Assembly: GCA_963797095.1 (NCBI GenBank) | Contig: CAWCNY010000002.1 | Span: forward strand, 1,024,001-1,088,000 | Reading direction: 5' to 3' | DNA length: 64,000 nucleotides | DNA from: an uncultured Chloroflexia bacterium | GTDB lineage: Bacteria > Chloroflexota > Chloroflexia > QHBQ01 > JADMIH01 | In this document: positions 1 to 64,000 of the stretch, one piece after another | Layout of the letters: the number at the start of each line of letters is the position of its first letter | Numbering within the stretch: position 1 is the stretch's first letter | Notes under the pieces: model-generated | Databases searched by the model: none | Seen by the model: the letters and a program-made list of their open reading frames with translations, nothing else | What the model was told of the DNA's origin: nothing | Program-made: the position numbers and the translations under genes

Positions 1-1
1 C

Positions 2-436
2 GAGACTTCGAGGGCCGAGTTTACCAAGTGGATTTCGCTTGGGTTCGGCTGGAACCTGTACAATCCATACTTCCCCTCCTTCACCGATGTGCCACCCACG
101 CACCCATATTACGAGTACATCGAGACGGCCAAGCTGCGCGGGATCATAGTTGGTTACGGAGATGGCACGTTCGGGCCTGACAACGTGGTGCTGAGAGCGC
201 AGGCCGCCAAGATGCTGGTGCTGGCGAAAGGCTGGCCGATAGTTACGCCTTCCGATCCGGACTTCTCGGATGTGCCGGTCGATACATGGTCTTACGGGTA
301 TGTGGAGACGGCCCTTGAGAGAGGGATCATAGGCGGGTATGGGGATGGCACCTTCGGGCCGAGTAATTCGCTAACGCGCGCTCAGTTGAGCAAGATGCTT
401 GCGCTCACCATGCAGCAGGCGCGACCTGCCCCATAA
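2..436 (+). CDS. S-layer homology (SLH) domain protein, C-terminal part (5' truncated by window edge)
   Basis: Frame is open from base 2; FTDVP...GYGDGTFGP...RAQ and FSDVP...GYGDGTFGPSNSLTRAQ are canonical SLH repeats. Confidence 0.9.
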   Translation, partial: ETSRAEFTKWISLGFGWNLYNPYFPSFTDVPPTHPYYEYIETAKLRGIIVGYGDGTFGPDNVVLRAQAAKMLVLAKGWPIVTPSDPDFSDVPVDTWSYGYVETALERGIIGGYGDGTFGPSNSLTRAQLSKMLALTMQQARPAP

Positions 437-475
437 GCGGCCTGTGATCTGACTGTGCGCTTGCTCTTATCCGGT

Positions 476-1687
476 TCAGATGGTGTAAGAGGTCGCGGGG
501 GCAGTTGGTACGGGCGAGCGCGGCCTTGTTACAAGGTATGAGGCGGCGAAGAGAGCCAGCATGCCCAGGGCGATTGCCGCTGTTGATAGGGCCAGACTTG
601 GCGCTCCAAAGCCCTCGATCAAGTTGCCTTGAAGCCATGGAATGATCGTTCCGCCCACACTGCCTATCGCCATTATCAGGCTCGATGCCCTGCCTGCCGC
701 CTGCGGGAAGCGCCCGGCCACTACGGAGACTATAGTTGGGTAGATGGGACCGAATGAGGCTCCCAGGATCACGATAGAGGCAATTGTGAAGACCGGGTTG
801 CTGACGGTGAGCAACATGCCAAGCCCGCCAAGCAAGGCGATCAACAAGCTTGCCAGGAGCAGGTATCCGGAGCGCACTTTTGTGCCCAGGCCTGCCGCTA
901 CCAGTCGCCCGGTGGTTAGTGACAGGTAGAAGGCCGAGGCCGTAAATGCCGCGCTTTCGGCAGGGATGTTGGTGGTGCGCTGCATGTAGGTAGCGACCCA
1001 CCCGCCAGTTCCTACTTCGACGCCCACGTAGAGGAGCAAGAGGATACCCAGAAGCCACAGAAAAGGTGAGAGGTAGAATGTGCTTTGTATTGTGGAAGGG
1101 GTTTGCTTCGGTTCGGCCTGTGCGTCCGGCGCTTTTCTCGCGCCCAGGCTGGGCACGGCCAGGATAAGCAGTAGAAGAAGGACCGAGATCAGCCACAGGG
1201 GAGGGAGGGCGGTGTGCCAGAGACCTAGCGAGGCCCCGACCAGAGCAGGACCCACGATGGCCCCCACTCCGTAGAAGACGTTCAATAGGTTGAGGGCGCT
1301 GGCGCTTCGTTTCGCGAAGGTCTGCGCTACCATCACGTTCGCGCCTACTACCAGAGCACCATCACCGAAGCCCCCGAAGGTCATGAAGGCAAGGGTGAGT
1401 GGGAGATTGTGGCTGAGGAGGCCGCCCGCAAGACCTATGCTCAATATGAGCATACCGGCTGCCAGCACCGGACGCGGGCCATATTTGTCGTTGAGCCAGC
1501 CGCTGATTAGCTCGGCGGGCACCGATCCGAGGAAGATAGCGGTGAAAATTGCGCCTGTGGCCGAGAGGCTGCTGGAGTTGTTACGCGCCAGCTCCGGTAG
1601 GGCGGGACCAACGGCGGCGATCATTCCCAGGCAGAGGAATAGATTGCTCGCTATCAGGAGCACTCGGCTTGTGCTCTTGTCTCTCAA
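476..1687 (-). CDS. MFS transporter
   Basis: 403 aa, about 12 hydrophobic segments, MFS motif A GWLNDKYGPRP. Confidence 0.9.
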   Translation of the reverse strand: MRDKSTSRVLLIASNLFLCLGMIAAVGPALPELARNNSSSLSATGAIFTAIFLGSVPAELISGWLNDKYGPRPVLAAGMLILSIGLAGGLLSHNLPLTLAFMTFGGFGDGALVVGANVMVAQTFAKRSASALNLLNVFYGVGAIVGPALVGASLGLWHTALPPLWLISVLLLLLILAVPSLGARKAPDAQAEPKQTPSTIQSTFYLSPFLWLLGILLLLYVGVEVGTGGWVATYMQRTTNIPAESAAFTASAFYLSLTTGRLVAAGLGTKVRSGYLLLASLLIALLGGLGMLLTVSNPVFTIASIVILGASFGPIYPTIVSVVAGRFPQAAGRASSLIMAIGSVGGTIIPWLQGNLIEGFGAPSLALSTAAIALGMLALFAASYLVTRPRSPVPTAPATSYTI

Positions 1688-1836
1688 GTGTGTTGTCCTG
1701 GGTTATTTTGTCTGATTCTATTATCGCAGGTCATGACAATGTCGGTCCACCACCCCAGCCCCTTCCCTTCGTCCACTCATTCCCCAAAACCACCCCGAGC
1801 GGGAGACTTGCCCCAAGCAACACGCAGTATCACAAT

Positions 1837-2170
1837 GGACACCGTTGTGGCTGCCCGATGAATTGCCACCCAAGCCAAGTCCCGAAAGGACGCTAGAACA
1901 TAGCCCAGGGTATAAGCCCTATGGATTGTATGCCACCCAAGCAGAAGTCCCGAAGGGACGGCAGAAAGTAGCCCAGGGCGTAAGCCCTGCGGTTAGCAAG
2001 ACTACCCAAAGCAAGTAGTCCCGTAGGGACGTAAGAAGATTAGCATTGCATCATATAGGACCGGGCGATTGTTCTTGCGCCCCTACGGGGCTATGGCATT
2101 TTCCTTGGCTTACCACAGGGCTTGCGCTCCGGGCTATTATCTAGCGTCCCTACGGGACTTGGCTTGGGAT
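1837..2170. repeat. Composite REP-like palindromic repeat cluster
   Basis: Repeated CCCAAGC..AGTCCCG(A/T)AGGGAC..TAGCCCAGGG..AAGCCCT units followed by inverted copies; related unit at ~55315-55370. Confidence 0.75.
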
Positions 2171-2528
2171 TTATATATGACAACATTGCCCACCACGGGT
2201 GTCCCTATCCCAGATCCCCTGAAACTGTACTTAAGTAGACCCCCAAACCTGTCCGTTTTGTCCATCCAATGTCATTTAGCAAGTGAAGGGGAGATCCAAC
2301 CACCTTCCAATCAAACTACCGGAATCCGAAACATCACTGTACTAAAGTACGCATCCATATCTGGAACTGCTCGCATAATCCGGCATACCCATGCGAAAAG
2401 CCCGCCCTTCGAGGTGATAGGTTGACGCAGGCTCCACATTAAGTTTATAGACTATTGGATGGAGCGGTGGAACGAAGGCTATACAGAGAGATATTCAAGC
2501 GTGAACGTGAGGGTCAGGAGGCATAATA

Positions 2529-3908
2529 ATGAACGCCGGCAATTCAACGGATTTCGCAGCTTACGACGCATATATCGAGGGGCATTTTGACGATATGGTG
2601 AAGGAGTTGCGCGCTTTCTGCGCCACACCCACTCTTGCCGGACAGCGGATCGGTCTGGAAGAAGGCGTGGCGGCGGTGCGTGCCCTATTGGAGGGCGTGG
2701 GCGCGACGGTCAATGCGGTACCTATAGATGACGGCTCGCCTCCCGTAGTGCTGGCCGAGCAAGGCTCTGGCGACAAGACGTTGCTTATCTACAACCACTA
2801 CGATGTGCAACCCCCTGAGCCGCTAGACCTCTGGGAGTCGCCCCCCTATGCGGGCGACGTGCGCGATGGCAGCTTCTATGCGCGTGGGGTAGCCGACGAC
2901 CGGGCCGACTTCCTGTCGCGGGTGCTGGCGGTGCGCGCCTACCAGGCCACGGTAGGGGAGTTACCGTTGAGATTGCGATGGCTGGTGGAGGGTGAGGAGG
3001 AGGTAGGTAGCCCGCACCTCGCTCCTATTGTGGAGCAGCACGCGGACGATTTGCGGGCGGATTGGTGCGTGTGGGAAGGCTCGTGGCGCAACGTTCAAGG
3101 CAACGTACAGATCATCTGCGGCGTGAAGGGGATGCTCTATGTCGAGCTACACGCCAAAGGCCCGAACCACGATGCGCACTCTGGCATGGGCGGTGTGCTG
3201 CCCAACCCGGCCTGGCGGCTGGTGATGGCGCTCTCTACTCTCCGGGACGACAAAGGCAATTTCGTCATGGATGGGCTGGACGAGATTGTGGATACACCAA
3301 CAGAGTTGGACCTGGGAGCCTTGAAGGCTATACCATTCGATGAGGAAGCGTCGCTTGCCATATACGGGTTGGACCACTGGCAGCGGGGCCTCAAGGGGCG
3401 GGATGCGCTGGCTGCCGAGATGTTCGACCCGACGGCCAATATAGCGGGCTTCCACAGCGGGTATGGTGGAGATGGGCCAAAGACTATCGTGCCGAGCAAG
3501 GGTATGGTCAAGATGGATTTCAGGTTGGTGCCTCACCAGACACCCGAAAAGATGCTGGAACTGTTGCGTGCTCATCTTGATAAGCGCGGGTACAACGATA
3601 TCGAGATCGTAGTGCTTGGGGAGCTCTATCCCGCCAAGACGCCCGTAGATCACCCGCTTGTGCAGGAAGGCGCTGCGGTGTGGCGGGACCTGGGCGAAGA
3701 CCCCGTCCTGATAGCGCCGATGACGGGTGGTAGCGGGCCGCTGTCGCTGATCACAGAGGAGCTTGGCATCCCCACTGTGGTGACGGGAGGCGTGGCTAAC
3801 GCCCAGTCGCGTGTCCATTCGCCGAACGAGAGCATCAAGCTGGACGACTTCAAGTTCGCCATCCGCTACTGGGGAAGGCTGTTCGCCAGGTTAGGGCGGC
3901 GAACGTAA
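2529..3908 (+). CDS. M20/M25/M40 family metallopeptidase (dipeptidase-like)
   Basis: YNHYDVQP, ARGVADD, EGEEEVGS and HSPNE motifs; AGGAGG RBS. Confidence 0.92.
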   Translation: MNAGNSTDFAAYDAYIEGHFDDMVKELRAFCATPTLAGQRIGLEEGVAAVRALLEGVGATVNAVPIDDGSPPVVLAEQGSGDKTLLIYNHYDVQPPEPLDLWESPPYAGDVRDGSFYARGVADDRADFLSRVLAVRAYQATVGELPLRLRWLVEGEEEVGSPHLAPIVEQHADDLRADWCVWEGSWRNVQGNVQIICGVKGMLYVELHAKGPNHDAHSGMGGVLPNPAWRLVMALSTLRDDKGNFVMDGLDEIVDTPTELDLGALKAIPFDEEASLAIYGLDHWQRGLKGRDALAAEMFDPTANIAGFHSGYGGDGPKTIVPSKGMVKMDFRLVPHQTPEKMLELLRAHLDKRGYNDIEIVVLGELYPAKTPVDHPLVQEGAAVWRDLGEDPVLIAPMTGGSGPLSLITEELGIPTVVTGGVANAQSRVHSPNESIKLDDFKFAIRYWGRLFARLGRRT

Positions 3909-3910
3909 GG

Positions 3911-5095
3911 CTACTCGGGTGATCGCAAAATAAACCGCGTGATCTCAGGCCTGCTGCCGAAGCGGATTGGGGGCTTGCCGCCGATACCCCGGCTGACATA
4001 CATGAGTGTGCCGGAACGCCGGAAGAACCCTTCAACATAGCGGCGTCCATATCGAGACGATACAAGCATAGCGCCCACTAAAGGAAGTTTTATCTGGCCT
4101 CCGTGATTGTGACCCGACAATTGCAGGTCTACACGCCCCGCAGCCTCCATCAGATAGTCGGGAACGTGCGCCAGCAGGACGGTGCAAGCGCCATCCGGTA
4201 TGCCGTGCAGGGCGATATCCAGGTCGGCCCTGCCCGACCAGGGGTCCTCAACGCCCGCTATATAGAGGCTGGCATCGTCCCGCTTCAACTCTACGTGGCT
4301 GTTGGACAAAACCGGAATACCCACCCTACGCAGGGCGTCGGTTACGCGCTCCGCACCCGCTACGTGGTCATGGTTGCCCAGGACCGCCAGCGTGCCTTTG
4401 CCTCCGCGCTGTTGTTGCGACCACGTGCCGAGGGGTGACAGCAATCGAGCCGCGCCTGCTATGTCCTGCGGGTAGGTTTGGTAGTCGCCGGTGAGCGCGA
4501 TCATGTCGGGCGACATCCGCAACACAATCTCCACGTAGCGACTGATGAACTCGGCAGATGCAAAGTGGGCGTAGTGCACGTCGCTGATCTGCACTATGGT
4601 GAAGCTGTCGAACTCCTTTGGGAGATTGGGCAGCATCAGCGTGTGGGTGGCGACCTCAAGATCGTGGATCTCGTTGACCCTGTTGACCAGCCCTTTGAGA
4701 CCGCCTGTGGGGAGATTGTCGTGCGTGCGCAGGGCATCACGCAGCTTGTAGCTTCGTATGGAAGTGGAGAGGAGTTCGGCGGGAGGTGGGGTTGGGTAAG
4801 ATTTACGATAGGCTTCCTGTGCAAGCCAGCGCGCTCCAAGTAGGGTGAAGAAAAGCGCCCAGATTCGGCCAGGAGTATTGGGGAGCAGAATCGACCGGAG
4901 GAAGCCGCGCCAGCCCAGGGTCAGGATATTGGCGAGGCCGATCAAGGGCCAAAGAGCCAGGTGGCTCAGGATGAGCGGTATTTTGGGGAGGCGTTCGGGC
5001 GCGCCTATGAGGACTCTGTTGTTGACGAAAGTGCCTGCTGCTTCGTGGCCTACAAGATCGAGCAGGATGGCGATAAGATTGGCTAATTTGCTCAT
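3911..5095 (-). CDS. Membrane-anchored metallophosphoesterase (YkuE-like)
   Basis: SDVH, TGD, LGNHD, LAHVP and SGHNHGGQ calcineurin-like motifs; start placed at MSKLANL (uncertain). Confidence 0.85.
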   Translation of the reverse strand: MSKLANLIAILLDLVGHEAAGTFVNNRVLIGAPERLPKIPLILSHLALWPLIGLANILTLGWRGFLRSILLPNTPGRIWALFFTLLGARWLAQEAYRKSYPTPPPAELLSTSIRSYKLRDALRTHDNLPTGGLKGLVNRVNEIHDLEVATHTLMLPNLPKEFDSFTIVQISDVHYAHFASAEFISRYVEIVLRMSPDMIALTGDYQTYPQDIAGAARLLSPLGTWSQQQRGGKGTLAVLGNHDHVAGAERVTDALRRVGIPVLSNSHVELKRDDASLYIAGVEDPWSGRADLDIALHGIPDGACTVLLAHVPDYLMEAAGRVDLQLSGHNHGGQIKLPLVGAMLVSSRYGRRYVEGFFRRSGTLMYVSRGIGGKPPIRFGSRPEITRFILRSPE

Positions 5096-5141
5096 CAAGA
5101 GCCATATTACTCGATCTTGACCGATGGCTCCAATTGGAATA

Positions 5142-5170
5142 TTGAACGATGGTGGTGTTGGGGATATAAT
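5142..5170 (+). promoter_or_regulatory. sigma70-type promoter of the pan operon
   Basis: TTGAAC-17 nt-TATAAT. Confidence 0.7.
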
Positions 5171-5195
5171 GAGAGTGACCACTTGGATCCACGTT

Positions 5196-5276
5196 GGGGG
5201 ACTGAGATGGCGGACAGAATTGAAATAACGCGAAGGCCCGATTCGGGTCTTGTCGCGTACCGCCTCAACAGCTCCC
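5196..5276 (+). ncRNA. pan RNA motif-like cis-regulatory leader
   Basis: CTGAGATGGCGG pairs with CCGCCTCAACAG (bulged stem) around an inner ACGCGA-AGGCCCGA/TCGGGTCT-TCGCGT hairpin; lies upstream of pantothenate genes and overlaps a terminator. Confidence 0.7.
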
Positions 5277-5298
5277 AGCGCACAGGGGAGCTTTTTTT
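5270..5298 (+). terminator. Intrinsic terminator/attenuator in the pan leader
   Basis: AGCTCCC-loop-GGGAGCT followed by a T run. Confidence 0.85.
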
Positions 5299-5304
5299 GT
5301 GGCT

Positions 5305-6261
5305 ATGACATCGAACAGCAGACAACGTGTGACCCTCCAGCGCCGGAGACAGGTATACGGGCAATCGCTGCCGGGGCCGATAGGCTTCATTGGGGCAGGC
5401 AAAGTAGGGACCGCGCTGGCGGCCCTGTTGCACCAGCGTGGTGCGCACGTGGCCGCCGTAGCGGGGCGCACGTCCGGGTCGAGTTTTGAGATGGCTCTGG
5501 GTGCGGGATTGAGCGCATCGGTGGCGAAAGACCGGGCGGGAGTGCTGGCAAGCGCATCTATCGTATTCCTGACGGTAACTGACGATGCTATCAAGCCTCT
5601 TTGCGAAGAGATCGCAGCCAACGAGGGATGGCGCGCCGGGCAGGGGGTGGTGCATTGTAGCGGCGCGCTGCCTAGCACCATATTGAGCGCAGCCGGCGAG
5701 CAGGGCGCGCTCGTGGCGTCGTTCCACCCGTTGCAGGCGTTCGCCAGCCTGCAAGCCGCCCTGAAGAATATGCCAGGCTCGACCTTCGCGTTGGAGGGAG
5801 ACGAGACGCTGGTCGCCCAGCTTGAGCAGTTGGCCGAAGCGCTGGGCGGGACGTCACTCCGTATGCGCCCTGAGGACAAGACGCTGTACCACGCGGCTGC
5901 TGTGATCTCCTCGAACTACCTGGTGACGCTGGCCGCGCTGGCGTCTGATCTGCTGGTGCGCGAAGGCGTGTCGCCGGATGCGACCACGGCGGTGCGTCAC
6001 CTGGTGCCTCTGCTCAGGGGCACGTTGGAGAATCTGCAAGCGGTTGGATTGCCCTGGGCGCTGACCGGACCGCTGGTTCGCGGCGACGCAGGAACGGTGC
6101 AGCGCCATCTGAAGGCCCTGGAGGAGATCGCGCCCGACACCGCCGACCTGTATCGCCACCTGGCGCGGCTGACGCTGCCGATGGCCCAGGAGAAGGGCGG
6201 GTTGGACGAGGCACAAGTGGGCAGGCTGCGCGAGGCGCTGGGCATGGAGAACGACTTTTGA
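5305..6261 (+). CDS. Rossmann-like/DUF2520 protein (PanG-type ketopantoate reductase candidate)
   Basis: IGFIGAGKVG, VVHCSGA, SFHPLQAF, YHAAAVISSN and LTGPLVRGD motifs; immediately upstream of panB. Confidence 0.85.
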   Translation: MTSNSRQRVTLQRRRQVYGQSLPGPIGFIGAGKVGTALAALLHQRGAHVAAVAGRTSGSSFEMALGAGLSASVAKDRAGVLASASIVFLTVTDDAIKPLCEEIAANEGWRAGQGVVHCSGALPSTILSAAGEQGALVASFHPLQAFASLQAALKNMPGSTFALEGDETLVAQLEQLAEALGGTSLRMRPEDKTLYHAAAVISSNYLVTLAALASDLLVREGVSPDATTAVRHLVPLLRGTLENLQAVGLPWALTGPLVRGDAGTVQRHLKALEEIAPDTADLYRHLARLTLPMAQEKGGLDEAQVGRLREALGMENDF

Positions 6262-6284
6262 TTTGTATTTGGTGGTTTATTTTG

Positions 6285-6386
6285 GAACACGAAGAAACGA
6301 AGGGAAACGAAGCACGCGAAGTTATGAAGGAATATTCAAATATGAACCTTCGTGATCTTCGGTCTCCTTCGACCCTTCGTGTTCAA
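6285..6386. repeat. Imperfect intergenic hairpin built from CGAAG/CTTCG units
   Basis: GAACACGAAG... opposed by ...CTTCGTGTTC. Confidence 0.6.
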
Positions 6387-6409
6387 GAGACTTCGCAAAG
6401 GAGATACCG

Positions 6410-7285
6410 ATGTCAGTGACTGAGCAACATACAGGGACGGAAACCCAGAGCAGGCCGGGGGCAGGGCGGGTGAGTGTGACCCGGCTGCGCACTATGAAGG
6501 AGAAGGGCGAGAAGATCGTGATGCTTACGGCTTACGACTACTCGACCGCAAAGCTGGCCGATATGGCGGGGATCCCTTTGCTGTTGGTGGGCGACTCGCT
6601 TGGGCGTGTGATGCTTGGGTACGACTCGGAGGTGCGGGTGACAATGGAGGATATGCTGCACCACACCAAAGCGGTGACTCGCGGGGTATCGCGGGCGCTG
6701 GTGGTGGGCGATATGCCTTTCATGAGCTATTCGGTCAGCCCCGAAGAGACGTTGCGGAACGCGGGCCGCTTCTTGCAGGAGGGCGGTGCTCGCGCGGTCA
6801 AGATGGAGGGAGCGGCTGTTGCACAGACGATTGAGCGAGTGGTGGCATCAGGCATCCCTGTGATGGGGCACCTGGGGTTGACGCCCCAATCGATCAACGT
6901 GATCGGCGGGCATAAGATACAGGGTAAGACGCGCGAGGCCGCCGCGAAACTGATCGAGGACTCCCTCGCGCTGGAAAGAGCCGGGTGCTTCGCCCTGGTG
7001 CTTGAGCTTGTGCCCACGCCCCTGGCGGGCCTCATCAGCCGGCGGCTGAGCATACCCACAATCGGGATCGGCGCCGGGCCTCTGTGCGATGGGCAGGTAC
7101 AGGTGGTACACGATTTGTTGGGCTGGTACCCCGATTTCACCCCCAAGCATGCCCGTAAGTACGTGGATATGGCCTCGGCTTTGACCACGGCCTTCGGCGA
7201 TTACATGAATGATGTGCGGGCTGGGACGTTCCCCACTGATGAGAACTCGTTCCCAATGGACGAGTTGTTGTTGGAGGGTTTGTAG
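6410..7285 (+). CDS. panB: 3-methyl-2-oxobutanoate hydroxymethyltransferase
   Basis: MLTAYD, LLVGDSLG, DMPFMSY, MGHLGLTPQ and IGIGAG..CDGQV motifs. Confidence 0.97.
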   Translation: MSVTEQHTGTETQSRPGAGRVSVTRLRTMKEKGEKIVMLTAYDYSTAKLADMAGIPLLLVGDSLGRVMLGYDSEVRVTMEDMLHHTKAVTRGVSRALVVGDMPFMSYSVSPEETLRNAGRFLQEGGARAVKMEGAAVAQTIERVVASGIPVMGHLGLTPQSINVIGGHKIQGKTREAAAKLIEDSLALERAGCFALVLELVPTPLAGLISRRLSIPTIGIGAGPLCDGQVQVVHDLLGWYPDFTPKHARKYVDMASALTTAFGDYMNDVRAGTFPTDENSFPMDELLLEGL

Positions 7286-7430
7286 AAGACCTGACGTGTT
7301 CCAGGAAAGCGATAGACTGGAAAAAAGATCGGATATGCGTATACTGTAAAGCGAAACATGATAAATTGCTGGACTCGCTACGATGCGTGTTTGGCCCGAA
7401 CAACTTTCAAAGGAGAAAGGGAATAAAGCA

Positions 7431-8573
7431 ATGGCAAATGCTCAACGTACAAAAGGTTTGGAGGGCGTAGTAATCGGGAGCAGCACGATAAGCAATGTGG
7501 AGGGCGAGATCGGTCGCCTTAGCTATCGTGGCTATCTGATCGGGGACCTGGCCGAGCACTCCTCCTATGAGGAGGTGCTTTACCTGTTGCTGAACGGGGA
7601 GCTGCCGAACAAGGCTCAGTTGGAGGAGTTGGACAGCATGCTGAAGTCACATCGAGAGCTTCCTGAGCAGGCGATGACGGTATTGCGTGCCCTGCCGACG
7701 ACGGGGGAGCCGATCGACGTTCTACGCACGATCGTATCAGCGCTGGCCTTGATGGACGCCGATGTGAACAACACCTCCGATGAAGCGGTTATTGACAAGA
7801 CCCTGACGCTGGTCGCCAGGATGCCCACTATTGCGGCGGCTTATGATCGCTTGCGCAACAGCAAGGAGCCGGTCGCGCCGAGCAAGACGCTTGGGCATGC
7901 CGCCAATCTTCTCTATATGCTTAAAGGCACCGAGCCTACCAAGGAGGATGCCGCAGCGCTCAACACCTACCTGGTGCTGGCGGCAGAGCACAGCTTCAAC
8001 GCCTCCACATTCACGGCGAAAGTGGTTATCTCCACGCTTTCGGACTATATGTCGGCTATCACGGCGGCGCTTTGCTCACTAAAGGGCGTCTCCCACGGCG
8101 GGGCCAACCAGAAGGCTATGGAGATGATGATCGAGATCGGGTCGCTGGATAATGTGGAGCCGTTCATTGACAATGCACTGGCGACCAAGCGCAGATTGAT
8201 GGGCATGGGGCACAGGATCTACAAGACGTATGACCCACGCGCCGCGCAATTGAACGAGCACGCCCGCATAGTGGCCGAGCGCAGCGGCAACACGCGATGG
8301 TACGAGATCGCCAAGAGGATCGACGAGATCTCGCGCACGCACGAATACTTTTCTTCGCGCAAGATCTACCCGAACGTGGAGTTCTACAGCGCACCGCTGT
8401 TGTACACGTTGGGCTTCGCGCCCGATATGATGCCCGCGCTGTTCGGTTGCAGCAGGGTAGCAGGGTGGTCGGCGCACGTGCTGGAGCAGTTGAGCGACAA
8501 CAGGATCATACGCCCAAGCGTGGAGTATACAGGCTCGGACATAAGGGATTACGTGCCGCTGGAGAAGCGGTAA
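7431..8573 (+). CDS. Citrate synthase (short, ~380 aa type)
   Basis: KGLEGV, LSYRGY, EHSFNASTF, HGGAN, GMGHRIYK..DPR and PNVEFY motifs. Confidence 0.93.
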   Translation: MANAQRTKGLEGVVIGSSTISNVEGEIGRLSYRGYLIGDLAEHSSYEEVLYLLLNGELPNKAQLEELDSMLKSHRELPEQAMTVLRALPTTGEPIDVLRTIVSALALMDADVNNTSDEAVIDKTLTLVARMPTIAAAYDRLRNSKEPVAPSKTLGHAANLLYMLKGTEPTKEDAAALNTYLVLAAEHSFNASTFTAKVVISTLSDYMSAITAALCSLKGVSHGGANQKAMEMMIEIGSLDNVEPFIDNALATKRRLMGMGHRIYKTYDPRAAQLNEHARIVAERSGNTRWYEIAKRIDEISRTHEYFSSRKIYPNVEFYSAPLLYTLGFAPDMMPALFGCSRVAGWSAHVLEQLSDNRIIRPSVEYTGSDIRDYVPLEKR

Positions 8574-8589
8574 CGCGAAGGTTATTGAT

Positions 8590-8616
8590 GGGGGAGCCTG
8601 CGAATGGCTCCCCTTC
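8590..8616 (+). terminator. Hairpin after citrate synthase
   Basis: GGGGAGCC-loop-GGCTCCCC followed by TTCT. Confidence 0.55.
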
Positions 8617-8799
8617 TGCTAGTGCACTGCTGACATACCGATCTGACGGGAGCATCGCAAGTGGCAACCGGGGAGCCCACGCTGCGTATATGAATGTGTA
8701 GCAAGCAGAGAGGCGGGCAGCGGTATGGCTCAGGTGGCAAGCAACACACAGAGAAGCATTTGGTTGAGTCAGGATGATATCGCTGTGGGTGGCGGTATT

Positions 8800-10050
8800 T
8801 ATCGTTCCGAAAGCGGCTAAGACCCTCGCCTTATGAACATTAACAAATAAATCATCATAGGATAGAATGCATAAAGTTGGGGTATAATGTACTTATACGA
8901 AAGACGTTTCTGTACAGGATACGGCCTACTAAGATACAAGCCACTCGATTGAGTGCCATGCTTGAAGAGTGTCGCTGGCTGTACAATACCTTGCTCGAAC
9001 AGCGCAAGATATCTTGGGAAGAAGGCGGCCTGTCTATGAGCATGTACGCCCAGCATCAATACATCCCTTTCTTGAAGAAGGAACGTCCTACACTCTCTCA
9101 GGTACACAGTCAGGTCTTGCAGAATGTCTCCCAACGCATAGACCTTGCTTTTCAGCACTTTTTTCGTAGAGTAAAAGGCGGTGAAAAGCCCGGCTATCCC
9201 AGATTTCGCGGCTATGGTAGATATAACAGTATGTGCTACCCGCAAGCGCCTTCGGGATGTAACCTGGTGGGCAATAAGCTTCACCTGTCCAAAGTCGGGC
9301 CTGTAGAGGTAGTGCTTCATCGCCCGCTTGAGGGTACGCCTAAGACTGTTTGCGTCAAGCGAAGCGGCACTGGCAAATGGTATGCATCCTTCTCCTGTGA
9401 GTGGGAGCCTACCAGACTGCCTGAAAGCCCTGAGCGGGTAGGTATAGATGTTGGCCTCAAGACGTTCGCTACCCTCTCTACCGGAGAGGAGATTGAAAAC
9501 CCGCGCTTCTTTCGCCTTGAGGAAAAGGCGCTTGCTAAAGCGCAACGCCTGCTTTCCAGGCAAGAGAAAGGTACTCCTGAGCGAGCTAAACGAAGGAAGG
9601 TAGTAGCGAGAGTGCATGAGCGTATAGGCTGGCGTAGAGATAACTTCGCTCACCAGCATTCTCGCAGGATAGTCAACCGTTTCGGGTTGATAGCACTTGA
9701 GGATTTGGGAGTCAACCGGATGAAGCACAACCACTGTCTGAGCAAAAGTATCAGTGATGTGGCGTGGAGCGGGTTTCGCAGCATGATTGCGTGCAAGGCA
9801 GAATGGGCTGGCCGCAAGTACGTTGCTGTAAATCCTGCTTATAGCAGCCAGACGTGTAGTGGTTGCGGGCATAGATTGGCTACCGATAAGAGGCTCGGTC
9901 TCTCCGACAGGATATTCGATTGTCCGTGTTGTGCTTTGCATATCGACAGAGACCTCAATGCCTCTTTGAACATTCTTGCGTTGGGATTACAACGCATCGG
10001 TAATCAATCCGTAGAAGCCCCGCCGTTTACGGCTGGGGAGTAATCTCCCG
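8800..10050 (+). mobile_element. IS1341-like tnpB-only element (ends approximate)
   Basis: tnpB with right-end hairpin GAAGCCCCGCCGTTTACGGCTGGGGAGTAATC overlapping the stop; inserted between citrate synthase and panC. Confidence 0.7.
8877..10043 (+). CDS. tnpB: RNA-guided endonuclease TnpB (IS200/IS605 family, no tnpA)
   Basis: N-terminal KTFLYRIRPT HTH, RuvC D/E/D (GIDVG, ALEDL, DRDLNA), CSGC..CPCC zinc finger; start codon uncertain. Confidence 0.93.
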   Translation: MGYNVLIRKTFLYRIRPTKIQATRLSAMLEECRWLYNTLLEQRKISWEEGGLSMSMYAQHQYIPFLKKERPTLSQVHSQVLQNVSQRIDLAFQHFFRRVKGGEKPGYPRFRGYGRYNSMCYPQAPSGCNLVGNKLHLSKVGPVEVVLHRPLEGTPKTVCVKRSGTGKWYASFSCEWEPTRLPESPERVGIDVGLKTFATLSTGEEIENPRFFRLEEKALAKAQRLLSRQEKGTPERAKRRKVVARVHERIGWRRDNFAHQHSRRIVNRFGLIALEDLGVNRMKHNHCLSKSISDVAWSGFRSMIACKAEWAGRKYVAVNPAYSSQTCSGCGHRLATDKRLGLSDRIFDCPCCALHIDRDLNASLNILALGLQRIGNQSVEAPPFTAGE

Positions 10051-10141
10051 CTTCAGGATGTGTTGTACGCCGAGGTTGTTGACCGCCGGTCTCTCTGCTT
10101 GCTACCCGATGCTGCGCTCGACTTAAGAGTTAGGGAGGCTT

Positions 10142-10984
10142 ATGAAAGTACTCAGTAGTATCGCGGAGATTCGCTCTGCTCATGCCGGGGTCGGCGGTGA
10201 TGAGAGTGTGGGGTTTGTGCCTACTATGGGCTATTTGCACCGGGGGCATATCTCGCTTGTAGAGTTGGCGCGGCGCGAGAACAGCCTGGTTGTGGTGAGC
10301 ATCTTCGTAAACCCCACGCAGTTCGGGCCGAACGAGGACTTTTCGAGCTATCCGAGGGATACCGACCACGATCTTGAGTTGTTGAGAGAGGCCGGGGTCG
10401 ATTGGGTGTTTATGCCGAGCGTGGAGGAGATGTACCCTGATGGGTTTTCGACCTATGTGGAGGTGCGAGAGGTCACGCAGCGCCTTGAGGGGGAGATGAG
10501 GCCGGGGCACTTCCTGGGGGTGGCGACGGTGGTTGCCAAGCTGTTCCACATTGTGCAGCCTACGCGGGCGTATTTCGGGCAGAAGGACGCGCAGCAGGTG
10601 GCGGTGCTACGGAAGATGGTGCGCGACCTGGCTTTCCCGCTTGAGATCGTGGTGGGGCCGACTATGCGAGAGGCGGACGGGCTGGCGTTGTCGTCGCGCA
10701 ACGTCTATTTGAATGCCGAGGAGCGGGTGGCGGCGCTGTGCCTTTACAAAGCTTTGAGCGCGGCCAGGGCGCTATGGGAGAGTGGGGAGCGCCGGGGCGG
10801 TGTGTTGCGTGGGGCTATGGAGGGTGTGCTGGCCGGGGAGCCGATGGCGCGGCCAGATTATGTGAGTGTAGCCGACCCGGTGACGTTGGAGGAGTTGGAC
10901 GATAGCGGCGATGCGCGGGAAGCGCTGGCTTCGCTGGCGGTGCGGATCGGGAAGACGCGGCTGATCGATAACTTCATCCTGTAA
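10142..10984 (+). CDS. panC: Pantoate--beta-alanine ligase
   Basis: FVPTMGYLHRGH, SIFVNPTQF, RPGHFLGV, FGQKDAQQ, GLALSSRN and RLIDN motifs. Confidence 0.97.
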   Translation: MKVLSSIAEIRSAHAGVGGDESVGFVPTMGYLHRGHISLVELARRENSLVVVSIFVNPTQFGPNEDFSSYPRDTDHDLELLREAGVDWVFMPSVEEMYPDGFSTYVEVREVTQRLEGEMRPGHFLGVATVVAKLFHIVQPTRAYFGQKDAQQVAVLRKMVRDLAFPLEIVVGPTMREADGLALSSRNVYLNAEERVAALCLYKALSAARALWESGERRGGVLRGAMEGVLAGEPMARPDYVSVADPVTLEELDDSGDAREALASLAVRIGKTRLIDNFIL

Positions 10985-10997
10985 AACGGTTAGTTGG

Positions 10998-11073
10998 AAC
11001 CACAGAGACACAGAGTCACAGAGGTTATGAGGGTTATTGTAAGATCCTTTATAATCTCTGTGACTCTGTGGTT
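10998..11073. repeat. AACCACAGAGACACAGAG-type palindromic repeat
   Basis: AACCACAGAGACACAGAGTCACAGAG ... CTCTGTGACTCTGTGGTT inverted arms. Confidence 0.7.
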
Positions 11074-11097
11074 GATTAAGCAGGTAAGGTGAGGGCT

Positions 11098-11877
11098 ATG
11101 CTGCTGGCGATTGATGTTGGGAATACGAATACAGTGATGGGTCTTTACCAGGGTGAGGAGCTGGTGGCCGATTGGCGGATGGCTACTGTGCATACCCGCA
11201 TGCCGGATGAGTGGGCCGCCAGCCTGATCACCTTGATGGGGCACCGGGAGTATAAGCTGGCGGATATCGACGCTGCCATCCTGGCGAGCGTGGTGCCGCC
11301 TGTGACCACTGCTATGCGGGAGATGGCTGAGGATTACCTGCATACGAAGCTGATGGTCGTGGAGCCGGGGATCAAGACGGGCGTGAAGGTGACGGTGGAT
11401 AATCCGCGAGAGGTGGGGGCCGACCGGATCGTTAATACGATGGCGGCGCACGCCCGGTATGGCGGGCCTGCAATCGTGATCGATTTCGGGACGGCTACTA
11501 CCTTCGATGTGGTGTCGCCGGATGGGGAATATTTGGGCGGGGCTATCTCGCCGGGGCTGGTGGTATCGTCTGACGCACTGTTCAGGCTGACCGCGCAGTT
11601 GCGGCGAATAGAGCTTGTCGCGCCGAAGTCGAGCATCGGGAAGAACACGCCCCATGCCATGCAATCGGGCGTGGTGTGGGGGTATGTGGGCCTGGTGGAA
11701 GGTATGGTGAACAGGATCAAGGCCGATATGGGGGAGATGGGCCGTAGCGCCAAGGTGATCTCTACAGGCGGGCTGGCACGCTTGATTGCGGAGCACACGG
11801 ATTGCGTGGATATCATCGACAAAGACCTCACATTGGATGGGTTGAGGTTGATATATGAGTTGAATCGTGATACGTGA
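11098..11877 (+). CDS. coaX: Type III pantothenate kinase
   Basis: LAIDVGNTN, VGADR, IDFGTATTFD, GGAISPG and TGG motifs. Confidence 0.96.
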   Translation: MLLAIDVGNTNTVMGLYQGEELVADWRMATVHTRMPDEWAASLITLMGHREYKLADIDAAILASVVPPVTTAMREMAEDYLHTKLMVVEPGIKTGVKVTVDNPREVGADRIVNTMAAHARYGGPAIVIDFGTATTFDVVSPDGEYLGGAISPGLVVSSDALFRLTAQLRRIELVAPKSSIGKNTPHAMQSGVVWGYVGLVEGMVNRIKADMGEMGRSAKVISTGGLARLIAEHTDCVDIIDKDLTLDGLRLIYELNRDT

Positions 11878-11883
11878 GGTAGT

Positions 11884-12008
11884 GCGTACTGCGTATTGCG
11901 TACTGCGTATTGCGTACTGCGTATTGCGTACTGCGTATTGCTTACTGCGTATTGCTTACTGCGTATTGCGTACTGCGTATTGCTTACTGCGTATTGCTTA
12001 CTGCGTAG
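11884..12008 (+). repeat. Heptamer tandem array (GCGTACT/GCGTATT/GCTTACT, about 18 units)
   Basis: Directly visible tandem repeat. Confidence 0.95.
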
Positions 12009-12065
12009 TTTGAAGGTCGAGTGGTGGGGCTTTGTGTTGTTGGTTGATTGAATGGAGGTGTTGAG

Positions 12066-12323
12066 ATGGGTCGATCTGTTGTGAAGTCTTCTGTTGTGAA
12101 TGCCGCGGTATTGAATCCTTCTGTGTGGCGGCCAATCGGGGCGGCGGCGCTGGGCGCGCTGGCGGTTGGAGCATTTGCTATTGGGACGGTAGTGGTAGGG
12201 CGTATCGCGCTTGGGAAACTGGCGGTGGGCCAGGTGAGCGCGGGCAAGGTGAAGATCGCTGAGTTGGAAGTGGGCACGCTTCGGGTGAAGAAGCTCGAAG
12301 TGCTGGAAGGCATGGATTCATAG
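12066..12323 (+). CDS. Small hypothetical membrane protein
   Basis: GGAGGT RBS; Gly/Ala-rich hydrophobic segment followed by a basic tail. Confidence 0.7.
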   Translation: MGRSVVKSSVVNAAVLNPSVWRPIGAAALGALAVGAFAIGTVVVGRIALGKLAVGQVSAGKVKIAELEVGTLRVKKLEVLEGMDS

Positions 12324-12334
12324 GGAGTTGTGTG

Positions 12335-13543
12335 ATGGGTTTGGACTGCAAGCGGGTTGTACTGGGGGTATCGGGTGGGATAGCCGCTTATAAGGCGGCG
12401 GACCTTGCCTCGAAGCTGTCGCAGGCGGGGGCGCTGGTTGATGTGATCATGACCGAAGGTGCCCGCAAGTTTGTGACTCCGTTGACGTTTGCTGCCCTCA
12501 CGCACAGGCCCGTGCGTACCGACATATTCGAGGATTGGTTGGGTGAGGATACGGGGCACGTGGGGCTGGCTCATGGGGCTGATGTGCTGGTGGTCGCGCC
12601 CGCCACGGCCCACACGATTGCCAGGCTGGCGCTTGGGTTGTCGGACGACTTGCTTGGAGCGGTCTATTTGTCGACGCGTGCTCCTGTGCTGATCGTGCCT
12701 GCTATGGAGAGCGGGATGTATACGCACCCGGCCACACAACAGCATTTGGAGACACTCAAGCAGAGGGGTGCGGTCGTGATGACTCCGGCGGAGGGGCACC
12801 TGGCTTCGGGGGCGTCGGGGGTCGGGAGGATGCCTGAGCCTGCCGAGATCCTGGCGGAGATACGGATCGTGCTGGGTAGAGAGGGGACTCTGAAGGGGAG
12901 GCGGGTGGTGGTGACGGCGGGGGGCACGCACGAAGCGATAGATCCGGTGAGGTTTGTTGGCAACGGGTCGTCGGGGAAGATGGGGTATGCTATCGCCGAA
13001 GAAGCGTTGTATGGAGGGGCCGAGGTGACGCTGATCAGTGGGCCTGTGGCTTTGCAAGCTCCCTACGGAGTGAAGGTTGTGCGTGTCACCGGCGCGCGGG
13101 AGATGGAGGGGGCGGTGCGTGAGGCGGTGGTAGATGGTCGGGCCGATGCCCTGGTGATGGCTGCGGCGGTGGCCGATTACGCGCCTGCCGAGGTGGCAGA
13201 GCAAAAGATCAAGAAGACGGGCGACACGCTGTCGCTGACAATGACGCGCAATCCTGATATACTGGGCAACCTGGCGGGGATGGATCTGCCGGGGCTGGTG
13301 CGTGTCGGGTTTGCAGCCGAGACGCAGGACCTTGTCGAGAATGCGCGGGAGAAACTGCGGAAGAAGAAGCTCGATATGATCGTGGCTAACGATGCGGTGG
13401 CAAGCATTGGGGCCGATGAGAGCGCGATCACGCTGATTACGAGGGATGGCGGGATGGAGCAGCTGCCGCCCGCGCCCAAGGGCGAGAACGCGCGGGTTAT
13501 TGTGGGAAAGTTAGTGGAATTGTTAGGTGTGAAGTACGTATGA
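12335..13543 (+). CDS. coaBC: Bifunctional phosphopantothenoylcysteine decarboxylase/ligase
   Basis: GGIAAYK, APATA, VTAGGTHEAIDPVRFVGNGSSGKMG, AAVADY, GFAAET and IVAND motifs. Confidence 0.96.
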   Translation: MGLDCKRVVLGVSGGIAAYKAADLASKLSQAGALVDVIMTEGARKFVTPLTFAALTHRPVRTDIFEDWLGEDTGHVGLAHGADVLVVAPATAHTIARLALGLSDDLLGAVYLSTRAPVLIVPAMESGMYTHPATQQHLETLKQRGAVVMTPAEGHLASGASGVGRMPEPAEILAEIRIVLGREGTLKGRRVVVTAGGTHEAIDPVRFVGNGSSGKMGYAIAEEALYGGAEVTLISGPVALQAPYGVKVVRVTGAREMEGAVREAVVDGRADALVMAAAVADYAPAEVAEQKIKKTGDTLSLTMTRNPDILGNLAGMDLPGLVRVGFAAETQDLVENAREKLRKKKLDMIVANDAVASIGADESAITLITRDGGMEQLPPAPKGENARVIVGKLVELLGVKYV

Positions 13544-13848
13544 CGCTACCCTGGACAGTTGACTATCTGCCGCACCTGCTGGTGCTGCTGGTGATCGCGG
13601 CGGTGGTTGGGTGGCTGACCGATCTGATCGCCGGGGGGCGGGTGCCCCTTGGTTTCTTCGGAGCTATCTTGTTCGGGTTGGTTGGGGCCTGGTTCGCGAT
13701 TGAGATCGTGCGCCCGCGCGTGCCGTTCACATTGCCCACCGAGCCGATTTTCGATCATGTGCCGCTTGTGACGGCGGCTACCGGGGCGTTTGTGGTGTCT
13801 TTGATGTGGTGCGCGCTAGCCTCGCGGTTGCGGAGGCGGTACAGGTAG
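13540..13848 (+). CDS. GlsB/YeaQ/YmgE-like (transglycosylase-associated) membrane protein
   Basis: Three hydrophobic segments, VGWL...GLVGA pattern; ATGA overlap with coaBC stop. Confidence 0.7.
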   Translation: MTLPWTVDYLPHLLVLLVIAAVVGWLTDLIAGGRVPLGFFGAILFGLVGAWFAIEIVRPRVPFTLPTEPIFDHVPLVTAATGAFVVSLMWCALASRLRRRYR

Positions 13849-14010
13849 AGCGTATTGCGTACTGTGTACTGCGTAGTGCTTATTTCGCTTGGAGAGGGCT
13901 TTTTTAGCCAGGGTTTTGTATTGGTTTGTTAAGGTGCTGGACTGTTACTTGCGTTTGCCTTTGTAGCGCCTTTGCTGTCGGGCTTAGGGTTGTGAACGTC
14001 CTTTGAATTG

Positions 14011-14039
14011 ATCTTAGCACAAGCGTTCTAGTTATGCAA
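14011..14039 (-). promoter_or_regulatory. sigma70-like promoter with a LexA-box-like site in the spacer
   Basis: Minus strand TTGCAT-17 nt-TAAGAT with extended TG; spacer carries AGAACgcttGTGCT (GAAC-N4-GTTC, one mismatch). Confidence 0.5.
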
Positions 14040-14329
14040 GTAGACTTTTGGGTAGTTTTTGTAGTGGTGAGTGCGGAGTGGGAGTGTTGGGGTTGGTACT
14101 TTCCCGTGGGTGATCTTGGGGAGCGAGATTCTTCACTTCGTTCAGGATGACAACCTTCTTCTTGGTTCGTTTCTTGCCACATTTTCTTTAGCGAAGTACT
14201 CAAGATGACCTGGTGGGAGGTGGGTTGGCTTTTGGGATGATAGTTGCCTACAGGTAGGCATTGTTCTGTCGGGTAGAGATTGTGGGTTGGTTGACGAGAA
14301 GAGGTGTGTGTTGAGAGATTGGTGTTGGC

Positions 14330-15253
14330 ATGAGTGATGGGGTTGAGTTGAAAGCTTTGGAGGATGGTTTGGCTGAGGGGAGTGGGGTGCCTTCGGCGGA
14401 GCGCGGTTCGCGCTTTTCTGTGTGGCGAATGCGCATGCGTTTGGGCGGGTTGGAGGTGTCGTTTCCCCAACTGGTGCTGGCTTCGGGGATTGTTGTTTAT
14501 GGCTTTGCCATGCCGGGGGATGTTAAGTTCAAGCTGGATGCCATGGGCTTCGGGGTGTGTCACCAGATACACACTCATTCCTTCACTATAGGTGGGCACC
14601 AATTGCCTCTGTGCGCCCGATGTACGGGTATCTACCTGGGCGCGCTTTCGGCTGTGTTTATTATGTCGCGATTGAGGAGGCGGTCTGATCGTTTGCCTGC
14701 TGCGGGGATGTTGGGCTTGCTTGGTCTCTTTTTCGGGGCGATGGTGCTGGACGGGCTTAACTCCACCTTTCAGACGTTCGGCGGCGGGCTCTGGGATAGC
14801 ACGAACCTGGTGAGGTTGATCACGGGGGCGATGTCGGGCTTGGCGGTGGCCTTCGTTTTCTACCCGGTGTTCAATCTGAGCGTGTGGCACCGGGAAGTAA
14901 GGCAGCGGCGGAGCGTGCTTGCGCGTGGGGTTGAGTTATTGCCCTACCTGGCGCTGGCGGGGGTGCTGCTCGCGCTGGTGCTGGTGGGTGCGGGTTGGCT
15001 CTATTATCCGCTGTCGGTGTTGAGTATCAGCGGGCTGCTGACGCTGCTTACTATGGCAAATACGTTGGTGATTTTGCTGGTCACTCGCAAGGACGAGCAG
15101 GCTCGCACGCCTCACGATGTATTGACATTTGTGCTGTGGGGGCTGGCCTTGAGCCTGGTTATGCTGACGCTGCTGGCGTGGGGTAGGGCTTCGCTCGCGC
15201 CCTTTATGGCGGGGAATCCGCTGGGAGTGCCGGTGCTGCCGGGATTGCCGTAG
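14330..15253 (+). CDS. DUF2085 family membrane protein
   Basis: VCHQ..HSF...QLPLCARCTGIYLG signature; start uncertain. Confidence 0.85.
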   Translation: MSDGVELKALEDGLAEGSGVPSAERGSRFSVWRMRMRLGGLEVSFPQLVLASGIVVYGFAMPGDVKFKLDAMGFGVCHQIHTHSFTIGGHQLPLCARCTGIYLGALSAVFIMSRLRRRSDRLPAAGMLGLLGLFFGAMVLDGLNSTFQTFGGGLWDSTNLVRLITGAMSGLAVAFVFYPVFNLSVWHREVRQRRSVLARGVELLPYLALAGVLLALVLVGAGWLYYPLSVLSISGLLTLLTMANTLVILLVTRKDEQARTPHDVLTFVLWGLALSLVMLTLLAWGRASLAPFMAGNPLGVPVLPGLP

Positions 15254-15434
15254 GAGGAACGAAGGACGAACGTCCCAAATTTCAAGTTCCAAGTTCCAAG
15301 TTCCTGGTGGTCGGTAGTCGGAACGTTCGTCCTGCGTCGCCCTCTCGCAACTTCCAAGTTTGAACCGCGTGTGATACACTGTAGGCGTTCGGACGTTAGC
15401 CGACTTATGTGGACTAGCAAAGGAGGTCGTACTC

Positions 15435-16565
15435 ATGGACGCTAATTCCAGTACTGGGCCTACACCTTCGGGCGGGATGACGCAGGCTCAGGCCAATAAC
15501 CTGAGCAGGATTGGTATCCCGTCAGACATTATTCAGGAGATCCGACAGGCAAACCTACCTGACCCTGTGTTGGCCAAGCTTGAGACTGTTACTTCACCTC
15601 AGCAATTGGCCGATGAGGTGGGAACGCTGTGGCTGTCGAGCGATCTTGTGGAGAGGATCAAGAAGACTCAACCACCTGAACTGCCAGCGGCCCCGGCGCG
15701 TGTGGAACTTCCGGCTCCGGAGACCCCTCCTGCCATGACTCCCGGCCCCAGCGCGCCGGTTACTCCTCCCGCAGGCTATGCTCCACCCCCGCAGATGCAG
15801 CAACCTCAGCCCCCCTCTCAGCCGCAATACAACTACGGGCAAGCGCCGCCGCAAGGTGCTCCACCGCCGGGAGGCTATATGCCGCCACAGGGCGCACCGC
15901 CGCCGGGCGGCTATCCGCAGCCGCAGCCGACCCAGCCTATGGGGCAGCAGCCGGGTTATCCTCCTCCACAGTACCCGCAGTACCAGCAGCAGCCAGGGGC
16001 ACAGGGATATGGGCAGGCTCCCTACGGGCAGCAGCCTTATCCCCAGCAGCCCTATGCGCAACAGCCTTATGGAGCGGCACCGGCGGCAGCAGTCGCCCCG
16101 AAGAAGGGCGGGGTGCCCGCTGTTGTGTGGGTGTTGGGTGGGATTTTCCTGTTCCTGATACTTTGCGTGGTGGGTATATGGGTGGCTGTCAGCGCATTCG
16201 TCAGCAGCGCGGGACATGCCCTGGATACGCTTGGCGCGACCGGAGTTGCATCTACGTTCAGCCTGGAGATGGCAACCGGCCAATTTGAGAATGCCCACGA
16301 TCTGCTTGGCGGCAGCCTGGGCACCAGGTACAGCGCTACCACCCTGGAAGATAAGTGGACCGCGTTGTCGGGCGACAGCACGTCCAGCCTTTCTACAGAT
16401 ATCGGTTCGCCAAAGGTTGACGGCGACAGGGTGATAATACCGTGGACGATAACGAATGCACAGGGGAAACAATATCACGTGGACCTTTATATGGGCACTA
16501 TTTCATCCGGCAATGATGCTTTCCAGATAGTGGATGCCAAGCCGGATTTAATACCGTCTCCCTGA
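15435..16565 (+). CDS. Pro/Gln/Tyr-rich single-pass membrane protein
   Basis: AAGGAGG RBS, low-complexity P/Q/Y region, one TM segment, C-terminal globular domain. Confidence 0.8.
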   Translation: MDANSSTGPTPSGGMTQAQANNLSRIGIPSDIIQEIRQANLPDPVLAKLETVTSPQQLADEVGTLWLSSDLVERIKKTQPPELPAAPARVELPAPETPPAMTPGPSAPVTPPAGYAPPPQMQQPQPPSQPQYNYGQAPPQGAPPPGGYMPPQGAPPPGGYPQPQPTQPMGQQPGYPPPQYPQYQQQPGAQGYGQAPYGQQPYPQQPYAQQPYGAAPAAAVAPKKGGVPAVVWVLGGIFLFLILCVVGIWVAVSAFVSSAGHALDTLGATGVASTFSLEMATGQFENAHDLLGGSLGTRYSATTLEDKWTALSGDSTSSLSTDIGSPKVDGDRVIIPWTITNAQGKQYHVDLYMGTISSGNDAFQIVDAKPDLIPSP

Positions 16566-16593
16566 TGCGTTGCGATGTATGAGAGCAACTTAG

Positions 16594-17055
16594 GTGAGGG
16601 GGCGGATCAGGCCGCGCCTGGTGGGCGGAGCGTTGGGCGTTGGTCTGGTGACGGCGCTCTACCTGGCTGATAGCTTGTTGAAGGGATCAGGTGGGGATGG
16701 AATGCCCCTGGTAGGACTGTTGGTGTTGGCGGCTCCGGGGATGTTGGCCGCGTGGTTGGCGCAACGGTATGGGCAACTGGAGGAGGTCGAGAGGGAGGGA
16801 GCACTGGCGGGTTTGATTACCGCGCACTTTGCTTCGGCGCTGCTGGTAGTGGCGCTCATCCTGGGGGCGCTCGATATCGATTGGACTGTTTACGAGGCGC
16901 AGGTAGGGGTGCAGATCGCAGGCGAAGTGAGGGATGCCGTTGTGCCTGCGGTGGCTGTGGCAGGGGCGGTGTCCGTGGTTGTGGTTAATGCGTGGTGTGT
17001 TACGGCCGGCTGGCTGGGCGCTCTCCTCTATAAGAGGCTGGCGGGTTTGAGATAG
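16594..17055 (+). CDS. Hypothetical membrane protein
   Basis: About four hydrophobic helices; operonic spacing. Confidence 0.7.
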   Translation: MRGRIRPRLVGGALGVGLVTALYLADSLLKGSGGDGMPLVGLLVLAAPGMLAAWLAQRYGQLEEVEREGALAGLITAHFASALLVVALILGALDIDWTVYEAQVGVQIAGEVRDAVVPAVAVAGAVSVVVVNAWCVTAGWLGALLYKRLAGLR

Positions 17056-17065
17056 AAGTAGAAGT

Positions 17066-17671
17066 ATGGATGCGTTTTCTACCATAATCGCAGGGTTCGG
17101 GCTGTCGGCTCCGGCGGGCCTCAATGCGTGGATACCTCTGCTGGTAGCTTCGTTGGCTGCCAAGATCGGGTGGCTAAAGCTCAACGCCCCATTCAACGTG
17201 CTTGGGGAGACGTGGGTGTTGCTTGTGCTGTTGGCACTTGTCACGATCGAGCTTTTCGTGGACAAGATACCGGCGATTGATACGATCAACGATATCATTC
17301 ACACGTTCATCCGCCCGGTGGCGGGGGGTATCCTGTTCGCGGCGCAGGCAGGGGCTATCGGGGGATTGGACCCAACGGTAGGGTTTATTTTGGGGCTGCT
17401 GTCGGCGGGGGCGGTACACACGGTGAAGGCGACCGGGAGGCCGCTGGTGACGGCGTTTACCGGAGGGCTATTTAACCCTATTGTGAGCATGGTTGAGGAT
17501 ATTATCGCGGCTGTGACGGCTGTGCTGGCGCTGGTGGCCCCCATCGTGGCGGCGCTGATTATGCTGGTGTTGCTGGCGGTGGCGGGGTGGATGGTGTTGC
17601 GCTGGCGCGAGCGGCGGAGGCGGAGACGCCTGGAGGCGCAGGCAAGTGCAGCGAAGCAGGGGTCGCCGTAG
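17066..17671 (+). CDS. DUF4126 family membrane protein
   Basis: GLSAPAGLNAWIPLL, ELFVDKIP, IHTFIRP..GG and NPIVSMVED motifs. Confidence 0.9.
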   Translation: MDAFSTIIAGFGLSAPAGLNAWIPLLVASLAAKIGWLKLNAPFNVLGETWVLLVLLALVTIELFVDKIPAIDTINDIIHTFIRPVAGGILFAAQAGAIGGLDPTVGFILGLLSAGAVHTVKATGRPLVTAFTGGLFNPIVSMVEDIIAAVTAVLALVAPIVAALIMLVLLAVAGWMVLRWRERRRRRRLEAQASAAKQGSP

Positions 17672-17737
17672 GCGGTAGCCGGTAGACGGCGGTTGGATTA
17701 CGGTTCCTGGTTGCTTTCTCATTTCACGGTATCTCCT

Positions 17738-18325
17738 CTAGGGTACGGGTGTGAAGTAGTCTGTGGTACGAACAACCAGCTTATCATCCACAAAGAAGGC
17801 GGCAACAGTCCTTACGGTCCATTGGGCCAGGGCTTTGTGGATATTGTACTGAGTAACGCTAACGCCGTCAGAATCTGTAACAGTGCCGTCGGCGTCGCGA
17901 AACGTTCCCCAGTAGCTAAAGGTGAAGTGTACTTTTGCCCCTTCCACAGGTTTGTTATCCAGGGTGAGGGTACTTGTGAGGGTGATGATGCCATCTGGCG
18001 TGGTAGGGTTGGTGGGGCTGATTTCGAGGGTAGCGGTGTATTCGCCTGGTTTGGGGGTCGAGGTGGGGATAGGGATGGGCGTTTGGGCATTTGCGCTTGT
18101 ATTGATGTTTGTAAGGGTTTCCATGAGGTCGGTGGCGGTGATTTTGGGGTTGCCAGCGTTGATTGCCCAGGCGAGAGCAGCGACTGTGGCGAGCGTCAAA
18201 ACTGAGACGAAGATCCAGGATGCCCAGGGTGTTCTCTCCTCGATGGTCAGCTTGAGAGGCGTCTGGTCTACCAGCGATTCGGGGTTGACGCGAGGTATTG
18301 GGTTGTCAGGCGGGTCGCTTGACAA
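17738..18325 (-). CDS. Hypothetical membrane-anchored protein with Ig-like domain
   Basis: One TM segment, PT linker, beta-rich PVEGAKVHF...TDSDG pattern; AAGGA RBS. Confidence 0.65.
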   Translation of the reverse strand: MSSDPPDNPIPRVNPESLVDQTPLKLTIEERTPWASWIFVSVLTLATVAALAWAINAGNPKITATDLMETLTNINTSANAQTPIPIPTSTPKPGEYTATLEISPTNPTTPDGIITLTSTLTLDNKPVEGAKVHFTFSYWGTFRDADGTVTDSDGVSVTQYNIHKALAQWTVRTVAAFFVDDKLVVRTTDYFTPVP

Positions 18326-18413
18326 TGATGGTTCCTTTTGGGTTGGGCGAGTAGCCGCTGTGATTAATATCCGTTTTGGGGGCGGAATGTTTGTGTTGGT
18401 TTTGGTGGGACTG

Positions 18414-18445
18414 AAAAAAGCCCCTGCTTCCTAGGAAGCAGGGGC
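18414..18445 (-). terminator. Intrinsic terminator
   Basis: GCCCCTGCTTC-CTAG-GAAGCAGGGGC followed by T6 on the minus strand. Confidence 0.9.
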
Positions 18446-18478
18446 AAGTTCTCGTTTCCGAGCATCACCGGCTAATGC

Positions 18479-18526
18479 CTAGGCATTGTCCTCGCCGGTG
18501 ATGCTCATAAGTGTGCTACTACTCAT
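18479..18526 (-). CDS. 15-aa small ORF MSSSTLMSITGEDNA
   Basis: Perfect SD AAGGAGGTGA 5 nt before ATG; has its own promoter and terminator. Confidence 0.55.
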   Translation of the reverse strand: MSSSTLMSITGEDNA

Positions 18527-18597
18527 ACGCATCACCTCCTTGTTCTTAATGTGGGGCCGGGACGATAAATTTGTTTAGAGGTGGCCTCACTGATTCA

Positions 18598-18627
18598 ACT
18601 ATAACAGAGCGTAGATCTGATTGTCAA
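18598..18627 (-). promoter_or_regulatory. sigma70 promoter of the small-ORF transcript
   Basis: TTGACA-18 nt-TATAGT with extended -10 TG. Confidence 0.7.
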
Positions 18628-18855
18628 GGAGAAGTCATTAAGATCGGCATGAATACATCTACAGTAGGATGTATAATCGGCTGGCGGGTGTTGGCCCGCC
18701 ACAGACTGCCATTCTTTGCTTTTTGTTGAACGCACGCTAACTCTGATATAATTGAACGTACTTTGCCCGCGACCTTGCGTAAAAAGTGCGGTTAGGCACC
18801 CTCAATTCGCGCGCATTTATATCCCGTATTCCATTTTGGAGGAGGCTTACACAGA

Positions 18856-19701
18856 ATGCACCTTGGCTCTTTGCCGGGAATTCTACTTGCCCTTGCCTGG
18901 GGGCTGCTGGGCACTGCGCCCGGCCACAACGCAAATATCGCAGGCAATACGGTTGGTGCGAATAGCATCGCCCTTTATTCGATTGTCGCTCAGGCCGAGA
19001 CGCCAACAGTTGAGACGGGAACGACAACGATTACGCCCACCGCTACTCTTGAGATCACGGGCACGGCGGCCAGCACGATAACTCCCACCGGGACGATCAG
19101 CGTTACCGGCACGATCACGAGTGGGGGGACCCTTACTCCGACCGTAGAGGCCCCGACAGTTATACCGCTGCCGACGGCTGTGCCCCAGCAGATACAGCCG
19201 AGCTTGCAGATCAACCCCTTTGACTGGAACTTCCTGACAAGCGCGCCAACGGACCCGACTCCCAAACTTGGTCCTTTCGCATGGATTTTCCTGGTGCTTA
19301 TGTTGGTGCTGGTAGGGGGCGGTATTTACGGCTACAGAGTGTTGCGGCCCAGGTGGAAGAATACGAATACGGTGTGGTATAAGGCGGTTGCCAGGTTTGG
19401 GCAACCTGCTCTCTGGATCGGCGTGCTGGGGCTGGTGTTCCTTTTCTTCAGATTAGTAGAGCTGGACTTCTTCAACAAACGGCTGTGGCTCTACCTGGAT
19501 GGAGGGGCGCTGCTGGGGCTGATCGTGTGGTTCTTCTACTGGTATCGCAACTCATACCCGCAGGAGATAGCGAAGTTCCAGAAGACACAGAAAGCCAAGC
19601 AGTATATGCCGTCGGGGACGAAAGGCCCTGTGCGTAGCACGACCGGGCCAAGCTCACCGGTTGCCCAGAAGCGGGGCAGCAAGAACCGCCGGAAGAAGTA
19701 A
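18856..19701 (+). CDS. Hypothetical membrane protein with Thr-rich extracellular region
   Basis: GGAGG RBS, signal-like N-terminus, T/P linker, three TM segments, basic tail. Confidence 0.75.
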   Translation: MHLGSLPGILLALAWGLLGTAPGHNANIAGNTVGANSIALYSIVAQAETPTVETGTTTITPTATLEITGTAASTITPTGTISVTGTITSGGTLTPTVEAPTVIPLPTAVPQQIQPSLQINPFDWNFLTSAPTDPTPKLGPFAWIFLVLMLVLVGGGIYGYRVLRPRWKNTNTVWYKAVARFGQPALWIGVLGLVFLFFRLVELDFFNKRLWLYLDGGALLGLIVWFFYWYRNSYPQEIAKFQKTQKAKQYMPSGTKGPVRSTTGPSSPVAQKRGSKNRRKK

Positions 19702-19860
19702 GGCTTAGTAGAAGATACGCAAGTTGCTAACGATGCCCGCCATTGGCGGGCATCAATCTTGATGATATGTAGTAAGGGAGAGCCGCGCAACTTTTCCACC
19801 CGGCTCTCCGTCATAGTAATATAAACATGGACGCAATGACGACCAGGAGGGAAGATACAC

Positions 19861-21219
19861 ATGCTCACTACTTTACACAAGACTACTGAATTCAAGAGAC
19901 GGGCGCGAGGTTTTCTCCACGCCTCCTGGGCTGCTTGCGTTGTTCTGCTTGCTCTGGCGCTGGCACTTTCAGCTTGCGATTTCAGTCCGACACCTACACC
20001 CATTACCGGACCAACCTCGACGCCTGTGGCTACGGCGACTGCTGAGGGGCCTACTTCTACGCCGACCGGTGCGCCTACAGCAACGGCCACGCCTTTGCCG
20101 CCGAGCGCGACGCCCACGATTATGCCGTCGCCTACGCCCTCGCCAAGTCCCACTGAAGTGCCTTTGCCTACGTATACGTGGCAGCCGCTTGGTGTTCCGG
20201 AGGGTACGAACCTGCGCGATATCGCTTTGCTACCCGGAGGGAAGAATATAGTGCTGGTAGGGTCGGCATCGGGCGTGTGGCGGAGCGAGTACGATTATTC
20301 GAACTGGCAGAAATTGGATGTGCCGATACCGAGCAACCCACGTCCAGGCAATGTAGAGGTGGCTATAGGCAGCGCGGATGTGTTTTATGTAACGGCGCAC
20401 ACCGCATGCGCCAGCGGTCTGCCGATCAATAGTTTCCGCTCGACAGATGGAGGCCAGACCTGGGAGAAGATGTCTGTGCAGTTGTTGGATATGTACGCGC
20501 CCAATGCCACTCTAGCATACGGAACCGTTTGTGGAGGCGTATTGAAGAGCACAAATTCGGGAGCTACATGGTCGGATGTGCTGCCTGGGTCGCCCGTGGA
20601 TAATGGCGATCCGTATGCGGTTACAGGAAGCCCCGACGCCCAGTCGGTATACGTGGCGTATGCCAGCGAGGGTGGCACGGGTACGGTCAAGCGCAGCACT
20701 GACGGCGGTGGTAGCTGGACCGATGTGACCCCCAGGAACGTGCCGCCGGATGGGCTGCTGCATGCCACCGTGCAGATGATGTTCGTGCCAGGATCGGTCG
20801 GGAGGCCGGACGATGGCGGGCTATATATGGCGAACGGCCAGGGTACTTTCTTCCTGCCGATTGAGAGCGACGAGTGGCAGGTGCATATCGACACGGCTAA
20901 CGCGGTAGATAATGCAGAGTACTACTTGACGGCGCTGTACGCAGATACGGCTTACAGTGATGATTACGTGAAGCCAGGGCCTGTGTTGTACACGGCACGC
21001 GCCAAGCTGGGAGACCAGGCACTGGAAGGGATCGGTGTGTTCAGATCTATCAACCTGGGCGCGACCTGGCAGATGGTCGGTGATGATATCGGCAAGCGGT
21101 CGGTGCAGGGATTGGCGCTGGCCCCTCATGATACGACCGCCGTGCCCGATATGACGGAGGCGCTGATAGCGACAACATCGGATGGGGTGTGGGGGGTATT
21201 GATGCCGCCTTTGAAGTAG
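19861..21219 (+). CDS. Lipoprotein with BNR/Asp-box beta-propeller
   Basis: Lipobox LSAC, PT linker, repeated RSTDGGxTW motifs. Confidence 0.85.
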   Translation: MLTTLHKTTEFKRRARGFLHASWAACVVLLALALALSACDFSPTPTPITGPTSTPVATATAEGPTSTPTGAPTATATPLPPSATPTIMPSPTPSPSPTEVPLPTYTWQPLGVPEGTNLRDIALLPGGKNIVLVGSASGVWRSEYDYSNWQKLDVPIPSNPRPGNVEVAIGSADVFYVTAHTACASGLPINSFRSTDGGQTWEKMSVQLLDMYAPNATLAYGTVCGGVLKSTNSGATWSDVLPGSPVDNGDPYAVTGSPDAQSVYVAYASEGGTGTVKRSTDGGGSWTDVTPRNVPPDGLLHATVQMMFVPGSVGRPDDGGLYMANGQGTFFLPIESDEWQVHIDTANAVDNAEYYLTALYADTAYSDDYVKPGPVLYTARAKLGDQALEGIGVFRSINLGATWQMVGDDIGKRSVQGLALAPHDTTAVPDMTEALIATTSDGVWGVLMPPLK

Positions 21220-21245
21220 GGGAGTTCGGAGTTCCTGAGTATTGG

Positions 21246-23474
21246 TTAGCGCTTGTAGAGGGTCACTATCCCGTTGGTCCAGGCGTTGTTCTGGGGGGAG
21301 TATCCGGCGGTTGTAGGATCTTGTTTCGACCATAAGAGGGCGTAGTCCGGCAGGTTATTGGGGTCTGCGGGGAGTATGGGTTGGCCGAAGGTGAGCGATG
21401 GATCGCCGTACTCGGTGCGCCCCTCTCGTAGATAATAGCCGAGGGCAGCGGTGTAGCCGCCGCCGATCTTCCCATCTAGTATCGGATCGTCCGCTGGACT
21501 TCCTAAAAGGAGTGACGCACCCGAAGGGATCAGAGCGGGCAGTTGATCCAGGTGCCCAGGGGTTTTGAGTGTATATACCTGGTCGTTGCCGAACTCTTGC
21601 ACCAGCGTGAAGGTGTCGAGCACTCCGCCTTCGGCGTGGGTGGTCCGCCATTTGAAATCGTCCAATTGCGGGCCGCTGAGGTTCTCCAGGTGCACAACCA
21701 CATACTTCACGCCGAGCGCCCACAGGGCGTCTACGCTTCGGGCGCAGGGGAAACAGTCGTCTGTTTCGTGGATAAGGGCCGAATAGGCGAAGGGCCTGAT
21801 CGTGACGCTGCCGTTAACGGTGCGATCCCAGTGATATGTGCTGAAGTACTGGTAGGTGTTGCCCATAACCACATTGAGGTCGCCGGTCTTGTAGTAAACC
21901 ATAGGATACTCGACGATAGCCGCAGGAGGTTGGGCGGCCAGCCAGCGGTAGACCTGGGGCACCGCGCTGCGGGTAGGGATCGGTTCCATGTTGAGGGGGG
22001 CGCTCCAACTCTCGGCCACGGGGATAAGCGCAAGCAATATGGCTAGCGCGGGAACCCAACGGCGGGTGGAGCGTTGTTGGTTCTCGGTCTGGCGCGTTCG
22101 TCTCTCGCCCAGCCAGCGCAATAGAGCCAGCGTGCCGATACCGGCGAGGACCGCCAGGGAGAGCGCGATCAATACCTCAATGCGCGAGACGGTGCGCATA
22201 CTGGTGAAGCCTGGCACAAGGTTGAATAGGAGCAAGTAGGGAAGGGGCATCACGCCATTGATCGCGTTGGGGTCGTAATAGTTGTCGGGATAGGTAAGTT
22301 GGAGGGTTGGCCCCAGAGAGAGCACTACGGATACCAGGGCCACAATCACATAGAATATGGCGTGCTTGCCCAGGCTTAGCGGTGGGCGCTCGTTGGCTTT
22401 ATCGTCCGCTTGCATAGTCGCCGTCGTGGGTTGGCTTGCGCGCCTGCGCCGCCACAGCCAAACGAGGCCGATAATGGTCAGGATCAGCACGCCCAGGCCG
22501 GGGAATGCTGCGTGCTCAAGGGGCCAGGGTCCCTGGTCGGCGAATGGGGCGAGCAGGGTTTTGTAGAGAGGGTTGGCTTTGTACACCGATAGGAAGCTGA
22601 CGATAGCATAGGAGTAGCGCTCGGTCTGGTAAATATCGCGGCTGAAGCCGTACCCTGCCTGCACTTCCCGGTAGGCAAGCGCGATAGGAAGGATCAGGAG
22701 GGCAGACATAACCATCCCGGCCAGGAACCTGATCCAGAATGTGCGGGAGAAGAGCGGGCGTTGGACAATGAAGTAGTAGATTATGAACAGGCCAAGCAAG
22801 ATAGCCGAGTAGTAGGCGAGGTAGTGAGTGGAGAGGGCCTGGAGGGCGAAGAATATACAGAGAGCACCTGCCCAGCGCCATTTGTGCGTCCAGAGCAGCT
22901 TGTAGGCAGACAGGAGGATGAAGGGGAGCCATTCGGCGCTGAGGATGGTGGGGTGGATGAGGTTGTTCAGCATGTAGAAGCTGAACGCGTAGGCTGTGCC
23001 CGCCGCCAATCCTGCCCACCTGCTGCCTGTAAGCTCCCGGACCAGCAGCCACGTGCCGTAACCTCCCAGGATGAAGGCCACAAAGACCACGAAGTTGAGG
23101 CCAAGCACAGGGTTGCCCGTTGCCAGGTAAACGGGCGCTGAGATCACCGATTCGGTAAACGAGATTTCGTTGAAGCCGAGAGTGCCTGAGTACGGGTAGT
23201 TGATGTTGGCTTCCATCAAGCCGAGGGGGTTGGTGGCGAGGGCATGTCCCTGCCAGGCCAGTTCCCAGGTGACGAGTAGAGAGTCGTCTTTGTCGACGAG
23301 ATAGCCGCCCAGGTTGGGGAACATGGGCCAGGTGGCAGCGATGGTGATGAGGGCCATAGCAGCCAGCACGGTGATGTGCGGGAGCAGACGCGCTCCCAGC
23401 ACGCGCGTTTGCGCCAGTTTTGATTCGGTGACTTGTGCCTGGCTCAGTTGGGCAGTGGCGCTTTCGGTAGCCAT
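21246..23474 (-). CDS. Multi-pass membrane glycosyltransferase-like protein (GT-C/YfhO-like)
   Basis: N-terminal TM then DKDD loop, NINYPY, many TM segments, VYRWLA..VEYP..NG C-terminal domain. Confidence 0.7.
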   Translation of the reverse strand: MATESATAQLSQAQVTESKLAQTRVLGARLLPHITVLAAMALITIAATWPMFPNLGGYLVDKDDSLLVTWELAWQGHALATNPLGLMEANINYPYSGTLGFNEISFTESVISAPVYLATGNPVLGLNFVVFVAFILGGYGTWLLVRELTGSRWAGLAAGTAYAFSFYMLNNLIHPTILSAEWLPFILLSAYKLLWTHKWRWAGALCIFFALQALSTHYLAYYSAILLGLFIIYYFIVQRPLFSRTFWIRFLAGMVMSALLILPIALAYREVQAGYGFSRDIYQTERYSYAIVSFLSVYKANPLYKTLLAPFADQGPWPLEHAAFPGLGVLILTIIGLVWLWRRRRASQPTTATMQADDKANERPPLSLGKHAIFYVIVALVSVVLSLGPTLQLTYPDNYYDPNAINGVMPLPYLLLFNLVPGFTSMRTVSRIEVLIALSLAVLAGIGTLALLRWLGERRTRQTENQQRSTRRWVPALAILLALIPVAESWSAPLNMEPIPTRSAVPQVYRWLAAQPPAAIVEYPMVYYKTGDLNVVMGNTYQYFSTYHWDRTVNGSVTIRPFAYSALIHETDDCFPCARSVDALWALGVKYVVVHLENLSGPQLDDFKWRTTHAEGGVLDTFTLVQEFGNDQVYTLKTPGHLDQLPALIPSGASLLLGSPADDPILDGKIGGGYTAALGYYLREGRTEYGDPSLTFGQPILPADPNNLPDYALLWSKQDPTTAGYSPQNNAWTNGIVTLYKR

Positions 23475-23733
23475 TGGTGCCTTTTCCTGTCTTGGGGTTT
23501 GCGGTTGTACTGTACCACAAAAGTTCCTGTGGGGATAACTGCGTTTGCCTCTTGATCTTGTGGAACGAGCTCTTTTATCCGGCTACTGACATCGGAATGT
23601 GTACTCCAGTACAGTCGGTGATCCGGATTTCAGGAGGTTGATAGGAGGATGGTTAAATCTGCCCTCGTTAACTTAAAGGCATTGATGAGGCAAAACGGAA
23701 CAGGTTTCGGGGTGTGCTTAAGTATGGTTTCTA

Positions 23734-24726
23734 TCAGGTGGAGCGGAGGATTATGGAGAGGGCGCCTGCGGCGAAGACTATGGGGACGGCTACGGCGCTT
23801 GCCAGGAGAAAAATGGTGGCGGCGCGCTCACGGCGGCGCACAAGACCTGCGAGCAGGGCGTTCACGAACCAGATGCCGAGGGCGATGGCCGGGAGCCTTA
23901 GAATTTCCTGGAGGTCGCCCACGCGGTCGATCTGGGCTTGCGCACTCCAGTGGAGGGGGAGGATTAGGGGAAGGGCATTGTACATCATACTCAACCAGCC
24001 GAAAAAGAGCATGCAGAGGAGGAGGCCAGCCAGGAGGAGCCATCGCGTGAGGGGGTCGCCCCAGAGGCCAGCGCCCCAGGCCAGCCAGCGGCCGGTAGTG
24101 GTGTTTGGGAGAGGCTCGGCGTGCCCGTTGAGTGTGCGTTCCTCGTTTTCGGCGTCTTTGGAGGCTTTGACGCGTGACCTCAATTCCTCCATGAAAGCGA
24201 GTGTGCGTTGTGGAGAGATACCGAAGGCTATGTCGGGTGTGGAGACGAACACCTGGTCGCTGGCAGGGCGAGTGGCAACCGAAACCACCTCTACGCGACC
24301 CAGTTGCGGGCTGCGGCCGGAGCCTACCAGGTAGCCGGGTATGGTGTCGGCCACCCCGCGCCAGCGCACCTGTATAGGAGCGCCTTCGCGATGCTCTGTG
24401 CCTCCTACTTTTTCGCCGGGGGCATAGACAACTATTACTGAGGAGAGGGGAATGAGATGGCGTGTTGCCCCGTAGCTGAGAGTAAGGTTGCCTCCACCCA
24501 GCCTGTAGGTGATGGTGTTGGCGCACCAGGCAAGGTAGGCCAGAAGCCCGACGAGGATCAGGCTAAGGAATAGAGCCAGCCCATATAGGAAGGTGAAGGG
24601 GCCATAACCTTCCATAGAGGCGCTTTCGGCGAGCATATTCCATAACCAGACCGCCACCGCTATCGTTAGCAGTGGCAGCAGGATAAGTATGAATCTAAAG
24701 GGGGAGGACGCTGGACGCCAGAGCAT
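23734..24726 (-). CDS. Bacterial PH-domain membrane protein with DUF1648-like segment
   Basis: Two TM segments, IPLSSV...GISP PH-like core, ALPLILPLHW..QIDRVG. Confidence 0.7.
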   Translation of the reverse strand: MLWRPASSPFRFILILLPLLTIAVAVWLWNMLAESASMEGYGPFTFLYGLALFLSLILVGLLAYLAWCANTITYRLGGGNLTLSYGATRHLIPLSSVIVVYAPGEKVGGTEHREGAPIQVRWRGVADTIPGYLVGSGRSPQLGRVEVVSVATRPASDQVFVSTPDIAFGISPQRTLAFMEELRSRVKASKDAENEERTLNGHAEPLPNTTTGRWLAWGAGLWGDPLTRWLLLAGLLLCMLFFGWLSMMYNALPLILPLHWSAQAQIDRVGDLQEILRLPAIALGIWFVNALLAGLVRRRERAATIFLLASAVAVPIVFAAGALSIILRST

Positions 24727-24769
24727 TGTGTGAGTTCAAGGTTTAAAATTCAAACCTCAAGTGTTGGGA

Positions 24770-25723
24770 TTATGCGGTGACGGGTTGGCGAGCTTCGACG
24801 TGGACAGGGGTGCACCAGTTGGAGTACTTGGAGACATTGCCCCTTACTACATCGAAGTAGAGTTTCTGGAGGGCGCGACCCACTTCGCCCACTCCACCCG
24901 TGCCGACGGGCCGGTGGTCTACCGAGCCTATCGGCGCGATCTGGGCGCCCGTGCCGCATAGAATTAGCTCGTCACATATATATAGCTCTGTGCGATCGAT
25001 AACGCGCTCGACCACGGGGATGCCGAGGTCTTCGCTGAGGAGGGTCATTATGGTCTGGCGGGTTATCCCCTCGAGAATATTGGAGGTTACAGGTGGTGTG
25101 TAGGCTGTGCCGTTGCGGAACATGAATAGATTTTCGGCGGAGCCTTCGGAAACGTGACCGTCGTTGTCGAGCATGATCCCTTCATCGAAGCCGTTGGTGA
25201 GTGCTTCGGTCTTGGCGAAGGCCGAGTTGACATAAGCGCCGGTAATTTTGCTACGAGCGGGGATCATGTTGTCATCTACGCGCTTCCAGGAGGAGACGCC
25301 TACGTTGAGTGCGCGGTCGATATCAATGTAGTTGCCGAACGGGAGGACGGCCATGTACATATCGTCGCGGAGGTTATGGAGGCGGACGCCTATTGTCTCG
25401 TCGGCTTTGTAGGCCATAGGGCGGATGTAGGAGTCAGTGTGGAGGCCGCTCTGTGTGAGGAGGTCGATCGTAAGCTGCACCAACTCGTCTGCGCTGAGCT
25501 TCAGATCGATCATCATGATATGAGCCGATTGATGGAAGCGTTCGAAGTGCTCATGCGCGCGGAAGATATACAGTTGGCTGTGATCGGGGTTATAATAGGC
25601 TCGTATGCCTTCAAAGCAGCCCGTACCGTAGCTCATAGCATGGGTGAGGATGCCTATTTTGGCTTCGGCCAGTGGTACAATCTTGCCCTGGAAGTAGCAA
25701 AGTAGGGGCAGGTCTGTTTCCAT
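24770..25723 (-). CDS. ilvE: Branched-chain amino acid transaminase
   Basis: YGTGCFEGIRAY, YIRP, KITGAYVNS, EGSAENLF, ILEGITR and CGTGAQI motifs. Confidence 0.95.
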   Translation of the reverse strand: METDLPLLCYFQGKIVPLAEAKIGILTHAMSYGTGCFEGIRAYYNPDHSQLYIFRAHEHFERFHQSAHIMMIDLKLSADELVQLTIDLLTQSGLHTDSYIRPMAYKADETIGVRLHNLRDDMYMAVLPFGNYIDIDRALNVGVSSWKRVDDNMIPARSKITGAYVNSAFAKTEALTNGFDEGIMLDNDGHVSEGSAENLFMFRNGTAYTPPVTSNILEGITRQTIMTLLSEDLGIPVVERVIDRTELYICDELILCGTGAQIAPIGSVDHRPVGTGGVGEVGRALQKLYFDVVRGNVSKYSNWCTPVHVEARQPVTA

Positions 25724-25846
25724 TTTGTTCTCCTGTTTGGTTGAAAATCGGCTCCGGACCGCATTGTTCGGGCCGAGGGCGGCGTATGCAAGGGTGCTTG
25801 CCTACCCGACCGCATTATAACATCGGGGTTGGGTTGGTTCAAGGAG

Positions 25847-25939
25847 GGTAGTCGGTAGTCGGAGGACGCGTGACGAGTGAAGAGTGATAAGGAACCAGGA
25901 ACCAGGAACTATAAATCCGACTACCGACTACCGACTACC
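25847..25939. repeat. Heptamer-built hairpin (GGTAGTC/GACTACC enclosing GGAACCA repeats)
   Basis: Directly visible. Confidence 0.75.
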
Positions 25940-25956
25940 AGCAACAGGAACTTACT

Positions 25957-26583
25957 ATGTATGACATAAGCGTTGCGATCCGGCCTGGGATGCCGGTTTG
26001 GGATAATGAAATGCCTGTGGAGATCGAGCCGATCTCTACAATTCCTCCTGATGTGGCGGCTGTGTCGCGGTTTTGCTGGGGGTCGCACACCGGCACGCAT
26101 GTGGACCCTCCGAAGCATTTTATCGAAGGCGGGGCCGGGGTTGACGAGATGCCGTTGGAGGCGATGATCGGGCCTTGCGTGGTGCGGAGGTTTGACGAGA
26201 GGTATGAGATCACGGCGGAGCAGTTGGAGGCGGCTGGTATCCCTGAGGGTACGGAGCGTTTGTTGCTGGCTACGCCGGGGTCGGAGTTGTGGGAGCGGGA
26301 TGACTTCTCGTTTGATTATACGGGGCTGAGCCTATCGGGGGCGCAGTGGTGCATACGGCGGGGCATCAAGCTGCTAGGGATAGATTATCTCTCAATAGAG
26401 CGGGCCGATGCGCCCACCGCATTTCAAACGCACGTTACGCTGCTGGGAGCGGGCGTGGTGATATTGGAGGGGTTGGACCTGCGCGCCGTGCCTGAGGGAG
26501 AGTACAACCTTGTGTGCCTGCCACTGAAGGTGCAAGGCGGGGATGGCGCGGGAGCGCGGGCTGTGCTAATACCTATGTACTAA
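25957..26583 (+). CDS. Cyclase family protein (kynurenine formamidase-like)
   Basis: HTGTHVDPPKHF, GIDYLSIE, ILEGL and LPLK..GDGA motifs. Confidence 0.92.
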   Translation: MYDISVAIRPGMPVWDNEMPVEIEPISTIPPDVAAVSRFCWGSHTGTHVDPPKHFIEGGAGVDEMPLEAMIGPCVVRRFDERYEITAEQLEAAGIPEGTERLLLATPGSELWERDDFSFDYTGLSLSGAQWCIRRGIKLLGIDYLSIERADAPTAFQTHVTLLGAGVVILEGLDLRAVPEGEYNLVCLPLKVQGGDGAGARAVLIPMY

Positions 26584-26694
26584 CGGTAACCCACACATAT
26601 TATCTATATATCACCATGGCTAACCTTGCTATACTGCAACCGTAGACATTAGGCGTACTGGTATGCGTAGTGGCAAGATTGCGGGGAGATTGTC

Positions 26695-29600
26695 ATGGTG
26701 GAAACGTCCTGGGCGGTGACCAAGGGTAAGGCGCTGGCTTTTGCCGCGCTTTTGTTTGGCTTGTTGGTGTTTGCCGGAGTGGCGGTGGCGAGTATGTCGC
26801 CGAAGGTAGGCTCGCCTTCCGGGGCGGAGGCCCTTGCGTCTCCTACGCCCGCAGGCTGCTCTCGTTTCTGGGATTTGACCGATACGCATATCCCGTCTAC
26901 GGAAGAGAGTATTTTGTATGGTGGTGATGCTCTGGCGGCGAACGATATCTGGGCGGTAGGTTTTGACGTCTATAGTGGACTGATTGAGCACTGGGATGGA
27001 ACTGATTGGAGCATATTAAGCGATTCACAGGTGCTGACTCGTACCATTCTAAATGATGTGGTGGCTATCGCACCTAACGATGTGTGGGCAGTCGGGCACT
27101 ACGACGGCGATGGACCTTACAAGTCGTATATCACTCATTGGGATGGGAGCACATGGAGCGAGGTTCCGAACCCTGGCGCGGTCGATGACTCGGGTTTGTT
27201 CGGTATTGACGCCCTCTCCGCAAATGATATTTGGGCGGTAGGTGCGCGCTGGTTCACGGATAATACAGTAATTGTCCTTCGCTGGGATGGCACGTCATGG
27301 AGCAATGTACCCACTCCTGTGCTGCTTAACTCCGGCAGCCTGTTATTTGCAGTAGACGCATTAGCTCCTGACGATGTATGGGCTGTTGGAGCGCAGAATT
27401 ACAACCAGACGCTGCTGATGCACTGGGATGGCACTGCATGGACGATTATGCCGACGGTACTGAATGCCACTCTCTATGGCGTGAGCGCGCTGGATGAGAA
27501 CGACGCGTGGGCGGTGGGCCATGGCGATACTTCAGGCACAGGACTGATATTGCACTGGGACGGCACCTCTTGGAACGTTTCGGTGAGCGATAGCGGGAGT
27601 TATCGGGACGTGAAAGCCTTTGCGCCTGATAATGTGTTGGTGGCGGCAGAGGATACATATATCAAGCAGTGGGATGGGTAATCCTGGGAAGATATTCCAT
27701 ATCCCTCACCGTATCCTTATAGGGGAACAATTGCTAGCATTGTTGCATTGTCCGCCAGTGACGAATGGCTATTAGGCAGCCAGAACTTCGAGCCAAATGA
27801 CCAGGCTATGGCAATTCATTGCGGCACTTGGTGCCCAACGCCCATAGAGTGTGAAACAGGATGGAATCTAATCGACCATGCTAGCCCTGGCCTGAACGTA
27901 AACACGCTGTTCGGGATCGATGGGGCGGGCGCTGATAATGTTTGGTCGGTGGGGTGGACCGATGAAGGAGGTCAGATACAGCACTGGAATGGCAACTATT
28001 GGAGCGTCGAATCGACGCCACCCCTGACTGCGCCTACGCTTCTAAGAAGTGTTAAGGCGATTTCGTCCAACGATGTATGGGCGGTGGGGTATGGAGCCCA
28101 GTATTATGGAGAAAGCGTTGGAGAGAGCCTGTCGCCTCTGAAATTAAGTACAGCCTCTGCCTCGACCAGTGTATCGAATTGGCTCTCTACAATACATTGG
28201 GATGGCTCAGCATGGAGTGAGATTCCCAATCCAATTGCACCAAATGGAGACCCTAAGTGGTTGCTTGGAGTAGATGGAACTTCATCAACTGACGTGTGGG
28301 CAGTGGGAGGCCGGGTCCCCAACCTCAACGATGAGGTTCTTATTTTGCACTGGGATGGCTCTGCCTGGACGCAAGACTGGGTAGATACGATGGGACTGCT
28401 GTACGGGGTGAGTGCCATATCAGCGAACGATGTATGGGCAGTGGGGAGTACAAGGGTAGAGAATGGCTCGACGTTGATCCTGCACTGGGATGGCACACAG
28501 TGGAGTGTTGTGCCTGGTCCAGGGCCGACGCCGGATGGGGCTGTTCTTGAAGGAATCAGCGCGGTATCGGCCAATGATATTTGGGCTGTAGGTACTTGGC
28601 AACCGCACTATGGTAATCAGCAGCCTCTTATTCTGCACTGGACCGGCAGCCAATGGGGTATCGTGCAAGCGCCAGCTGGTGCAGGAGAGTTGCGAGATGT
28701 ATCGGCAGTTTCGTCCAATGCGGTATGGGCAGTTGGGACGGACTATAGCATGAGTGAGCTATTGCCGCTGGTATTGCATTGGGACGGGAGCGCGTGGAGC
28801 CGTGAGAACACTCCAGAGCCTGACACAAGCGAATTGATAGGCGTATTCGCGTCTTCGAGTAACGAGGTATGGAGTGTAGGGTATACGGACGGATTGTATG
28901 ATGAGGATTCGCTTATCGAGCGGTACGTCGGTAGCTGCGAGACGCCTCTGCCAACGCCGACGCCCACGGTGTGCAGCACGGGGTGGGCGAATTCGGCCAG
29001 CGTCGATTTGAGTTTCGAGGAGAACCAACTGCTCGATGTAGCCGCGGTGGCGGGTGACGATGTGTGGGCGGCGGGGTTCTACAGAGTGGCTGGCTATACC
29101 TACCCGTTGGCGGAGCACTGGGACGGCGCTCAGTGGGGGTTATCGTCCACGGGCGTGATCACGAGCGGGGCCATTACGGCAGTTAAAGCATTTGCGTCAG
29201 ATGACGTGTGGGCTGTTGGATCGGGTAGCACCAACATTATTATGCGCTGGGATGGGGAGCACTGGACACCGGTAGAGGGTCCAACGCTCGAAGGCTACAC
29301 TCACCTGGAAGGCGTAGATGGCCTGGCAAGCAACGACCTGTGGGTGGTTGGAGGCCACAACCCCGGCTCAGGTAACTCGCCTGTGGCGGCGCACTGGGAT
29401 GGCGCGAACTGGACTCAACCGAGCCTGCCGGTCGATAGCACCCTGAACGCGGTGAAGGTGGTAGCTCACAATGATGTGTGGGCGGTTGGCTCAAAGATTG
29501 GTGCCGATGGTAGCCTGATCTTGCACTGGAATGGCGTGCAATGGACTGAGGTGACGGCACCCACGCAGCCCTATGCGGAGTTGTACGATATAGATGGCGT

Positions 29601-30960
29601 ATCGCCTGATGATCTGTGGGCAGTCGGATCGTGGGCGTACGCTCCTGAGCCATCCTATATATTGCACTGGAACGGCACACAATGGGCCAGAGTGGAGCCT
29701 GAGGGCAATATTTCGTCCGCGCTATCGGGTGTGGCTGCAATCGCAAGCGACAACGTATGGTTCGTGGGAGCAGATTCGAATGTGAGCCTGACGTTGCACT
29801 GGGATGGCACGTCGCTGGCGGTGGTGGACAACCCTCATGGTGGAGGAGTAAGCGCGCTATGGAAAGTGAGTGGCCTTCCCAATGGGGACGCCTGGGCGGT
29901 GGGTGAGCAAGATGGTGCGTCATTGGATACGCACGTAACGCTTGCGCAGCATTATCTTTCCTGCGTTTCCGCAACTTCTACCCCAACAGCTTCCGCTACT
30001 GCCACGCCTATGGGCACCGCGACAGTATCCGCCAGTGAAACTACTATTGCAACTTCAACCGGAACACCAACCCCTCTTGCTTCTGTAACCCACACGGACA
30101 CGACTACGCCCGTCATATCGACCGGAACATCGACCGAGATATCGACATCAACAGCCGCTCCGACGGACACCAGCGTAATTCCCACTCAATCCCCCACCGG
30201 CACGCGCACTCAAACACCTTCGGCTACTTCTACGGCCATAATCACCACCACGGCTAAATCGACGTCTACGGCAACAGCTACGGCTACCGCTAGCGCCTGT
30301 CCGGTGCAGTTCGCAGACGTGCCGGATGGGCATACTTTCTACTCCTTTGTGCGCTGCCTGGCTTGCAGGGGTATTCTGACAGGGTACGCTTGCGGGGGAG
30401 TGGGAGAGCCTTGTGACGGCAACAACGACCCCTATTTCCGCCCCAATAATGGGGTGACACGTGGGCAGATCGCCAAGATCGTGTCGGAAGCGGCAGGGTT
30501 CGATGAGGCTGTTTCGGGGCAGGCATTCGAGGATGTGCCCCCAGGCTCGACCTTCTATGTGTACGTGGAGAGGCTGGCAAGTAGAGGCGTTATGCAGGGC
30601 TATCCATGCGGTGGCGCGGGAGAGCCGTGCGGCACAGGCAGCCTCCCCTACTTCCGGCCCGGCGCTGGCGCTACGCGTGGGCAACTGGCAAAGATCGCAT
30701 CGAACGCTATAGAGTGGGCCGATTCGATCCCGGCGGGGCAGTATACCTTCGCGGATGTGCCGGTGGGGAGTGCGTTCCACCCATATATCGAGCGGATGCT
30801 GATGCACAGGCCGGGTGCTATGTCGGGGTATCCTTGCGGCGGCACGGAAGAGCCGTGCGACAGTGCTGGGAGGCCCTACTTCCGCCCAGGCAACACCCTT
30901 ACGCGGGGGCAGACCGCCAAGATCGTCACCAATACCTTCTTCCCGGAGTGTGTGCCGTAG
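26695..30960 (+). pseudogene. Large secreted HWDG-repeat beta-propeller protein with SLH tail, interrupted by one in-frame TAA (27679-27681)
   Basis: ORFs 26695..27681 and 27748..30960 share a frame; sequence reads WDG*SWEDIP inside a repeat; many NDVWAVG...HWDGxxW repeats. Confidence 0.8.
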
Positions 30961-30985
30961 TCCAGCGCCAATAGATGCTGTTAAG

Positions 30986-31064
30986 TAAGGGCACCCCTCG
31001 TGGGTGCCCTGTGTTCTTGCCACGATCTCTTCCCAACGGGGCGCCCACTAGGAGTGCCCCTACA
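30986..31064. repeat. REP-like double palindrome
   Basis: AGGGCACCC..GGGTGCCCT and GGGGCGCCC..GAGTGCCCCTAC. Confidence 0.6.
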
Positions 31065-31108
31065 GATAATTTGACCGCAAATCTGAGCACGTACCTTTTA
31101 TTCTGCTA

Positions 31109-31137
31109 TTGACAAGTAATTACTCTGCCTTTACACT
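31109..31137 (+). promoter_or_regulatory. sigma70 promoter
   Basis: TTGACA-17 nt-TACACT; the -10 lies in the first of two TACACTCTTATC direct repeats. Confidence 0.6.
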
Positions 31138-31230
31138 CTTATCTACACTCTTATCCGAAGCCAAACATTTATCTAATATTCCTCCCAGGGGCGCACCCGG
31201 CAAATATGCCACTATGAAGGGGGTAACACC

Positions 31231-33651
31231 ATGTACCGAATCAGGGAGATTCTATTAGCCCTGTGCCTGTTTGTACTCTGCCTGATGGTGGCGGGGATGG
31301 CGGGTGAAGCAGGAGCTTCCTACCCGGCCGGGAGCGCACCTGCAGGCACCGACCCCTACCATCATCTATCGGGCGTGGTAGCGATGCGATTGACCGGGGG
31401 TGACGGCCTGGGGATGGCTGATGGCGGAATGCACCCCGCTTCGTTTGCGTCGAACTTTGTGCGCAACCCACAATCGGTGTTTGGGAGCCTCCTTGCCCCA
31501 CCTGTGTTTGGCCCGAACGTGGATGCCACGCTCAATAACTCGGCGACCCAGAACGAAACGACCATAGGCATCGATCCAACCAGCGACCAGCGCGTGATCG
31601 CCGGGGCCAACGACTACAGGGCCAACCTTAAGCCGTATATCTATTACTCCACCGATGGCGGCGATACATGGGTCAATTACGCGGTGCCGGGCACTCACTC
31701 GATCTATTACGGCGACCCCGCGATGGCGTTCGACCGTGGAGGCTACGCCTACTTCAGCAATTTGGGCTACATCAATGTGTGCGACCCCTCCGGTGGGATG
31801 TACGTCAGCAATTCGACCGATTTTGGGGCGTCGTTCTCGGAGCCGATCACGGTGGCGACCAACTTCGTGGGTGGCGGGTTGGCGATCTTCCACGACAAAG
31901 AGTACGTGGCGGTAGACGACAACCCGTCCAGCCCCTACTCCGGCACCGTGTACCTGGGGTGGACCAAGTTCATGTTCCAGTCGGGCACAGGGTGCGGTGG
32001 CGTCAACAGCCAGTTGGGCGCGCCCATCGTCTTCTCGCGGTCGACAGATCACGGGCTGTCATGGTCGGTGCCTATCACGGCAAGCCCGCCTATCTCCAAC
32101 AACAACCAGGGGTCGCTACCTGTGATCGGCACCAACGGCGAGGTCTATCTCTACTACGTGGGCGCGGCCACTCAGAGCCAGATCAATTACAACTCGGTGC
32201 TCTTCTCGCGCTCGACCGACGGCGGGCAAACATTCCCGTTCTTCACGCGCATATCGGACCTGACCGACCTCCCAAGCCCGCTGCCGCCCACCAACTTCCG
32301 CAACAATCCGTTCGGGGCGATGGCAGCGGACAAGCAGATTTATGGGTATCTGTACGCGGTGTGGGCCGACTATCGCAACGGCGATGCCGATATTTTGCTT
32401 TCGCGCTCGACCGACGACGGAAATTCGTGGAGCGCACCACAGCGCGTAAACGACGACCCGGTAGCGAACGGCAAAGACCAATTCTTCCCCTGGATCACCG
32501 CATCTGCGGATGGAAGCATCCATATAGGGTGGTTCGATAGGCGCGAGGACGCGGCAAACCGCAACTATAAAGAGTACTATACGGTCTCTTATGACCACGG
32601 CGCGACGTGGGAGCCAAACGTGGCAGTTAGCAGCGCCGCCTCTAATCCCGGTACGTCTACGTTCATCGGGGACTATTCGGGGATAGGAGCGACCACCGGG
32701 GTGGTGATTCCAATCTGGACTGACATAAGGACTGGTACGAATCAGAACGCCTACGTGGCGCGGGGTGTATATACGGTAGGGCCAACGCTGACCCCCACAC
32801 CAACCGAAGCGCCCACGAACACGGCCACTCCGACGGCCACCGATACGCCTACCTCGTCGCCAACGCTTGTCAGCACCGCTACTGCCACCAGCACCAACAC
32901 TCCCGTTACGCCTCCGTCAAATACGCCAACAAATACTGCGGTCGTTCCGCCTACTGGCACGCCAACCAATACCCCCATAATTGTCCCTACACCCACCTCT
33001 ACCATGTGCCCCATCCAGTTCACCGATGTGCCTGAGGGTAGCACCTTCTACTCGTTCATCAGGTGCCTGGCGTGCCGGGGGATCATCAACGGCTATACGA
33101 CGGGATGCGTGACGGGAAGCCCCTGCTTCAAGCCGAACGATAATGTCACGAGGGGGCAGGTAGCCAAGATCGTGTCGAACGCGGCTGGATTCAACGAGCC
33201 TGCGACCAGCCAGCAGTACGAGGATGTGCCCGTTGGCTCTACCTTCTTCGACTTCATCTGGCGCTTGACCGTGCGGGGCTACGTCAACGGCTATCCATGC
33301 GGCGGGCCAGGGGAGCCTTGCGGGGGCGGCGGGTTGCCTTATTTCAGGCCCAACGCCGACGTGACGAGGGGGCAGATCACCAAGATCGTGTCGAATGCCG
33401 CGCAGTACAACGAAACAGCCACTGGGCAGCAGTTCCAGGACGTGGCCCCTGGTTCCACTTTCTATGACTTCATATACAGGTTGGTGATAAGAAACATCAT
33501 GTCGGGCTACCCGTGCGGAGGAGCGGGTGAGCCATGTGTAAGCCCCGACAACCTGCCTTATTTCAGGCCGGGAGCCAGCGCCACCAGGGGGCAGACATCG
33601 AAGATAGTAGCCAATACCTTCTATCCAAGTTGCGATACTCCCAGCAGATAG
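31231..33651 (+). CDS. Secreted sialidase-like (BNR) beta-propeller protein with SLH tail
   Basis: Signal peptide, QNET..DP, DKE, STDGG Asp-boxes, DQFFP, IGDY, PT linker, three SLH repeats. Confidence 0.88.
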   Translation: MYRIREILLALCLFVLCLMVAGMAGEAGASYPAGSAPAGTDPYHHLSGVVAMRLTGGDGLGMADGGMHPASFASNFVRNPQSVFGSLLAPPVFGPNVDATLNNSATQNETTIGIDPTSDQRVIAGANDYRANLKPYIYYSTDGGDTWVNYAVPGTHSIYYGDPAMAFDRGGYAYFSNLGYINVCDPSGGMYVSNSTDFGASFSEPITVATNFVGGGLAIFHDKEYVAVDDNPSSPYSGTVYLGWTKFMFQSGTGCGGVNSQLGAPIVFSRSTDHGLSWSVPITASPPISNNNQGSLPVIGTNGEVYLYYVGAATQSQINYNSVLFSRSTDGGQTFPFFTRISDLTDLPSPLPPTNFRNNPFGAMAADKQIYGYLYAVWADYRNGDADILLSRSTDDGNSWSAPQRVNDDPVANGKDQFFPWITASADGSIHIGWFDRREDAANRNYKEYYTVSYDHGATWEPNVAVSSAASNPGTSTFIGDYSGIGATTGVVIPIWTDIRTGTNQNAYVARGVYTVGPTLTPTPTEAPTNTATPTATDTPTSSPTLVSTATATSTNTPVTPPSNTPTNTAVVPPTGTPTNTPIIVPTPTSTMCPIQFTDVPEGSTFYSFIRCLACRGIINGYTTGCVTGSPCFKPNDNVTRGQVAKIVSNAAGFNEPATSQQYEDVPVGSTFFDFIWRLTVRGYVNGYPCGGPGEPCGGGGLPYFRPNADVTRGQITKIVSNAAQYNETATGQQFQDVAPGSTFYDFIYRLVIRNIMSGYPCGGAGEPCVSPDNLPYFRPGASATRGQTSKIVANTFYPSCDTPSR

Positions 33652-33668
33652 AATAGAAAGGCTCAGTC

Positions 33669-36600
33669 ATGAACAGATCGCCTGGCCGTGGGCTATGGTT
33701 GGCGTCGGCATCCCTGCTGCTGTTAGCTGTGATCGGGATCGCACTCCTTGCGCACTATACGGCCCAATCGTCACAAACCTCTCCTCCAACAGTCACAAAC
33801 TCCGCACGTAGCAGCGCGATGGGCCTGACAAGCCCGTGGCCGGGGGCCGAGCATGAAGGCTCGGAGCTACAGGAGATGGCCGACTACTGGTACCAGAGGC
33901 TGACCTATCCCACAGGCGTGCTCAACCCTGAGTGGATCTTGCAGGCCACCAAACAGGATCAACAGGTGCAGAGCGGCGTGCCCGCTGGCCGGGTGGTGTA
34001 TAACCGCGCCGAAAGCCAATCGCCCCTGGACCTCGATCCTAACAGCTTTCTATCGCTTGGGCCTAAGCCTTTGCAGTGGTTCATCGGGAACACAGGGGGA
34101 CGGGTCAATGCGATCGTGGTGGACCCTGTGGTCACAACCACCGCCTATCTGGGGGTGGCGGGCGGGGGTGTCTGGAAAAGCACCAACTGCTGCTCGCCTT
34201 CGACCGTGTGGTTGCCCGTTACGGATGTATCCTCGGTGCCAAGCATCGGCGTTGACGACCTGACCATCGACCCGAACGATCACAACGTGATATACGCGGG
34301 CACGGGCGACCTGAACTATACCCTGCCTGAGTATATCGTGGGCGGCGTGCTCAAGAGCACCGATGCGGGTGCTAGTTGGAGCGCGCTTGGGCTTGATGTG
34401 TTCAATGCCGCCTATCCGGTGCCAGGGGGCGCGCCTCCCGAAACGCAGGCCATCGGCAAGGTGAAAGTGGACCCCCGCGACAGCAACAAGATCGTGGCCG
34501 GCACCAAGAGCGGGCTGTTCGTCTCCTACGATGGAGGGGCCAACTGGGCCGGGCCGTGCTACACCAATCCCTATTCGACGCAGAGGCAGGACGTGACGGG
34601 CCTGCTGATGAGGGATACGGGCAGCTTCACCGAGTTATATGTGGCGCAGGGCACGCGCGGCTTCAGCCTGACCATCCAGCCAAGCATGGCCGAGAACGGG
34701 GCGAACGGCATATACAAGGCAGAGCTTGGGAGCAGTGGGTGCCCCGCCGGATGGTCGCTGATCACGCGCCAGGACAACGGCTGGCCCTCAGGCACGGGGA
34801 CCGGCACGCCTGGACACCTGGGTGGTGACAAATTAGGGCGTATAGATCTCGCGTTCGCGCCTGGCACTATTGGGCCGGGGAGCAGCAATGTAACTATCTA
34901 CGCGCAGGTGCAATCTACTCAGGGCAATGTAGGCGGCCAGTTGGGCGTGTGGCGCACCACCGATGGTGGCACAACCTGGAGCCAGCGGTCGAGCAGCAGC
35001 GCGCTTGTGCCGTGCCCCGGCTCGCCCTATGGCGATTTCCCGCAGAACTGGTTCGACCAGGGATTGGCCGTCGACCCGACAGACCTCAAGAACGTCTATA
35101 TGGACACCTTCGACCTGTGGCGTTCGACCGATGGGGGGGTTACGTTCACCGATATCACATGTGGGTACTCGTCGACGGCGCAGGCGCACCCCGACCACCA
35201 CGCTATAACATTCAGACCGGGCTCGACAAATGATCTGCTGGCGGGCACGGACGGTGGTGTGTATAACACAAGCGACGGCGGCACCTTCTGGCAGGAATTG
35301 AACGACACCTTAAGTACGCTTGAGTTTTACTCAGGGGATATAACAGCTGATTTCGCCAATTCCGACCACCCGGCGGCGGCAGGCGGTATGCAGGACAACG
35401 GCACCGCCGTAACCGAGTGGTTTGGCACGCCCGGCCCCTCGGCGTGGTCTGCCGTGCTGGGCGGTGATGGGATCTGGTCGCGGATTGAGCCTGTGCTGGG
35501 TCAGCGTTACTATGCCGAGGTGAACGGGGCGCGCCTCTTCGCGTCTGAAAGCGGCGGGTTTGGCGGCTACAACGAGATCACGGGCGGGTGGCGCTCGGCA
35601 CCGCACAACTACCTCTTGCCTTATGACCTGTACAAGTACGATTGCCCGGACACTGGCTGCACCCACGTGATAGTCGGTTCAAACGCGGTCAGCGAGACCG
35701 TGACCGGCGTTGCGCCGTGGATCAAAGTCAGCCCCGACTTCCCAGGCTACATCGAGAAACTGCACTATTCTGTGAGCCTCTCCACCACCGCCATATTCGG
35801 CACCAGCCAGGGGCAGGTGGTGTACGGCTTCGGGCTGGGGCAGGGCGTGATGGCGAACTGGGTGGACGTGACGGGCGGGAACGCGGTGTTGCCCAACAGG
35901 CCCATACTGGACGTGGCTACAGACCCTGTGAACCCCTTGATCGGGTACGCGGGGGTAGGAGGGTTCGGAGAGAACACTCCCGGCCACGAGGGGCACGTGT
36001 TCCGCGTGACCTGCACGGCGGATTGTGCCTCATTTGCGTGGGAGGACAAGAGCGGCAACCTGCCCGATGTACCTGTGGAGGCGATAGTGGCGAACCCCCT
36101 CTACCCACAGCAGATATTCGTGGGCACCGATTGGGGTCTGTATTACTCGGACGACATCACCGCAGGGGTGCCTGTCTGGCAGCGGTTCGACGCGGGGCTG
36201 CCGCACGCCTTCATATACGATATGCAGATCGACAGGGGCTTCACGGTGCTGTCGGTGTGGACGCGCAGCCGTGGGGCGTTCGTGTGGCCCCTGCCTGCCG
36301 GCCCTGTCGGTGGGCCGACGGTGACGCCAGGACCCGCAACTGCCACGGCTACAAGCAGCCCAACGGTTGTGCCTACCTCCACCGAGATGCCGACTGCAAC
36401 GAGCACCAGTACGAGCACCAGTATGAGTACCAGCACAAGCACCTCGACGGTTATTCCTTCCGATACGCCGTCCAGCACATATACCGTTGTGGCGGGAACC
36501 GCAACGCCGACTTTGTGCGCGATCAGCTTCACCGATGTGCCTGCGGGGAGCACCTTCTACGATTATGTGCAGTGCATGGCCTGTAAAGGGATCATCAACG

Positions 36601-37157
36601 GCTATACAACCGGCTGTGAGACGGGTAACCCGTGTTTCAGGCCTAATGCCAACGTGACGAGGGGTCAGCTATCGAAGATCGTGTCGAACGCGGCTGGCTT
36701 CCATGACGACCCCGGCAGACAATGGTTCGAGGATGTACCACCAGACTCGACCTTCTTCGACTTCATACAAAGGCTGGCGAACCGTGGGATCATCAATGGC
36801 TATCCGTGCGGTGGGCCCGGCGAGCCATGCGGGAGTGGGAGCCTGCTCTACTTCAGGCCGAACGCCAATGTGACGAGGGGTCAGCTATCGAAGATCGTGT
36901 CGAACGCGGTAGCATATAGTGACCCGCCGGGTGCGCAGCAGTTCGAGGACGTGTTGCCCGGCTCCACTTTCTATGACTATATCTGGAGGTTGGCCGACCG
37001 CGGCATAATGTCGGGCTACCAGTGCGGAGGGGTAGGAGAGCCTTGTGGAGGGGGAAGCCTGCCTTACTTCCGCCCATCCAACAATGCTACCAGGGGGCAG
37101 GCGAGCAAGATCGTGGCAAACACCTTCTTCCCAGCCTGCTCTACCCCGGACAGGTGA
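33669..37157 (+). CDS. Secreted BNR/VPS10-like double-propeller protein with SLH tail
   Basis: GGRVNAI..DP, GGVWKS, HPDHHA, GTDGG, GGMQDNG and GGDG motifs; SLH repeats. Confidence 0.88.
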   Translation: MNRSPGRGLWLASASLLLLAVIGIALLAHYTAQSSQTSPPTVTNSARSSAMGLTSPWPGAEHEGSELQEMADYWYQRLTYPTGVLNPEWILQATKQDQQVQSGVPAGRVVYNRAESQSPLDLDPNSFLSLGPKPLQWFIGNTGGRVNAIVVDPVVTTTAYLGVAGGGVWKSTNCCSPSTVWLPVTDVSSVPSIGVDDLTIDPNDHNVIYAGTGDLNYTLPEYIVGGVLKSTDAGASWSALGLDVFNAAYPVPGGAPPETQAIGKVKVDPRDSNKIVAGTKSGLFVSYDGGANWAGPCYTNPYSTQRQDVTGLLMRDTGSFTELYVAQGTRGFSLTIQPSMAENGANGIYKAELGSSGCPAGWSLITRQDNGWPSGTGTGTPGHLGGDKLGRIDLAFAPGTIGPGSSNVTIYAQVQSTQGNVGGQLGVWRTTDGGTTWSQRSSSSALVPCPGSPYGDFPQNWFDQGLAVDPTDLKNVYMDTFDLWRSTDGGVTFTDITCGYSSTAQAHPDHHAITFRPGSTNDLLAGTDGGVYNTSDGGTFWQELNDTLSTLEFYSGDITADFANSDHPAAAGGMQDNGTAVTEWFGTPGPSAWSAVLGGDGIWSRIEPVLGQRYYAEVNGARLFASESGGFGGYNEITGGWRSAPHNYLLPYDLYKYDCPDTGCTHVIVGSNAVSETVTGVAPWIKVSPDFPGYIEKLHYSVSLSTTAIFGTSQGQVVYGFGLGQGVMANWVDVTGGNAVLPNRPILDVATDPVNPLIGYAGVGGFGENTPGHEGHVFRVTCTADCASFAWEDKSGNLPDVPVEAIVANPLYPQQIFVGTDWGLYYSDDITAGVPVWQRFDAGLPHAFIYDMQIDRGFTVLSVWTRSRGAFVWPLPAGPVGGPTVTPGPATATATSSPTVVPTSTEMPTATSTSTSTSMSTSTSTSTVIPSDTPSSTYTVVAGTATPTLCAISFTDVPAGSTFYDYVQCMACKGIINGYTTGCETGNPCFRPNANVTRGQLSKIVSNAAGFHDDPGRQWFEDVPPDSTFFDFIQRLANRGIINGYPCGGPGEPCGSGSLLYFRPNANVTRGQLSKIVSNAVAYSDPPGAQQFEDVLPGSTFYDYIWRLADRGIMSGYQCGGVGEPCGGGSLPYFRPSNNATRGQASKIVANTFFPACSTPDR

Positions 37158-37327
37158 TCGCCTATGTAGAGATCGAGATCGTTGGTTCCTGATTCCTGGT
37201 TAGTGCGCGAGGGATCTTGTTCTTCGCTTATACTCTTGGGCGTGATACTCTCCTGATCGGGATCTTGGAACAGGACATTATTAGCCTGGTAGTCTATTTT
37301 GTAGCATGCAAAAGGAAGGAATCGTTT

Positions 37328-39787
37328 ATGTCATCAATCCGCAACTCGAATATGAAGTGGGTCATCGTGTTTGTGTTGGTGTTATTTTCATTGATGGTGC
37401 TAACCACTCTCTCTGAGCCGCAGACCCAGGCGGCCAATGCTTCCACACCCACCTGGTTGGCGGCGGTGCCGCTTCATCAGATCAATCCACCTCGCCGAGA
37501 GTCGGGGCCTCCCTCCGATGGTCCGGCTCCGCTGGTCGGTTTGCCGTCTCCGTTCAGGGCGTTGGATACACCGGTGTGGGGGGATAACGTGCGGGCGAAT
37601 ACCGACACACAGTCGCCTAATCGCGCCCAGCAAGAGCCAAGTATAGCGATCAACCCGACCAACCCGCTGAACGTGGTGGCTGCCGCCAAGGACGAGCGGG
37701 GAGGGGTCAACACCAAGCAGGTGTGGATCTATACGTCGACGGATGGCGGGCAGACCTGGCTCAACCAGCCGTTTCCTCATGCAACTCCAGCGCCGAGCTA
37801 TTCCAGCGACCCGGTCGTGAAGTTCAGCGACGATGGCATCTGCTACGTGGTATCGCTTCCATACGGGAGTGGCACCGTGGGCGTGCAGGTCGCTACCTCA
37901 ACCGATGGAGGCGTTACATTCGCCACAGGCACGCGGGTGACCACCAACGGCAACTCGGATAAAGAGTGGATGTGGGTCGATAACTACCCGTCCAGCCCCT
38001 ATTACCACAGGATGTACGTGGCCTGGATGGACTTCTCGCCCGGTTTCCGCGTGAATATCTCTACCGACCGGGGGCAGACGTGGGCTCAAAGCCCGCTGGG
38101 GCAGAGCGCGTACCAGTTCCCGATGCCGATTGTCTACCCGAACGGGGATGTGGTGGCGATCTTCGCCAACCCGTCTAACTTCGCGTACGTGCGATCTACC
38201 AATGGCGGCACTAGCTGGGCTTCACAACAGTCGATTGCGAATTATTCATACGCGAATTGCCCGCCCGACAATTCGGGCTGCGGCATCTGGCGTCTCAATT
38301 CGATCCCCGTGATCGCGGTGAACCCCAACAACGGCAACGCGGTTGTGGCCTGGGCCGATGGAGGCAGCCCCAACAACACCAGTACCATCAAGTTCTCGCG
38401 TGGGGCATCCAACGGAACGGTGTGGTCTGCGCCGGCGGTGCTTGCCGCGCCTGGTGTCGCCAACACCTACCAGGTAGAGCCGTGGGTAGAAGCCGACGAA
38501 AACGGCACCTTCCATGCTGTCTGGTATGACGATCGCTCGAACCCCAATACAAGTATATTCGACATCTATTACAGCCAATCCACCGACGACGGCCAGACCT
38601 GGAGCACCGCTGAGAGGATCAGCACCGCCACCAGCGACCTGCGCATAGGGATACCAAGCAGCTACGCGCTGGCCGCGGGCGACTATATTAACGTGACCGC
38701 GGCGGATGGGAATGTTTATGCGACATGGACCGACACGCGGGCAGGCAACGGCGAAGATATCTATGTGGTGCGCGGGATCATGGGCGGGGGCACGCCAACT
38801 CCCACACCTACGGGCACACCGCCCACCAGCACAGCCACGCGCACTTCGACTTCAACGTCCACATCTACATCTACGAGCACGCAAACAAATACGGCCACAC
38901 CCACAAGCACGCGTACCAATACCAGCGTGCCAACAAGCACGACAGGGCCAACAGATACGGCTGTCCCGACCGATACGCCGGGTGCGACTGGCACATCTGA
39001 GCCAACAAGCACGGCTGCGCCCACCGATACAGTAACCCCGGCACCCACAGACACCTCAACGAGTGTGGTGCCGTCCGCGACATCTACGTCCACGGCCCTG
39101 CCGACCGATACTGTGGTTGCCCCGACGGTCACGCCAACCTCGTGCGTGCTGCAATTCACCGATGTGCTGCCCGGCGATACCTTCTACGACAATATCAGGT
39201 GTCTTGCTTGCAGGGGCATCATCAACGGCTATTCGTCGGGGTGCGAGACCGGGAACCCTTGCTTCAGACCGGGGAACCTCGTTACCAGGGGGCAGATATC
39301 CAAGATAGTGTCCAACTCGGCTGGCTTCAATGGGGAGACCGGCCCGCAGCAGTACGAGGACGTGCCTCTCGGCTCGACCTTCTACGATTACATCTGGCGC
39401 TTGACTATCAGAGGGTACCTGAACGGCTATCCGTGCGGCGGGCCTGGCGAGCCTTGTGGAGCGGGGAACCTGCCTTACTTCAGGCCCAACACCAACGTCA
39501 CCAGGGGACAGCTAAGCAAGATCGTATCGGAAGCTGCCGGCTTCAACGAAGCATCTGGAGATCAGCAATTCGAGGATGTGCTGCCCGGCAGCACCTTCTA
39601 CGACTACATCTGGCGCTTGACCGACCGCAGCATCATGTCAGGCTACCCGTGCGGAGGGGTAGGAGAGCCCTGTGTAGACCCTGCCGACCTGCCATACTTC
39701 AGGCCAAGAGCCAACGCTACGAGAGGCCAAGCATCAAAGATCGTGGCTAATACCTTCTTGCCCGGCTGTGAAACGCCGGTGCGATAG
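37328..39787 (+). CDS. Secreted sialidase-like (BNR) beta-propeller protein with SLH tail
   Basis: Paralogous in layout to 31231..33651 (QQEP, SDP, DKE, GDY, WTDTR); AAGGA RBS. Confidence 0.88.
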   Translation: MSSIRNSNMKWVIVFVLVLFSLMVLTTLSEPQTQAANASTPTWLAAVPLHQINPPRRESGPPSDGPAPLVGLPSPFRALDTPVWGDNVRANTDTQSPNRAQQEPSIAINPTNPLNVVAAAKDERGGVNTKQVWIYTSTDGGQTWLNQPFPHATPAPSYSSDPVVKFSDDGICYVVSLPYGSGTVGVQVATSTDGGVTFATGTRVTTNGNSDKEWMWVDNYPSSPYYHRMYVAWMDFSPGFRVNISTDRGQTWAQSPLGQSAYQFPMPIVYPNGDVVAIFANPSNFAYVRSTNGGTSWASQQSIANYSYANCPPDNSGCGIWRLNSIPVIAVNPNNGNAVVAWADGGSPNNTSTIKFSRGASNGTVWSAPAVLAAPGVANTYQVEPWVEADENGTFHAVWYDDRSNPNTSIFDIYYSQSTDDGQTWSTAERISTATSDLRIGIPSSYALAAGDYINVTAADGNVYATWTDTRAGNGEDIYVVRGIMGGGTPTPTPTGTPPTSTATRTSTSTSTSTSTSTQTNTATPTSTRTNTSVPTSTTGPTDTAVPTDTPGATGTSEPTSTAAPTDTVTPAPTDTSTSVVPSATSTSTALPTDTVVAPTVTPTSCVLQFTDVLPGDTFYDNIRCLACRGIINGYSSGCETGNPCFRPGNLVTRGQISKIVSNSAGFNGETGPQQYEDVPLGSTFYDYIWRLTIRGYLNGYPCGGPGEPCGAGNLPYFRPNTNVTRGQLSKIVSEAAGFNEASGDQQFEDVLPGSTFYDYIWRLTDRSIMSGYPCGGVGEPCVDPADLPYFRPRANATRGQASKIVANTFLPGCETPVR

Positions 39788-39868
39788 GCGCACGAAAGAC
39801 GAGGGACGAAGGACGAAATAAGCAATATGCAGTACGCAGTACGCAGTATACACTCGTCCTTCGTCCTT

Positions 39869-41185
39869 TTACCTGCAATCCGGCCCATAAAGATCTCTAA
39901 GGAAATCGCGGCCTGCCTGCACGTCCATGTCGAAGTCGAGAGAGGTCTTGCCGTTGTTGAACGATTCCAGCGAGTGATTGAGGCGGGATTCGTTGCTGCC
40001 CGCGTCATACGTGCGCTCCAGGGCATCCAGGCCGCCTATGACCAGGTAGGCGGCAAGCCCGTTCATGTAGGCGCGTAGCTCTTCCTCAACCGTGCAGCCC
40101 CTGGGTATGGGCTGCACCCCGCCTGTCAGGTCGTAAGCGTGGGTGGCTTCGTGCGCCAGAATGCTGGCTATGGATGCTACGTCGGCATCGCGAAAGCTTC
40201 TTGATATGACTATGTAATATTGCTGTGTCCGGGTGCCCGACGAGTAGAACGCGCCCGCTACCCCTTCTTCGCTCACGTCCTCAAAGCTGACGAGCACGCG
40301 ATTTTCGATAATGACGGCAGGTATCCACTGGAACTCAGGTGTCCTGCCAAGAGCCTGCACCGCGGGCAACAAGGCGTCGTCCACAAGCGCATCGAGGCGA
40401 GGATCGTCGCTAAGGTCCGATTCGGCGGCTGGAATGGGTGTGGGCAGGATCACCCTGGCAAGAGGATCGAGGTTGATGTAGCGGGCGTATTCCACGCCCA
40501 GCAAACCAAGCTGCACGTTATGCTGCGGTTCGCGTTCGGGGTGCCACTCGAAGCGATTGCGCTCGAAGTACTGTACGGTATAGGGCTTGCCGTCGGTGGG
40601 GCTGACCTCCACAAACTCCTCCGAGATGGGATAGCCGAAGACGGCCAGCCCGCCGTTGTTCTGCCAGTATGTCAGGAAGGCGTTGGCTAGATTATGGCCT
40701 GTCTGTGTGAAAAAGAATGAGGTGGGGGTGTTCTGGCCCGTGGACGGAGATTGGAAGATGAGGCCGCGAGCCTGGGACATAATAGCGCCGAGACGGGTCA
40801 GCAGGATGTCATTGTTGATGTTGGGGGAAAGTTCGGGGTGGAATTCGAGGCGGGCGCGTTCCAGGTACTGCACGGTGAGGCCATCTTCCACCAAAGGCTC
40901 GGTGAGGGGGAGGCCTAGGATGGAGGTTGCCCCGTGGGTTTCCCAGTAGTTGAGGAAGGCCCCGCGCAGGAAGTGGGCGGTCTGAGTGAAGTAGCGTACC
41001 CTCCCTTCGCTGATGGAGGTAGGGGCCGGGGTGACGTAGCTTGGAGATTGGAGGGCAGCGGCGCTGCCGGCTGCGAGCGAGAGCCACTGCGGGAGGCCCG
41101 CGATAACGAGGGCCAGGATGAGGAGGACGGCGCGCGGTAGACGGCGCGGCCCAAATGGTTTGCGTGTTAGGCCTGGTATGTGCAT
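39869..41185 (-). CDS. Secreted protein with two FxxTGH-type repeats and an HExxH metallopeptidase-like domain
   Basis: Signal peptide; FTQT(A/G)HxLxxAFLxYWxxxG..G(Y/L)P..QY(F/L)ERxRxE twice; ILAHEATHAYD..EEE; start placed at MHIPG. Confidence 0.78.
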   Translation of the reverse strand: MHIPGLTRKPFGPRRLPRAVLLILALVIAGLPQWLSLAAGSAAALQSPSYVTPAPTSISEGRVRYFTQTAHFLRGAFLNYWETHGATSILGLPLTEPLVEDGLTVQYLERARLEFHPELSPNINNDILLTRLGAIMSQARGLIFQSPSTGQNTPTSFFFTQTGHNLANAFLTYWQNNGGLAVFGYPISEEFVEVSPTDGKPYTVQYFERNRFEWHPEREPQHNVQLGLLGVEYARYINLDPLARVILPTPIPAAESDLSDDPRLDALVDDALLPAVQALGRTPEFQWIPAVIIENRVLVSFEDVSEEGVAGAFYSSGTRTQQYYIVISRSFRDADVASIASILAHEATHAYDLTGGVQPIPRGCTVEEELRAYMNGLAAYLVIGGLDALERTYDAGSNESRLNHSLESFNNGKTSLDFDMDVQAGRDFLRDLYGPDCR

Positions 41186-41296
41186 AATATTATCCTCTTC
41201 ACCAACCTGTTTATGGGCGATTATATCAGGTTCTTGTATTTTCGTATGCCTGTGGGCCGCGAGCCGGTATCCAATGATACTACGCATGGAGGTTAT

Positions 41297-42694
41297 ATGG
41301 ACAGATTGATTATACAGAATGCCCGGTTGATCGACGGCACGGGCGCTGCCCCGCGTGAAGGGGCCACCGTAGTGGTGGAGGGCGGCAAGATAACCGATGT
41401 GCAATACGAGCGGTTTCCTGAAGAGTTCGACCGTGCCATATTCGAGAAGCTGGAGGCTCGCGAGCAAGAGATAGTGAGGAAGCGGTACGGGCTGGAAGGG
41501 GAGCGCACCCGCAGCAAGCAGGAACTGGCTAAAGAGATTGGAATGGATCCGGACAAGCTCCGCAAGGCCGAAGCGCGTATATTGCGCAAGCTCAGGAGGC
41601 ATGGGGAGGACACACCGGAACCTGAGCCTGCCGAGAAGGGCGCGCACGTCATGGACCTGCAAGGAGCAACTCTTATGCCAGGGTTGATCAACGCTCACTG
41701 CCACGTGATGATGGACGCAGGCCCGGACCCGATTGGAAGAACGGCAAGCACTAGCCTGGCGCATGTGCTCCTCGAAGCCGTTAAGCGGTGTGAGGCGATG
41801 CTGAGGGCCGGCATCACCACGGCCCGTGACCTCGGCGGTTACGAGTGGGGAGAGTTGGCTTTGCGTGATGCGATTGCTTCGGGAGATTTGAAGGGGCCGC
41901 GCCTGGTGTGTGCAGGCAAGATCATCACGATGACAGGCGGGCACGGTTGGCCCATCGGGTTAGAGAGCGATGGGCCTGACGAAGTGCGCAAGTCGGCTCG
42001 CCTGAATTTGAAGAAAGGGGCCGATTGTCTGAAGTTCATGGCTACGGGCGGCGTGCTGACGCCGGGGGTAGAGCCGGGCGCGGCCCAACTTTCGGAGGCT
42101 GAGATGCGGGCGGGGATAGAGGAGGCACACAACGTTGGCAAGCACACTGCCAGCCACGCTCAGGGCACAGGCGGCATCAAGAACGCGTTGAGGGCGGGCA
42201 TCGACACGATAGAGCACGGGATCTTCCTGGACGAGGAGTGCATCGAGTTGATGGTGAAGCAGGGCACCGTGTTCGTGCCGACGCTCGCCGCGCCCTTCAG
42301 GATAGTGGAGGCGGGCGAAGCGAAGGGGATACCCGACTACGCGCTCAGGAAGTCTCTGGCCGTGATGGACTCGCACTTCAAGTCATTCGAGTGGGCGGCG
42401 CAAGCGGGAGTTACTATCGCTGCAGGCAACGACGGTGGCACGCCCTTCAACCCATCGGAGGACCTTGTGACCGAGGTGTGGCTGATGGTGGAGCATGGCC
42501 TGAGCGCGCTTGCCGCCATCCGGGCCGCCACCTATGGCTCGGCGCGCGCCATGGGGTTGTCGGAGGAGGTGGGCACTGTCCAGAAGGGGATGTGGGCCGA
42601 CCTGCTGATCCTGGAAAAGGGCGCGGACCCCCTGGACGATGTGAACGCGCTGGGGAAGGTGGCGACCGTGATCAAGCATGGGGTGGTAGTGTAG
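41297..42694 (+). CDS. Amidohydrolase (prolidase-like) with inserted sigma-70 region-4-like domain
   Basis: IQNARLIDGTG, PGLINAHCH, KFMATGG, SHAQG, IEHG and GNDGG motifs; insert LEAREQEIVRKRYGL...AEARILRKLR. Confidence 0.88.
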   Translation: MDRLIIQNARLIDGTGAAPREGATVVVEGGKITDVQYERFPEEFDRAIFEKLEAREQEIVRKRYGLEGERTRSKQELAKEIGMDPDKLRKAEARILRKLRRHGEDTPEPEPAEKGAHVMDLQGATLMPGLINAHCHVMMDAGPDPIGRTASTSLAHVLLEAVKRCEAMLRAGITTARDLGGYEWGELALRDAIASGDLKGPRLVCAGKIITMTGGHGWPIGLESDGPDEVRKSARLNLKKGADCLKFMATGGVLTPGVEPGAAQLSEAEMRAGIEEAHNVGKHTASHAQGTGGIKNALRAGIDTIEHGIFLDEECIELMVKQGTVFVPTLAAPFRIVEAGEAKGIPDYALRKSLAVMDSHFKSFEWAAQAGVTIAAGNDGGTPFNPSEDLVTEVWLMVEHGLSALAAIRAATYGSARAMGLSEEVGTVQKGMWADLLILEKGADPLDDVNALGKVATVIKHGVVV

Positions 42695-42732
42695 AATTGG
42701 GGGCAAAACATTTATTCACAGGAGAAGATAGA

Positions 42733-43272
42733 ATGTCCAACGGTGAAACTGAAGTACCGGATAGTATTGAAGAGGCCGAGCAGCCGGAATTGATCACGGC
42801 CACCTACCCTGACGAAGCATCCGCAAAATCGGGTTTCGGGGCGCTCAGGGACGCGCAAAAGGCGGAGGCGGTGTGGCTGAAGGATGTGGCGCTGGTGGTG
42901 CGCGACGCCGACAACACCCTGCACCTGAAAGAGACGGAAGATATGGCCGCTCCCGAAGGGGCGCTCTATGGCGGCACGATAGGTGCCGTACTGGGCATGA
43001 TCGCCGGGCCGCTTGGTCTGGTGCTGGGGGGTGCGCTCGGCGCGCTGGTCGGAGGGGCCGCGGCCCAGGCCAGGGACGCCGACATCGAGGACGATTGGCT
43101 GCGAGAACTGGGAGAGTCGCTGCCGCCGGGCGCGGGTATGGTGGTAGCGATCACTACCGGCATGTGGGTGCCCCAGGTTGAGGCCACGCTGACCGCGTCG
43201 GGCGGCAAGGTGCTAACCCGAACTATCGATGCTGCATTGGCTGAGCAGCTAGGGTTGGACGAGGGGGGATAG
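42733..43272 (+). CDS. DUF1269 family membrane protein
   Basis: DVALVVRD, glycine zipper GALYGGTIGAVLG..GGALGA, DIEDDWLRELGESLPPG. Confidence 0.85.
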   Translation: MSNGETEVPDSIEEAEQPELITATYPDEASAKSGFGALRDAQKAEAVWLKDVALVVRDADNTLHLKETEDMAAPEGALYGGTIGAVLGMIAGPLGLVLGGALGALVGGAAAQARDADIEDDWLRELGESLPPGAGMVVAITTGMWVPQVEATLTASGGKVLTRTIDAALAEQLGLDEGG

Positions 43273-43429
43273 TATATAGTTTTGTGTGAATTAGCGAAAT
43301 AGGCGAAAGCTGGATAATGCAAGGCTCGCGAATCGATCGACGGGCCTTTTCTTTGTTGGACTATACCTCAAGTATACATTCGCGTCCATGCCATGTATAA
43401 TAGCACTATCATCCCGCCAGGAGGGTTAC

Positions 43430-44818
43430 GTGCTACTACGGTATTGGCGTATGCTCGTTCCTTTCGGGGCCATTCTCGTGGCCTTAGTTCTTGGCGGATG
43501 TGATGCAGCTAACGTCCCCGCCAATCTTACCCCTGAACCGAGCATCGTTGACACCATTCCTCGCTTCCCTACAATTGCTCCTACAATTGCTCCTACCTTC
43601 ACACCTCTCCCAACGCCTTTTCCTACTCCTGTGATTGGCCCCAGCACTTTCACAGGCACATTCATTCGGATGAACGCCCTACATATATTGACTTCCTGAG
43701 CTTAGCACAGAGCGGTGTTGAGGTGGCTGGTTATCTGATCGTCGTTACACCAGACGACAAACAGAGTACAAAATCAACCACTGTTCGTCTAAGTGGTTCT
43801 GCTGATAATGATGTTGTCACACTCAATGACCCCTCTGCAAATCGCGTGTTCACACTTCGCAAGGGGGCTGGCTTTCTGACACTCTCCTACCCTTCCACGA
43901 ATGGCCTTGTTGGAAGGAGGGATATGAAAGCGACTTCCCAGGAAGAGTTCAATCAAACACTGGCTGCATGGCAAAATGACTTAGTGCGGCAAGCACAACG
44001 AGCGTATCTCGGCGTAGTTACGGTACCGTTGACCGAAGACTTAGCCAAACAATACAACGTCAAGGATGAGGCCGGCGGGTTGACAGTCTTTGGCCTACTA
44101 GTGACACAGGTTGGGGAGGATAGCCCGGCAGAGTGGGCAGGTGTGCAAATAGGAGATGCGATACTTACAATTGGCAATTCTGATGCCGGGCGACTCGCGC
44201 CAGATGAAGGCTTACCAATCGCTGCGGTGCCGGACAATTTTAGACCCAATGATAGTGTCACGCTCGGCATCTCCCGTGATGGCAAGTGGATAGAGATACA
44301 AGTAACGCTTGGAGTTAGACCAGATGTGTTCCCAGCACCAATCCCAACTCCTTCGGTAACCCCCACACCGATTACATGGTTACAAGTTGGAGAAACAGGC
44401 AACCTGATTGGTTGGCAAGTAAGGGTGAATGATGTACGCCATTACTTCCCAGGTGATGCTTATGGGGCCACACGCGAGGAAAGGGAGTGGGCATATATGG
44501 TCGTCAGTATGACGGTTCAAAATGCCAGTGACCAGAACACGCCTTCTCTCTCCACTGTCTCAACTGACATTGCTTCAAGATGGAGAGCCAGCGTCGTGGC
44601 AGGATTACAATCTTGAGTTGGACTATCAGCCTGATAAATCTTTACGAGATGAGGGAACATTATTCGATTTTGATTGGCCCACTGATGGGATGCCTCCGGG
44701 CGGCAGTGCCAGTGGCAACTTAGTGTATAAGGTGCGGAGAGATGCGAATGGATTTGGAATGAAGTTTGGGGACCCTGAATGGACAGATAGTATGTTGTGG
44801 TTCGTACTGGACAAGTAA
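43430..44818 (+). pseudogene. Lipoprotein with PDZ and DUF4352-like domains, split by two frameshifts
   Basis: Lipobox LGGC; PDZ YLGV..SPAEWAGVQIGD; frames join near 43664 and 44535. Confidence 0.65.
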
Positions 44819-44951
44819 CAGTTCATTGCAGCCCATTGAATGGGAACTTACAAGAAGGACAAGTAATGAATATCACTTGACTTGGGATCAGCTCGTAAAG
44901 GGCAGATAGCTTGATATCGGATAGTGCGATTAGTTGCCTCTTATTAGCTCC

Positions 44952-45812
44952 TTACCTCTTCGGCTTGAAAGCGGTCTGCAACAGCGAGGGGTCGAAGAAC
45001 TGGCCCGCCTGCCCCGTGTTGGCGTAGTTGTACAGGGCTGCCTGGAATACGCCGTTGAGCGCCGAGCTAAATACGCCGACCAACGCGGCGATCAGGATCG
45101 CTATCACTATCGCCGTCAGCATGAGCGCCACCGAGCCGCTTGCGATGCCGAGCCACAGGAGCGGGCCGCCGATCACAACGATTGCCAAGAACGCGAGAAG
45201 TCCAAACACCACCCCTATGCCCCCGTTGGCTACGATCTGCTCGCCCCAGGTCCTTTTGAGGAGCGCGCCCGACCGCTTGATGGCGTCAATTGGGCCCACA
45301 TCCTCGACCACCAGCACCGGCACCACAAGGAAGGTAATCACGTTCCAGGCGAAGTTCAGGACACCCGCCAGGATGCTAGTGAGGAGGTTGTTGCGGTTGC
45401 GAAGCGTGCTCAGGAGCACGCCCACCGTGGCCGAGATGGCCGCGTAGCCGATGATATTGCCTATCTTGCTGTTGGCGACCTTCAAGCCATCGCTGATAGT
45501 GGGGTCGCCCCCGCGCAGGCGGATCATGGCCGCACCCACCAGCGCCACGTTCGAGTAGATCACCACGGTGTACATGACGAGATAGAACAAGAAGAGGGTG
45601 ATCAACCCCACCGCCGCGCCACCCGCTGATGTGGTGTTATCGGCGGTGTTCCCCAGTAGCCCGCTGAAAAAGAGCGGTATGCTGAACACCACCGTCACAA
45701 TAAACACCCCGATCATCGAAATGAACGGGAAAAGCAGCAACTCACGGTCCGACTTGAGCACGTTGAAACTTTGTTTGACCAATTCCCAGCTTCTTGAGAA
45801 TGTAGCGAACAT
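44952..45812 (-). CDS. Conserved membrane protein (DUF6159-like)
   Basis: SRSWELVKQS..D.ELLLFP and VPVLVVE..GPIDAIKRS..LKRTWGE motifs. Confidence 0.8.
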   Translation of the reverse strand: MFATFSRSWELVKQSFNVLKSDRELLLFPFISMIGVFIVTVVFSIPLFFSGLLGNTADNTTSAGGAAVGLITLFLFYLVMYTVVIYSNVALVGAAMIRLRGGDPTISDGLKVANSKIGNIIGYAAISATVGVLLSTLRNRNNLLTSILAGVLNFAWNVITFLVVPVLVVEDVGPIDAIKRSGALLKRTWGEQIVANGGIGVVFGLLAFLAIVVIGGPLLWLGIASGSVALMLTAIVIAILIAALVGVFSSALNGVFQAALYNYANTGQAGQFFDPSLLQTAFKPKR

Positions 45813-45939
45813 ATAGATACGCCCCTTTCTATATGAGGTGTTGGCCCTATATTATCACCTCTGTCAATATCTACGCAGAACGACAGAAAAAGTTGGTGTG
45901 CTTATGTTTAGCAAAAGAGATGGCCCATCGCCTGAGAGG

Positions 45940-48435
45940 CTACGCCATGCCGTGCTCGATAGCGTAGCGCGTGGCGGCAGCACGCGACGAAACGTTCAAT
46001 TTTCTGTAGATGGTACGGAGATGGGCATTTATCGTATAGAGACTGAGAAAGAGGCGCTCGGCCAGTTCTGCGTTTGACAGGCCATGGGCGAGTAGCGCAA
46101 GCACCTCAACTTCGCGAGCAGAAAGGCCAGGGTCTTCCTGGGCTTGCGGGCGCGCTGTGCCGATACCGCTTGCGGGGCCGGGTGCGGCTGCCCTCTCTGC
46201 CTGGCTGGGCGTATCCTTGCGCGAGATCGCTTCGGTCGGGGTGAGTCTCAGGCCTTCGGCCCAGGTCGTATCGAACTGCGCGACACCCAATACCTGGCGG
46301 CTGGTCTCCAGGCATGAGACATAGGTGGTTTGGTCGAATCGGTCCAGGCGGTCGGTCAGGTCGTCGTAGATAGCGTTGGCGGTAGCCAGCAAGAGGGTGG
46401 CGCGCCTGGGGTCACTGTGTGCGCACGCAATTTCGGCCAGCGAGATCAGGCCATAGGCTATATTCCACTGGTCGCCAAGCCTGAGGTTCATATCGAGGGC
46501 CTGGAGTGCGTATTCTTCAGCGATGCCTAAATCGCCCCTGTGTAAATGGGCGCGTCCCAGGCTGTCGAGCGAAAGCGATAAGCGTGTTTGGTCTCCCAGA
46601 TCGCGGTAAATTCGCACGCTTTGTTCCAGATAGCCTATCGCGGAGGGATCTCTTGCATTCATCATCACCAGGCCGATGTTGTTGAGCGCACCCGCAATAC
46701 CGGGCTTGTAATTGATGCCACTCCATATCTGGAGGCATTCACGATAGGCGTTCAGTGCGCCCTCATCGTCACCGAAATCGCGCAGATTGTTGCCCAGGCC
46801 CAGCAGGGCCGTGGTGGTGCCCATCAGGTCGTTGCGCTCACGCGCTATATCAAGCGCCTCCTGGTAGTAGACACGTGCCTGCTCGATGCGGGTCATATAC
46901 GTTGCTATTCTGGCGGCCGCGCGCAATGCCTGCGCACGCTCTTCAGTGCGTATAGAGGTGGTATGGTTGAGAAATGCTTCCAGCCATTCGCTACCTTCAT
47001 GCAAGTGGCTCCGCGAATGCCAGAAGCGCGCCAGGTGCCCCGTGATGACGAGGCCCATGCCAAGCCGTTCGGATGTGTCCACGTCAGCCGGTTCCGAAAG
47101 GCACCAGCCGAGAACCACCCGTATATTGGCGATTTCCCGCTCAAGCCTGTCGAGCCAGAGTGGTTGATCCCGTCCGAAAAGTTCTGCGCCCGCTTCTTCG
47201 GCCAACTTTGTGATATAGCGAGCAAGCGACGCAAGAGCCGGGGCTTCCTCACCTTTTGCCTGCAATTGCTCATACGCGTACTCGCGTAGCGTCTCCAGCA
47301 TGGCTATGCGAAGCTCCTCTTCGTCCTCGTCATTCTCTACGACCTTCAAGAGGCTCTTGTTGGCAAGCGAGGTGACGGGATTGAGGAGATCAGGCTCCAG
47401 GTGAACATCTCGTAACTCAGGGGGGAGGCTTTCGGCCATACCCGCACAAACCGCTTCGGCGGCTTCCAGGGTACAGCCTCCTGAAAAGACGGACAGGAGC
47501 CGGAAGATACGTTGCTCCGTGTTTGTGAGCAGATCGTAGCTCCAATTGATGGCGTTGTGGAGGGTTTGCTGGCGGGGAGGCAGGTCCTGCGCTCCCCCGG
47601 TCAGGACTTGCAGGCGCTTTTGCAGCCGGGCAAGCAAGGCCCTGGGCGAGAGAAACTTGATGCGCGCCGCCGCAAGCTCCAGCGCCAGAGGCAGGCCATC
47701 GAGGCGGGCGCATATGTCGGCAATGATCTGGGCGTTGTCACTGTCAATAGCGAAGTCGGGCTTGACCGAGCGGGCGCGCTGCATGAATAGCTGGACCGCA
47801 GGGCTGCTCTCTATCGGTTCAAGGTCTGGTCCATCCTTCCGTTTGCCGCCGGCCTGGGGTAGGGGCAACGGCTCTACTTCCATCTCATGCTCGCCGCGCA
47901 GGTTCAGAATCGCACGACTTGTCACCAGCAGCTTCAAGTGTGGGCACGCGGCCATCAACTCGGCTAGTATAGGAGCCGCAGCTGTTAGCTGCTCGAAATT
48001 ATCGAGCACAAGGAGCGCGCCCATATCCTTCATGTAGCCGATCAGGGTTGGAAGGATCGTTTCGTCGGGGAGGGTGTATAGCTCAAGAGATTGCGAGATG
48101 GCCGAGAGGAGCAGCCCGGCATCCGTGATATCTTGCAACGGGACGAAGAAGACTCCGTCGGGGAAGCTTTCCATAAGGTCGGCAGCGATAGCCAGGGCAA
48201 GGCGGGTTTTGCCCACGCCGCCCGGCCCATGGAGGGTGAGCAAGCGAATGTCGGGCTCGAGCAAAAGGTCTGCTGCACGAACGCACTCGCTATCGCGACC
48301 TATGAGAGGCGTTGGCGGGGTGGGGAGATTGTCCCCAGGTGCCGGAGGGTGGGTTCTCTCGCGCCAGAGTGTGCCTTTCAGAGTTGAAGGTCGTAGAGGC
48401 ATTATCGATTGGATTGATGACAGTGATGATTGCAC
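45940..48435 (-). CDS. ATPase-TPR-LuxR HTH transcriptional regulator
   Basis: [10 protein letters not shown] Walker [25 protein letters not shown] repeats, [13 protein letters not shown] LuxR HTH; start uncertain. Confidence 0.92.
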
Positions 48436-48519
48436 AGCCGGATCACGCTTTTATTAGGGATCGTAGCGTTCGTAGTCAGATTATAGCGCATAGGCCCGGT
48501 ATTGTACACATGATCTTGT

Positions 48520-48548
48520 TTGACGGCTATGCGCCTATGCCGTATAAT
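48520..48548 (+). promoter_or_regulatory. sigma70 promoter of the rpsP operon
   Basis: TTGACG-17 nt-TATAAT. Confidence 0.75.
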
Positions 48549-48629
48549 GTTAGGCAGGCTTAATTACAGGCTTATATTGCAGAGGCCGGTTGTGGTCTTT
48601 ATGTTTTAGAGGAGTAGAAGAAACATACA

Positions 48630-49082
48630 ATGCTGAAGATTCGACTGCGCCGCATGGGCGCCATCAGACAGCCTCACTACCGCATCGTGGTAGCTGATGC
48701 CCGCGCTCCGCGCGACGGCGCTTTCATTGAGACGCTTGGGCACTATAATCCCCTCACCAATCCCGCCACTATACAGGTGGATGTTGCCAAGTATGAGGAG
48801 TGGAAGCGCAAAGGCGCACAGCCTACCAACGCTGTTGCCAGCCTTGTCAAACAGTTCAACAGGGCAAATGTCGCCACCGAAGGCGTGCCTGCTGTCGACC
48901 GCCGCACCCGCACCGCGTCGGGTAAGCGCGCCGAAGCTGCTCCCGCTCCCGTGGCCGCTACCACTACCATGGAGGCGGTTGCTCCTGAGGAAGCCGCACC
49001 GGCAGCCGCAGAAGAGGCGGAGGCCGCTCCGGTTGTTGAAGAAGCCGAGGCTCCCGCCCAGGAAGCTGAGGAGAACGCGTAG
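48630..49082 (+). CDS. rpsP: 30S ribosomal protein S16 with acidic C-terminal extension
   Basis: MLKIRLRRMG..PHYRIVVADARAPRDG..LGHYNP..GAQPT. Confidence 0.97.
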   Translation: MLKIRLRRMGAIRQPHYRIVVADARAPRDGAFIETLGHYNPLTNPATIQVDVAKYEEWKRKGAQPTNAVASLVKQFNRANVATEGVPAVDRRTRTASGKRAEAAPAPVAATTTMEAVAPEEAAPAAAEEAEAAPVVEEAEAPAQEAEENA

Positions 49083-49149
49083 TACGTGGGGTGAGCGCCC
49101 CCGAATGTCGGGTGGCGCACTTGCGTTTTACGTCCTTACGGATAGAGTG

Positions 49150-49377
49150 ATGAAAGACCTCGTTGAGTACCTTGCCAGGAACCTGGTTGATAAGCCGGAC
49201 GCTGTGCGCGTGCGCGAGCACCGCACTGATTACGTCGTCCGTATTGAACTGAGGGTTGACGCCGAGGACAAGGGCAAAGTGATCGGACGCGAAGGCAAGA
49301 TCGCCCGCGCTCTGCGTGCAGTAGTGAATGCTGCCGCCGCCCGCGAAGGCAAGCGCGGCGTCCTGGAGATCGAATAA
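49150..49377 (+). CDS. khpA: KH domain RNA-binding protein
   Basis: MKDLVEYLARNLVDKPD..DKGKVIGREG; lies between rpsP and rimM. Confidence 0.92.
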   Translation: MKDLVEYLARNLVDKPDAVRVREHRTDYVVRIELRVDAEDKGKVIGREGKIARALRAVVNAAAAREGKRGVLEIE

Positions 49378-49455
49378 AGTATTTGCGTATTGTGTATTGC
49401 TTACCACCACCTGACACGCAATACAAGTACGCAATACGCAATATTCTCCCCAGGC

Positions 49456-50067
49456 ATGACAAACCAGCCTGACACTCTCATCATCGGGCAGATAGTTGCA
49501 CCGTTCGGCATCAAGGGTGAGGTCAAGGTCAATATACTGACCGAATTTCCCGACCGCTTCAATAAGCTTGAAGCGGTCATTCTTGCGCCCACCGACGAAG
49601 GACGTGTGCCCGCCGTAGGCAGTCCCCAACCTGTCGAGAGGCCATCTGGCGAGCAACCTATCAGGTTTCGCCCACCCAGAGAACCCGCCTGGTTCGAGAT
49701 CGAGTCGGTGCGGGCACACAAGGGGCAGGCGTTGGTCAAGCTGGTAGGGGTAGACGATGCCAACAGCGCGGCGACTTTGCGCGGATACTGGATGATGATA
49801 CCTCTGGAGCAGGCGCGCAAACTGCCTCGCGGCGCGTATTATCTCTACCAGATCGAGGGGCTGGAAGTGTATACTACAGGCGGCGACCTGGTGGGCAAGA
49901 TCGCTGAAGTCCTCAGCATGGCGGCCAACGATGTGTACGTAGTGCGCGGCGAAGGCGTCACCGACCCGACCGGAGAGCTATTGGTCCCTGCCGTCAAGGG
50001 GATCGTGAAGAAGATCGACGTAGCAGGTGGGCGGATTGTGATCCTGCCGCCGTCCGAATGGGCGTAA
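49456..50067 (+). CDS. rimM: Ribosome maturation factor RimM
   Basis: IGQIVAPFGIKGEVKV, YYLYQIEGLEV, ANDVYVV and LVPAV motifs. Confidence 0.94.
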   Translation: MTNQPDTLIIGQIVAPFGIKGEVKVNILTEFPDRFNKLEAVILAPTDEGRVPAVGSPQPVERPSGEQPIRFRPPREPAWFEIESVRAHKGQALVKLVGVDDANSAATLRGYWMMIPLEQARKLPRGAYYLYQIEGLEVYTTGGDLVGKIAEVLSMAANDVYVVRGEGVTDPTGELLVPAVKGIVKKIDVAGGRIVILPPSEWA

Positions 50068-50099
50068 AATTCCGGTATTGTGGAAGACGTGAGGGAGAG

Positions 50100-50240
50100 A
50101 TGGTATTTATAGTGGCACTGGTGCTTTTCATAGGGATAATGGGCTACCTCGACTCTCGCATTGGTTGGCCCAAGCCCACCGATAAGTCCACTCGTTACGT
50201 GTCGCTCAGCGAGCGAAGCAAGACTCTGAGGAGAGACTAA
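50100..50240 (+). CDS. Small single-TM protein (46 aa)
   Basis: GGGAG RBS, hydrophobic N-terminus, YLDSRIGWP; fills the operon gap. Confidence 0.5.
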   Translation: MVFIVALVLFIGIMGYLDSRIGWPKPTDKSTRYVSLSERSKTLRRD

Positions 50241-50244
50241 CGAT

Positions 50245-50859
50245 ATGTTAGCCGGACATTTCGGGCTGGCCGCTGCGGTCAAGTCACGCCAGCCCCAACT
50301 ACCTTTGTGGTCGCTTATGCTGGCGAGCCAGTTGATAGATGTCCTCTTTCTGGGTACATACGCACTCGGTATAGAGACCTATGCTCCTGTGCCGGGCACG
50401 TCGGGCGGTTACGGCAATCTGATCATCATCGCCGACTACACGCATTCACTTGCCGGATCGCTCATTTTGAGCGTGCTGGCCGCCATAGTTACCTGGATAT
50501 TCTGGGGCAGGCGCAACGGTATCATAATAGGCGCGATGGTCTTTTCGCACTGGGTACTCGACCTGCTGGTGCACCGGGGGGATATGGCGATATTGCCGGG
50601 CAACGCGGGCGATCTGCCTAGACTGGGATTTGGTTTGTGGCAGTGGCCCTGGGTGAGCGCCGCCATAGAGCTTGGCATCTGCCTGGCGGGCGCATATCTC
50701 TATTACCACGCCTCGGCACGCACGGCTATCCAGGCCGAGCGGAGGCGCGAAAAGGCAGGCGAGCCACCGGCAGGCTACCGCCAGAACGCACTGGTAGCCT
50801 CAATTGTGCTCACGGTGAGCTTGGTGGGCACCCTCGTGGGAGATGTGTTCCTCGGATAA
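50245..50859 (+). CDS. Membrane protein, permease/metal-dependent hydrolase-like
   Basis: GHFGLA, QLID, YTHSL and SHWVLDLLVH motifs. Confidence 0.8.
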   Translation: MLAGHFGLAAAVKSRQPQLPLWSLMLASQLIDVLFLGTYALGIETYAPVPGTSGGYGNLIIIADYTHSLAGSLILSVLAAIVTWIFWGRRNGIIIGAMVFSHWVLDLLVHRGDMAILPGNAGDLPRLGFGLWQWPWVSAAIELGICLAGAYLYYHASARTAIQAERRREKAGEPPAGYRQNALVASIVLTVSLVGTLVGDVFLG

Positions 50860-50871
50860 TTATTCGTAATA

Positions 50872-51920
50872 TGCCGATATGCTAGATAGGGAAAGCAAGC
50901 TGCTTGAGGTGCAAGAAGTCTGCCTTACCCATGAGACGATTAATAAAGATGCACAGAGTGTGCGCAGCCAACTTGGAGTGCAGGCGAGCACACAATCCTG
51001 AGAAAGTGTAAGCGTGAGTGATTTCGATGTTGAACTGCTCGGTGAGTTGACCATTCACAGTCTCCACAATCTGGCGGGCACTGTTGATCAAGCTGCTGAC
51101 CAGTTGCTGCACGAACACAGGCATTTGGCTGATAGGGTGACGCTTCTGGTTGCGGCGAGGCAGTGTTATGAGGTTGATGTCATTGTGAAGGCGCAACTGC
51201 TCAGCCTGGTAAGTGTCAATGAAGCCTTTGTCAGCCACAGCATCCAAATGGGAGTGCCCACTCAGCAGGGAAGCCCCCGCTTCTTGGTCGGAGATGTTGG
51301 CTCCAACCAACTCGAAGTCCAAGATGGCCCCACCCAACGTGATGAGCAGATGCAGTTTGTAGCCGAAGATGGTCTTCTTCTTGGTGCAAACTCTCCCAAA
51401 AGCCGCTCCACTTCCGAGCCAATCCCCTCGTCGGCCAGAGCTAGGCACCAGGTGAAAGCCAATCACCTCTACTGGCAGAGCGTCAAGGGCACACTGACGG
51501 TCTTGGGCGATGTCGAGGCGGGTAAGAGCGATGCGCCTGATCATGTTGAAAGCCTGCGCCAGATTACACCTTCTTCTGTTGAGGCGGCTTTGAGAGGGTA
51601 TGTGAGAGAAGAGGTTGAGGTGGCGGTAGGAGGCCCAGTTGCTGAGCAGTTCGGTCTCTACGTCCCACCCTTTGCACTCACCGACCAGCACCATCGTGAT
51701 CAACTCGCTATCAGAGCACTCCGGTTGGGGACCAGGACGCTCAAACAGATGCTTCACCTGTTTCCAAAGGTCATCAACCGTGCAGTACATATACAAGCAG
51801 AAATCCTCAAAGTCGGTTATCATTGGGCTACCCTCCGATGTTTGGTATTTGGTCTTGATAACCGCTTACCTATCACATCGGAGGTTCCCTTGTCAAAGCT
51901 TTTCAACTAGCATATCGGCA
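50872..51920 (-). mobile_element. IS982 family insertion sequence
   Basis: Perfect terminal IR TGCCGATATGCTAG at both ends, flanked by a TAATA duplication. Confidence 0.9.
50882..51823 (-). CDS. IS982 family DDE transposase
   Basis: SDSELIT, SRLNRRR, DALP, GYKLH, ADKGF and RQIVETVNGQL motifs. Confidence 0.93.
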   Translation of the reverse strand: MITDFEDFCLYMYCTVDDLWKQVKHLFERPGPQPECSDSELITMVLVGECKGWDVETELLSNWASYRHLNLFSHIPSQSRLNRRRCNLAQAFNMIRRIALTRLDIAQDRQCALDALPVEVIGFHLVPSSGRRGDWLGSGAAFGRVCTKKKTIFGYKLHLLITLGGAILDFELVGANISDQEAGASLLSGHSHLDAVADKGFIDTYQAEQLRLHNDINLITLPRRNQKRHPISQMPVFVQQLVSSLINSARQIVETVNGQLTEQFNIEITHAYTFSGLCARLHSKLAAHTLCIFINRLMGKADFLHLKQLAFPI

Positions 51921-51924
51921 TAAT

Positions 51925-51963
51925 AACAAAAGGGGGGACCGGGCCACGGTCCCCCCTTTTGTT
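51925..51963. terminator. Bidirectional intrinsic terminator
   Basis: AACAAAAGGGGGGACCG-loop-CGGTCCCCCCTTTTGTT. Confidence 0.9.
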
Positions 51964-51975
51964 TATTCTATCGAG

Positions 51976-53028
51976 CTAGCGGCCCCACGTTAAGCCGGAG
52001 GGCGCGTCGATATTGGCGTTATCGGTCAGCTTTTGTGTGGAGTTGAGACCGGGCACGCCGTCCGCATCCAATCTGAATCCGCCTCCGTAGAGGTCGAACG
52101 ACGTACTTTGCAGGTTCAGATACGCCAGCTTGGTGCCGTCGGGAGACCAGGCAGGAGAGCGGGCAGCGCCATTGATAGTGATCTGAATGGGGGTTGGATA
52201 CTCTCCGGTCCAGGTTTGCTGGTCTGTATCAACCACATAGATGTCGGTTTTGCCCCCCTCGCGCATGGCGAAGGCGATCCACTGGCCGTCAGGCGACCAC
52301 GTAGGGTCGTATGCCCCCTCTTTGGCATCGGTAAGAGCAAGCCAGCGTCCGGTTGTGGTGTTGTACACCCAGATCTGGCCCGTAGCTCCATCGGTCAGGT
52401 AGGTCGCGACCACGATCTTTTCACCGGTGGGTGACCATGCAGGGTGCTCGACTGTCTGCCTGCTCCAATCTAGGCCGGGGGCGGGAGCCAGGGCTGCTGT
52501 GCTGCTGCCGGGCTTGTGGCTAGGAGAGATCACCCGCAGATTGGGGTACTCGGTGCCCACGTCGGAGGTAAAGGCGATCTGTTCGCCGTCGGGCGACCAC
52601 GCCGGGTAATTGGCCCATAGCGCAAGCGTGTTATAGCCTTCGCTTACGCCTGGTATCTCTACCTGGCCCACGGCAACATTTGGGCGATAATCTGTGAGGG
52701 CGACGGGGTTGGATGGATTGCTTATCCTGAGCGTGTAGAGGTCGGAGAAACCCTCATCTATGCGCGTATAGACCAGTTGTGTGCCATCGGGCGAGAAGGA
52801 TGGGTAGGCGTCTCGCTTGTCGAGCTTATCTTTAGGGCCGGCGGTGAGTTGCTTCAATTCACCGCCCGTATAGAGCCAGATAGCCCCACTGCGCGCGAAA
52901 GCGATTTTGCCTCCGAGGTTGGGGCCTGCGAGCGCTTCCGCCGGATTGTTGTTCGAGCGGCCCCACGAGGTAGCCGCCACCAGTAGCATTAGCCCCAGGA
53001 CGAATAGTACAGCGATCTTCTTAGCCAA
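51976..53028 (-). CDS. Secreted TolB-like (PD40 repeat) beta-propeller protein
   Basis: Signal peptide, repeated PAWSPDG..IAF motifs. Confidence 0.88.
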   Translation of the reverse strand: MAKKIAVLFVLGLMLLVAATSWGRSNNNPAEALAGPNLGGKIAFARSGAIWLYTGGELKQLTAGPKDKLDKRDAYPSFSPDGTQLVYTRIDEGFSDLYTLRISNPSNPVALTDYRPNVAVGQVEIPGVSEGYNTLALWANYPAWSPDGEQIAFTSDVGTEYPNLRVISPSHKPGSSTAALAPAPGLDWSRQTVEHPAWSPTGEKIVVATYLTDGATGQIWVYNTTTGRWLALTDAKEGAYDPTWSPDGQWIAFAMREGGKTDIYVVDTDQQTWTGEYPTPIQITINGAARSPAWSPDGTKLAYLNLQSTSFDLYGGGFRLDADGVPGLNSTQKLTDNANIDAPSGLTWGR

Positions 53029-54244
53029 GATTATTCCCTCGCCAGCGCATCCAGATCTTGTAGAGGAGGCGGTTGTACACGTAATCGTATGCGCCTGGAT
53101 ATTCTACCTCTCTGCCGCCGAAGCCCCTCTTGAACCAGTATACACCACGCAAACCTGAGCGTGTATTTATTGGGGAAACGTCGGCCCCTTCCTCGTCGCC
53201 CTCGGCGGGAGGGTCGGGGATGCCCCAGAAATCGTAGAGCGTGCAGCCATGCGCCCTGGCCCACCTGATCGCTTCCCATTGGAGTAAGTAGTTGGGCATA
53301 TGCTCGCGCCCCCGGTTGTCCGATGCACCATACATATAGATAGCTTCTTGGCCGAACCTGAAGGCCAGCAGGCCCCCGATTGGCCCCTGCGCCCGCTCGG
53401 CCTCGTCGGGGTGATCGGCCAGCAGGATCGCTATAGAGTTGCTGCCGCCGGGGCCGAAGGTGCGCCACAGGCTCGCATAATAAGGTAACGTATGTATGCC
53501 GAATTCGTCGCGCGCCCCTGTGGTCTGGAGCAGGGCGTAGAAAGCCTGGAGATCTGAATACGATTCGGCGCGGCGCACAACGACCCCCCGCCGCCCGGCC
53601 AATCGCAGGTTGTAGCGCGTCTTGGGCTTCATCCCCTTGAGGATATCGTCTTCGCTTCCAGCGATGTCGAGCACCCAGGTGCGTGCGGGTTGCAGGCGTC
53701 CCGAAGGGTGGAAGCCCGGGGCGATCATTTTGCGGTCTACAACTGCCCTGGTGATAGCGCCCTCCAGGGCGACATCAGGCTCGACCTTCAGGAATATCGC
53801 ACCTCGCCGCTTGCTTTGTGCGTGGACGGTGCGCCAGAAGGCCCTTTCGGCATTGACTTCTTGAGCCGCCTCCGGGAAAAAGACGGGACCCCTGGGCACG
53901 TAGGCGATAGATACACGGAAGGGAAGACGCGGCAAGGAGCGGTAGAGCACCTGCCCGTAGACGAGGGGGTTGGTGGAGTTGGTATGGTAGGGGGAATAGC
54001 CTACCTTGCGCTCGCCTATCTTGTGGAGGGCCAGCCGGTAGGGCGACCAGCCGGACGAGCGCTTGAACTCGCCCCATTCCCACGACTGAAGGAGTGACGC
54101 TTGCTGAACCTCAATGCAGCGGTCCCAATCGCGTTGAGGGACATGAGTTCTGGTGACGAACGGGAAGGCAGGCGAATTGCGGCCTTCCACCTTGAGTATG
54201 TCGTCTTGTACGCTCTGCTCAGAGAGCAATCTACTCATCGGCAC
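53021..54244 (-). CDS. FemABX-family peptidyltransferase (peptidoglycan bridge formation)
   Basis: LLQSWEWGEFK, YVPRGP, KTRYNLR, YMYGAS, PNYLLQW, YDFWGI and FKRGFGG motifs. Confidence 0.92.
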   Translation of the reverse strand: MPMSRLLSEQSVQDDILKVEGRNSPAFPFVTRTHVPQRDWDRCIEVQQASLLQSWEWGEFKRSSGWSPYRLALHKIGERKVGYSPYHTNSTNPLVYGQVLYRSLPRLPFRVSIAYVPRGPVFFPEAAQEVNAERAFWRTVHAQSKRRGAIFLKVEPDVALEGAITRAVVDRKMIAPGFHPSGRLQPARTWVLDIAGSEDDILKGMKPKTRYNLRLAGRRGVVVRRAESYSDLQAFYALLQTTGARDEFGIHTLPYYASLWRTFGPGGSNSIAILLADHPDEAERAQGPIGGLLAFRFGQEAIYMYGASDNRGREHMPNYLLQWEAIRWARAHGCTLYDFWGIPDPPAEGDEEGADVSPINTRSGLRGVYWFKRGFGGREVEYPGAYDYVYNRLLYKIWMRWRGNNLG

Positions 54245-55007
54245 CGTGATGGGTCTTCAGCCTGATTTGTGCTGGGAGCGGCAGCGGGACAGAGTGAGTG
54301 TCTATGCAAGGTTCGCCGTCTGGAAGCATGAACTCGCTGTTATCGGCGTGGTCATAACTGGCCGGGTGGTGGCCCTGCTGAGCACCTGTGCGCTCGCGTT
54401 CGGCGGTGGGATGGGTGCGATCACCATAGGTGGAGTTGTTGCTTACTGCTCCATAGGTGTACACGCCGCGCACCTCGCTGGTGGTCTGCTGGACGGCGCG
54501 CAGGTGGATGCTTGGGCCGGACGGTGAGTTGCGGAAAATGCCTGGTAGCGATGTGATCTCGGTGAACTGGTCGGCGGCCTCGATAAGTTCATTTGAGGTA
54601 CTGATGCCGAATGAGATCACTTCGCAGCGCACTCCCCTGTGCTGGACCGCTTCCAGCAGGCGCACAAAGTCGCCGTCGCCGCTGATGAGGACCACCACAT
54701 CCAGGTTTTCGGAGAGGAGCATGATATCTACGGCCATCTCGATGTCGAGGTTAGCCTTGATGCGCCCTCCTTCGTACTTATGAATGTCTTTGCAGATTAC
54801 CTTGTAGCCGTTGGCGCGCAGGAAATCGATGAATTTGCGCTGGTTAGGATTGTCGGGATCGACACCCGTGTAGGCGCTGGCGCGGATGAGGTCGCGCCCG
54901 GCCACCGCACAATCGAGCAAGCGGCAATAGTTGACTTCTACCCCGGCAGACTTGGCCGAGTAAAAAAGATTAGATACGTCTACAAAGACGCCAACGTTAT
55001 GAGACAT
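54231..55007 (-). CDS. NYN domain (LabA-like) protein
   Basis: VFVDVSNL, KANLDIEMAVD, LISGDGDF and AADQF motifs. Confidence 0.92.
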   Translation of the reverse strand: MSHNVGVFVDVSNLFYSAKSAGVEVNYCRLLDCAVAGRDLIRASAYTGVDPDNPNQRKFIDFLRANGYKVICKDIHKYEGGRIKANLDIEMAVDIMLLSENLDVVVLISGDGDFVRLLEAVQHRGVRCEVISFGISTSNELIEAADQFTEITSLPGIFRNSPSGPSIHLRAVQQTTSEVRGVYTYGAVSNNSTYGDRTHPTAERERTGAQQGHHPASYDHADNSEFMLPDGEPCIDTHSVPLPLPAQIRLKTHHGADE

Positions 55008-55209
55008 TTCCTATCCCCTTCGATAGTTGTATGATATTCGGACCTTCTGATACGTGATACGTGCTTTATAAGGGACCATTATACCTGTATTATACCTTAA
55101 TATTTAGGGGATGGTCGAAGATTGCCCCTAAATTGTCCGCTGAAAGTGGTCCTGGGGCGTAGTGTCGGACCCATAATAAGGAATACCTCTCCTCCTCTAT
55201 CGCCGCAAA

Positions 55210-55425
55210 AGCACCGCTGGGGCACCCCATGGACAGCGCTGTCGCATAGAACCCCCAAGGTGTCCCAGGTGCGGGCACTTCTCATGGGTGTCCTGCCAAT
55301 ATGCGAGCCCTGTAGTCCCTTCGGGACTTGGCTTGGGTGGCATTCCATCGGGGCACCCACCACGGACACCGCTACAATCGGCTCTTTGTGCAACAACATT
55401 GCCCACAATGGATGCCCTTACAATC
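55210..55425. repeat. REP-like repeat related to the 1837-2170 cluster
   Basis: GTCCCTTCGGGACTTGGCTTGGGTGGCA is the reverse complement of TGCCACCCAAGCCAAGTCCCGAAAGGAC (~1864-1891) with one mismatch. Confidence 0.7.
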
Positions 55426-55451
55426 CGCTACTTCACCCCAACGACACAAAC

Positions 55452-56669
55452 CTACAGAAGCTCGCGCACCACCGCTGCCAATCTCTTGACCGCTTCTTCT
55501 ATATCAGCGGGTGGAAGGAGGCTGTAGGAGAGGCGGAGGTAGGTGCCGGGCGTTTCGGGCTGCTGGGCGAAGCAAGGTTCGCCAGGGAGATATTCGACCC
55601 CCTGCTCCCGTGCCCGCGCGGCCAGATTAGAGGGTTCTATGGTGGGTGGGAGCCACATCCACACGAAGAATCCCCCGGCGGGGCGCGTCCATCGCGCTTC
55701 TGCGGGAAAGTACCGGTCGAGGGCCGCCAGCATTGCGTCGCGTTTGACGCAATAAGCGGTGATAAGGTCGCGGATGTGCGAGGCTAGTGCCCCCTCGCGG
55801 TTGTATTCCAGCGAAACCGATTGGACGAAGGCAGATGTGCCCCCTTCGTCTTTCAGCAGCAGCATACGGCGTATTATCTCAGGGTGAGCCACAGCCCACC
55901 CGAGTTGCATACCTGGGGCCAGGATCTTGGAGAATGTGCCTGTGCGTATCACGTGCGCGTTGGGATCGAGGGCATAGAGCGAGGTCGGCAATGGCCCTTC
56001 ATCGGGATCGTAGTAAAGCTCGCGATAAGCGTCGTCCTCAATGATAGTGAGGTTGTACCGCCGGGCCACCTCGACTAACGCCATGCGGGAACTCCGGGGT
56101 AGCGTAAGCCCCGATGGGTTCTGGAACGTGGGGATCGTGTAGATGATGCGCGGACGTGCCCCCTCCGACAACAGCGAGTGGATCATCTGCTCCAGGCGAT
56201 CAACATCGATACCGTCGGCTCCAGTAGGCATGTTGCGAAGGTCGGCACCCGCCCTCTGGAAGACGCTCAACGCGCCGGGGAAAGAGGGCGCTTCCACAAA
56301 GACAATATCGCCCTCATCCAGCAGGGCGCGGGCGGCCAGTCCGATAGCAGCCGAAGCGCCATTGGTGATCACGATGTTATCGCGGCCAATCGCGATCCCT
56401 TCTCCGGCCAAAAGCTTGCCCGCCACCATATCCATAAAAGCAGGCTGGCCCTGCACCGAGCCGTATTGTAGGCCGATCCCCGCCAACTCCGGGTCGGCAA
56501 GCACGCGGCCAACCGCGTCCTCGATCCCCTCAGCCGGAAAAAGGGCGGGGTCAGGATTTCCGTAAGCAAGCGAGAAGGGCGCGCTCACCCCCGCGACGTA
56601 CCAGGCCGTGCCCCCACGCGCCACCTTGCGCGACCAGTGCGGGATGAAGCGGGCCGAGTTATGGATCAT
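55452..56669 (-). CDS. PLP-dependent aminotransferase class I (LysN-like)
   Basis: GNPDP, LQYG, PTFQNPSG, EDDAY, GTFSKILAPG and GGFFVW motifs; start placed at MIHNS. Confidence 0.9.
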   Translation of the reverse strand: MIHNSARFIPHWSRKVARGGTAWYVAGVSAPFSLAYGNPDPALFPAEGIEDAVGRVLADPELAGIGLQYGSVQGQPAFMDMVAGKLLAGEGIAIGRDNIVITNGASAAIGLAARALLDEGDIVFVEAPSFPGALSVFQRAGADLRNMPTGADGIDVDRLEQMIHSLLSEGARPRIIYTIPTFQNPSGLTLPRSSRMALVEVARRYNLTIIEDDAYRELYYDPDEGPLPTSLYALDPNAHVIRTGTFSKILAPGMQLGWAVAHPEIIRRMLLLKDEGGTSAFVQSVSLEYNREGALASHIRDLITAYCVKRDAMLAALDRYFPAEARWTRPAGGFFVWMWLPPTIEPSNLAARAREQGVEYLPGEPCFAQQPETPGTYLRLSYSLLPPADIEEAVKRLAAVVRELL

Positions 56670-56703
56670 AGGCCTGTGATCGTCGATTCCTGTCTCCTGC
56701 CTG

Positions 56704-57621
56704 CTATACCACGTCCAACGGGTTGGCCGAGAACGCGATCTCCTGAAGTGCCTCCTGCGCGGCATCATGTACCGCTTGCTCGGTGCTGCTGACTGCGTTG
56801 CGCAGGGCATCGGATGCCGCTTTGCCCCCGATCTGCCCCAGCCCCCAGATCGCCGCCAGCCGTACTTCAAGATCGGGGTCGCTAATTAGCTCGATAAGCC
56901 TAGGGACAGCGTCCTCGATGACGATCTCCCCGGCGGCGTGGGCCGCTTCATAGCGCATAGCGGGTCGCGTGTTATTTAGCTCATGCATGATAATGGGCGT
57001 CCACTCCTTGTCTGTGGTGCGTCCCATCGCGAACACCGCGCTCTCTGCGTGCTTCTCGCCCTGCTTATACTGATCGGCGATCAGCTCCTGCACTTCTTTA
57101 TCCTGGTTGAAGTAGCCCAGGCTTTCCACGGCGCGTCTCCGCACATCCTCGTCCTCGGCGCGGTCGCGGGCGCTCGCGATGAGCGTACTGCGTAGATGGC
57201 TTTCCTCCGATTGTATGCCAAGCTTGTTGCACTGCGCCAGGTAGGTGAAGCGCCCCAGGGCGGTAGCGCTGGCCTCGCGCACATCCTCGTCGGGGTCGTT
57301 GCGCAACAGCGTAAGGAGCCTGCCGAGCAGGAGGGTGCTGTTGTCCTCGCTCAGGCCCTCTATAGCCTTCCTACGCACATCCGCGCTGGTATCATCGAGG
57401 GCGTTCAGGAACACTCGCCTGAAGTGATAGTCAATATTATCTTCCGCTATAATCGCTAGGGCCGACACGATTTGCGCCCGCCGCTGGGGAGGAAGCGAAG
57501 GCCAGACAACACGTAGCGTATCGCGGTCCTCGCTGTTCAGGTCGGAGAGGAATTTAAGGGAGGCGACGTTAAGTTTGTCGCCGTTGCCCAGGTTTTCGAT
57601 TTGTTCTTTGAATGTAGTCAT
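56704..57621 (-). CDS. HEAT repeat protein
   Basis: Repeated D..VR..A..ALG helical units. Confidence 0.88.
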   Translation of the reverse strand: MTTFKEQIENLGNGDKLNVASLKFLSDLNSEDRDTLRVVWPSLPPQRRAQIVSALAIIAEDNIDYHFRRVFLNALDDTSADVRRKAIEGLSEDNSTLLLGRLLTLLRNDPDEDVREASATALGRFTYLAQCNKLGIQSEESHLRSTLIASARDRAEDEDVRRRAVESLGYFNQDKEVQELIADQYKQGEKHAESAVFAMGRTTDKEWTPIIMHELNNTRPAMRYEAAHAAGEIVIEDAVPRLIELISDPDLEVRLAAIWGLGQIGGKAASDALRNAVSSTEQAVHDAAQEALQEIAFSANPLDVV

Positions 57622-57865
57622 CTTTTATTTCCAGTTTCCAGTTATCGTTAGTGTCTTTGTAACGGCTTAATGACTTAATATTGGTAGCCGTATGATCCTA
57701 TTATGCCAAAAGTGTCAAGGTGATCTTCAAACTTGGCCCCATTGCCACGAGAACTCTACCGATCTATAATCGCTGGAAGCAGATGGCATAATACACCGTT
57801 ACTTCTATCTGCATGAACGCTGCTCCTCGCTTGCGCTACCGAGTGCGCAATATTGGAGGCTTGCC

Positions 57866-59746
57866 ATGCACGCTGACTACGAGGACACACTGGAAGTGCG
57901 TCTACAGCGGGTCGAAGGAGCCGTAGAGGAGATCAGGGCGACGCTCGCTCGCCTGGAGGCGGCTTCTGTCTCTGCTGGCCCCAGGGCGCCGCAGGCTACA
58001 GTTCCCCTGTCCGCCACCCATCGGGCCGTCCCAATTCCACCTCCGCCTGCGCCGCTTGAGCAAGTGTTTTGCCCAAACTGTCACGGCGGCAACCCCCCAA
58101 CAGCGCAGGTTTGTATGTGGTGCGGTAGGCCGTTGCCCGCCGCAGCACCCACGCCCGGCCTCTCTGAGTCCACTTTAGCGATACCCGCGAAGCCACTCGA
58201 TGCGGCGCGGCAGAGTGCGTTCTGGCTCAACAAGATCGGTATCGGTCTGTTCCTGTTGGGGCTGGCATTCTTCTTCAAATACTCCATCGACCAGGGTTGG
58301 CTTGGCCCGTGGGTGCGCGTCATCATAGGGCTGGCGTTCGGTACCATCCTGCTGGCGTTCGGATTGCGTCTGATCGGTAATCATCGGCACTTCGGCCAGG
58401 TGCTACTCGGCGGAGGCATCGCGGCCTACTACATCACCGGCTTTGCCTCGTTCCAGCTTCTGAACCTGGTGCCTTATCCGGTCGCTTTCGCCTTCATGGC
58501 GGCAACCACTATATTCGCGTTCTTCCTCTCCATAGGCTTCGATGCCGTGCCCCTGGCGCTCATCGCGGTCATAGGCGGGCTTGCCACTCCCTTAGTCCTG
58601 AATACAGGCGAAAGAAACATTACTGCTCTGGTGGGGTATACCCTTCTGCTTCTGGCGGGAGCAACGGCTATCTTCATGTTCAAGGGGTGGCGCTCCCTCC
58701 TCTGGTCGGCTTTCGTGGGCGGGTGGGCGGTGCTCCTGATCCCTGCTGTCCTGGCGTTGTCGCAATCCGAGCGGTGGACCCTGGAGGCCGGGGCTATCTT
58801 CATGCTATTGGCTTTCTGGATCCTCCCCGTGCTCCGAGACCTGTTGAGCATGGAGAATCCTGCTCGCTGGCCCAGGCCTGAATTAGACATCTTCGAAAGC
58901 GTCGTCAGCCCAGACTGGCGCGATTCCATGGACCTGAGCGTGCATCTGCTCACCTTTCTCACTCCCTTTGCCGTCATCGGCTATTCGGTAGGGCTAGATT
59001 GGCCGGGTTCGAATGGCGATGTGTGGGGGTTCATATCTCTAGCCGGGGCGGCTGTCTTCGGGGTACTCGCATGGTCGCTCAATAATCGCCAAAAGCAGTT
59101 AGCCTACACGCACGCTCTAACCGCTGTCGCGCTCTTTACGCTGGGTATTTCTCTAATCCTGGAGGGCGATGTCCTCTTTGTGGCGCTGGCTCTGGAGGCT
59201 GCTCTGCTGCAAGCGACGGCTCGGCGCAGGCAAGATATACGCATCGAGTGGATCGCCAACACAGGTTGGCTGCTCCTTGTGATTTGGCTGGCCGCGCGAC
59301 TGGCCTACCCTTACGCAACCGAGCTCGCTGTCTTCAATGCCTACAGTCTTAGCAATCTTGCGATTATCCTCTTGCTCGGAGGAATGTCGTGGGTTGTGCG
59401 AACACAGCAAGTCGTATGGCTCTACCGGATCGGTGCCCACATAGGCTTTCTCTGGTGGTTGTGGCGCGAATTGGAGCGTCTCCCAAGTGGTAACGCGCTC
59501 GTGACCGTGGCATGGAGCATATATGCCCTGGCGATCCTGGGTGTGGGCTCCTGGTTGAAAGGCACCAACCGTCTACCGATCATGAACATCGGTATCGCTA
59601 CTCTGTTCCTGGTGGTGGGCAAGCTGATTCTTGTTGATCTGGTGGTGCTCGACGCCGTGTGGCGTATTCTCCTATTCCTTGGCGTGGGCGCACTGCTGCT
59701 CGTTCTAAGCTATTATCTTCCCATGAACCGCAAGGAAAAATCATGA
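57866..59746 (+). CDS. DUF2339 family membrane protein with N-terminal zinc ribbon
   Basis: CPNC..CMWCG; WLNKIGI..FFKYSIDQGWLGP.VR; KLILVDL..WRILLFLG. Confidence 0.88.
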   Translation: MHADYEDTLEVRLQRVEGAVEEIRATLARLEAASVSAGPRAPQATVPLSATHRAVPIPPPPAPLEQVFCPNCHGGNPPTAQVCMWCGRPLPAAAPTPGLSESTLAIPAKPLDAARQSAFWLNKIGIGLFLLGLAFFFKYSIDQGWLGPWVRVIIGLAFGTILLAFGLRLIGNHRHFGQVLLGGGIAAYYITGFASFQLLNLVPYPVAFAFMAATTIFAFFLSIGFDAVPLALIAVIGGLATPLVLNTGERNITALVGYTLLLLAGATAIFMFKGWRSLLWSAFVGGWAVLLIPAVLALSQSERWTLEAGAIFMLLAFWILPVLRDLLSMENPARWPRPELDIFESVVSPDWRDSMDLSVHLLTFLTPFAVIGYSVGLDWPGSNGDVWGFISLAGAAVFGVLAWSLNNRQKQLAYTHALTAVALFTLGISLILEGDVLFVALALEAALLQATARRRQDIRIEWIANTGWLLLVIWLAARLAYPYATELAVFNAYSLSNLAIILLLGGMSWVVRTQQVVWLYRIGAHIGFLWWLWRELERLPSGNALVTVAWSIYALAILGVGSWLKGTNRLPIMNIGIATLFLVVGKLILVDLVVLDAVWRILLFLGVGALLLVLSYYLPMNRKEKS

Positions 59747-59825
59747 ATCGTGGGTCATGCATCTGAAATCACGCGAGCAATCCGGCCCGTATACGCGCAA
59801 AGACTTTGCATCCATCCATTTTGCT

Positions 59826-60052
59826 CAGGGCGATTGCATCTAAATTCGTTTTGGGCCAAAAGGTCAGATTCCATGGGCATCTCGACCTTATGGAGGCGCC
59901 TCAAGGTCGAAAAGCCAGTCCCAAGACACCCCAGGATGCTATTGTGACTGGCTCGCGAGCCACTATCAGAGCCTTCTGTGGCCGTACTACCGACTGTGGT
60001 GGGCCCGTTTGAGCCATTTTCAGTCGAATCCACTTTAGATGCAATCGCCCTG
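59826..60052. mobile_element. 227-bp MITE with ISAs1-like ends
   Basis: 19-bp perfect IR CAGGGCGATTGCATCTAAA; 10-bp target duplication CCATTTTGCT at 59816-59825 and 60053-60062; no transposase. Confidence 0.85.
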
Positions 60053-60071
60053 CCATTTTGCTCGATTCCTA

Positions 60072-60101
60072 TTGACTAATTCACCCCAAGACTGATATAT
60101 T
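60072..60101 (+). promoter_or_regulatory. sigma70-like promoter of module copy 1
   Basis: TTGACT-18 nt-TATATT with extended TG. Confidence 0.5.
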
Positions 60102-60186
60102 TACCAGGCGACCTTTTGGGGGTTTGTATGGCATGGTCCGGCCATGCTTTTGGCCGGGTTTTAGTTGTGGCAAGGGAGGCTATTTT

Positions 60187-60621
60187 ATGCTGGAACAGAA
60201 AATCAAGGTATTCAGCGAGGCGCTGGCGCGCGTAGTAGACAGGCGAACATTCCTGCGACGAATGGGCGGCACTATGGTAGCCGGAGTATCGGCAATGGTG
60301 ATGGGTCCTGCTCTTGCTAGCGCCGGGGCAGGCGCCGCCAGTAAGGCGCTTGCATCCCCTACTATTAGCTGCTCTCCTCCGGGACCGTACTGCAACACGG
60401 GCGGGGGCGACACCAGCGGCTGCCGGGGAGGTCATTGCTATCAGCACCAGACCGCTCCCAATACAGTTACTTGCCAGGTGTATTACACGTACTATGCGAC
60501 AGGGTGTTGGACCAGTGCGGTAAGTGGCGGATACTGGACCTGCTGTGACTGCCGGTGTAGTAACAACGCTACCTGCGGCTGCGCTCAGTTCAACCCGGGC
60601 GGCAACCCAAGCCCGCACTAA
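60187..60621 (+). CDS. Tat-exported Cys-rich small protein, copy 1
   Basis: GGAGG RBS; DRRTFLRR twin-arginine signal; 12 Cys and 2 Trp in the mature part. Confidence 0.85.
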   Translation: MLEQKIKVFSEALARVVDRRTFLRRMGGTMVAGVSAMVMGPALASAGAGAASKALASPTISCSPPGPYCNTGGGDTSGCRGGHCYQHQTAPNTVTCQVYYTYYATGCWTSAVSGGYWTCCDCRCSNNATCGCAQFNPGGNPSPH

Positions 60622-60639
60622 TAAGGGGAGACAGAAATA

Positions 60640-62814
60640 ATGACTAAGCGATTATCTAAATTATTCATTCTGTTCCTGATCCCTATGGTGCTGGTGGCGT
60701 TGCTCACAGCTTATGCTGCCAACCAGGGTGCAGGGCAAGCAAAGATGGCTACGGCTGCCAACGGGCAGACTTTCCTGCCAGCAGGCACGTGGTCCGATCT
60801 TCCTGTATTTCCAGACGTAACACTGAACTTTGGAGGAAGCTCCTCAGGGTGTGTTGGCACAAGCGGCACCTCCCCTCTCCAACTCAAGAGGTCATTGGCT
60901 GTAGCCTACCCTCCCAACGGCAAAGTCTATATCCTCGGTGGGAGACATAGAGCCGATGGTGATGACATCAACTCCGAGTGGATCTATGAGTACACTCCTG
61001 GCGATAGCTCCTACGTCCTCAAGAACGCCAGGCTTGATAACTGCCGCTACAGCCTCCGCTTCACCTCCAACATGGCTGGTGGTGTCCTCAACGATGGTAC
61101 AGGCACCTACATCTATGCCGTTGGTGGCTCCAACGTAGATAGCGTCGCCACCAACATGGTGCGTGTGTACGACCCGGTTGCGGATACAGTCACTACCCTC
61201 ACCAGCGACCCGTGGCCGGCCAGTCCAACCAGGATACCAGGTGGGTATGCAGTGTACAACAACAAACTGTACATCTTCGGAGGGTACGTATCCCAACCCT
61301 CATCAGTGGTGTACTCAGACACATGGGTATTCGACCCGACAGCCTCAGCAGGCTCAAAGTGGTCCCAGATAGCAAGTGCCAACCTGAGTGTAGCCAGAGG
61401 GTTCATAGGAGGGGCATCACTCGATGGGTGGCTGTACGCAGTGGGAGGCAACGTCATAACAGGAGTAGTAACCACCACCGTGACCCCGCAGACAGTGGTG
61501 GAGAGGATGGACCCAGGAGCAGGCAGTCCCACATGGCAGGCGGTAGCGAGTTTACCGGTAGCGAGGGGAGATGTAGGAATATGGGCATACGACAGTACAA
61601 GCGGGTATGAGATAGGTGGGAGGCTAGTGATAGGGGGAGGGGGGTGGCCGGTACCGGACACGAGTGCCTACATCTACGACCCCACAACAGACAGTTGGAG
61701 CACCTTTGCATCACTGCTAAGGGCGAGGAGGGACGTAGGGCACACAGAGTTAGACGGGAAGCTGTACGCATTTGGAGGGTACAATGTAACAGACAGCTAC
61801 TATGGTGCCAACGACAGCATGGTCTATGACGCCACAGGCCCAGGCCCAACTCCTACCAATACCGTTCCACCTACCAGTACATCCACATCTACAGCGACTA
61901 ACACGCCTGTACCGCCGACGAACACCCCTACAAATACACCTGTACCTCCAACCGCCACATCTGTGCCTCCTACCGACACGCCGGTTCCGACAGATACAGA
62001 TACACCGGTACCTACCGACACGCCCGTTCCGACAGACACGGCTGTGCCACCTACAGATACACCTGTACCACCCACAGACACCCCTGTAATAGTGCCAACT
62101 GATACTGATACACCGGTGCCGCCTACGGATACGCCCGTAGTGGTGCCAACCGATACGCCGGTGCCTACGGAAGTGCTGCCAACTCCTACCACCTGCGCGA
62201 TCTCGTTCTCGGACGTAGATTCGAGCAACACCTTCTACAGCTACATTATGTGCCTGGCATGCGATGGCATCCTCAATGGTTATCCTGATGGTACGTTCCG
62301 GCCTGCTAATCTGGTAACCAGGGGCCAGCTTGCCAAGATCGTGTCCAACTCAGCGGGCTGGAATGAGCCTGTTTCGGGCCAGACCTTCCAGGATGTGCCG
62401 GAGGGGTCCACCTTCTACGAGTTCGCCGAGCGCATGGCTGCGCATGGCGTAATGTCGGGCTACGCGTGCGGTGGGCCAGGTGAGCCTTGCGGTGCTGGCA
62501 ATCTGCCCTACTTCAGGCCTGATGCGTCCGCTACTCGCGGCCAGATAGCCAAGATCGTATCCGAGTCCGCCGGCTTCGGCGGCGATCCGGGTGTCCGGAT
62601 CTTCGAGGACGTGGCGTTAGGCTCCACCTTCTACGAATACATCCAACGGCTTGCCATGCTTGGCATAGTAAACGGTTACGACTGCGGCGGGCCGGGAGAG
62701 CCGTGTGATGCGTATAACAGGCCGTACTTCAGGCCCAACAACAATGCCACACGCGGCCAGATAGCCAAGATCGTCTCTTTAGCTTTCTTCCCAAGCTGTG
62801 GCACGACGAAGTAA
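60640..62814 (+). CDS. Kelch-repeat beta-propeller protein with PT linker and SLH tail, copy 1
   Basis: Signal peptide; KVYILGG, IYAVGG, KLYIFGG, LYAVGG, LVIGGG, KLYAFGG blades; PTDTPV repeats; three SLH. Confidence 0.9.
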   Translation: MTKRLSKLFILFLIPMVLVALLTAYAANQGAGQAKMATAANGQTFLPAGTWSDLPVFPDVTLNFGGSSSGCVGTSGTSPLQLKRSLAVAYPPNGKVYILGGRHRADGDDINSEWIYEYTPGDSSYVLKNARLDNCRYSLRFTSNMAGGVLNDGTGTYIYAVGGSNVDSVATNMVRVYDPVADTVTTLTSDPWPASPTRIPGGYAVYNNKLYIFGGYVSQPSSVVYSDTWVFDPTASAGSKWSQIASANLSVARGFIGGASLDGWLYAVGGNVITGVVTTTVTPQTVVERMDPGAGSPTWQAVASLPVARGDVGIWAYDSTSGYEIGGRLVIGGGGWPVPDTSAYIYDPTTDSWSTFASLLRARRDVGHTELDGKLYAFGGYNVTDSYYGANDSMVYDATGPGPTPTNTVPPTSTSTSTATNTPVPPTNTPTNTPVPPTATSVPPTDTPVPTDTDTPVPTDTPVPTDTAVPPTDTPVPPTDTPVIVPTDTDTPVPPTDTPVVVPTDTPVPTEVLPTPTTCAISFSDVDSSNTFYSYIMCLACDGILNGYPDGTFRPANLVTRGQLAKIVSNSAGWNEPVSGQTFQDVPEGSTFYEFAERMAAHGVMSGYACGGPGEPCGAGNLPYFRPDASATRGQIAKIVSESAGFGGDPGVRIFEDVALGSTFYEYIQRLAMLGIVNGYDCGGPGEPCDAYNRPYFRPNNNATRGQIAKIVSLAFFPSCGTTK

Positions 62815-62829
62815 GATCGCTTCAACCTG

Positions 62830-62863
62830 CAAGAAACCCGCGCTCAGCGCGGGTTTCTTGTTG
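62830..62863 (+). terminator. Intrinsic terminator
   Basis: CAAGAAACCCGCGC-loop-GCGCGGGTTTCTTG followed by TTGT. Confidence 0.85.
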
Positions 62864-62888
62864 TATGAAAAGATAACTCTCCTGACTA

Positions 62889-62917
62889 TTGACTCCAAAG
62901 TGCGCCGATGCTATAGT
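62889..62917 (+). promoter_or_regulatory. sigma70 promoter of module copy 2
   Basis: TTGACT-17 nt-TATAGT with extended TG. Confidence 0.65.
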
Positions 62918-63164
62918 AACCCCATATTTCTCGCTTGCGGCTTCATAACTTTCTTTCATAACTGATCAGGGCCGCGTAGCTTGATAAGCCTTTCAAAACC
63001 ATTGCTGACTGATAAGTTGGTGTCCGATTATCGTATCCAATTTAGGAGCGGATTTGAGACCGGCCCTTACCGCCTGGATTTGAAGGGTGCTTTCAACATA
63101 GTAGAGACGCTCGAGCACTTTACCGGCGTCCATGTGAGTCTGTGTTTCCAGAGGGAGCGAGAAA

Positions 63165-63599
63165 ATGTTTGAACAAACCATACGGGTATTCAGCGAGGCG
63201 CTGGCGCGCGTAGTAGACAGGCGAACATTCCTGCGACGAATGGGCGGCACTATGGTAGCCGGAGTATCGGCGCTGGTGATGGGTCCTGCTCTCGCCAACG
63301 CGGGAGCAAGTGCTGCTTCTCAGGCCCTTGCATCGCCCACCATCAGTTGTGCCCCTCCGGGACCGTACTGCAACACGGGCGGGGGCGACACCAGCGGCTG
63401 CCGGGGAGGTCATTGCTATCAGCACCAGACCGCTCCCAATACAGTTACTTGCCAGGTGTATTACACATTCTACGCGACAGGGTGTTGGACCAGTGCGGTA
63501 AGTGGCGGATACTGGACCTGCTGTGACTGCCGGTGTAGTAACAACGCTACCTGCGGCTGCGCTCAGTTCAACCCGGGCGGCAACCCAAGCCCACATTGA
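63165..63599 (+). CDS. Tat-exported Cys-rich small protein, copy 2
   Basis: 144 aa, same length as copy 1; the Cys-rich domain differs at only two residues. Confidence 0.87.
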   Translation: MFEQTIRVFSEALARVVDRRTFLRRMGGTMVAGVSALVMGPALANAGASAASQALASPTISCAPPGPYCNTGGGDTSGCRGGHCYQHQTAPNTVTCQVYYTFYATGCWTSAVSGGYWTCCDCRCSNNATCGCAQFNPGGNPSPH

Positions 63600-63659
63600 T
63601 CCGGTTTCGCGTATGTTAGTTCTTCGCGGAATCTCATAACCCATTACCCAAAGGGGAAG

Positions 63660-64000
63660 ATGATGTCTAAACGGCTTACTAGCCTGGTTATCGTGTTCCT
63701 GATTCCTGTCGTGCTGGTAGCTCTGCTGTCGGCCTACTTAGTCTCTCAGAATGCTGGTGGGGTACGGCTTGCCACCGTAGCGAGCGGGCAGGGGCTATTG
63801 CCCTCCGGAACCTGGAGCAACCTTCCTGTATTCCCGACAGTAACACTGAACTTTGGAGGAAGCTCCTCAGGGTGTGTTGGCACAAGCGGCACCTCCCCTC
63901 TCCAACTCAAGAGGTCATTGGCTGTAGCCTACCCTCCCAACGGCAAAGTCTATATCCTCGGTGGGAGACATAGAGCCGATGGTGATGACATCGACTCCGA
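63660..64000 (+). CDS. Kelch-repeat protein, copy 2 (3' truncated by window edge)
   Basis: Open frame MMSKRLTSLV...LNFGGSSSGCVGTSG...KVYILGGRHRADGDD matching 60640.. Confidence 0.85.
   Translation, partial: MMSKRLTSLVIVFLIPVVLVALLSAYLVSQNAGGVRLATVASGQGLLPSGTWSNLPVFPTVTLNFGGSSSGCVGTSGTSPLQLKRSLAVAYPPNGKVYILGGRHRADGDDIDS

Follow-up and report, generated by a model that had tools for sequence, protein, structure and literature searches.

A sigma-70 region 4-like domain inside a COG1228-type amidohydrolase of Chloroflexia

The predicted structure of the COG1228-type amidohydrolase P0002 contains an internal four-helix domain that is homologous to region 4 of the sigma-70 family. We assign a probability of roughly 0.9 to a real, vertically inherited insertion, in which region 4 of a Chloroflexia primary sigma factor was captured once, in frame, in a COG1228 metallo-amidohydrolase. 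The single capture would have occurred in the ancestor of one Chloroflexia subclade, at the loop joining β strands 3 and 4 of the small β-sandwich domain. No description of this architecture was found in the literature searched, neither of a Sigma70_r4 domain within an amidohydrolase nor of sigma region 4 in amidohydrolases of Chloroflexi.

The window, which is the whole 64,000-nucleotide stretch of DNA that was analyzed, sits on a 1.37-Mb contig; the host is a soil-type Chloroflexia bacterium. In the open reading frame list and its translation, the gene encoding the 465-aa protein occupies positions 41297..42694 of the plus strand, stop codon included, and all features of the protein described below are encoded on this strand. 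The open reading frame itself extends over 41180-42694, with the ATG at 41297, located 5 nt 3' of a GGAGG sequence, as the most plausible start. Residues 1-35 (41297..41401), which finish in GGKITDV, fold in the AF2 model into the first three strands of the small N-terminal β-sandwich (residues 3-11, 20-28, and 31-36) and include the NARLIDGTG sequence that the alignment shows to be conserved throughout the family. Residues 118-465 (41648..42691) provide the other strands of the β-sandwich and a (β/α)8 metal-dependent hydrolase barrel, as assigned by Foldseek and phmmer.

The Pfam profile Amidohydro_1 (PF01979) matches residues 125-465 with an E-value of 1.9e-43 (149.5 bits versus a cut-off of 25) and is covered across positions 1-345 of 345. 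An HxH metal-binding motif, H134-C135-H136 (CAC TGC CAC, 41696..41704), is apparent from sequence and alignment, and none of the 30 aligned sequences departs from H134, H136, K246, H287, H307, or D379, in agreement with a preliminary description of this DNA, according to which the HxH, K, H, H, and D metal ligands are intact. We take these residues to be the metal ligands, the lysine in carboxylated form, in line with the alignment to 9kov. With its catalytic barrel and its complete set of metal ligands preserved, the insert-bearing protein is, judged from its sequence, still an enzyme.

The AF2 model of the whole protein (pLDDT 85.9) has the β-sandwich plus (β/α)8 barrel fold. Its closest structural match is to 3mtw (Foldseek E = 2.9e-36, TM-score normalized to target length 0.89), and phmmer retrieves both 9kov and 3mtw at E = 1e-59. 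The nearest solved relatives are Xaa-Arg/Lys carboxypeptidases and prolidases, for example Cc2672. The COG1228 enzymes compared comprise the L-Lys/L-Arg carboxypeptidase Cc2672 (3MTW), a Zn-dependent arginine carboxypeptidase (3BE7), prolidases (3FEQ/3N2C and 2QS8), and ochratoxin amidohydrolases (8IHQ and 4C5Y). They share with P0002 the ligand set and the β-sandwich plus barrel layout, with TM-scores normalized to target length of 0.84-0.89, Foldseek E-values down to 2.9e-36, and sequence E-values of 1e-59 to 1e-40; they differ from it at an identity of 26-30% and in having no domain in the strand 3-4 loop. Despite this family likeness, the substrate is left unassigned because the score of P0002 against the Xaa-Pro dipeptidase equivalog of Caulobacter type (NCBIfam NF051886), 314.3 bits, falls below the cut-off of 500.

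Among the 120 best matches, 110 relatives of at least 380 aa were compared, with 10 shorter fragments left out. The segment aligned to residues 36-118 of the window's protein is a loop of 8-27 residues in 91 of these 110 near-full-length relatives and measures 82-90 residues in the other 19. A comparison of these lengths gives a net gain of ~69-75 residues at nucleotides 41402-41650. The preliminary description had placed an in-frame insert of about 75 residues between VEGGKITDV and VMDLQGATLMPGLINAHCH, at 41405..41632, where amidohydrolases normally have a short loop; the flanks, the quoted insert, and the short loop are all borne out, and only the boundaries and the exact length had to be adjusted.

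The insert begins with a poorly conserved N-terminal linker (residues 36-45, 41402..41431) that has no regular secondary structure in the model. It is followed by the four-helix domain, residues 46-101 (41432..41599), homologous to sigma-70 regions 4.1 and 4.2, with predicted helices at residues 46-51, 54-64, 74-81, and 85-101 and low-confidence linkers on either side. Residues 82-101, GMDPDKLRKAEARILRKLRR (41540..41599), were assigned as the counterpart of the -35 recognition helix of region 4.2 by column-wise comparison with 34 primary sigma factors of Chloroflexia type, and carry a net charge of +5 by counting. The C-terminal linker, residues 102-117 (41600..41647), has a high content of Pro, Glu, and Gly and is predicted to be disordered from model and alignment: residues 103-112 have pLDDT values <50, and the linker is unalignable between subclades.

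The assignment to sigma region 4 was reached by several routes. A phmmer search of PDB chains with the 83-aa insert returned region 4 of RpoD first (4g8x, E = 3.1e-8 over 54 residues), with dozens of SigA, RpoD, and RpoS chains behind it, and the NCBIfam profile TIGR02393 (RpoD_Cterm) matches at E = 1.3e-9 over profile positions 171-227 of 238. The RpoD region 4 pattern seen in the preliminary description thus reflects true homology. The Pfam scan that it had proposed recovers Amidohydro_1 in the window's copy; Sigma70_r4 (PF04545) remains below its gathering score of 24.1, the insert alone scoring 20.6 bits and the whole protein 16.6 bits, and a precomputed PF04545 match is on record for 12 of the 19 insert-bearing relatives. 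The structure prediction proposed there agrees as well: the 50 best Foldseek matches of an insert-only model (pLDDT 71) in the PDB are all sigma region 4, among them 1ku7, in which region 4 is bound to -35 DNA. These 50 matches have TM-scores normalized to query length of 0.56-0.70 and rmsd values of 1.2-3.9 Å, the best ones superposing with an rmsd of 1.4 Å over 63 residues; the best E-value is 2.9e-3, and no match of this model reaches E <= 1e-3. At the sequence level, the insert resembles sigma region 4 far more closely than chance would allow.

Two other assignments were rejected. LuxR/GerE helix-turn-helix domains have a related four-helix fold, and one relative, P0019, is named 'DNA-binding CsgD family transcriptional regulator' by JGI; however, neither P0001 nor P0002 has a GerE (PF00196) match at E <= 10, and the sequence matches region 4 of primary sigma factors specifically. 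A sigma-70 family sigma factor was also considered: Pfam finds no Sigma70_r2 in the protein, and Sigma70_r3 gives only a partial match of 14 bits (E = 0.042) within the insert. Since regions 1.2, 2, and 3 are absent, the protein is not a sigma factor and could not act as one.

A profile of the 19 inserts, among its 120 best matches, ranks insert-bearing amidohydrolases first and then the 34 primary sigma factors, of which three are named, all of them from Chloroflexia or Chloroflexota; no other enzyme family with a region 4 insert appears among these 120. In the 34 sigma factors region 4 is near-invariant and contains IETRILRKL. Region 4 of Chloroflexia sigma-A shares with the inserts the ETRIL sequence (exact in 12 of 19), the RYGL motif, and the predicted four-helix fold. 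It differs in having RERIRQ where the window's insert has PDKLRK and in the residue after RYGLx, which is Asp in 34 of 34 sigma factors and Gly in 20 of 20 inserts. BLASTP aligns the window's insert with residues 467-524 of a Chloroflexia sigma-A (P0281) at 48% identity over 58 residues (pairwise E = 9e-14), and a fragment from the family, P0309, is identical to a Chloroflexia primary sigma factor at 34 of 41 positions. Because the ETRIL signature of these sigma factors recurs in the inserts, the lineage's own primary sigma factor is most likely the donor, an assignment from sequence that is based on match ranking and signature residues, region 4 segments of ~55 residues being too short for a tree.

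Other occurrences of region 4 outside sigma factors differ from this architecture. An exhaustive search of cluster representatives with the insert gave 544 matches at E <= 1e-3, headed by proteins with tandem Sigma70_r4 arrays and continuing with sigma factors and small region 4 proteins; insert-bearing amidohydrolases were not recognizable among the 544, and their 50%-identity cluster representatives are presumably insertless. The stand-alone and tandem proteins, of 100-140 aa or with up to 9 copies, carry region 4 as free or repeated domains, not as an enzyme insertion. A word-indexed search with residues 36-118 returned the query alone among 76 candidates, which, as the index uses 5-residue words, is not evidence of uniqueness.

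The same architecture was found in 19 clusters of 61-77% identity, drawn from JGI, ENA, NCBI, and Logan assemblies, and in 3 of 80 reference-genome loci, all three in Chloroflexia metagenome-assembled genomes. All 19 insert-bearing proteins fall within a single 25-row clade (support 95/94), with ~5 later deletions of the insert nested inside it. An assembly chimera, in which mis-joined reads produce an artificial fusion, had been raised as a caveat in the preliminary description and is countered by this recurrence: the 19 clusters share the position of the insert, their inserts have diverged in parallel with the enzyme core, and the three reference-genome loci carry it too. GC content is 0.60-0.61 over the insert, with no compositional break, and no flanking repeats are present except for a 12-nt match within conserved coding motifs; neither repeats nor composition bears the mark of a mobile element or of recent transfer. 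As the insert recurs in independent assemblies, we regard a chimera as excluded for practical purposes. Because the insert keeps the reading frame, is conserved at the protein level, and derives from the host, we rejected an intein, an intron, and a mobile element as its origin.

The insert is dispensable, having been lost ~5 times among the 25 related proteins. The deletions left flank remnants, ANIAR.DP..EK in P0035, P0038, and L005, R.AQ..A.EDD in P0064, and QSG..SDLT in P0043, and gene order is the same in locus L003, which has the insert, and its close relative L005, from which it was deleted. One lineage includes P0309, with its near-sigma-A sequence, P0024, in which RYGL is degraded to RLPIGGG, and P0064, in which the insert is deleted, and looks like a decay series. 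In all 19 members the per-site rate of the region 4 part exceeds that of the core by a factor of 1.2-3.1, and between subclades (window versus L002) its non-synonymous divergence nears that of the linkers (pN 0.49 versus 0.53). The net charge of the domain is also not conserved, ranging from -2 to +6 across the family, compared with +5 for sigma-A region 4. These observations, together with a genomic context that is alike with and without the insert, speak for a tolerated passenger: a functionless copy of sigma region 4 would be decaying slowly in a permissive surface loop, its fold kept only since an unfolded 80-residue loop would harm the enzyme, until clean in-frame deletions remove it. This explanation is possible, and nearly as likely as the DNA-docking function that we tentatively prefer.

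Evidence against a mere passenger comes from the pattern of substitution within subclades, where dN/dS of the domain lies clearly below that of the linkers. The values for region 4, linkers, and core are 0.41, 0.66, and 0.10 for the window versus L001 and 0.22, 0.86, and 0.11 for L001 versus L003, a contrast that comes from two pairs because dS is saturated in four of the six. The insert is thus faster-evolving than the enzyme core and slower than its linkers, and has outlasted a divergence that saturates synonymous sites, despite the deletion bias of bacterial genomes. Within each subclade several positions expected to be solvent-exposed are conserved: in subclade A, P-x-Q-L-R and K22/K58 are retained by 7-10 of 10 members, and over the same divergence the linkers became unalignable. 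Purifying selection stronger than on the linkers and conservation of surface positions per subclade argue that the domain is more than junk.

The recognition helix of the window's copy has been rewritten. As the preliminary description had it, the RERIRQIE block is replaced by PDKLRKAE, and the column comparison agrees: of the residues R584, E585, R586, R588, and Q589 (E. coli sigma-70 numbering), which we take to be the -35-reading residues, the window has R584→P, E585→D, R586→K, and Q589→K, with R588 alone kept. The sister subclade (B) retains E585 in 10 of 10, R588 in 10 of 10, Q589 in 8 of 10, R586 in 7 of 10, and R584 in 6 of 10 members; P0016 and P0018 are examples that keep RER.RQ. The 34 sigma factors agree at most positions of their region 4, whereas the inserts vary widely; the domain would have been freed from near-total constraint and yet would still be under purifying selection.

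A moonlighting role in transcription control, as suggested in the preliminary description, is possible. Our preferred reading, which we hold tentatively, is that the insert is a tethered DNA-docking helix-turn-helix that makes the amidohydrolase a "trigger enzyme". A folded four-helix helix-turn-helix would hang on two flexible linkers of 10-16 residues, as a dispensable module of an enzyme that is probably oligomeric, and the enzyme seated on DNA would couple peptide or amino-acid status to transcription. The region 4.2 helix of the window's protein is still strongly basic (+5); because the reading residues are replaced, this protein would bind with altered or low specificity and would not read a -35 box. 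Several observations oppose DNA docking. The insert was lost ~5 times, gene order is alike in L003 and L005, most base-reading residues are replaced in the window's subclade, the Sigma70_r4 match of the window's protein is sub-threshold, and the one motif that the intergenic regions have in common, an extended -10 element, occurs in insertless loci too. Isolated sigma region 4 binds DNA only weakly by itself. A DNA-binding role for the family as a whole is argued against by a domain charge of -2 to 0 in 9 of 19 members, and the deletions, the elevated rate, and the range of charge together weaken the case for a strongly selected regulatory role.

The intergenic motif lies between P0002 and a divergent neighbor. 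The neighboring gene (39869..41185, minus strand) encodes a 438-aa protein whose N-terminus resembles a signal peptide and which contains the HExxH motif HEATH; from its sequence, the protein may be a secreted zinc protease. Its only family matches are weak (DUF2268, E = 0.08; LGFP, E = 0.025), and a protein atlas search with it gave no usable match. In 10 of the 13 loci examined, a full-length homologue (54-73% identity) is encoded beside the amidohydrolase, with or without the insert, as a conserved partner. P0002 is probably a cytosolic peptidase acting downstream of this secreted HExxH protein. The 111-bp divergent intergenic region (41186..41296) contains GATTATATCA at 41219-41228. Read on the opposite strand, this is TGATATAATC, an extended -10 element (TGnTATAAT) directed toward the minus-strand gene. 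GATTATA(A/T/C)CA or ATTATA(A/C)C is found in all nine intergenic regions compared (four insert-bearing, five insertless), and none of the nine shows an insert-specific operator, a comparison of low power with four insert-bearing loci only. A consensus promoter scan of 40900-43000 returned one weak promoter-like site, which is not the extended -10 element, with 0.6 expected from shuffles, and a terminator scan of the same interval found none.

The protein-binding faces of sigma region 4 offer a further explanation, which we consider doubtful. As a protein-docking module or decoy, the domain would tether the enzyme to RNA polymerase through the β-flap tip, or would bind or titrate anti-sigma factors, activators, or phage proteins that target sigma-A region 4. 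The domain comes from sigma-A region 4 of the host itself, and L551, E555 (19 of 20), R562, G564, R588, E591, and L595, in what we take to be E. coli numbering, are invariant from sigma-A through the 20 inserts. The matched structures include sigma region 4 with phage G1 ORF67, with WhiB proteins, and with the flap-tip helix, which shows that proteins often dock on this fold. On the other hand, no partner gene travels with the insert in the loci examined, and the insert is often lost. The anti-phage defense context is absent as well: in PADLOC, P0002 matches only the sigma-like tail of MzaA (E = 2.6e-4), and of five neighbors four have no match, while a STAND-TPR-LuxR protein matches only TPR and CARF3 models. 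A complex prediction between insert residues 8-72 of alignment A2 and the flap of E. coli RpoB (831-937), a stand-in from another organism, scored 0.01 (mark 0.32) without controls and weighs neither way.

Less probable still is an intramolecular or oligomeric role unconnected to transcription, in which the domain would pack on a neighboring subunit or over the active-site entrance and tune stability, assembly, or substrate access. Multimeric contacts are plausible because the nearest solved relatives were deposited with eight chains per entry (3be7, 3feq, 8ihq, and 9kov). When isolated, sigma region 4 exposes a hydrophobic groove in need of a partner, and several of the matched PDB entries are sigma region 4 fused to the flap-tip helix. 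The long, disordered, and fast-evolving linkers instead suggest a loosely tethered domain rather than fixed packing, and the insertless sisters evidently work without it.

Enzymes that gain DNA-binding domains are thought to be a source of many regulators, PutA, BirA, and NadR being among the trigger enzymes and enzyme-regulator fusions; to our knowledge, the early stages of such a birth have rarely been observed. RbkR (PMC5397151) and BzdR (PMC3602430) are enzymes with a recruited DNA-binding domain, and PepA at carAB (PMC6245113) is a precedent for an enzyme as DNA binder. P0002 resembles trigger enzymes in combining a metabolic enzyme with a helix-turn-helix-type fold and in the position of its gene at a divergent promoter region common with a functionally related gene. 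In the known cases, however, the DNA-binding domain is terminal (in PepA, the enzyme surface itself) and comes from a transcription-factor family, whereas here it is an internal, sigma-derived insertion and DNA binding is a proposal.

The DNA-docking reading can be extended, speculatively and with rather little confidence, to a metabolic peptidase that became a sensor linked to transcription when it captured the part of the cell's own housekeeping sigma factor that reads promoters. A multimeric enzyme would display several copies of sigma region 4. Depending on substrate, these could sit on -35-like DNA, or act as competitors for the flap of RNA polymerase or for factors that target sigma region 4. 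If so, a trigger enzyme or sigma-4 decoy would have arisen from a sigma factor and not from a transcription-factor family, and the clade would show different stages of its refinement and loss.

One clade thus spans the donor, near-pristine copies (34 of 41 residues), diverged copies with a rewritten recognition helix, degraded copies, and deletions with flank scars. If the domain is inert, the family would be a well-documented case of how long a folded passenger domain lasts in a permissive loop, and would show where this amidohydrolase fold, which is in industrial use, can take up an extra 80 residues in a loop. An active domain would be the first sigma-derived module found to work inside an enzyme and a natural test of what isolated region 4 can do.

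The amidohydrolase open reading frame is listed at 41180–42694 (+), and its start lies most plausibly at the ATG at 41297, 5 bases past a GGAGG, which gives a product of 465 residues (P0002) in which the strings quoted in the preliminary description are present and in frame. The Pfam Amidohydro_1 domain covers residues 125–465 (E 1.9e-43), and the metal-ligand residues described there as intact are indeed so, with H134, H136, K246, H287, H307, and D379 invariant in a 30-sequence alignment. Modelled in full with AlphaFold2 (30-row alignment, mean pLDDT 85.9), the protein aligns in structure with Cc2672, an L-Lys/L-Arg carboxypeptidase (3mtw; E 2.9e-36, target-length-normalised TM-score 0.89), with further structural matches to prolidases, arginine carboxypeptidase, and ochratoxin amidohydrolases; the same proteins rank top in a sequence search with P0002. 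The enzyme part belongs to the Cc2672-like group of the amidohydrolase superfamily. No substrate is assigned because P0002, at 314 bits, falls below the NCBIfam equivalog cut-off of 500.

In the model, three β-strands (residues 3–36) are followed by four helices (46–51, 54–64, 74–81, and 85–101), a stretch with pLDDT <50 (103–112), and then the rest of the sandwich strands and the barrel. P0002 is therefore an enzyme that has remained intact and carries a sigma-4 fold, held on two flexible tethers out of the strand 3–4 loop of the small β-sandwich domain. An intramolecular or assembly role for the inserted domain seems to us quite improbable.

The proposed likeness of the insert to sigma region 4 is borne out by profile and sequence searches. 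The 83-residue insert matches NCBIfam TIGR02393 (RpoD C-terminal) with E 1.3e-9 over profile positions 171–227 of 238, and with phmmer the first hit among all PDB chains is region 4 of RpoD (4g8x), with E 3.1e-8 over 54 ungapped residues, followed by dozens of SigA, RpoD, and RpoS chains. A model of the insert alone (4-row alignment, pLDDT 71) also agrees with the suggested fold: its best 50 PDB structural matches are all sigma region 4, among them the region 4/−35 DNA complex 1ku7, although the best structural E-value is 2.9e-3 and none of the 50 reaches 1e-3. It superimposes on Thermus thermophilus sigma-A with an rmsd of 1.4 Å over 63 residues (query-length-normalised TM-score 0.70). The expectation of a Pfam Sigma70_r4 hit beside Amidohydro_1 held for the enzyme only; Sigma70_r4 aligns to residues 50–100 with 16.6 bits in the whole protein and 20.6 bits in the insert alone, below the gathering score of 24.1. 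The window's insert is a sigma region 4 homologue, yet it lies under the Pfam threshold in this copy. That P0002 is itself a sigma factor is ruled out, as regions 2 and 3 are absent. The insert's best matches in a library of 1.84 billion proteins, P0122–P0132, are long proteins from outside the window composed of tandem Sigma70_r4 arrays; in P0122 (938 aa), PF04545 matches 9 stretches (E 1e-75), and the others have 6–10. We know of no described function for such proteins.

Other proteins of the same architecture, which the preliminary description had proposed to seek, do exist. Of 7999 candidates scored in a search of 5.8 billion proteins, 4109 were relatives at E ≤ 0.001. Within the top 120 of these, insert length was compared in the 110 of at least 380 aa, the 10 shorter fragments being left out. 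The segment aligned to residues 36–118 comprises 82–90 residues in 19 of these relatives and 8–27 residues in the other 91. The 19 insert-bearing proteins, 61–77% identical to P0002 over their full length, were obtained from several independent sources; for 12 of them a PF04545 label had been precomputed. In GTDB, sampled at one genome per species, 174 relatives were confirmed and 80 kept; of these 80, three loci carry the insert as judged by match length (L001, L002, and L003), all in metagenome-assembled genomes of Chloroflexia or Chloroflexota. The contig that holds the window measures 1.37 Mb, with no GC break at the insert and no meaningful repeats flanking it. The caveat of an assembly chimera is excluded by this recurrence, the even GC, and the plain flanks, and an artefact is exceedingly improbable.

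The insert columns were taken out before tree building, so that the trees reflect the enzyme alone. All 19 insert-bearing proteins fall in a 25-row clade, both in a quick tree of 82 rows (28 of the 110 left out; SH-aLRT 92) and in a careful tree of 41 rows (support 95/94). Nested in this clade are six insertless proteins (P0013, P0027, P0035, P0038, P0043, and P0064), so placed that insert presence requires at least 6 changes, 5 of them forced by the starred branches. A tree that keeps the 19 as one group is rejected (p-AU 0.00015, the group having been chosen in the light of the quick tree). The simplest reading of these sequences is one gain and about five losses, three of which left scars. 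P0035, P0038, and the insert-deleted relative L005 keep ANIAR.DP..EK and DDAT, the insert flanks in their sister P0008; P0064 retains the C-terminal linker of P0024; and the N-terminal linker, again that of P0024, persists in P0043 as far as SDLT. Gene order is identical in L003, with the insert, and L005, from which it is deleted.

A profile of the 19 inserts, searched against longer proteins, gave 399 matches at E ≤ 1e-6 among 8000 candidates scored. Insert-bearing amidohydrolases, including the fragments P0272 and P0309, rank top, followed by 34 primary sigma factors (P0273–P0306); the three with a named source are each from Chloroflexia or Chloroflexota. In these factors region 4 is almost invariant (...MRYGL.DDRPRTLEEVAK.FGITRERIRQIETRILRKLRY), and sigma factors ranked after them carry the common IEAKALRKL instead. 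The lineage signature ETRIL is exact in 12 of the 19 inserts; the window's insert is 48% identical over 58 residues to P0281, a Chloroflexia-type primary sigma factor, and P0309 is identical to a donor-type sigma factor at 34 of 41 aligned positions. Where all 34 sigma factors have D, each of the 20 inserts compared has G. The most likely donor is the primary sigma factor of this lineage itself, and there was a single capture. No other enzyme family with the insert appeared among the best 120 of the 399 profile matches.

The region-4 domain is constrained, though much more loosely than the enzyme, and the gap to real sigma-A region 4 is wider still. Nucleotide comparison of the window, L001, L002, and L003, with region-4 synonymous sites saturated in four of the six pairs, gave dN/dS values for region 4, linkers, and core of 0.41, 0.66, and 0.10 (window versus L001) and 0.22, 0.86, and 0.11 (L001 versus L003). 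In the protein sequences, departures from the subclade consensus are 1.15–3.14 times more frequent per site in the region-4 part than in the core, for each of the 19 members; the window's copy, at 2.43, is at the top of its subclade without being an outlier. That the insert is a tolerated passenger, its fold kept only by the cost of misfolding, is nearly as probable as the DNA-docking role favored below.

The inserts were compared column by column with 34 sigma factors, with residues numbered as in E. coli sigma-70. Subclade B, the sister group (n = 10, fragment P0272 included), keeps R584 in 6, E585 in 10, R586 in 7, R588 in 10, and Q589 in 8 members. In the window's subclade A (n = 10), R584 is P in 7, R586 is Q in 8, R588 is R in all 10, and E585 and Q589 vary. 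The −35-reading helix of the window's protein is rewritten, as had been noticed, to P, D, K, R, and K at these five positions. Subclade A has conserved positions of its own, EPHER (8/10), K22 (10/10), and K58 (10/10), which should be surface-exposed. The net charge of the 55-residue domain is +5 in sigma-A, +6 in the window's protein, and −2 to +6 across the family, with 9 of 19 members at or below zero. A family-wide conserved role in reading −35 DNA is unlikely. It is also rather unlikely that the insert serves RNA polymerase, or factors targeting sigma region 4, as a docking site or decoy.

The divergent neighbour (39869–41185 (−), 438 aa) begins with a stretch resembling a signal peptide and contains a HEATH motif; it has only weak family matches (e.g., DUF2268 Zn-protease, E 0.08) and no match in the protein atlas. 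Its full-length homologues (54–73% identity) adjoin the amidohydrolase gene in 10 of 13 loci, insert present or absent, which suggests a protease–peptidase pair. The neighbour and its homologues in L001–L006, L009, L013, L016, and L019, secreted proteins of about 440–490 aa unassigned to a family by search and tightly conserved beside this amidohydrolase in Chloroflexia, share a repeated motif (F.QTGH.....F..YW...GG....G.P...E) and the C-terminal HEATH motif, and may form an uncharacterised metalloprotease family. The sole conserved intergenic motif, GATTATA(A/T/C)CA (41219–41228), is, when read on the opposite strand, an extended −10 element facing the neighbour and occurs in all 9 intergenic regions compared (4 insert-bearing, 5 insertless). 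Short tandem repeats of ~7–15-nt units of the form CCCTTAATCCCTAACT fill the divergent intergenic region of L001 (1960–2140), and that upstream of the amidohydrolase gene in L004 (7880–7960) has an inverted pair of arrays, ACGAATT/AATTCGT; the window's intergenic region has no repeats of these types. The downstream DUF1269 gene is common to only 1 of 13 loci, no defence context was found around the amidohydrolase gene, and no sigma factor gene lies within the window.

Elsewhere in the window, a TnpB-type gene (8877–10043 (+); OrfB_IS605, Cas12f1-like TNB, and HTH_OrfB_IS605 domains) lies between citrate synthase (7383–8573) with panB (6410–7285) and panC (10142–10984), apparently splitting the pantothenate genes. 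A DDE transposase (DDE_Tnp_1_3/DDE_Tnp_1) is encoded at 50882–51823 (−). The 831-aa STAND-type NTPase at 45940–48435 (−) combines NB-ARC/AAA_22, TPR repeats, and a C-terminal LuxR/GerE HTH, and its tail gives weak TPR and CARF3 matches in PADLOC. Four very large surface proteins with S-layer-homology (SLH) domains stand in a row at 27748–39787 (+), three also with BNR or sortilin-like propeller parts and that at 37217–39787 with a long Thr/Pro/Ser-rich linker; a further SLH protein, with Kelch, is encoded at 60640–62814 (+), and a small SLH ORF occupies 89–436 (+). Ten ORFs of 100–450 aa in a run at 10990–21219 have no Pfam match at E ≤ 1e-5, and some of them, called by length only, may not be genes.

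Enzyme-plus-HTH regulators are already known, among them RbkR (PMC5397151), BzdR (PMC3602430), and PepA at carAB (PMC6245113). The insert domain is already flagged by annotation pipelines, though targeted and looser literature searches found no published description of an internal sigma-derived insert in an amidohydrolase. The analysis establishes the insert's origin, fold, inheritance, losses, and intermediate constraint and the integrity of the catalytic residues; what the insert does is an inference. We tentatively favor, with a probability of roughly 0.35, the reading that the insert is a dispensable DNA-docking helix-turn-helix. Such docking would turn the enzyme, which is probably multimeric, into a trigger enzyme acting at promoters, with a DNA specificity that would be −35-like in the sister subclade and altered or low in the window's protein.

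Follow-up and report, generated by a model that had tools for sequence, protein, structure and literature searches.

Two gene units lie in tandem on the plus strand at positions 60072-64000 of the window (the whole 64-kb stretch of DNA that was analysed), and in the list of open-reading frames each consists of a small-protein gene (144 aa) followed by a Kelch-propeller/SLH gene. The features are:

60072..60101, plus strand: promoter-like site of unit 1 (TTGACT, 18 nt, TATATT; consensus scan)
60187..60621, plus strand: small gene, copy 1 (144 aa; GGGAGG 7 nt 5' of the ATG)
60187-60354, plus strand: Tat-type leader of small gene copy 1, residues 1-56 (ALA cleavage site predicted by the AxA rule)
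60355-60618, plus strand: mature 12-Cys/2-Trp domain of small gene copy 1, residues 57-144
60640..62814, plus strand: Kelch-propeller/SLH gene 1 (724 aa; Pfam Kelch_1 and SLH)
62829..62861, plus strand: intrinsic-terminator-like hairpin at the end of unit 1 (15-bp stem, 3-nt loop, then UUGUUGU)
62889..62917, plus strand: promoter-like site of unit 2 (TTGACT, 17 nt, TATAGT; consensus scan)
63165..63599, plus strand: small gene, copy 2 (144 aa; GGGAG before the ATG; 94% identical to copy 1)
63660..64000, plus strand: Kelch-propeller gene 2 (113 aa, truncated by the window edge)

The arrangement described in the earlier note, a gene for a small protein with a Tat leader and then a Kelch gene, twice in succession, is borne out by the open-reading frames and by Pfam, and the 144 aa, the DRRTFL, the 12 Cys and the two Trp are seen in both copies of the small protein in the pattern it had described. 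An alternative TTG start of copy 1 at 60124, further upstream, would give 165 aa. The two small proteins are identical at 135 of 144 residues, and the 113 aa available from Kelch gene 2 share 79% identity with the N-terminus of Kelch gene 1. Between the copies dN/dS is 0.137 for the whole small gene and 0.051 for the mature part, in which 10 differences are synonymous and 2 non-synonymous; the small genes are under strong purifying selection. The low dN/dS and the 322 relatives recovered by word search (E <= 0.01, from 398 candidates) show the units to be genuine genes and not chance open-reading frames. Longer antisense frames overlie both small genes on the minus strand (60076-60618 and 63120-63644), as shadows cast by the conserved sense genes.

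Both copies of the small protein begin with a leader in which DRRTFL is followed by a hydrophobic stretch and then ALA|SP, across the family the RR is invariant within [DNG]RRxF[LIV] and an 18-residue n-region is conserved. From this leader we infer Tat export of the small protein. The mature domain spans ~88 residues, and its 12 Cys, its two Trp and the Asp of WTCCDC are invariant in 54 locus-derived mature domains, with a nearly invariant His in CxQH. Of the 120 relatives listed, all have both Trp and 118 have the 12 Cys, the two Trp standing 5-11 residues apart, so the pair of Trp on which the earlier note had built is conserved; in one distant representative (P0139) the second Trp is replaced by Tyr. 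None of the 322 relatives has a Pfam domain or a name beyond 'hypothetical protein', and only 20 cluster representatives were recovered at E <= 0.001 among 1.84 billion proteins, which marks a narrow family. Searches of Pfam, NCBIfam and the PDB returned no matching entry of any kind, which leaves the small protein outside characterised families, as had been supposed. With hosts that are Chloroflexia MAGs nearly without exception, it is an uncharacterised family almost confined to Chloroflexia.

The partner chain is a surface propeller. Kelch gene 1 matches PF01344 in 4 stretches (E 3.8e-22, 77.9 bits against a gathering cut-off of 20.1) and does end in the SLH anchor that had been noted (PF00395 in three stretches, E 1.3e-24, 86.3 bits against a cut-off of 20.8), whilst copy 2 is indeed cut by the window edge. 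Its layout runs from an N-terminal hydrophobic signal/anchor through the propeller (~60751-61845) and a Pro/Thr-rich linker to the SLH domains (~62203-62811); Pfam found no cupredoxin domain in it. Among solved sequences this chain comes closest to KLHL/Keap1-type and designed Kelch propellers, and a Kelch profile set against MauB reached a probability of 0.3%, so that homology was not detected. Galactose oxidase and GlxA are also secreted Kelch propellers with copper nearby, but their copper-radical site needs His and Cys, and neither residue is among the invariant columns of 29 Kelch partners.

We surveyed 39 related loci, up to 6 kb on each side. The homologues are linked to propeller genes, as the proposed pairing would have it: a Kelch-propeller gene lies downstream, on the same strand as the small gene(s), in 27 of the 36 loci that could be assessed (3 further loci, outside the 36, are truncated by contig ends). 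A locus has from one to five small genes in tandem, and up to five stand ahead of a single Kelch gene. Directly upstream of the small gene(s), 26 of the 39 loci carry a MauD-like thioredoxin gene. MauD (TIGR02661) was the best NCBIfam model for all three thioredoxins tested (E 4e-21, 6.9e-22 and 1.3e-12, all under the curated cut-off), ResA/TlpA-type reductase models matching more weakly, and these proteins align with true MauD over their full length, most of their best plasmid matches being annotated mauD. MauE is present in 6 of 39 loci (PF07291, E 4.9e-27 to 4.8e-23 in the four scanned), with a visible CXC motif (PCHCFG) in the MauE of locus L016. In 7 of 39 loci the small genes are directly followed by a MauF homologue; this 200-aa membrane protein aligns with MauF at an hhalign probability of 98.3% (E 2.2e-14, 150 columns), has no Cys in any of the seven homologues inspected, and resembles DsbD_2 (PF13386) weakly (E 1.7e-4 to 0.012, short of the gathering score). 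The gene order in the related loci is MauE, MauD-like thioredoxin, small gene(s), MauF homologue.

That mauD/E/G-type genes are missing holds for the window, within whose 64 kb no MauD/E/F-like gene was found, but the related loci carry MauD-like, MauE and MauF-like genes beside the small gene. The neighbourhood survey for helper genes that the earlier note had proposed turned up, in the 39 loci, MauD-like genes and MauE and no MauG. Neither MauG nor MauB, MauJ, MauM or MauN gave a tblastn match at E <= 0.01 in the 39 loci and the window, and no open-reading frame with more than one CxxCH occurs in the loci (<=6 kb on each side) or in the 64-kb window. In at least one organism, according to an excerpt of PMC2474590, the MauG gene lies apart from mauBEDA. 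Each of the six MAGs represented by two or more loci has a MauD-like gene at one of them at least, which supports helper action in trans. Genes for SLH surface proteins neighbour the loci, an ECF sigma and anti-sigma pair lies near L016 and a LuxR-type gene near L030, and the neighbours scanned include no conserved transporter, protease or immunity-type gene.

The mature domain itself has no detectable homology to the light chains of MADH/AADH, a relationship that the earlier note had wanted searched for. The models PF02975 and TIGR02659 gave no match to the small protein at E <= 1 (true MauA, the positive control, scored 2e-53 and 2.8e-120, respectively), searches of the PDB at E <= 10 with the single sequence and with a profile returned no MADH/AADH light chain though the library has 11 such sequences, and a mature-only profile matched MauA at an hhalign probability of 0.3%. 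The full-length profile reached 83.8% against MauA/AauA precursors (E 7.9e-6; 0 of 200 and 0 of 200 column shuffles attained the score), but this likeness stems mostly from the leader, because generic Tat leaders score nearly as well (16.6-18.2 for unrelated NapG leaders, 17.8-22.1 for single MauA/AauA leaders). A language-model feature search with the homologue P0056 found PF02975 in 17 of its 30 nearest clusters (best score 0.96, 204 of 256 features), and the mature part alone gave no usable match. The difference in Cys/Trp spacing from MauA that had been pointed out is real: the Cys agree only in the N-terminal C-x6-C-x9-C, and the two invariant Trp of MauA, which we take to be those forming TTQ, are 51 apart, against 5-11 here.

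Copper domains occur on some of the partner chains. An amicyanin-like cupredoxin domain of the type-1 copper kind, its copper ligands intact, is present in 8 of 23 Kelch open-reading frames of the related loci. Of 24 proteins beside small genes 9 have a cupredoxin, and none of 16 other SLH proteins does (Fisher p 0.006). Among the cupredoxin models, amicyanin (TIGR02657) scores best for 6 of 9 proteins, all below its 110.2-bit cut-off (best 88.6). Seven of ten cupredoxin domains have a C-x2-H-x2-M copper loop, a length that presumably marks amicyanin, two have C-x2-H-x3-M and one has neither; the loop of one domain, YHCTPHPFM, is identical to that of Paracoccus denitrificans amicyanin.

Set beside the MADH/AADH mau cluster (mauFBEDACJGMN of P. 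denitrificans plasmid 1, our L040), the units share a small subunit that has 12 Cys and begins with a Tat-type leader, together with a beta-propeller partner chain, and the related loci add the order MauE, MauD, small subunit, the MauF homologue and an amicyanin-like copper protein. The differences are equally marked: the mature domain has ~88 aa here and ~131 in MADH/AADH, with undetectable homology; the propeller is of the Kelch type, unrelated to MauB, and its chain has SLH domains as an anchor; the cupredoxin, a separate protein in the mau system, is here part of the propeller chain; the MauF homologue has 200 aa against 277-291 and aligns from MauF position 91 on, lacking the N-terminal part; MauG, MauJ, MauM and MauN of the mau cluster are absent near the related loci; and the hosts are Chloroflexia where those of the mau cluster are Pseudomonadota. 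Quinohaemoprotein amine dehydrogenase has a small gamma subunit with cysteine tryptophylquinone and a propeller beta subunit, and needs a radical-SAM maturase and a haem subunit. By its general description it resembles our units in having a propeller that holds a small Cys-rich subunit, here a putative bearer of a cofactor, and the neighbours scanned include no radical-SAM maturase or haem-subunit gene.

The units are best read as a real, undescribed system, a variation on the amine-dehydrogenase plan, and the small protein/Kelch pair is perhaps a surface redox enzyme of a new kind. The light/heavy pair like that of MADH proposed in the earlier note is supported in part: its context (the Kelch linkage, the Mau-like neighbours and the amicyanin-like domains) favours it strongly, but homology to MauA or MauB was not detected, nor any MauG near the loci; the alternatives that the note named, a metal-binding or a modified-peptide system, may yet apply. 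Our tentative reading, to which we give a little short of an even chance, is that the genes of each unit specify the two partners of a putative wall-anchored complex on the plan of TTQ amine dehydrogenases. Tat would export the small protein, and a relay of MauE (DsbB-like) and MauD (DsbA-like), with the MauF-like membrane protein, would fold it into a six-disulfide knot; in the window's genome the genes for this machinery would lie elsewhere and their products work in trans. The folded subunit would then dock on the Kelch propeller, which the SLH domains would fix to the cell wall. More tentatively, the conserved Trp, Cys and Asp residues might form a redox centre in the small subunit, which might oxidise an extracellular substrate, an amine being the obvious guess, and might pass electrons to the cupredoxin domain where there is one. 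In its full form this would be a putative protein-derived-cofactor dehydrogenase of the Chloroflexia surface, with a six-disulfide light chain, a TTQ- or CTQ-like quinone made without MauG, an SLH-fixed Kelch heavy chain and an amicyanin-like acceptor fused in many cases; we consider this whole unlikely, yet if true it would be a new class of cell-surface dehydrogenase with a protein-derived cofactor. Against the parallel with MADH speak the up to five small genes ahead of one Kelch gene, which hardly suggest a simple 1:1 enzyme, the 15 of 23 Kelch chains that, like the window's own, have no cupredoxin, and the lack of MauD/E/F-like genes in the window.

A non-catalytic surface module is a rather less probable account, though the strongest of the alternatives: the small protein, knotted by disulfides, would serve the SLH-anchored Kelch chain as an accessory subunit, a cap or a ligand (adhesion, binding, S-layer), the Mau-like genes would serve only the oxidative folding of a 12-Cys protein, in organisms for which a disulfide relay of its own is a necessity, and the Trp would be structural. 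An excerpt of a recent preprint (bioRxiv 10.64898/2026.03.05.709764) describes MauE as a general disulfide-forming, oxidising DsbB-like enzyme with MauD as its DsbA-like intermediary, and reports MauA in 10.2% of MauE-bearing species; since MauE, on those figures, mostly occurs without MauA, its presence argues for disulfides and not for a quinone. Our loci agree with that pathway in that a CXC MauE (L016) and a membrane-anchored CxxC thioredoxin adjoin the gene of a multi-disulfide substrate, and depart from what the excerpt describes in being tied to one substrate family and a MauF homologue and not to general housekeeping; moreover, most related loci carry the MauD-like gene alone rather than the pair, and the window neither. 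A mature domain without MauA homology, no MauG or haem protein nearby, a Kelch chain that resembles protein-binding KLHL/Keap1-type propellers and has no invariant His or Cys, and a setting among other SLH surface proteins all suit such a module. It leaves unexplained the enrichment of amicyanin-like domains on the partner chains (9/24 vs 0/16), the MauF homologue, the invariant Trp, Trp, Asp set and the MADH light chains among the nearest feature-search clusters (17/30).

Copper handling is improbable. The Cys thiolates would bind Cu(I) and store it or deliver it to cupredoxins, kept reduced by the TlpA/MauD-like thioredoxin, an idea that draws on the 12 Cys and nearly invariant CxQH His, the cupredoxin domains on neighbouring chains, the secondary ResA/TlpA-type matches of the thioredoxins and the faint DsbD_2 likeness of the MauF-like protein. 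However, MauD outscores the other models for the thioredoxins, the seven MauF-like proteins lack Cys and thus the electron relay of DsbD or CcdA, cupredoxins are absent from most loci and from the window, neither Pfam nor NCBIfam has a family that fits the small protein, and MauE, according to the same preprint excerpt (bioRxiv 10.64898/2026.03.05.709764), is oxidising, not reducing. Least probable of all is a secreted disulfide-rich toxin, bacteriocin or signal with variant tandem copies and the Kelch/SLH chain as receptor or immunity factor, which would fit a small, Cys-rich, predictedly secreted product, one to five small genes per locus and the regulators near L016 and L030, but not selection that is purifying and not diversifying (mature dN/dS 0.051), a core highly conserved across the family, neighbours devoid of a conserved transporter, protease or immunity-type gene, or Tat export and Mau-type helpers, neither of which is, to our knowledge, typical of bacteriocins.

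Finally, the end of unit 1 is marked by the terminator-like hairpin, whose perfect 15-bp stem (-32.5 kcal/mol, z -7.4) was equalled by 0 of 200 shuffles and which accounts for the sole near-matches to Rfam in the region, all below the gathering score. Each unit has the promoter-like site that the earlier note had mentioned, and the count of such sites in the region is no higher than chance (3 vs 2.2 +/- 1.4). But the -35 and -10 hexamers of the unit 1 site, CCTATTGACT...TATATT, recur in the loci L001, L002 and L003, where they stand equally placed ahead of the orthologous genes, and CTATTGACT is common to the sites of unit 1 and unit 2.

The plus strand carries two units arranged head-to-tail, each with a small gene followed by a large Kelch gene:

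60072–60101, plus strand: promoter-like site of unit 1, found by consensus scan
60187–60621, plus strand: small gene of unit 1, 144 aa, with GGGAGG ending 7 nt before the ATG
60640–62814, plus strand: large gene of unit 1, 724 aa, starting 19 bases past the small gene
62829–62861: terminator-like hairpin of unit 1, 15-bp stem, −32.5 kcal/mol, z −7.4
62889–62917, plus strand: promoter-like site of unit 2
63165–63599, plus strand: small gene of unit 2, 144 aa
from 63660, plus strand: large gene of unit 2, incomplete, running off the window edge

The two tandem small-plus-Kelch units claimed in the earlier note are borne out by these open-reading frame positions and by the likeness of the copies: the small proteins are identical at 135 of 144 residues, and the second large gene (113 residues within the window) shares 79% identity with the first. 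Comparing the copies gives a dN/dS of 0.137 for the whole small gene, of 0.051 for the mature part of the small protein, where 10 differences are synonymous and 2 non-synonymous, and of 0.278 for codons 1–112 of the large gene; both copies are therefore kept by selection. Longer minus-strand open-reading frames over both small genes were rejected as shadows of the conserved plus-strand genes. Promoter-like sites in the region are not above chance (3 observed vs. 2.2 expected); the unit 1 site, however, is conserved, both in sequence and in where it lies, ahead of the orthologous genes of L001, L002 and L003, three of the genomic loci (L001–L039) that carry relatives of the small gene. An Rfam scan of 59700–64000 gave sub-threshold matches only, all on the terminator hairpin. 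A further terminator-like hairpin with a T-run lies at 60135–60160 (plus strand) inside the 5′ leader of the first small gene, after the promoter-like site and before the ATG, with no obvious conservation in L001–L003 or upstream of copy 2.

The small protein opens with a conserved 18-residue n-region and an invariant twin arginine in DRRTFL, and its leader ends in a hydrophobic stretch followed by an ALA|SP site; the mature domain holds 12 Cys and two Trp, one in GCW and one in YWTCCDC, as well as the Asp of WTCCDC and the His of CxQH, with a variable, Pro-rich C-terminal tail. Searches of Pfam and NCBIfam at E ≤ 1 assigned it to no family (the sole line was a generic Tat-region model, E 0.36), the PDB returned nothing meaningful to either the single sequence or the profile, and tblastn against plasmids gave no match. 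Of 398 candidates from a word-seeded search, 322 are relatives with E ≤ 0.01; among the 120 relatives listed there is no Pfam domain, the only name is “hypothetical protein”, and where an organism is named, which is rare, it is a Chloroflexia MAG. No cultured host came to light. The family is narrow, as an exhaustive mature-domain profile search reached only 20 cluster representatives (E ≤ 0.001) among 1.84 billion proteins. Both Trp are kept in 120 of the 120 listed relatives and exactly 12 Cys in 118, the exceptions being a C-terminally truncated protein with 10 and another with 14, whilst the spacing between the Trp is 9 residues in 104 of the 120 (full range 5–11). Across 54 mature domains from the genomic loci there is no variation in the 12 Cys, the two Trp or the Asp; in P0139, a distant representative (E 4.9e-4), Tyr replaces the second Trp. 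P0060, another more distant relative, is 54% identical to the query, and the actinobacterial branch is small (L039 and seven proteins). A search for longer fused forms found none, which is weak evidence. We found no published description of the family in a literature search with most subscription journals outside its coverage.

The genome scan gave 39 loci, 38 of them from Chloroflexota MAGs and one from an Actinomycetota MAG. In 27 of the loci the small genes, one to five in tandem, are followed on their own strand by a Kelch-propeller homologue; no such gene lies downstream in nine (L016, L018, L019, L021, L023, L025, L026, L030 and L039; in L021 the Kelch gene is upstream and divergent), and L004, L029 and L032 end before any downstream gene is visible. 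In a tree built from the 54 mature domains, loci of different architecture fall among one another, and the Kelch-free ones form no clade of their own. Clustering of all open-reading frames of the loci found three more recurrent neighbours besides Kelch. The first is a membrane-anchored thioredoxin-fold gene (~195 aa), which in 26 loci immediately precedes the small genes in the same orientation, and tblastn with Paracoccus denitrificans MauD recovered the same 26; MauD was the best NCBIfam model for three of the three thioredoxins tested (E 4e-21, 6.9e-22 and 1.3e-12, all below the equivalog cut-off), the alignment with true MauD runs end to end, including CxxC and a shared C-terminal motif, and most of the best plasmid matches are annotated mauD. 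The second, MauE, precedes the MauD-like gene in six loci (PF07291, E 4.9e-27 to 4.8e-23 in the four scanned); the L016 protein has a visible CXC motif, the MauE active site according to a 2026 preprint (bioRxiv 10.64898/2026.03.05.709764). The third is a 200-aa multi-pass membrane protein found after the small genes in seven loci, the actinobacterial one included, its profile matched MauF from three mau clusters over 150 columns (hhalign 98.3%, E 2.2e-14), and the MauF proteins scanned themselves have no match in Pfam or NCBIfam. The common layouts are:

(SLH protein) – MauD-like – one to five small genes – Kelch/SLH
MauE – MauD-like – one to three small genes – MauF-like
small gene – Kelch/SLH alone, as in the window and its closest relatives L001, L002 and L003

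That the window has no mauD- or mauE-type genes had already been remarked from its sequence, and we likewise found no MauD-, MauE- or MauF-like gene there, the window's other genes belonging to no relevant family; related loci do carry all three. Six MAGs gave more than one locus, and in every one of them a MauD-like gene is present at one locus or more, which makes action in trans on window-type units plausible. In a mirror-tree test of 16 loci the correlations were 0.73 for small–Kelch, 0.73 for small–thioredoxin and 0.84 for Kelch–thioredoxin, with none of 2000 permutations as high for any pair; this shows that the small, Kelch and thioredoxin genes are inherited jointly, with no extra small–Kelch signal.

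Several other features were seen in the loci. L006 (6001–12137) also has the small and Kelch module in tandem duplicate, with propellers 99% identical over 354 aa and a frameshift in the second small gene which could reflect a pseudogene or an assembly error. Genes for SLH-anchored M14 zinc carboxypeptidases lie upstream in L032, L033, L034 and L036, and downstream on the opposite strand in L010 and L011. In L016, ECF sigma factor and zf-HC2 anti-sigma genes (2552–4218) lie upstream of a MauE – MauD-like – small – MauF-like run, separated from MauE by one opposite-strand open-reading frame. The MauF homologue is followed in L016 (7257–7934), L023 (7552–8283) and L025 (2888–3577) by a ~230-aa protein that matches no family and carries an LxGC signal of lipoprotein type.

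The large protein has a hydrophobic signal or anchor at its N-terminus, then a Kelch propeller (PF01344, E 3.8e-22) that a Pro/Thr-rich linker joins to three SLH stretches (E 1.3e-24), so that the Pfam matches uphold the earlier description of the first copy as a Kelch propeller ending in an SLH anchor; among solved sequences, Kelch propellers of the KLHL/Keap1 type and designed ones come nearest. When the loci were searched with all P. denitrificans Mau proteins, amicyanin matches appeared, unexpectedly, inside Kelch open-reading frames. Pfam places a cupredoxin domain in 8 of the 23 Kelch open-reading frames scanned (L007, L009, L010, L011, L013, L015, L020, which has two, and L031) and in a non-Kelch protein preceding the small gene in L030. 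No such domain occurs in the 16 other SLH proteins scanned, giving 9/24 small-gene neighbours vs. 0/16 (Fisher p 0.006), a count that leaves out the Kelch proteins of the window and of L021, both without cupredoxin. The copper loop is C-x2-H-x2-M in seven of ten cupredoxin domains, one of which carries YHCTPHPFM, identical to the P. denitrificans amicyanin loop, and C-x2-H-x3-M in two, whilst the Met is absent from the stretch examined in one. The best model is amicyanin in six of nine proteins and halocyanin in three, all scoring below the curated cut-off.

The full-length profile of the small protein aligned to four MauA/AauA precursors (hhalign 83.8%, E 7.9e-6) over the leader and the C-x6-C-x9-C stretch, a score reached by none of the column shuffles of the MauA alignment in two sets of 200. 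A language-model feature search with P0056, a relative 52% identical to the window protein, gave the methylamine dehydrogenase light-chain family, PF02975, for 17 of the 30 clusters nearest to it (best score 0.96, 204 of 256 features in common); the mature part alone gave no usable match and did not recover its own family either, so its outcome is uninformative. The leader supplies most of the hhalign score (24.5). For the N-terminal mature part the score was 14.6, and 2 of 60 shuffles came as high; it was 14.3 for the whole mature part (12 of 60) and 10.2 for the n-region alone (2 of 60, in a different register), whilst unrelated NapG Tat leaders scored 16.6–18.2 vs. 17.8–22.1 for single MauA/AauA leaders. 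A mature-only profile gave a probability of 0.3% against MauA, and family models and PDB searches that recover true MauA do not recover the small protein. As the leader drives the score and shuffles match the scores of the mature part, we do not claim mature-domain homology with MauA, which is unproven on sequence. The link to the Mau system rests on gene context, not on mature-domain homology.

The small protein thus fails the sequence test for a methylamine dehydrogenase light chain, yet has much of that system's genetic plan. The likeness to the tryptophan-tryptophylquinone (TTQ) amine dehydrogenases lies in the leader, the Cys count, three helper genes and an amicyanin-type partner, and the mau/aau clusters compared have MauE, MauD and the small subunit in the order seen in related loci. 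In contrast, the putative catalytic subunit probably differs in fold, and the propeller differs, the Kelch domain being unrelated to MauB. To our knowledge, every enzyme of this kind described so far has a MauB-type heavy chain, and most come from Pseudomonadota. MauG, MauB, MauJ, MauM and MauN had no match in any of the 39 loci or the window, nor was there any open-reading frame with more than one haem-binding motif; MauG can be encoded away from the other mau genes, and is so in Methylacidiphilum infernorum (PMC2474590).

We tentatively favour a complex of two chains, bound to the wall and built on the plan of the amine dehydrogenases, in which the small protein would be exported by Tat, folded by Mau-type factors into a six-disulfide knot and docked on the SLH-anchored Kelch propeller; the amicyanin-like domains suggest redox chemistry, with copper as the exit for electrons. 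TTQ amine dehydrogenases are a textbook case of a cofactor built from a protein's own residues; a Trp-derived cofactor in the small protein, putative as it is, we consider unlikely. The preprint makes the case that MauE forms disulfides in a general role, with MauA co-present in only 10.2% of MauE species (bioRxiv 10.64898/2026.03.05.709764), so that MauE and MauD indicate disulfide formation and not by themselves a quinone. A non-catalytic, disulfide-rich partner of the surface propeller is somewhat unlikely. A copper-handling protein is very unlikely, and a secreted toxin or signal with its receptor is the most improbable. The family counts several hundred proteins in soil Chloroflexia and has no Pfam, NCBIfam or PDB entry. 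It would either widen the TTQ enzyme class or show that the Mau helper set (MauF included) serves a wider range of disulfide-knotted exported proteins. Both outcomes are relevant to the workings of MauE, MauD and MauF, and to the function of the SLH-anchored surface proteins that abound in Chloroflexia.

Upstream of the two units the window holds a surface-protein island of SLH genes: four consecutive large genes at 27748–39784 (plus strand; 1070, 806, 1162 and 856 aa, with 2–433 and 26695–27678 also listed) all end in SLH domains and carry BNR, sialidase-like, Sortilin-Vps10 or Rax2 propeller-type repeats, and the window itself opens inside another SLH protein. The idea of an odd region at 10990–17300 was dropped: the longest open-reading frames there are on the wrong strand with no Pfam match, and the ordinary plus-strand frames present (e.g. 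11089–11877 and 12332–13543) fit the strong GC skew there. An IS605-family TnpB gene (8877–10043, plus strand; OrfB_IS605 and a Cas12f1-like TNB domain) sits between the citrate synthase gene and panC, with panB close by at 6410–7285, and a DDE transposase gene (PF13612, PF01609) lies at 50882–51823 on the minus strand.
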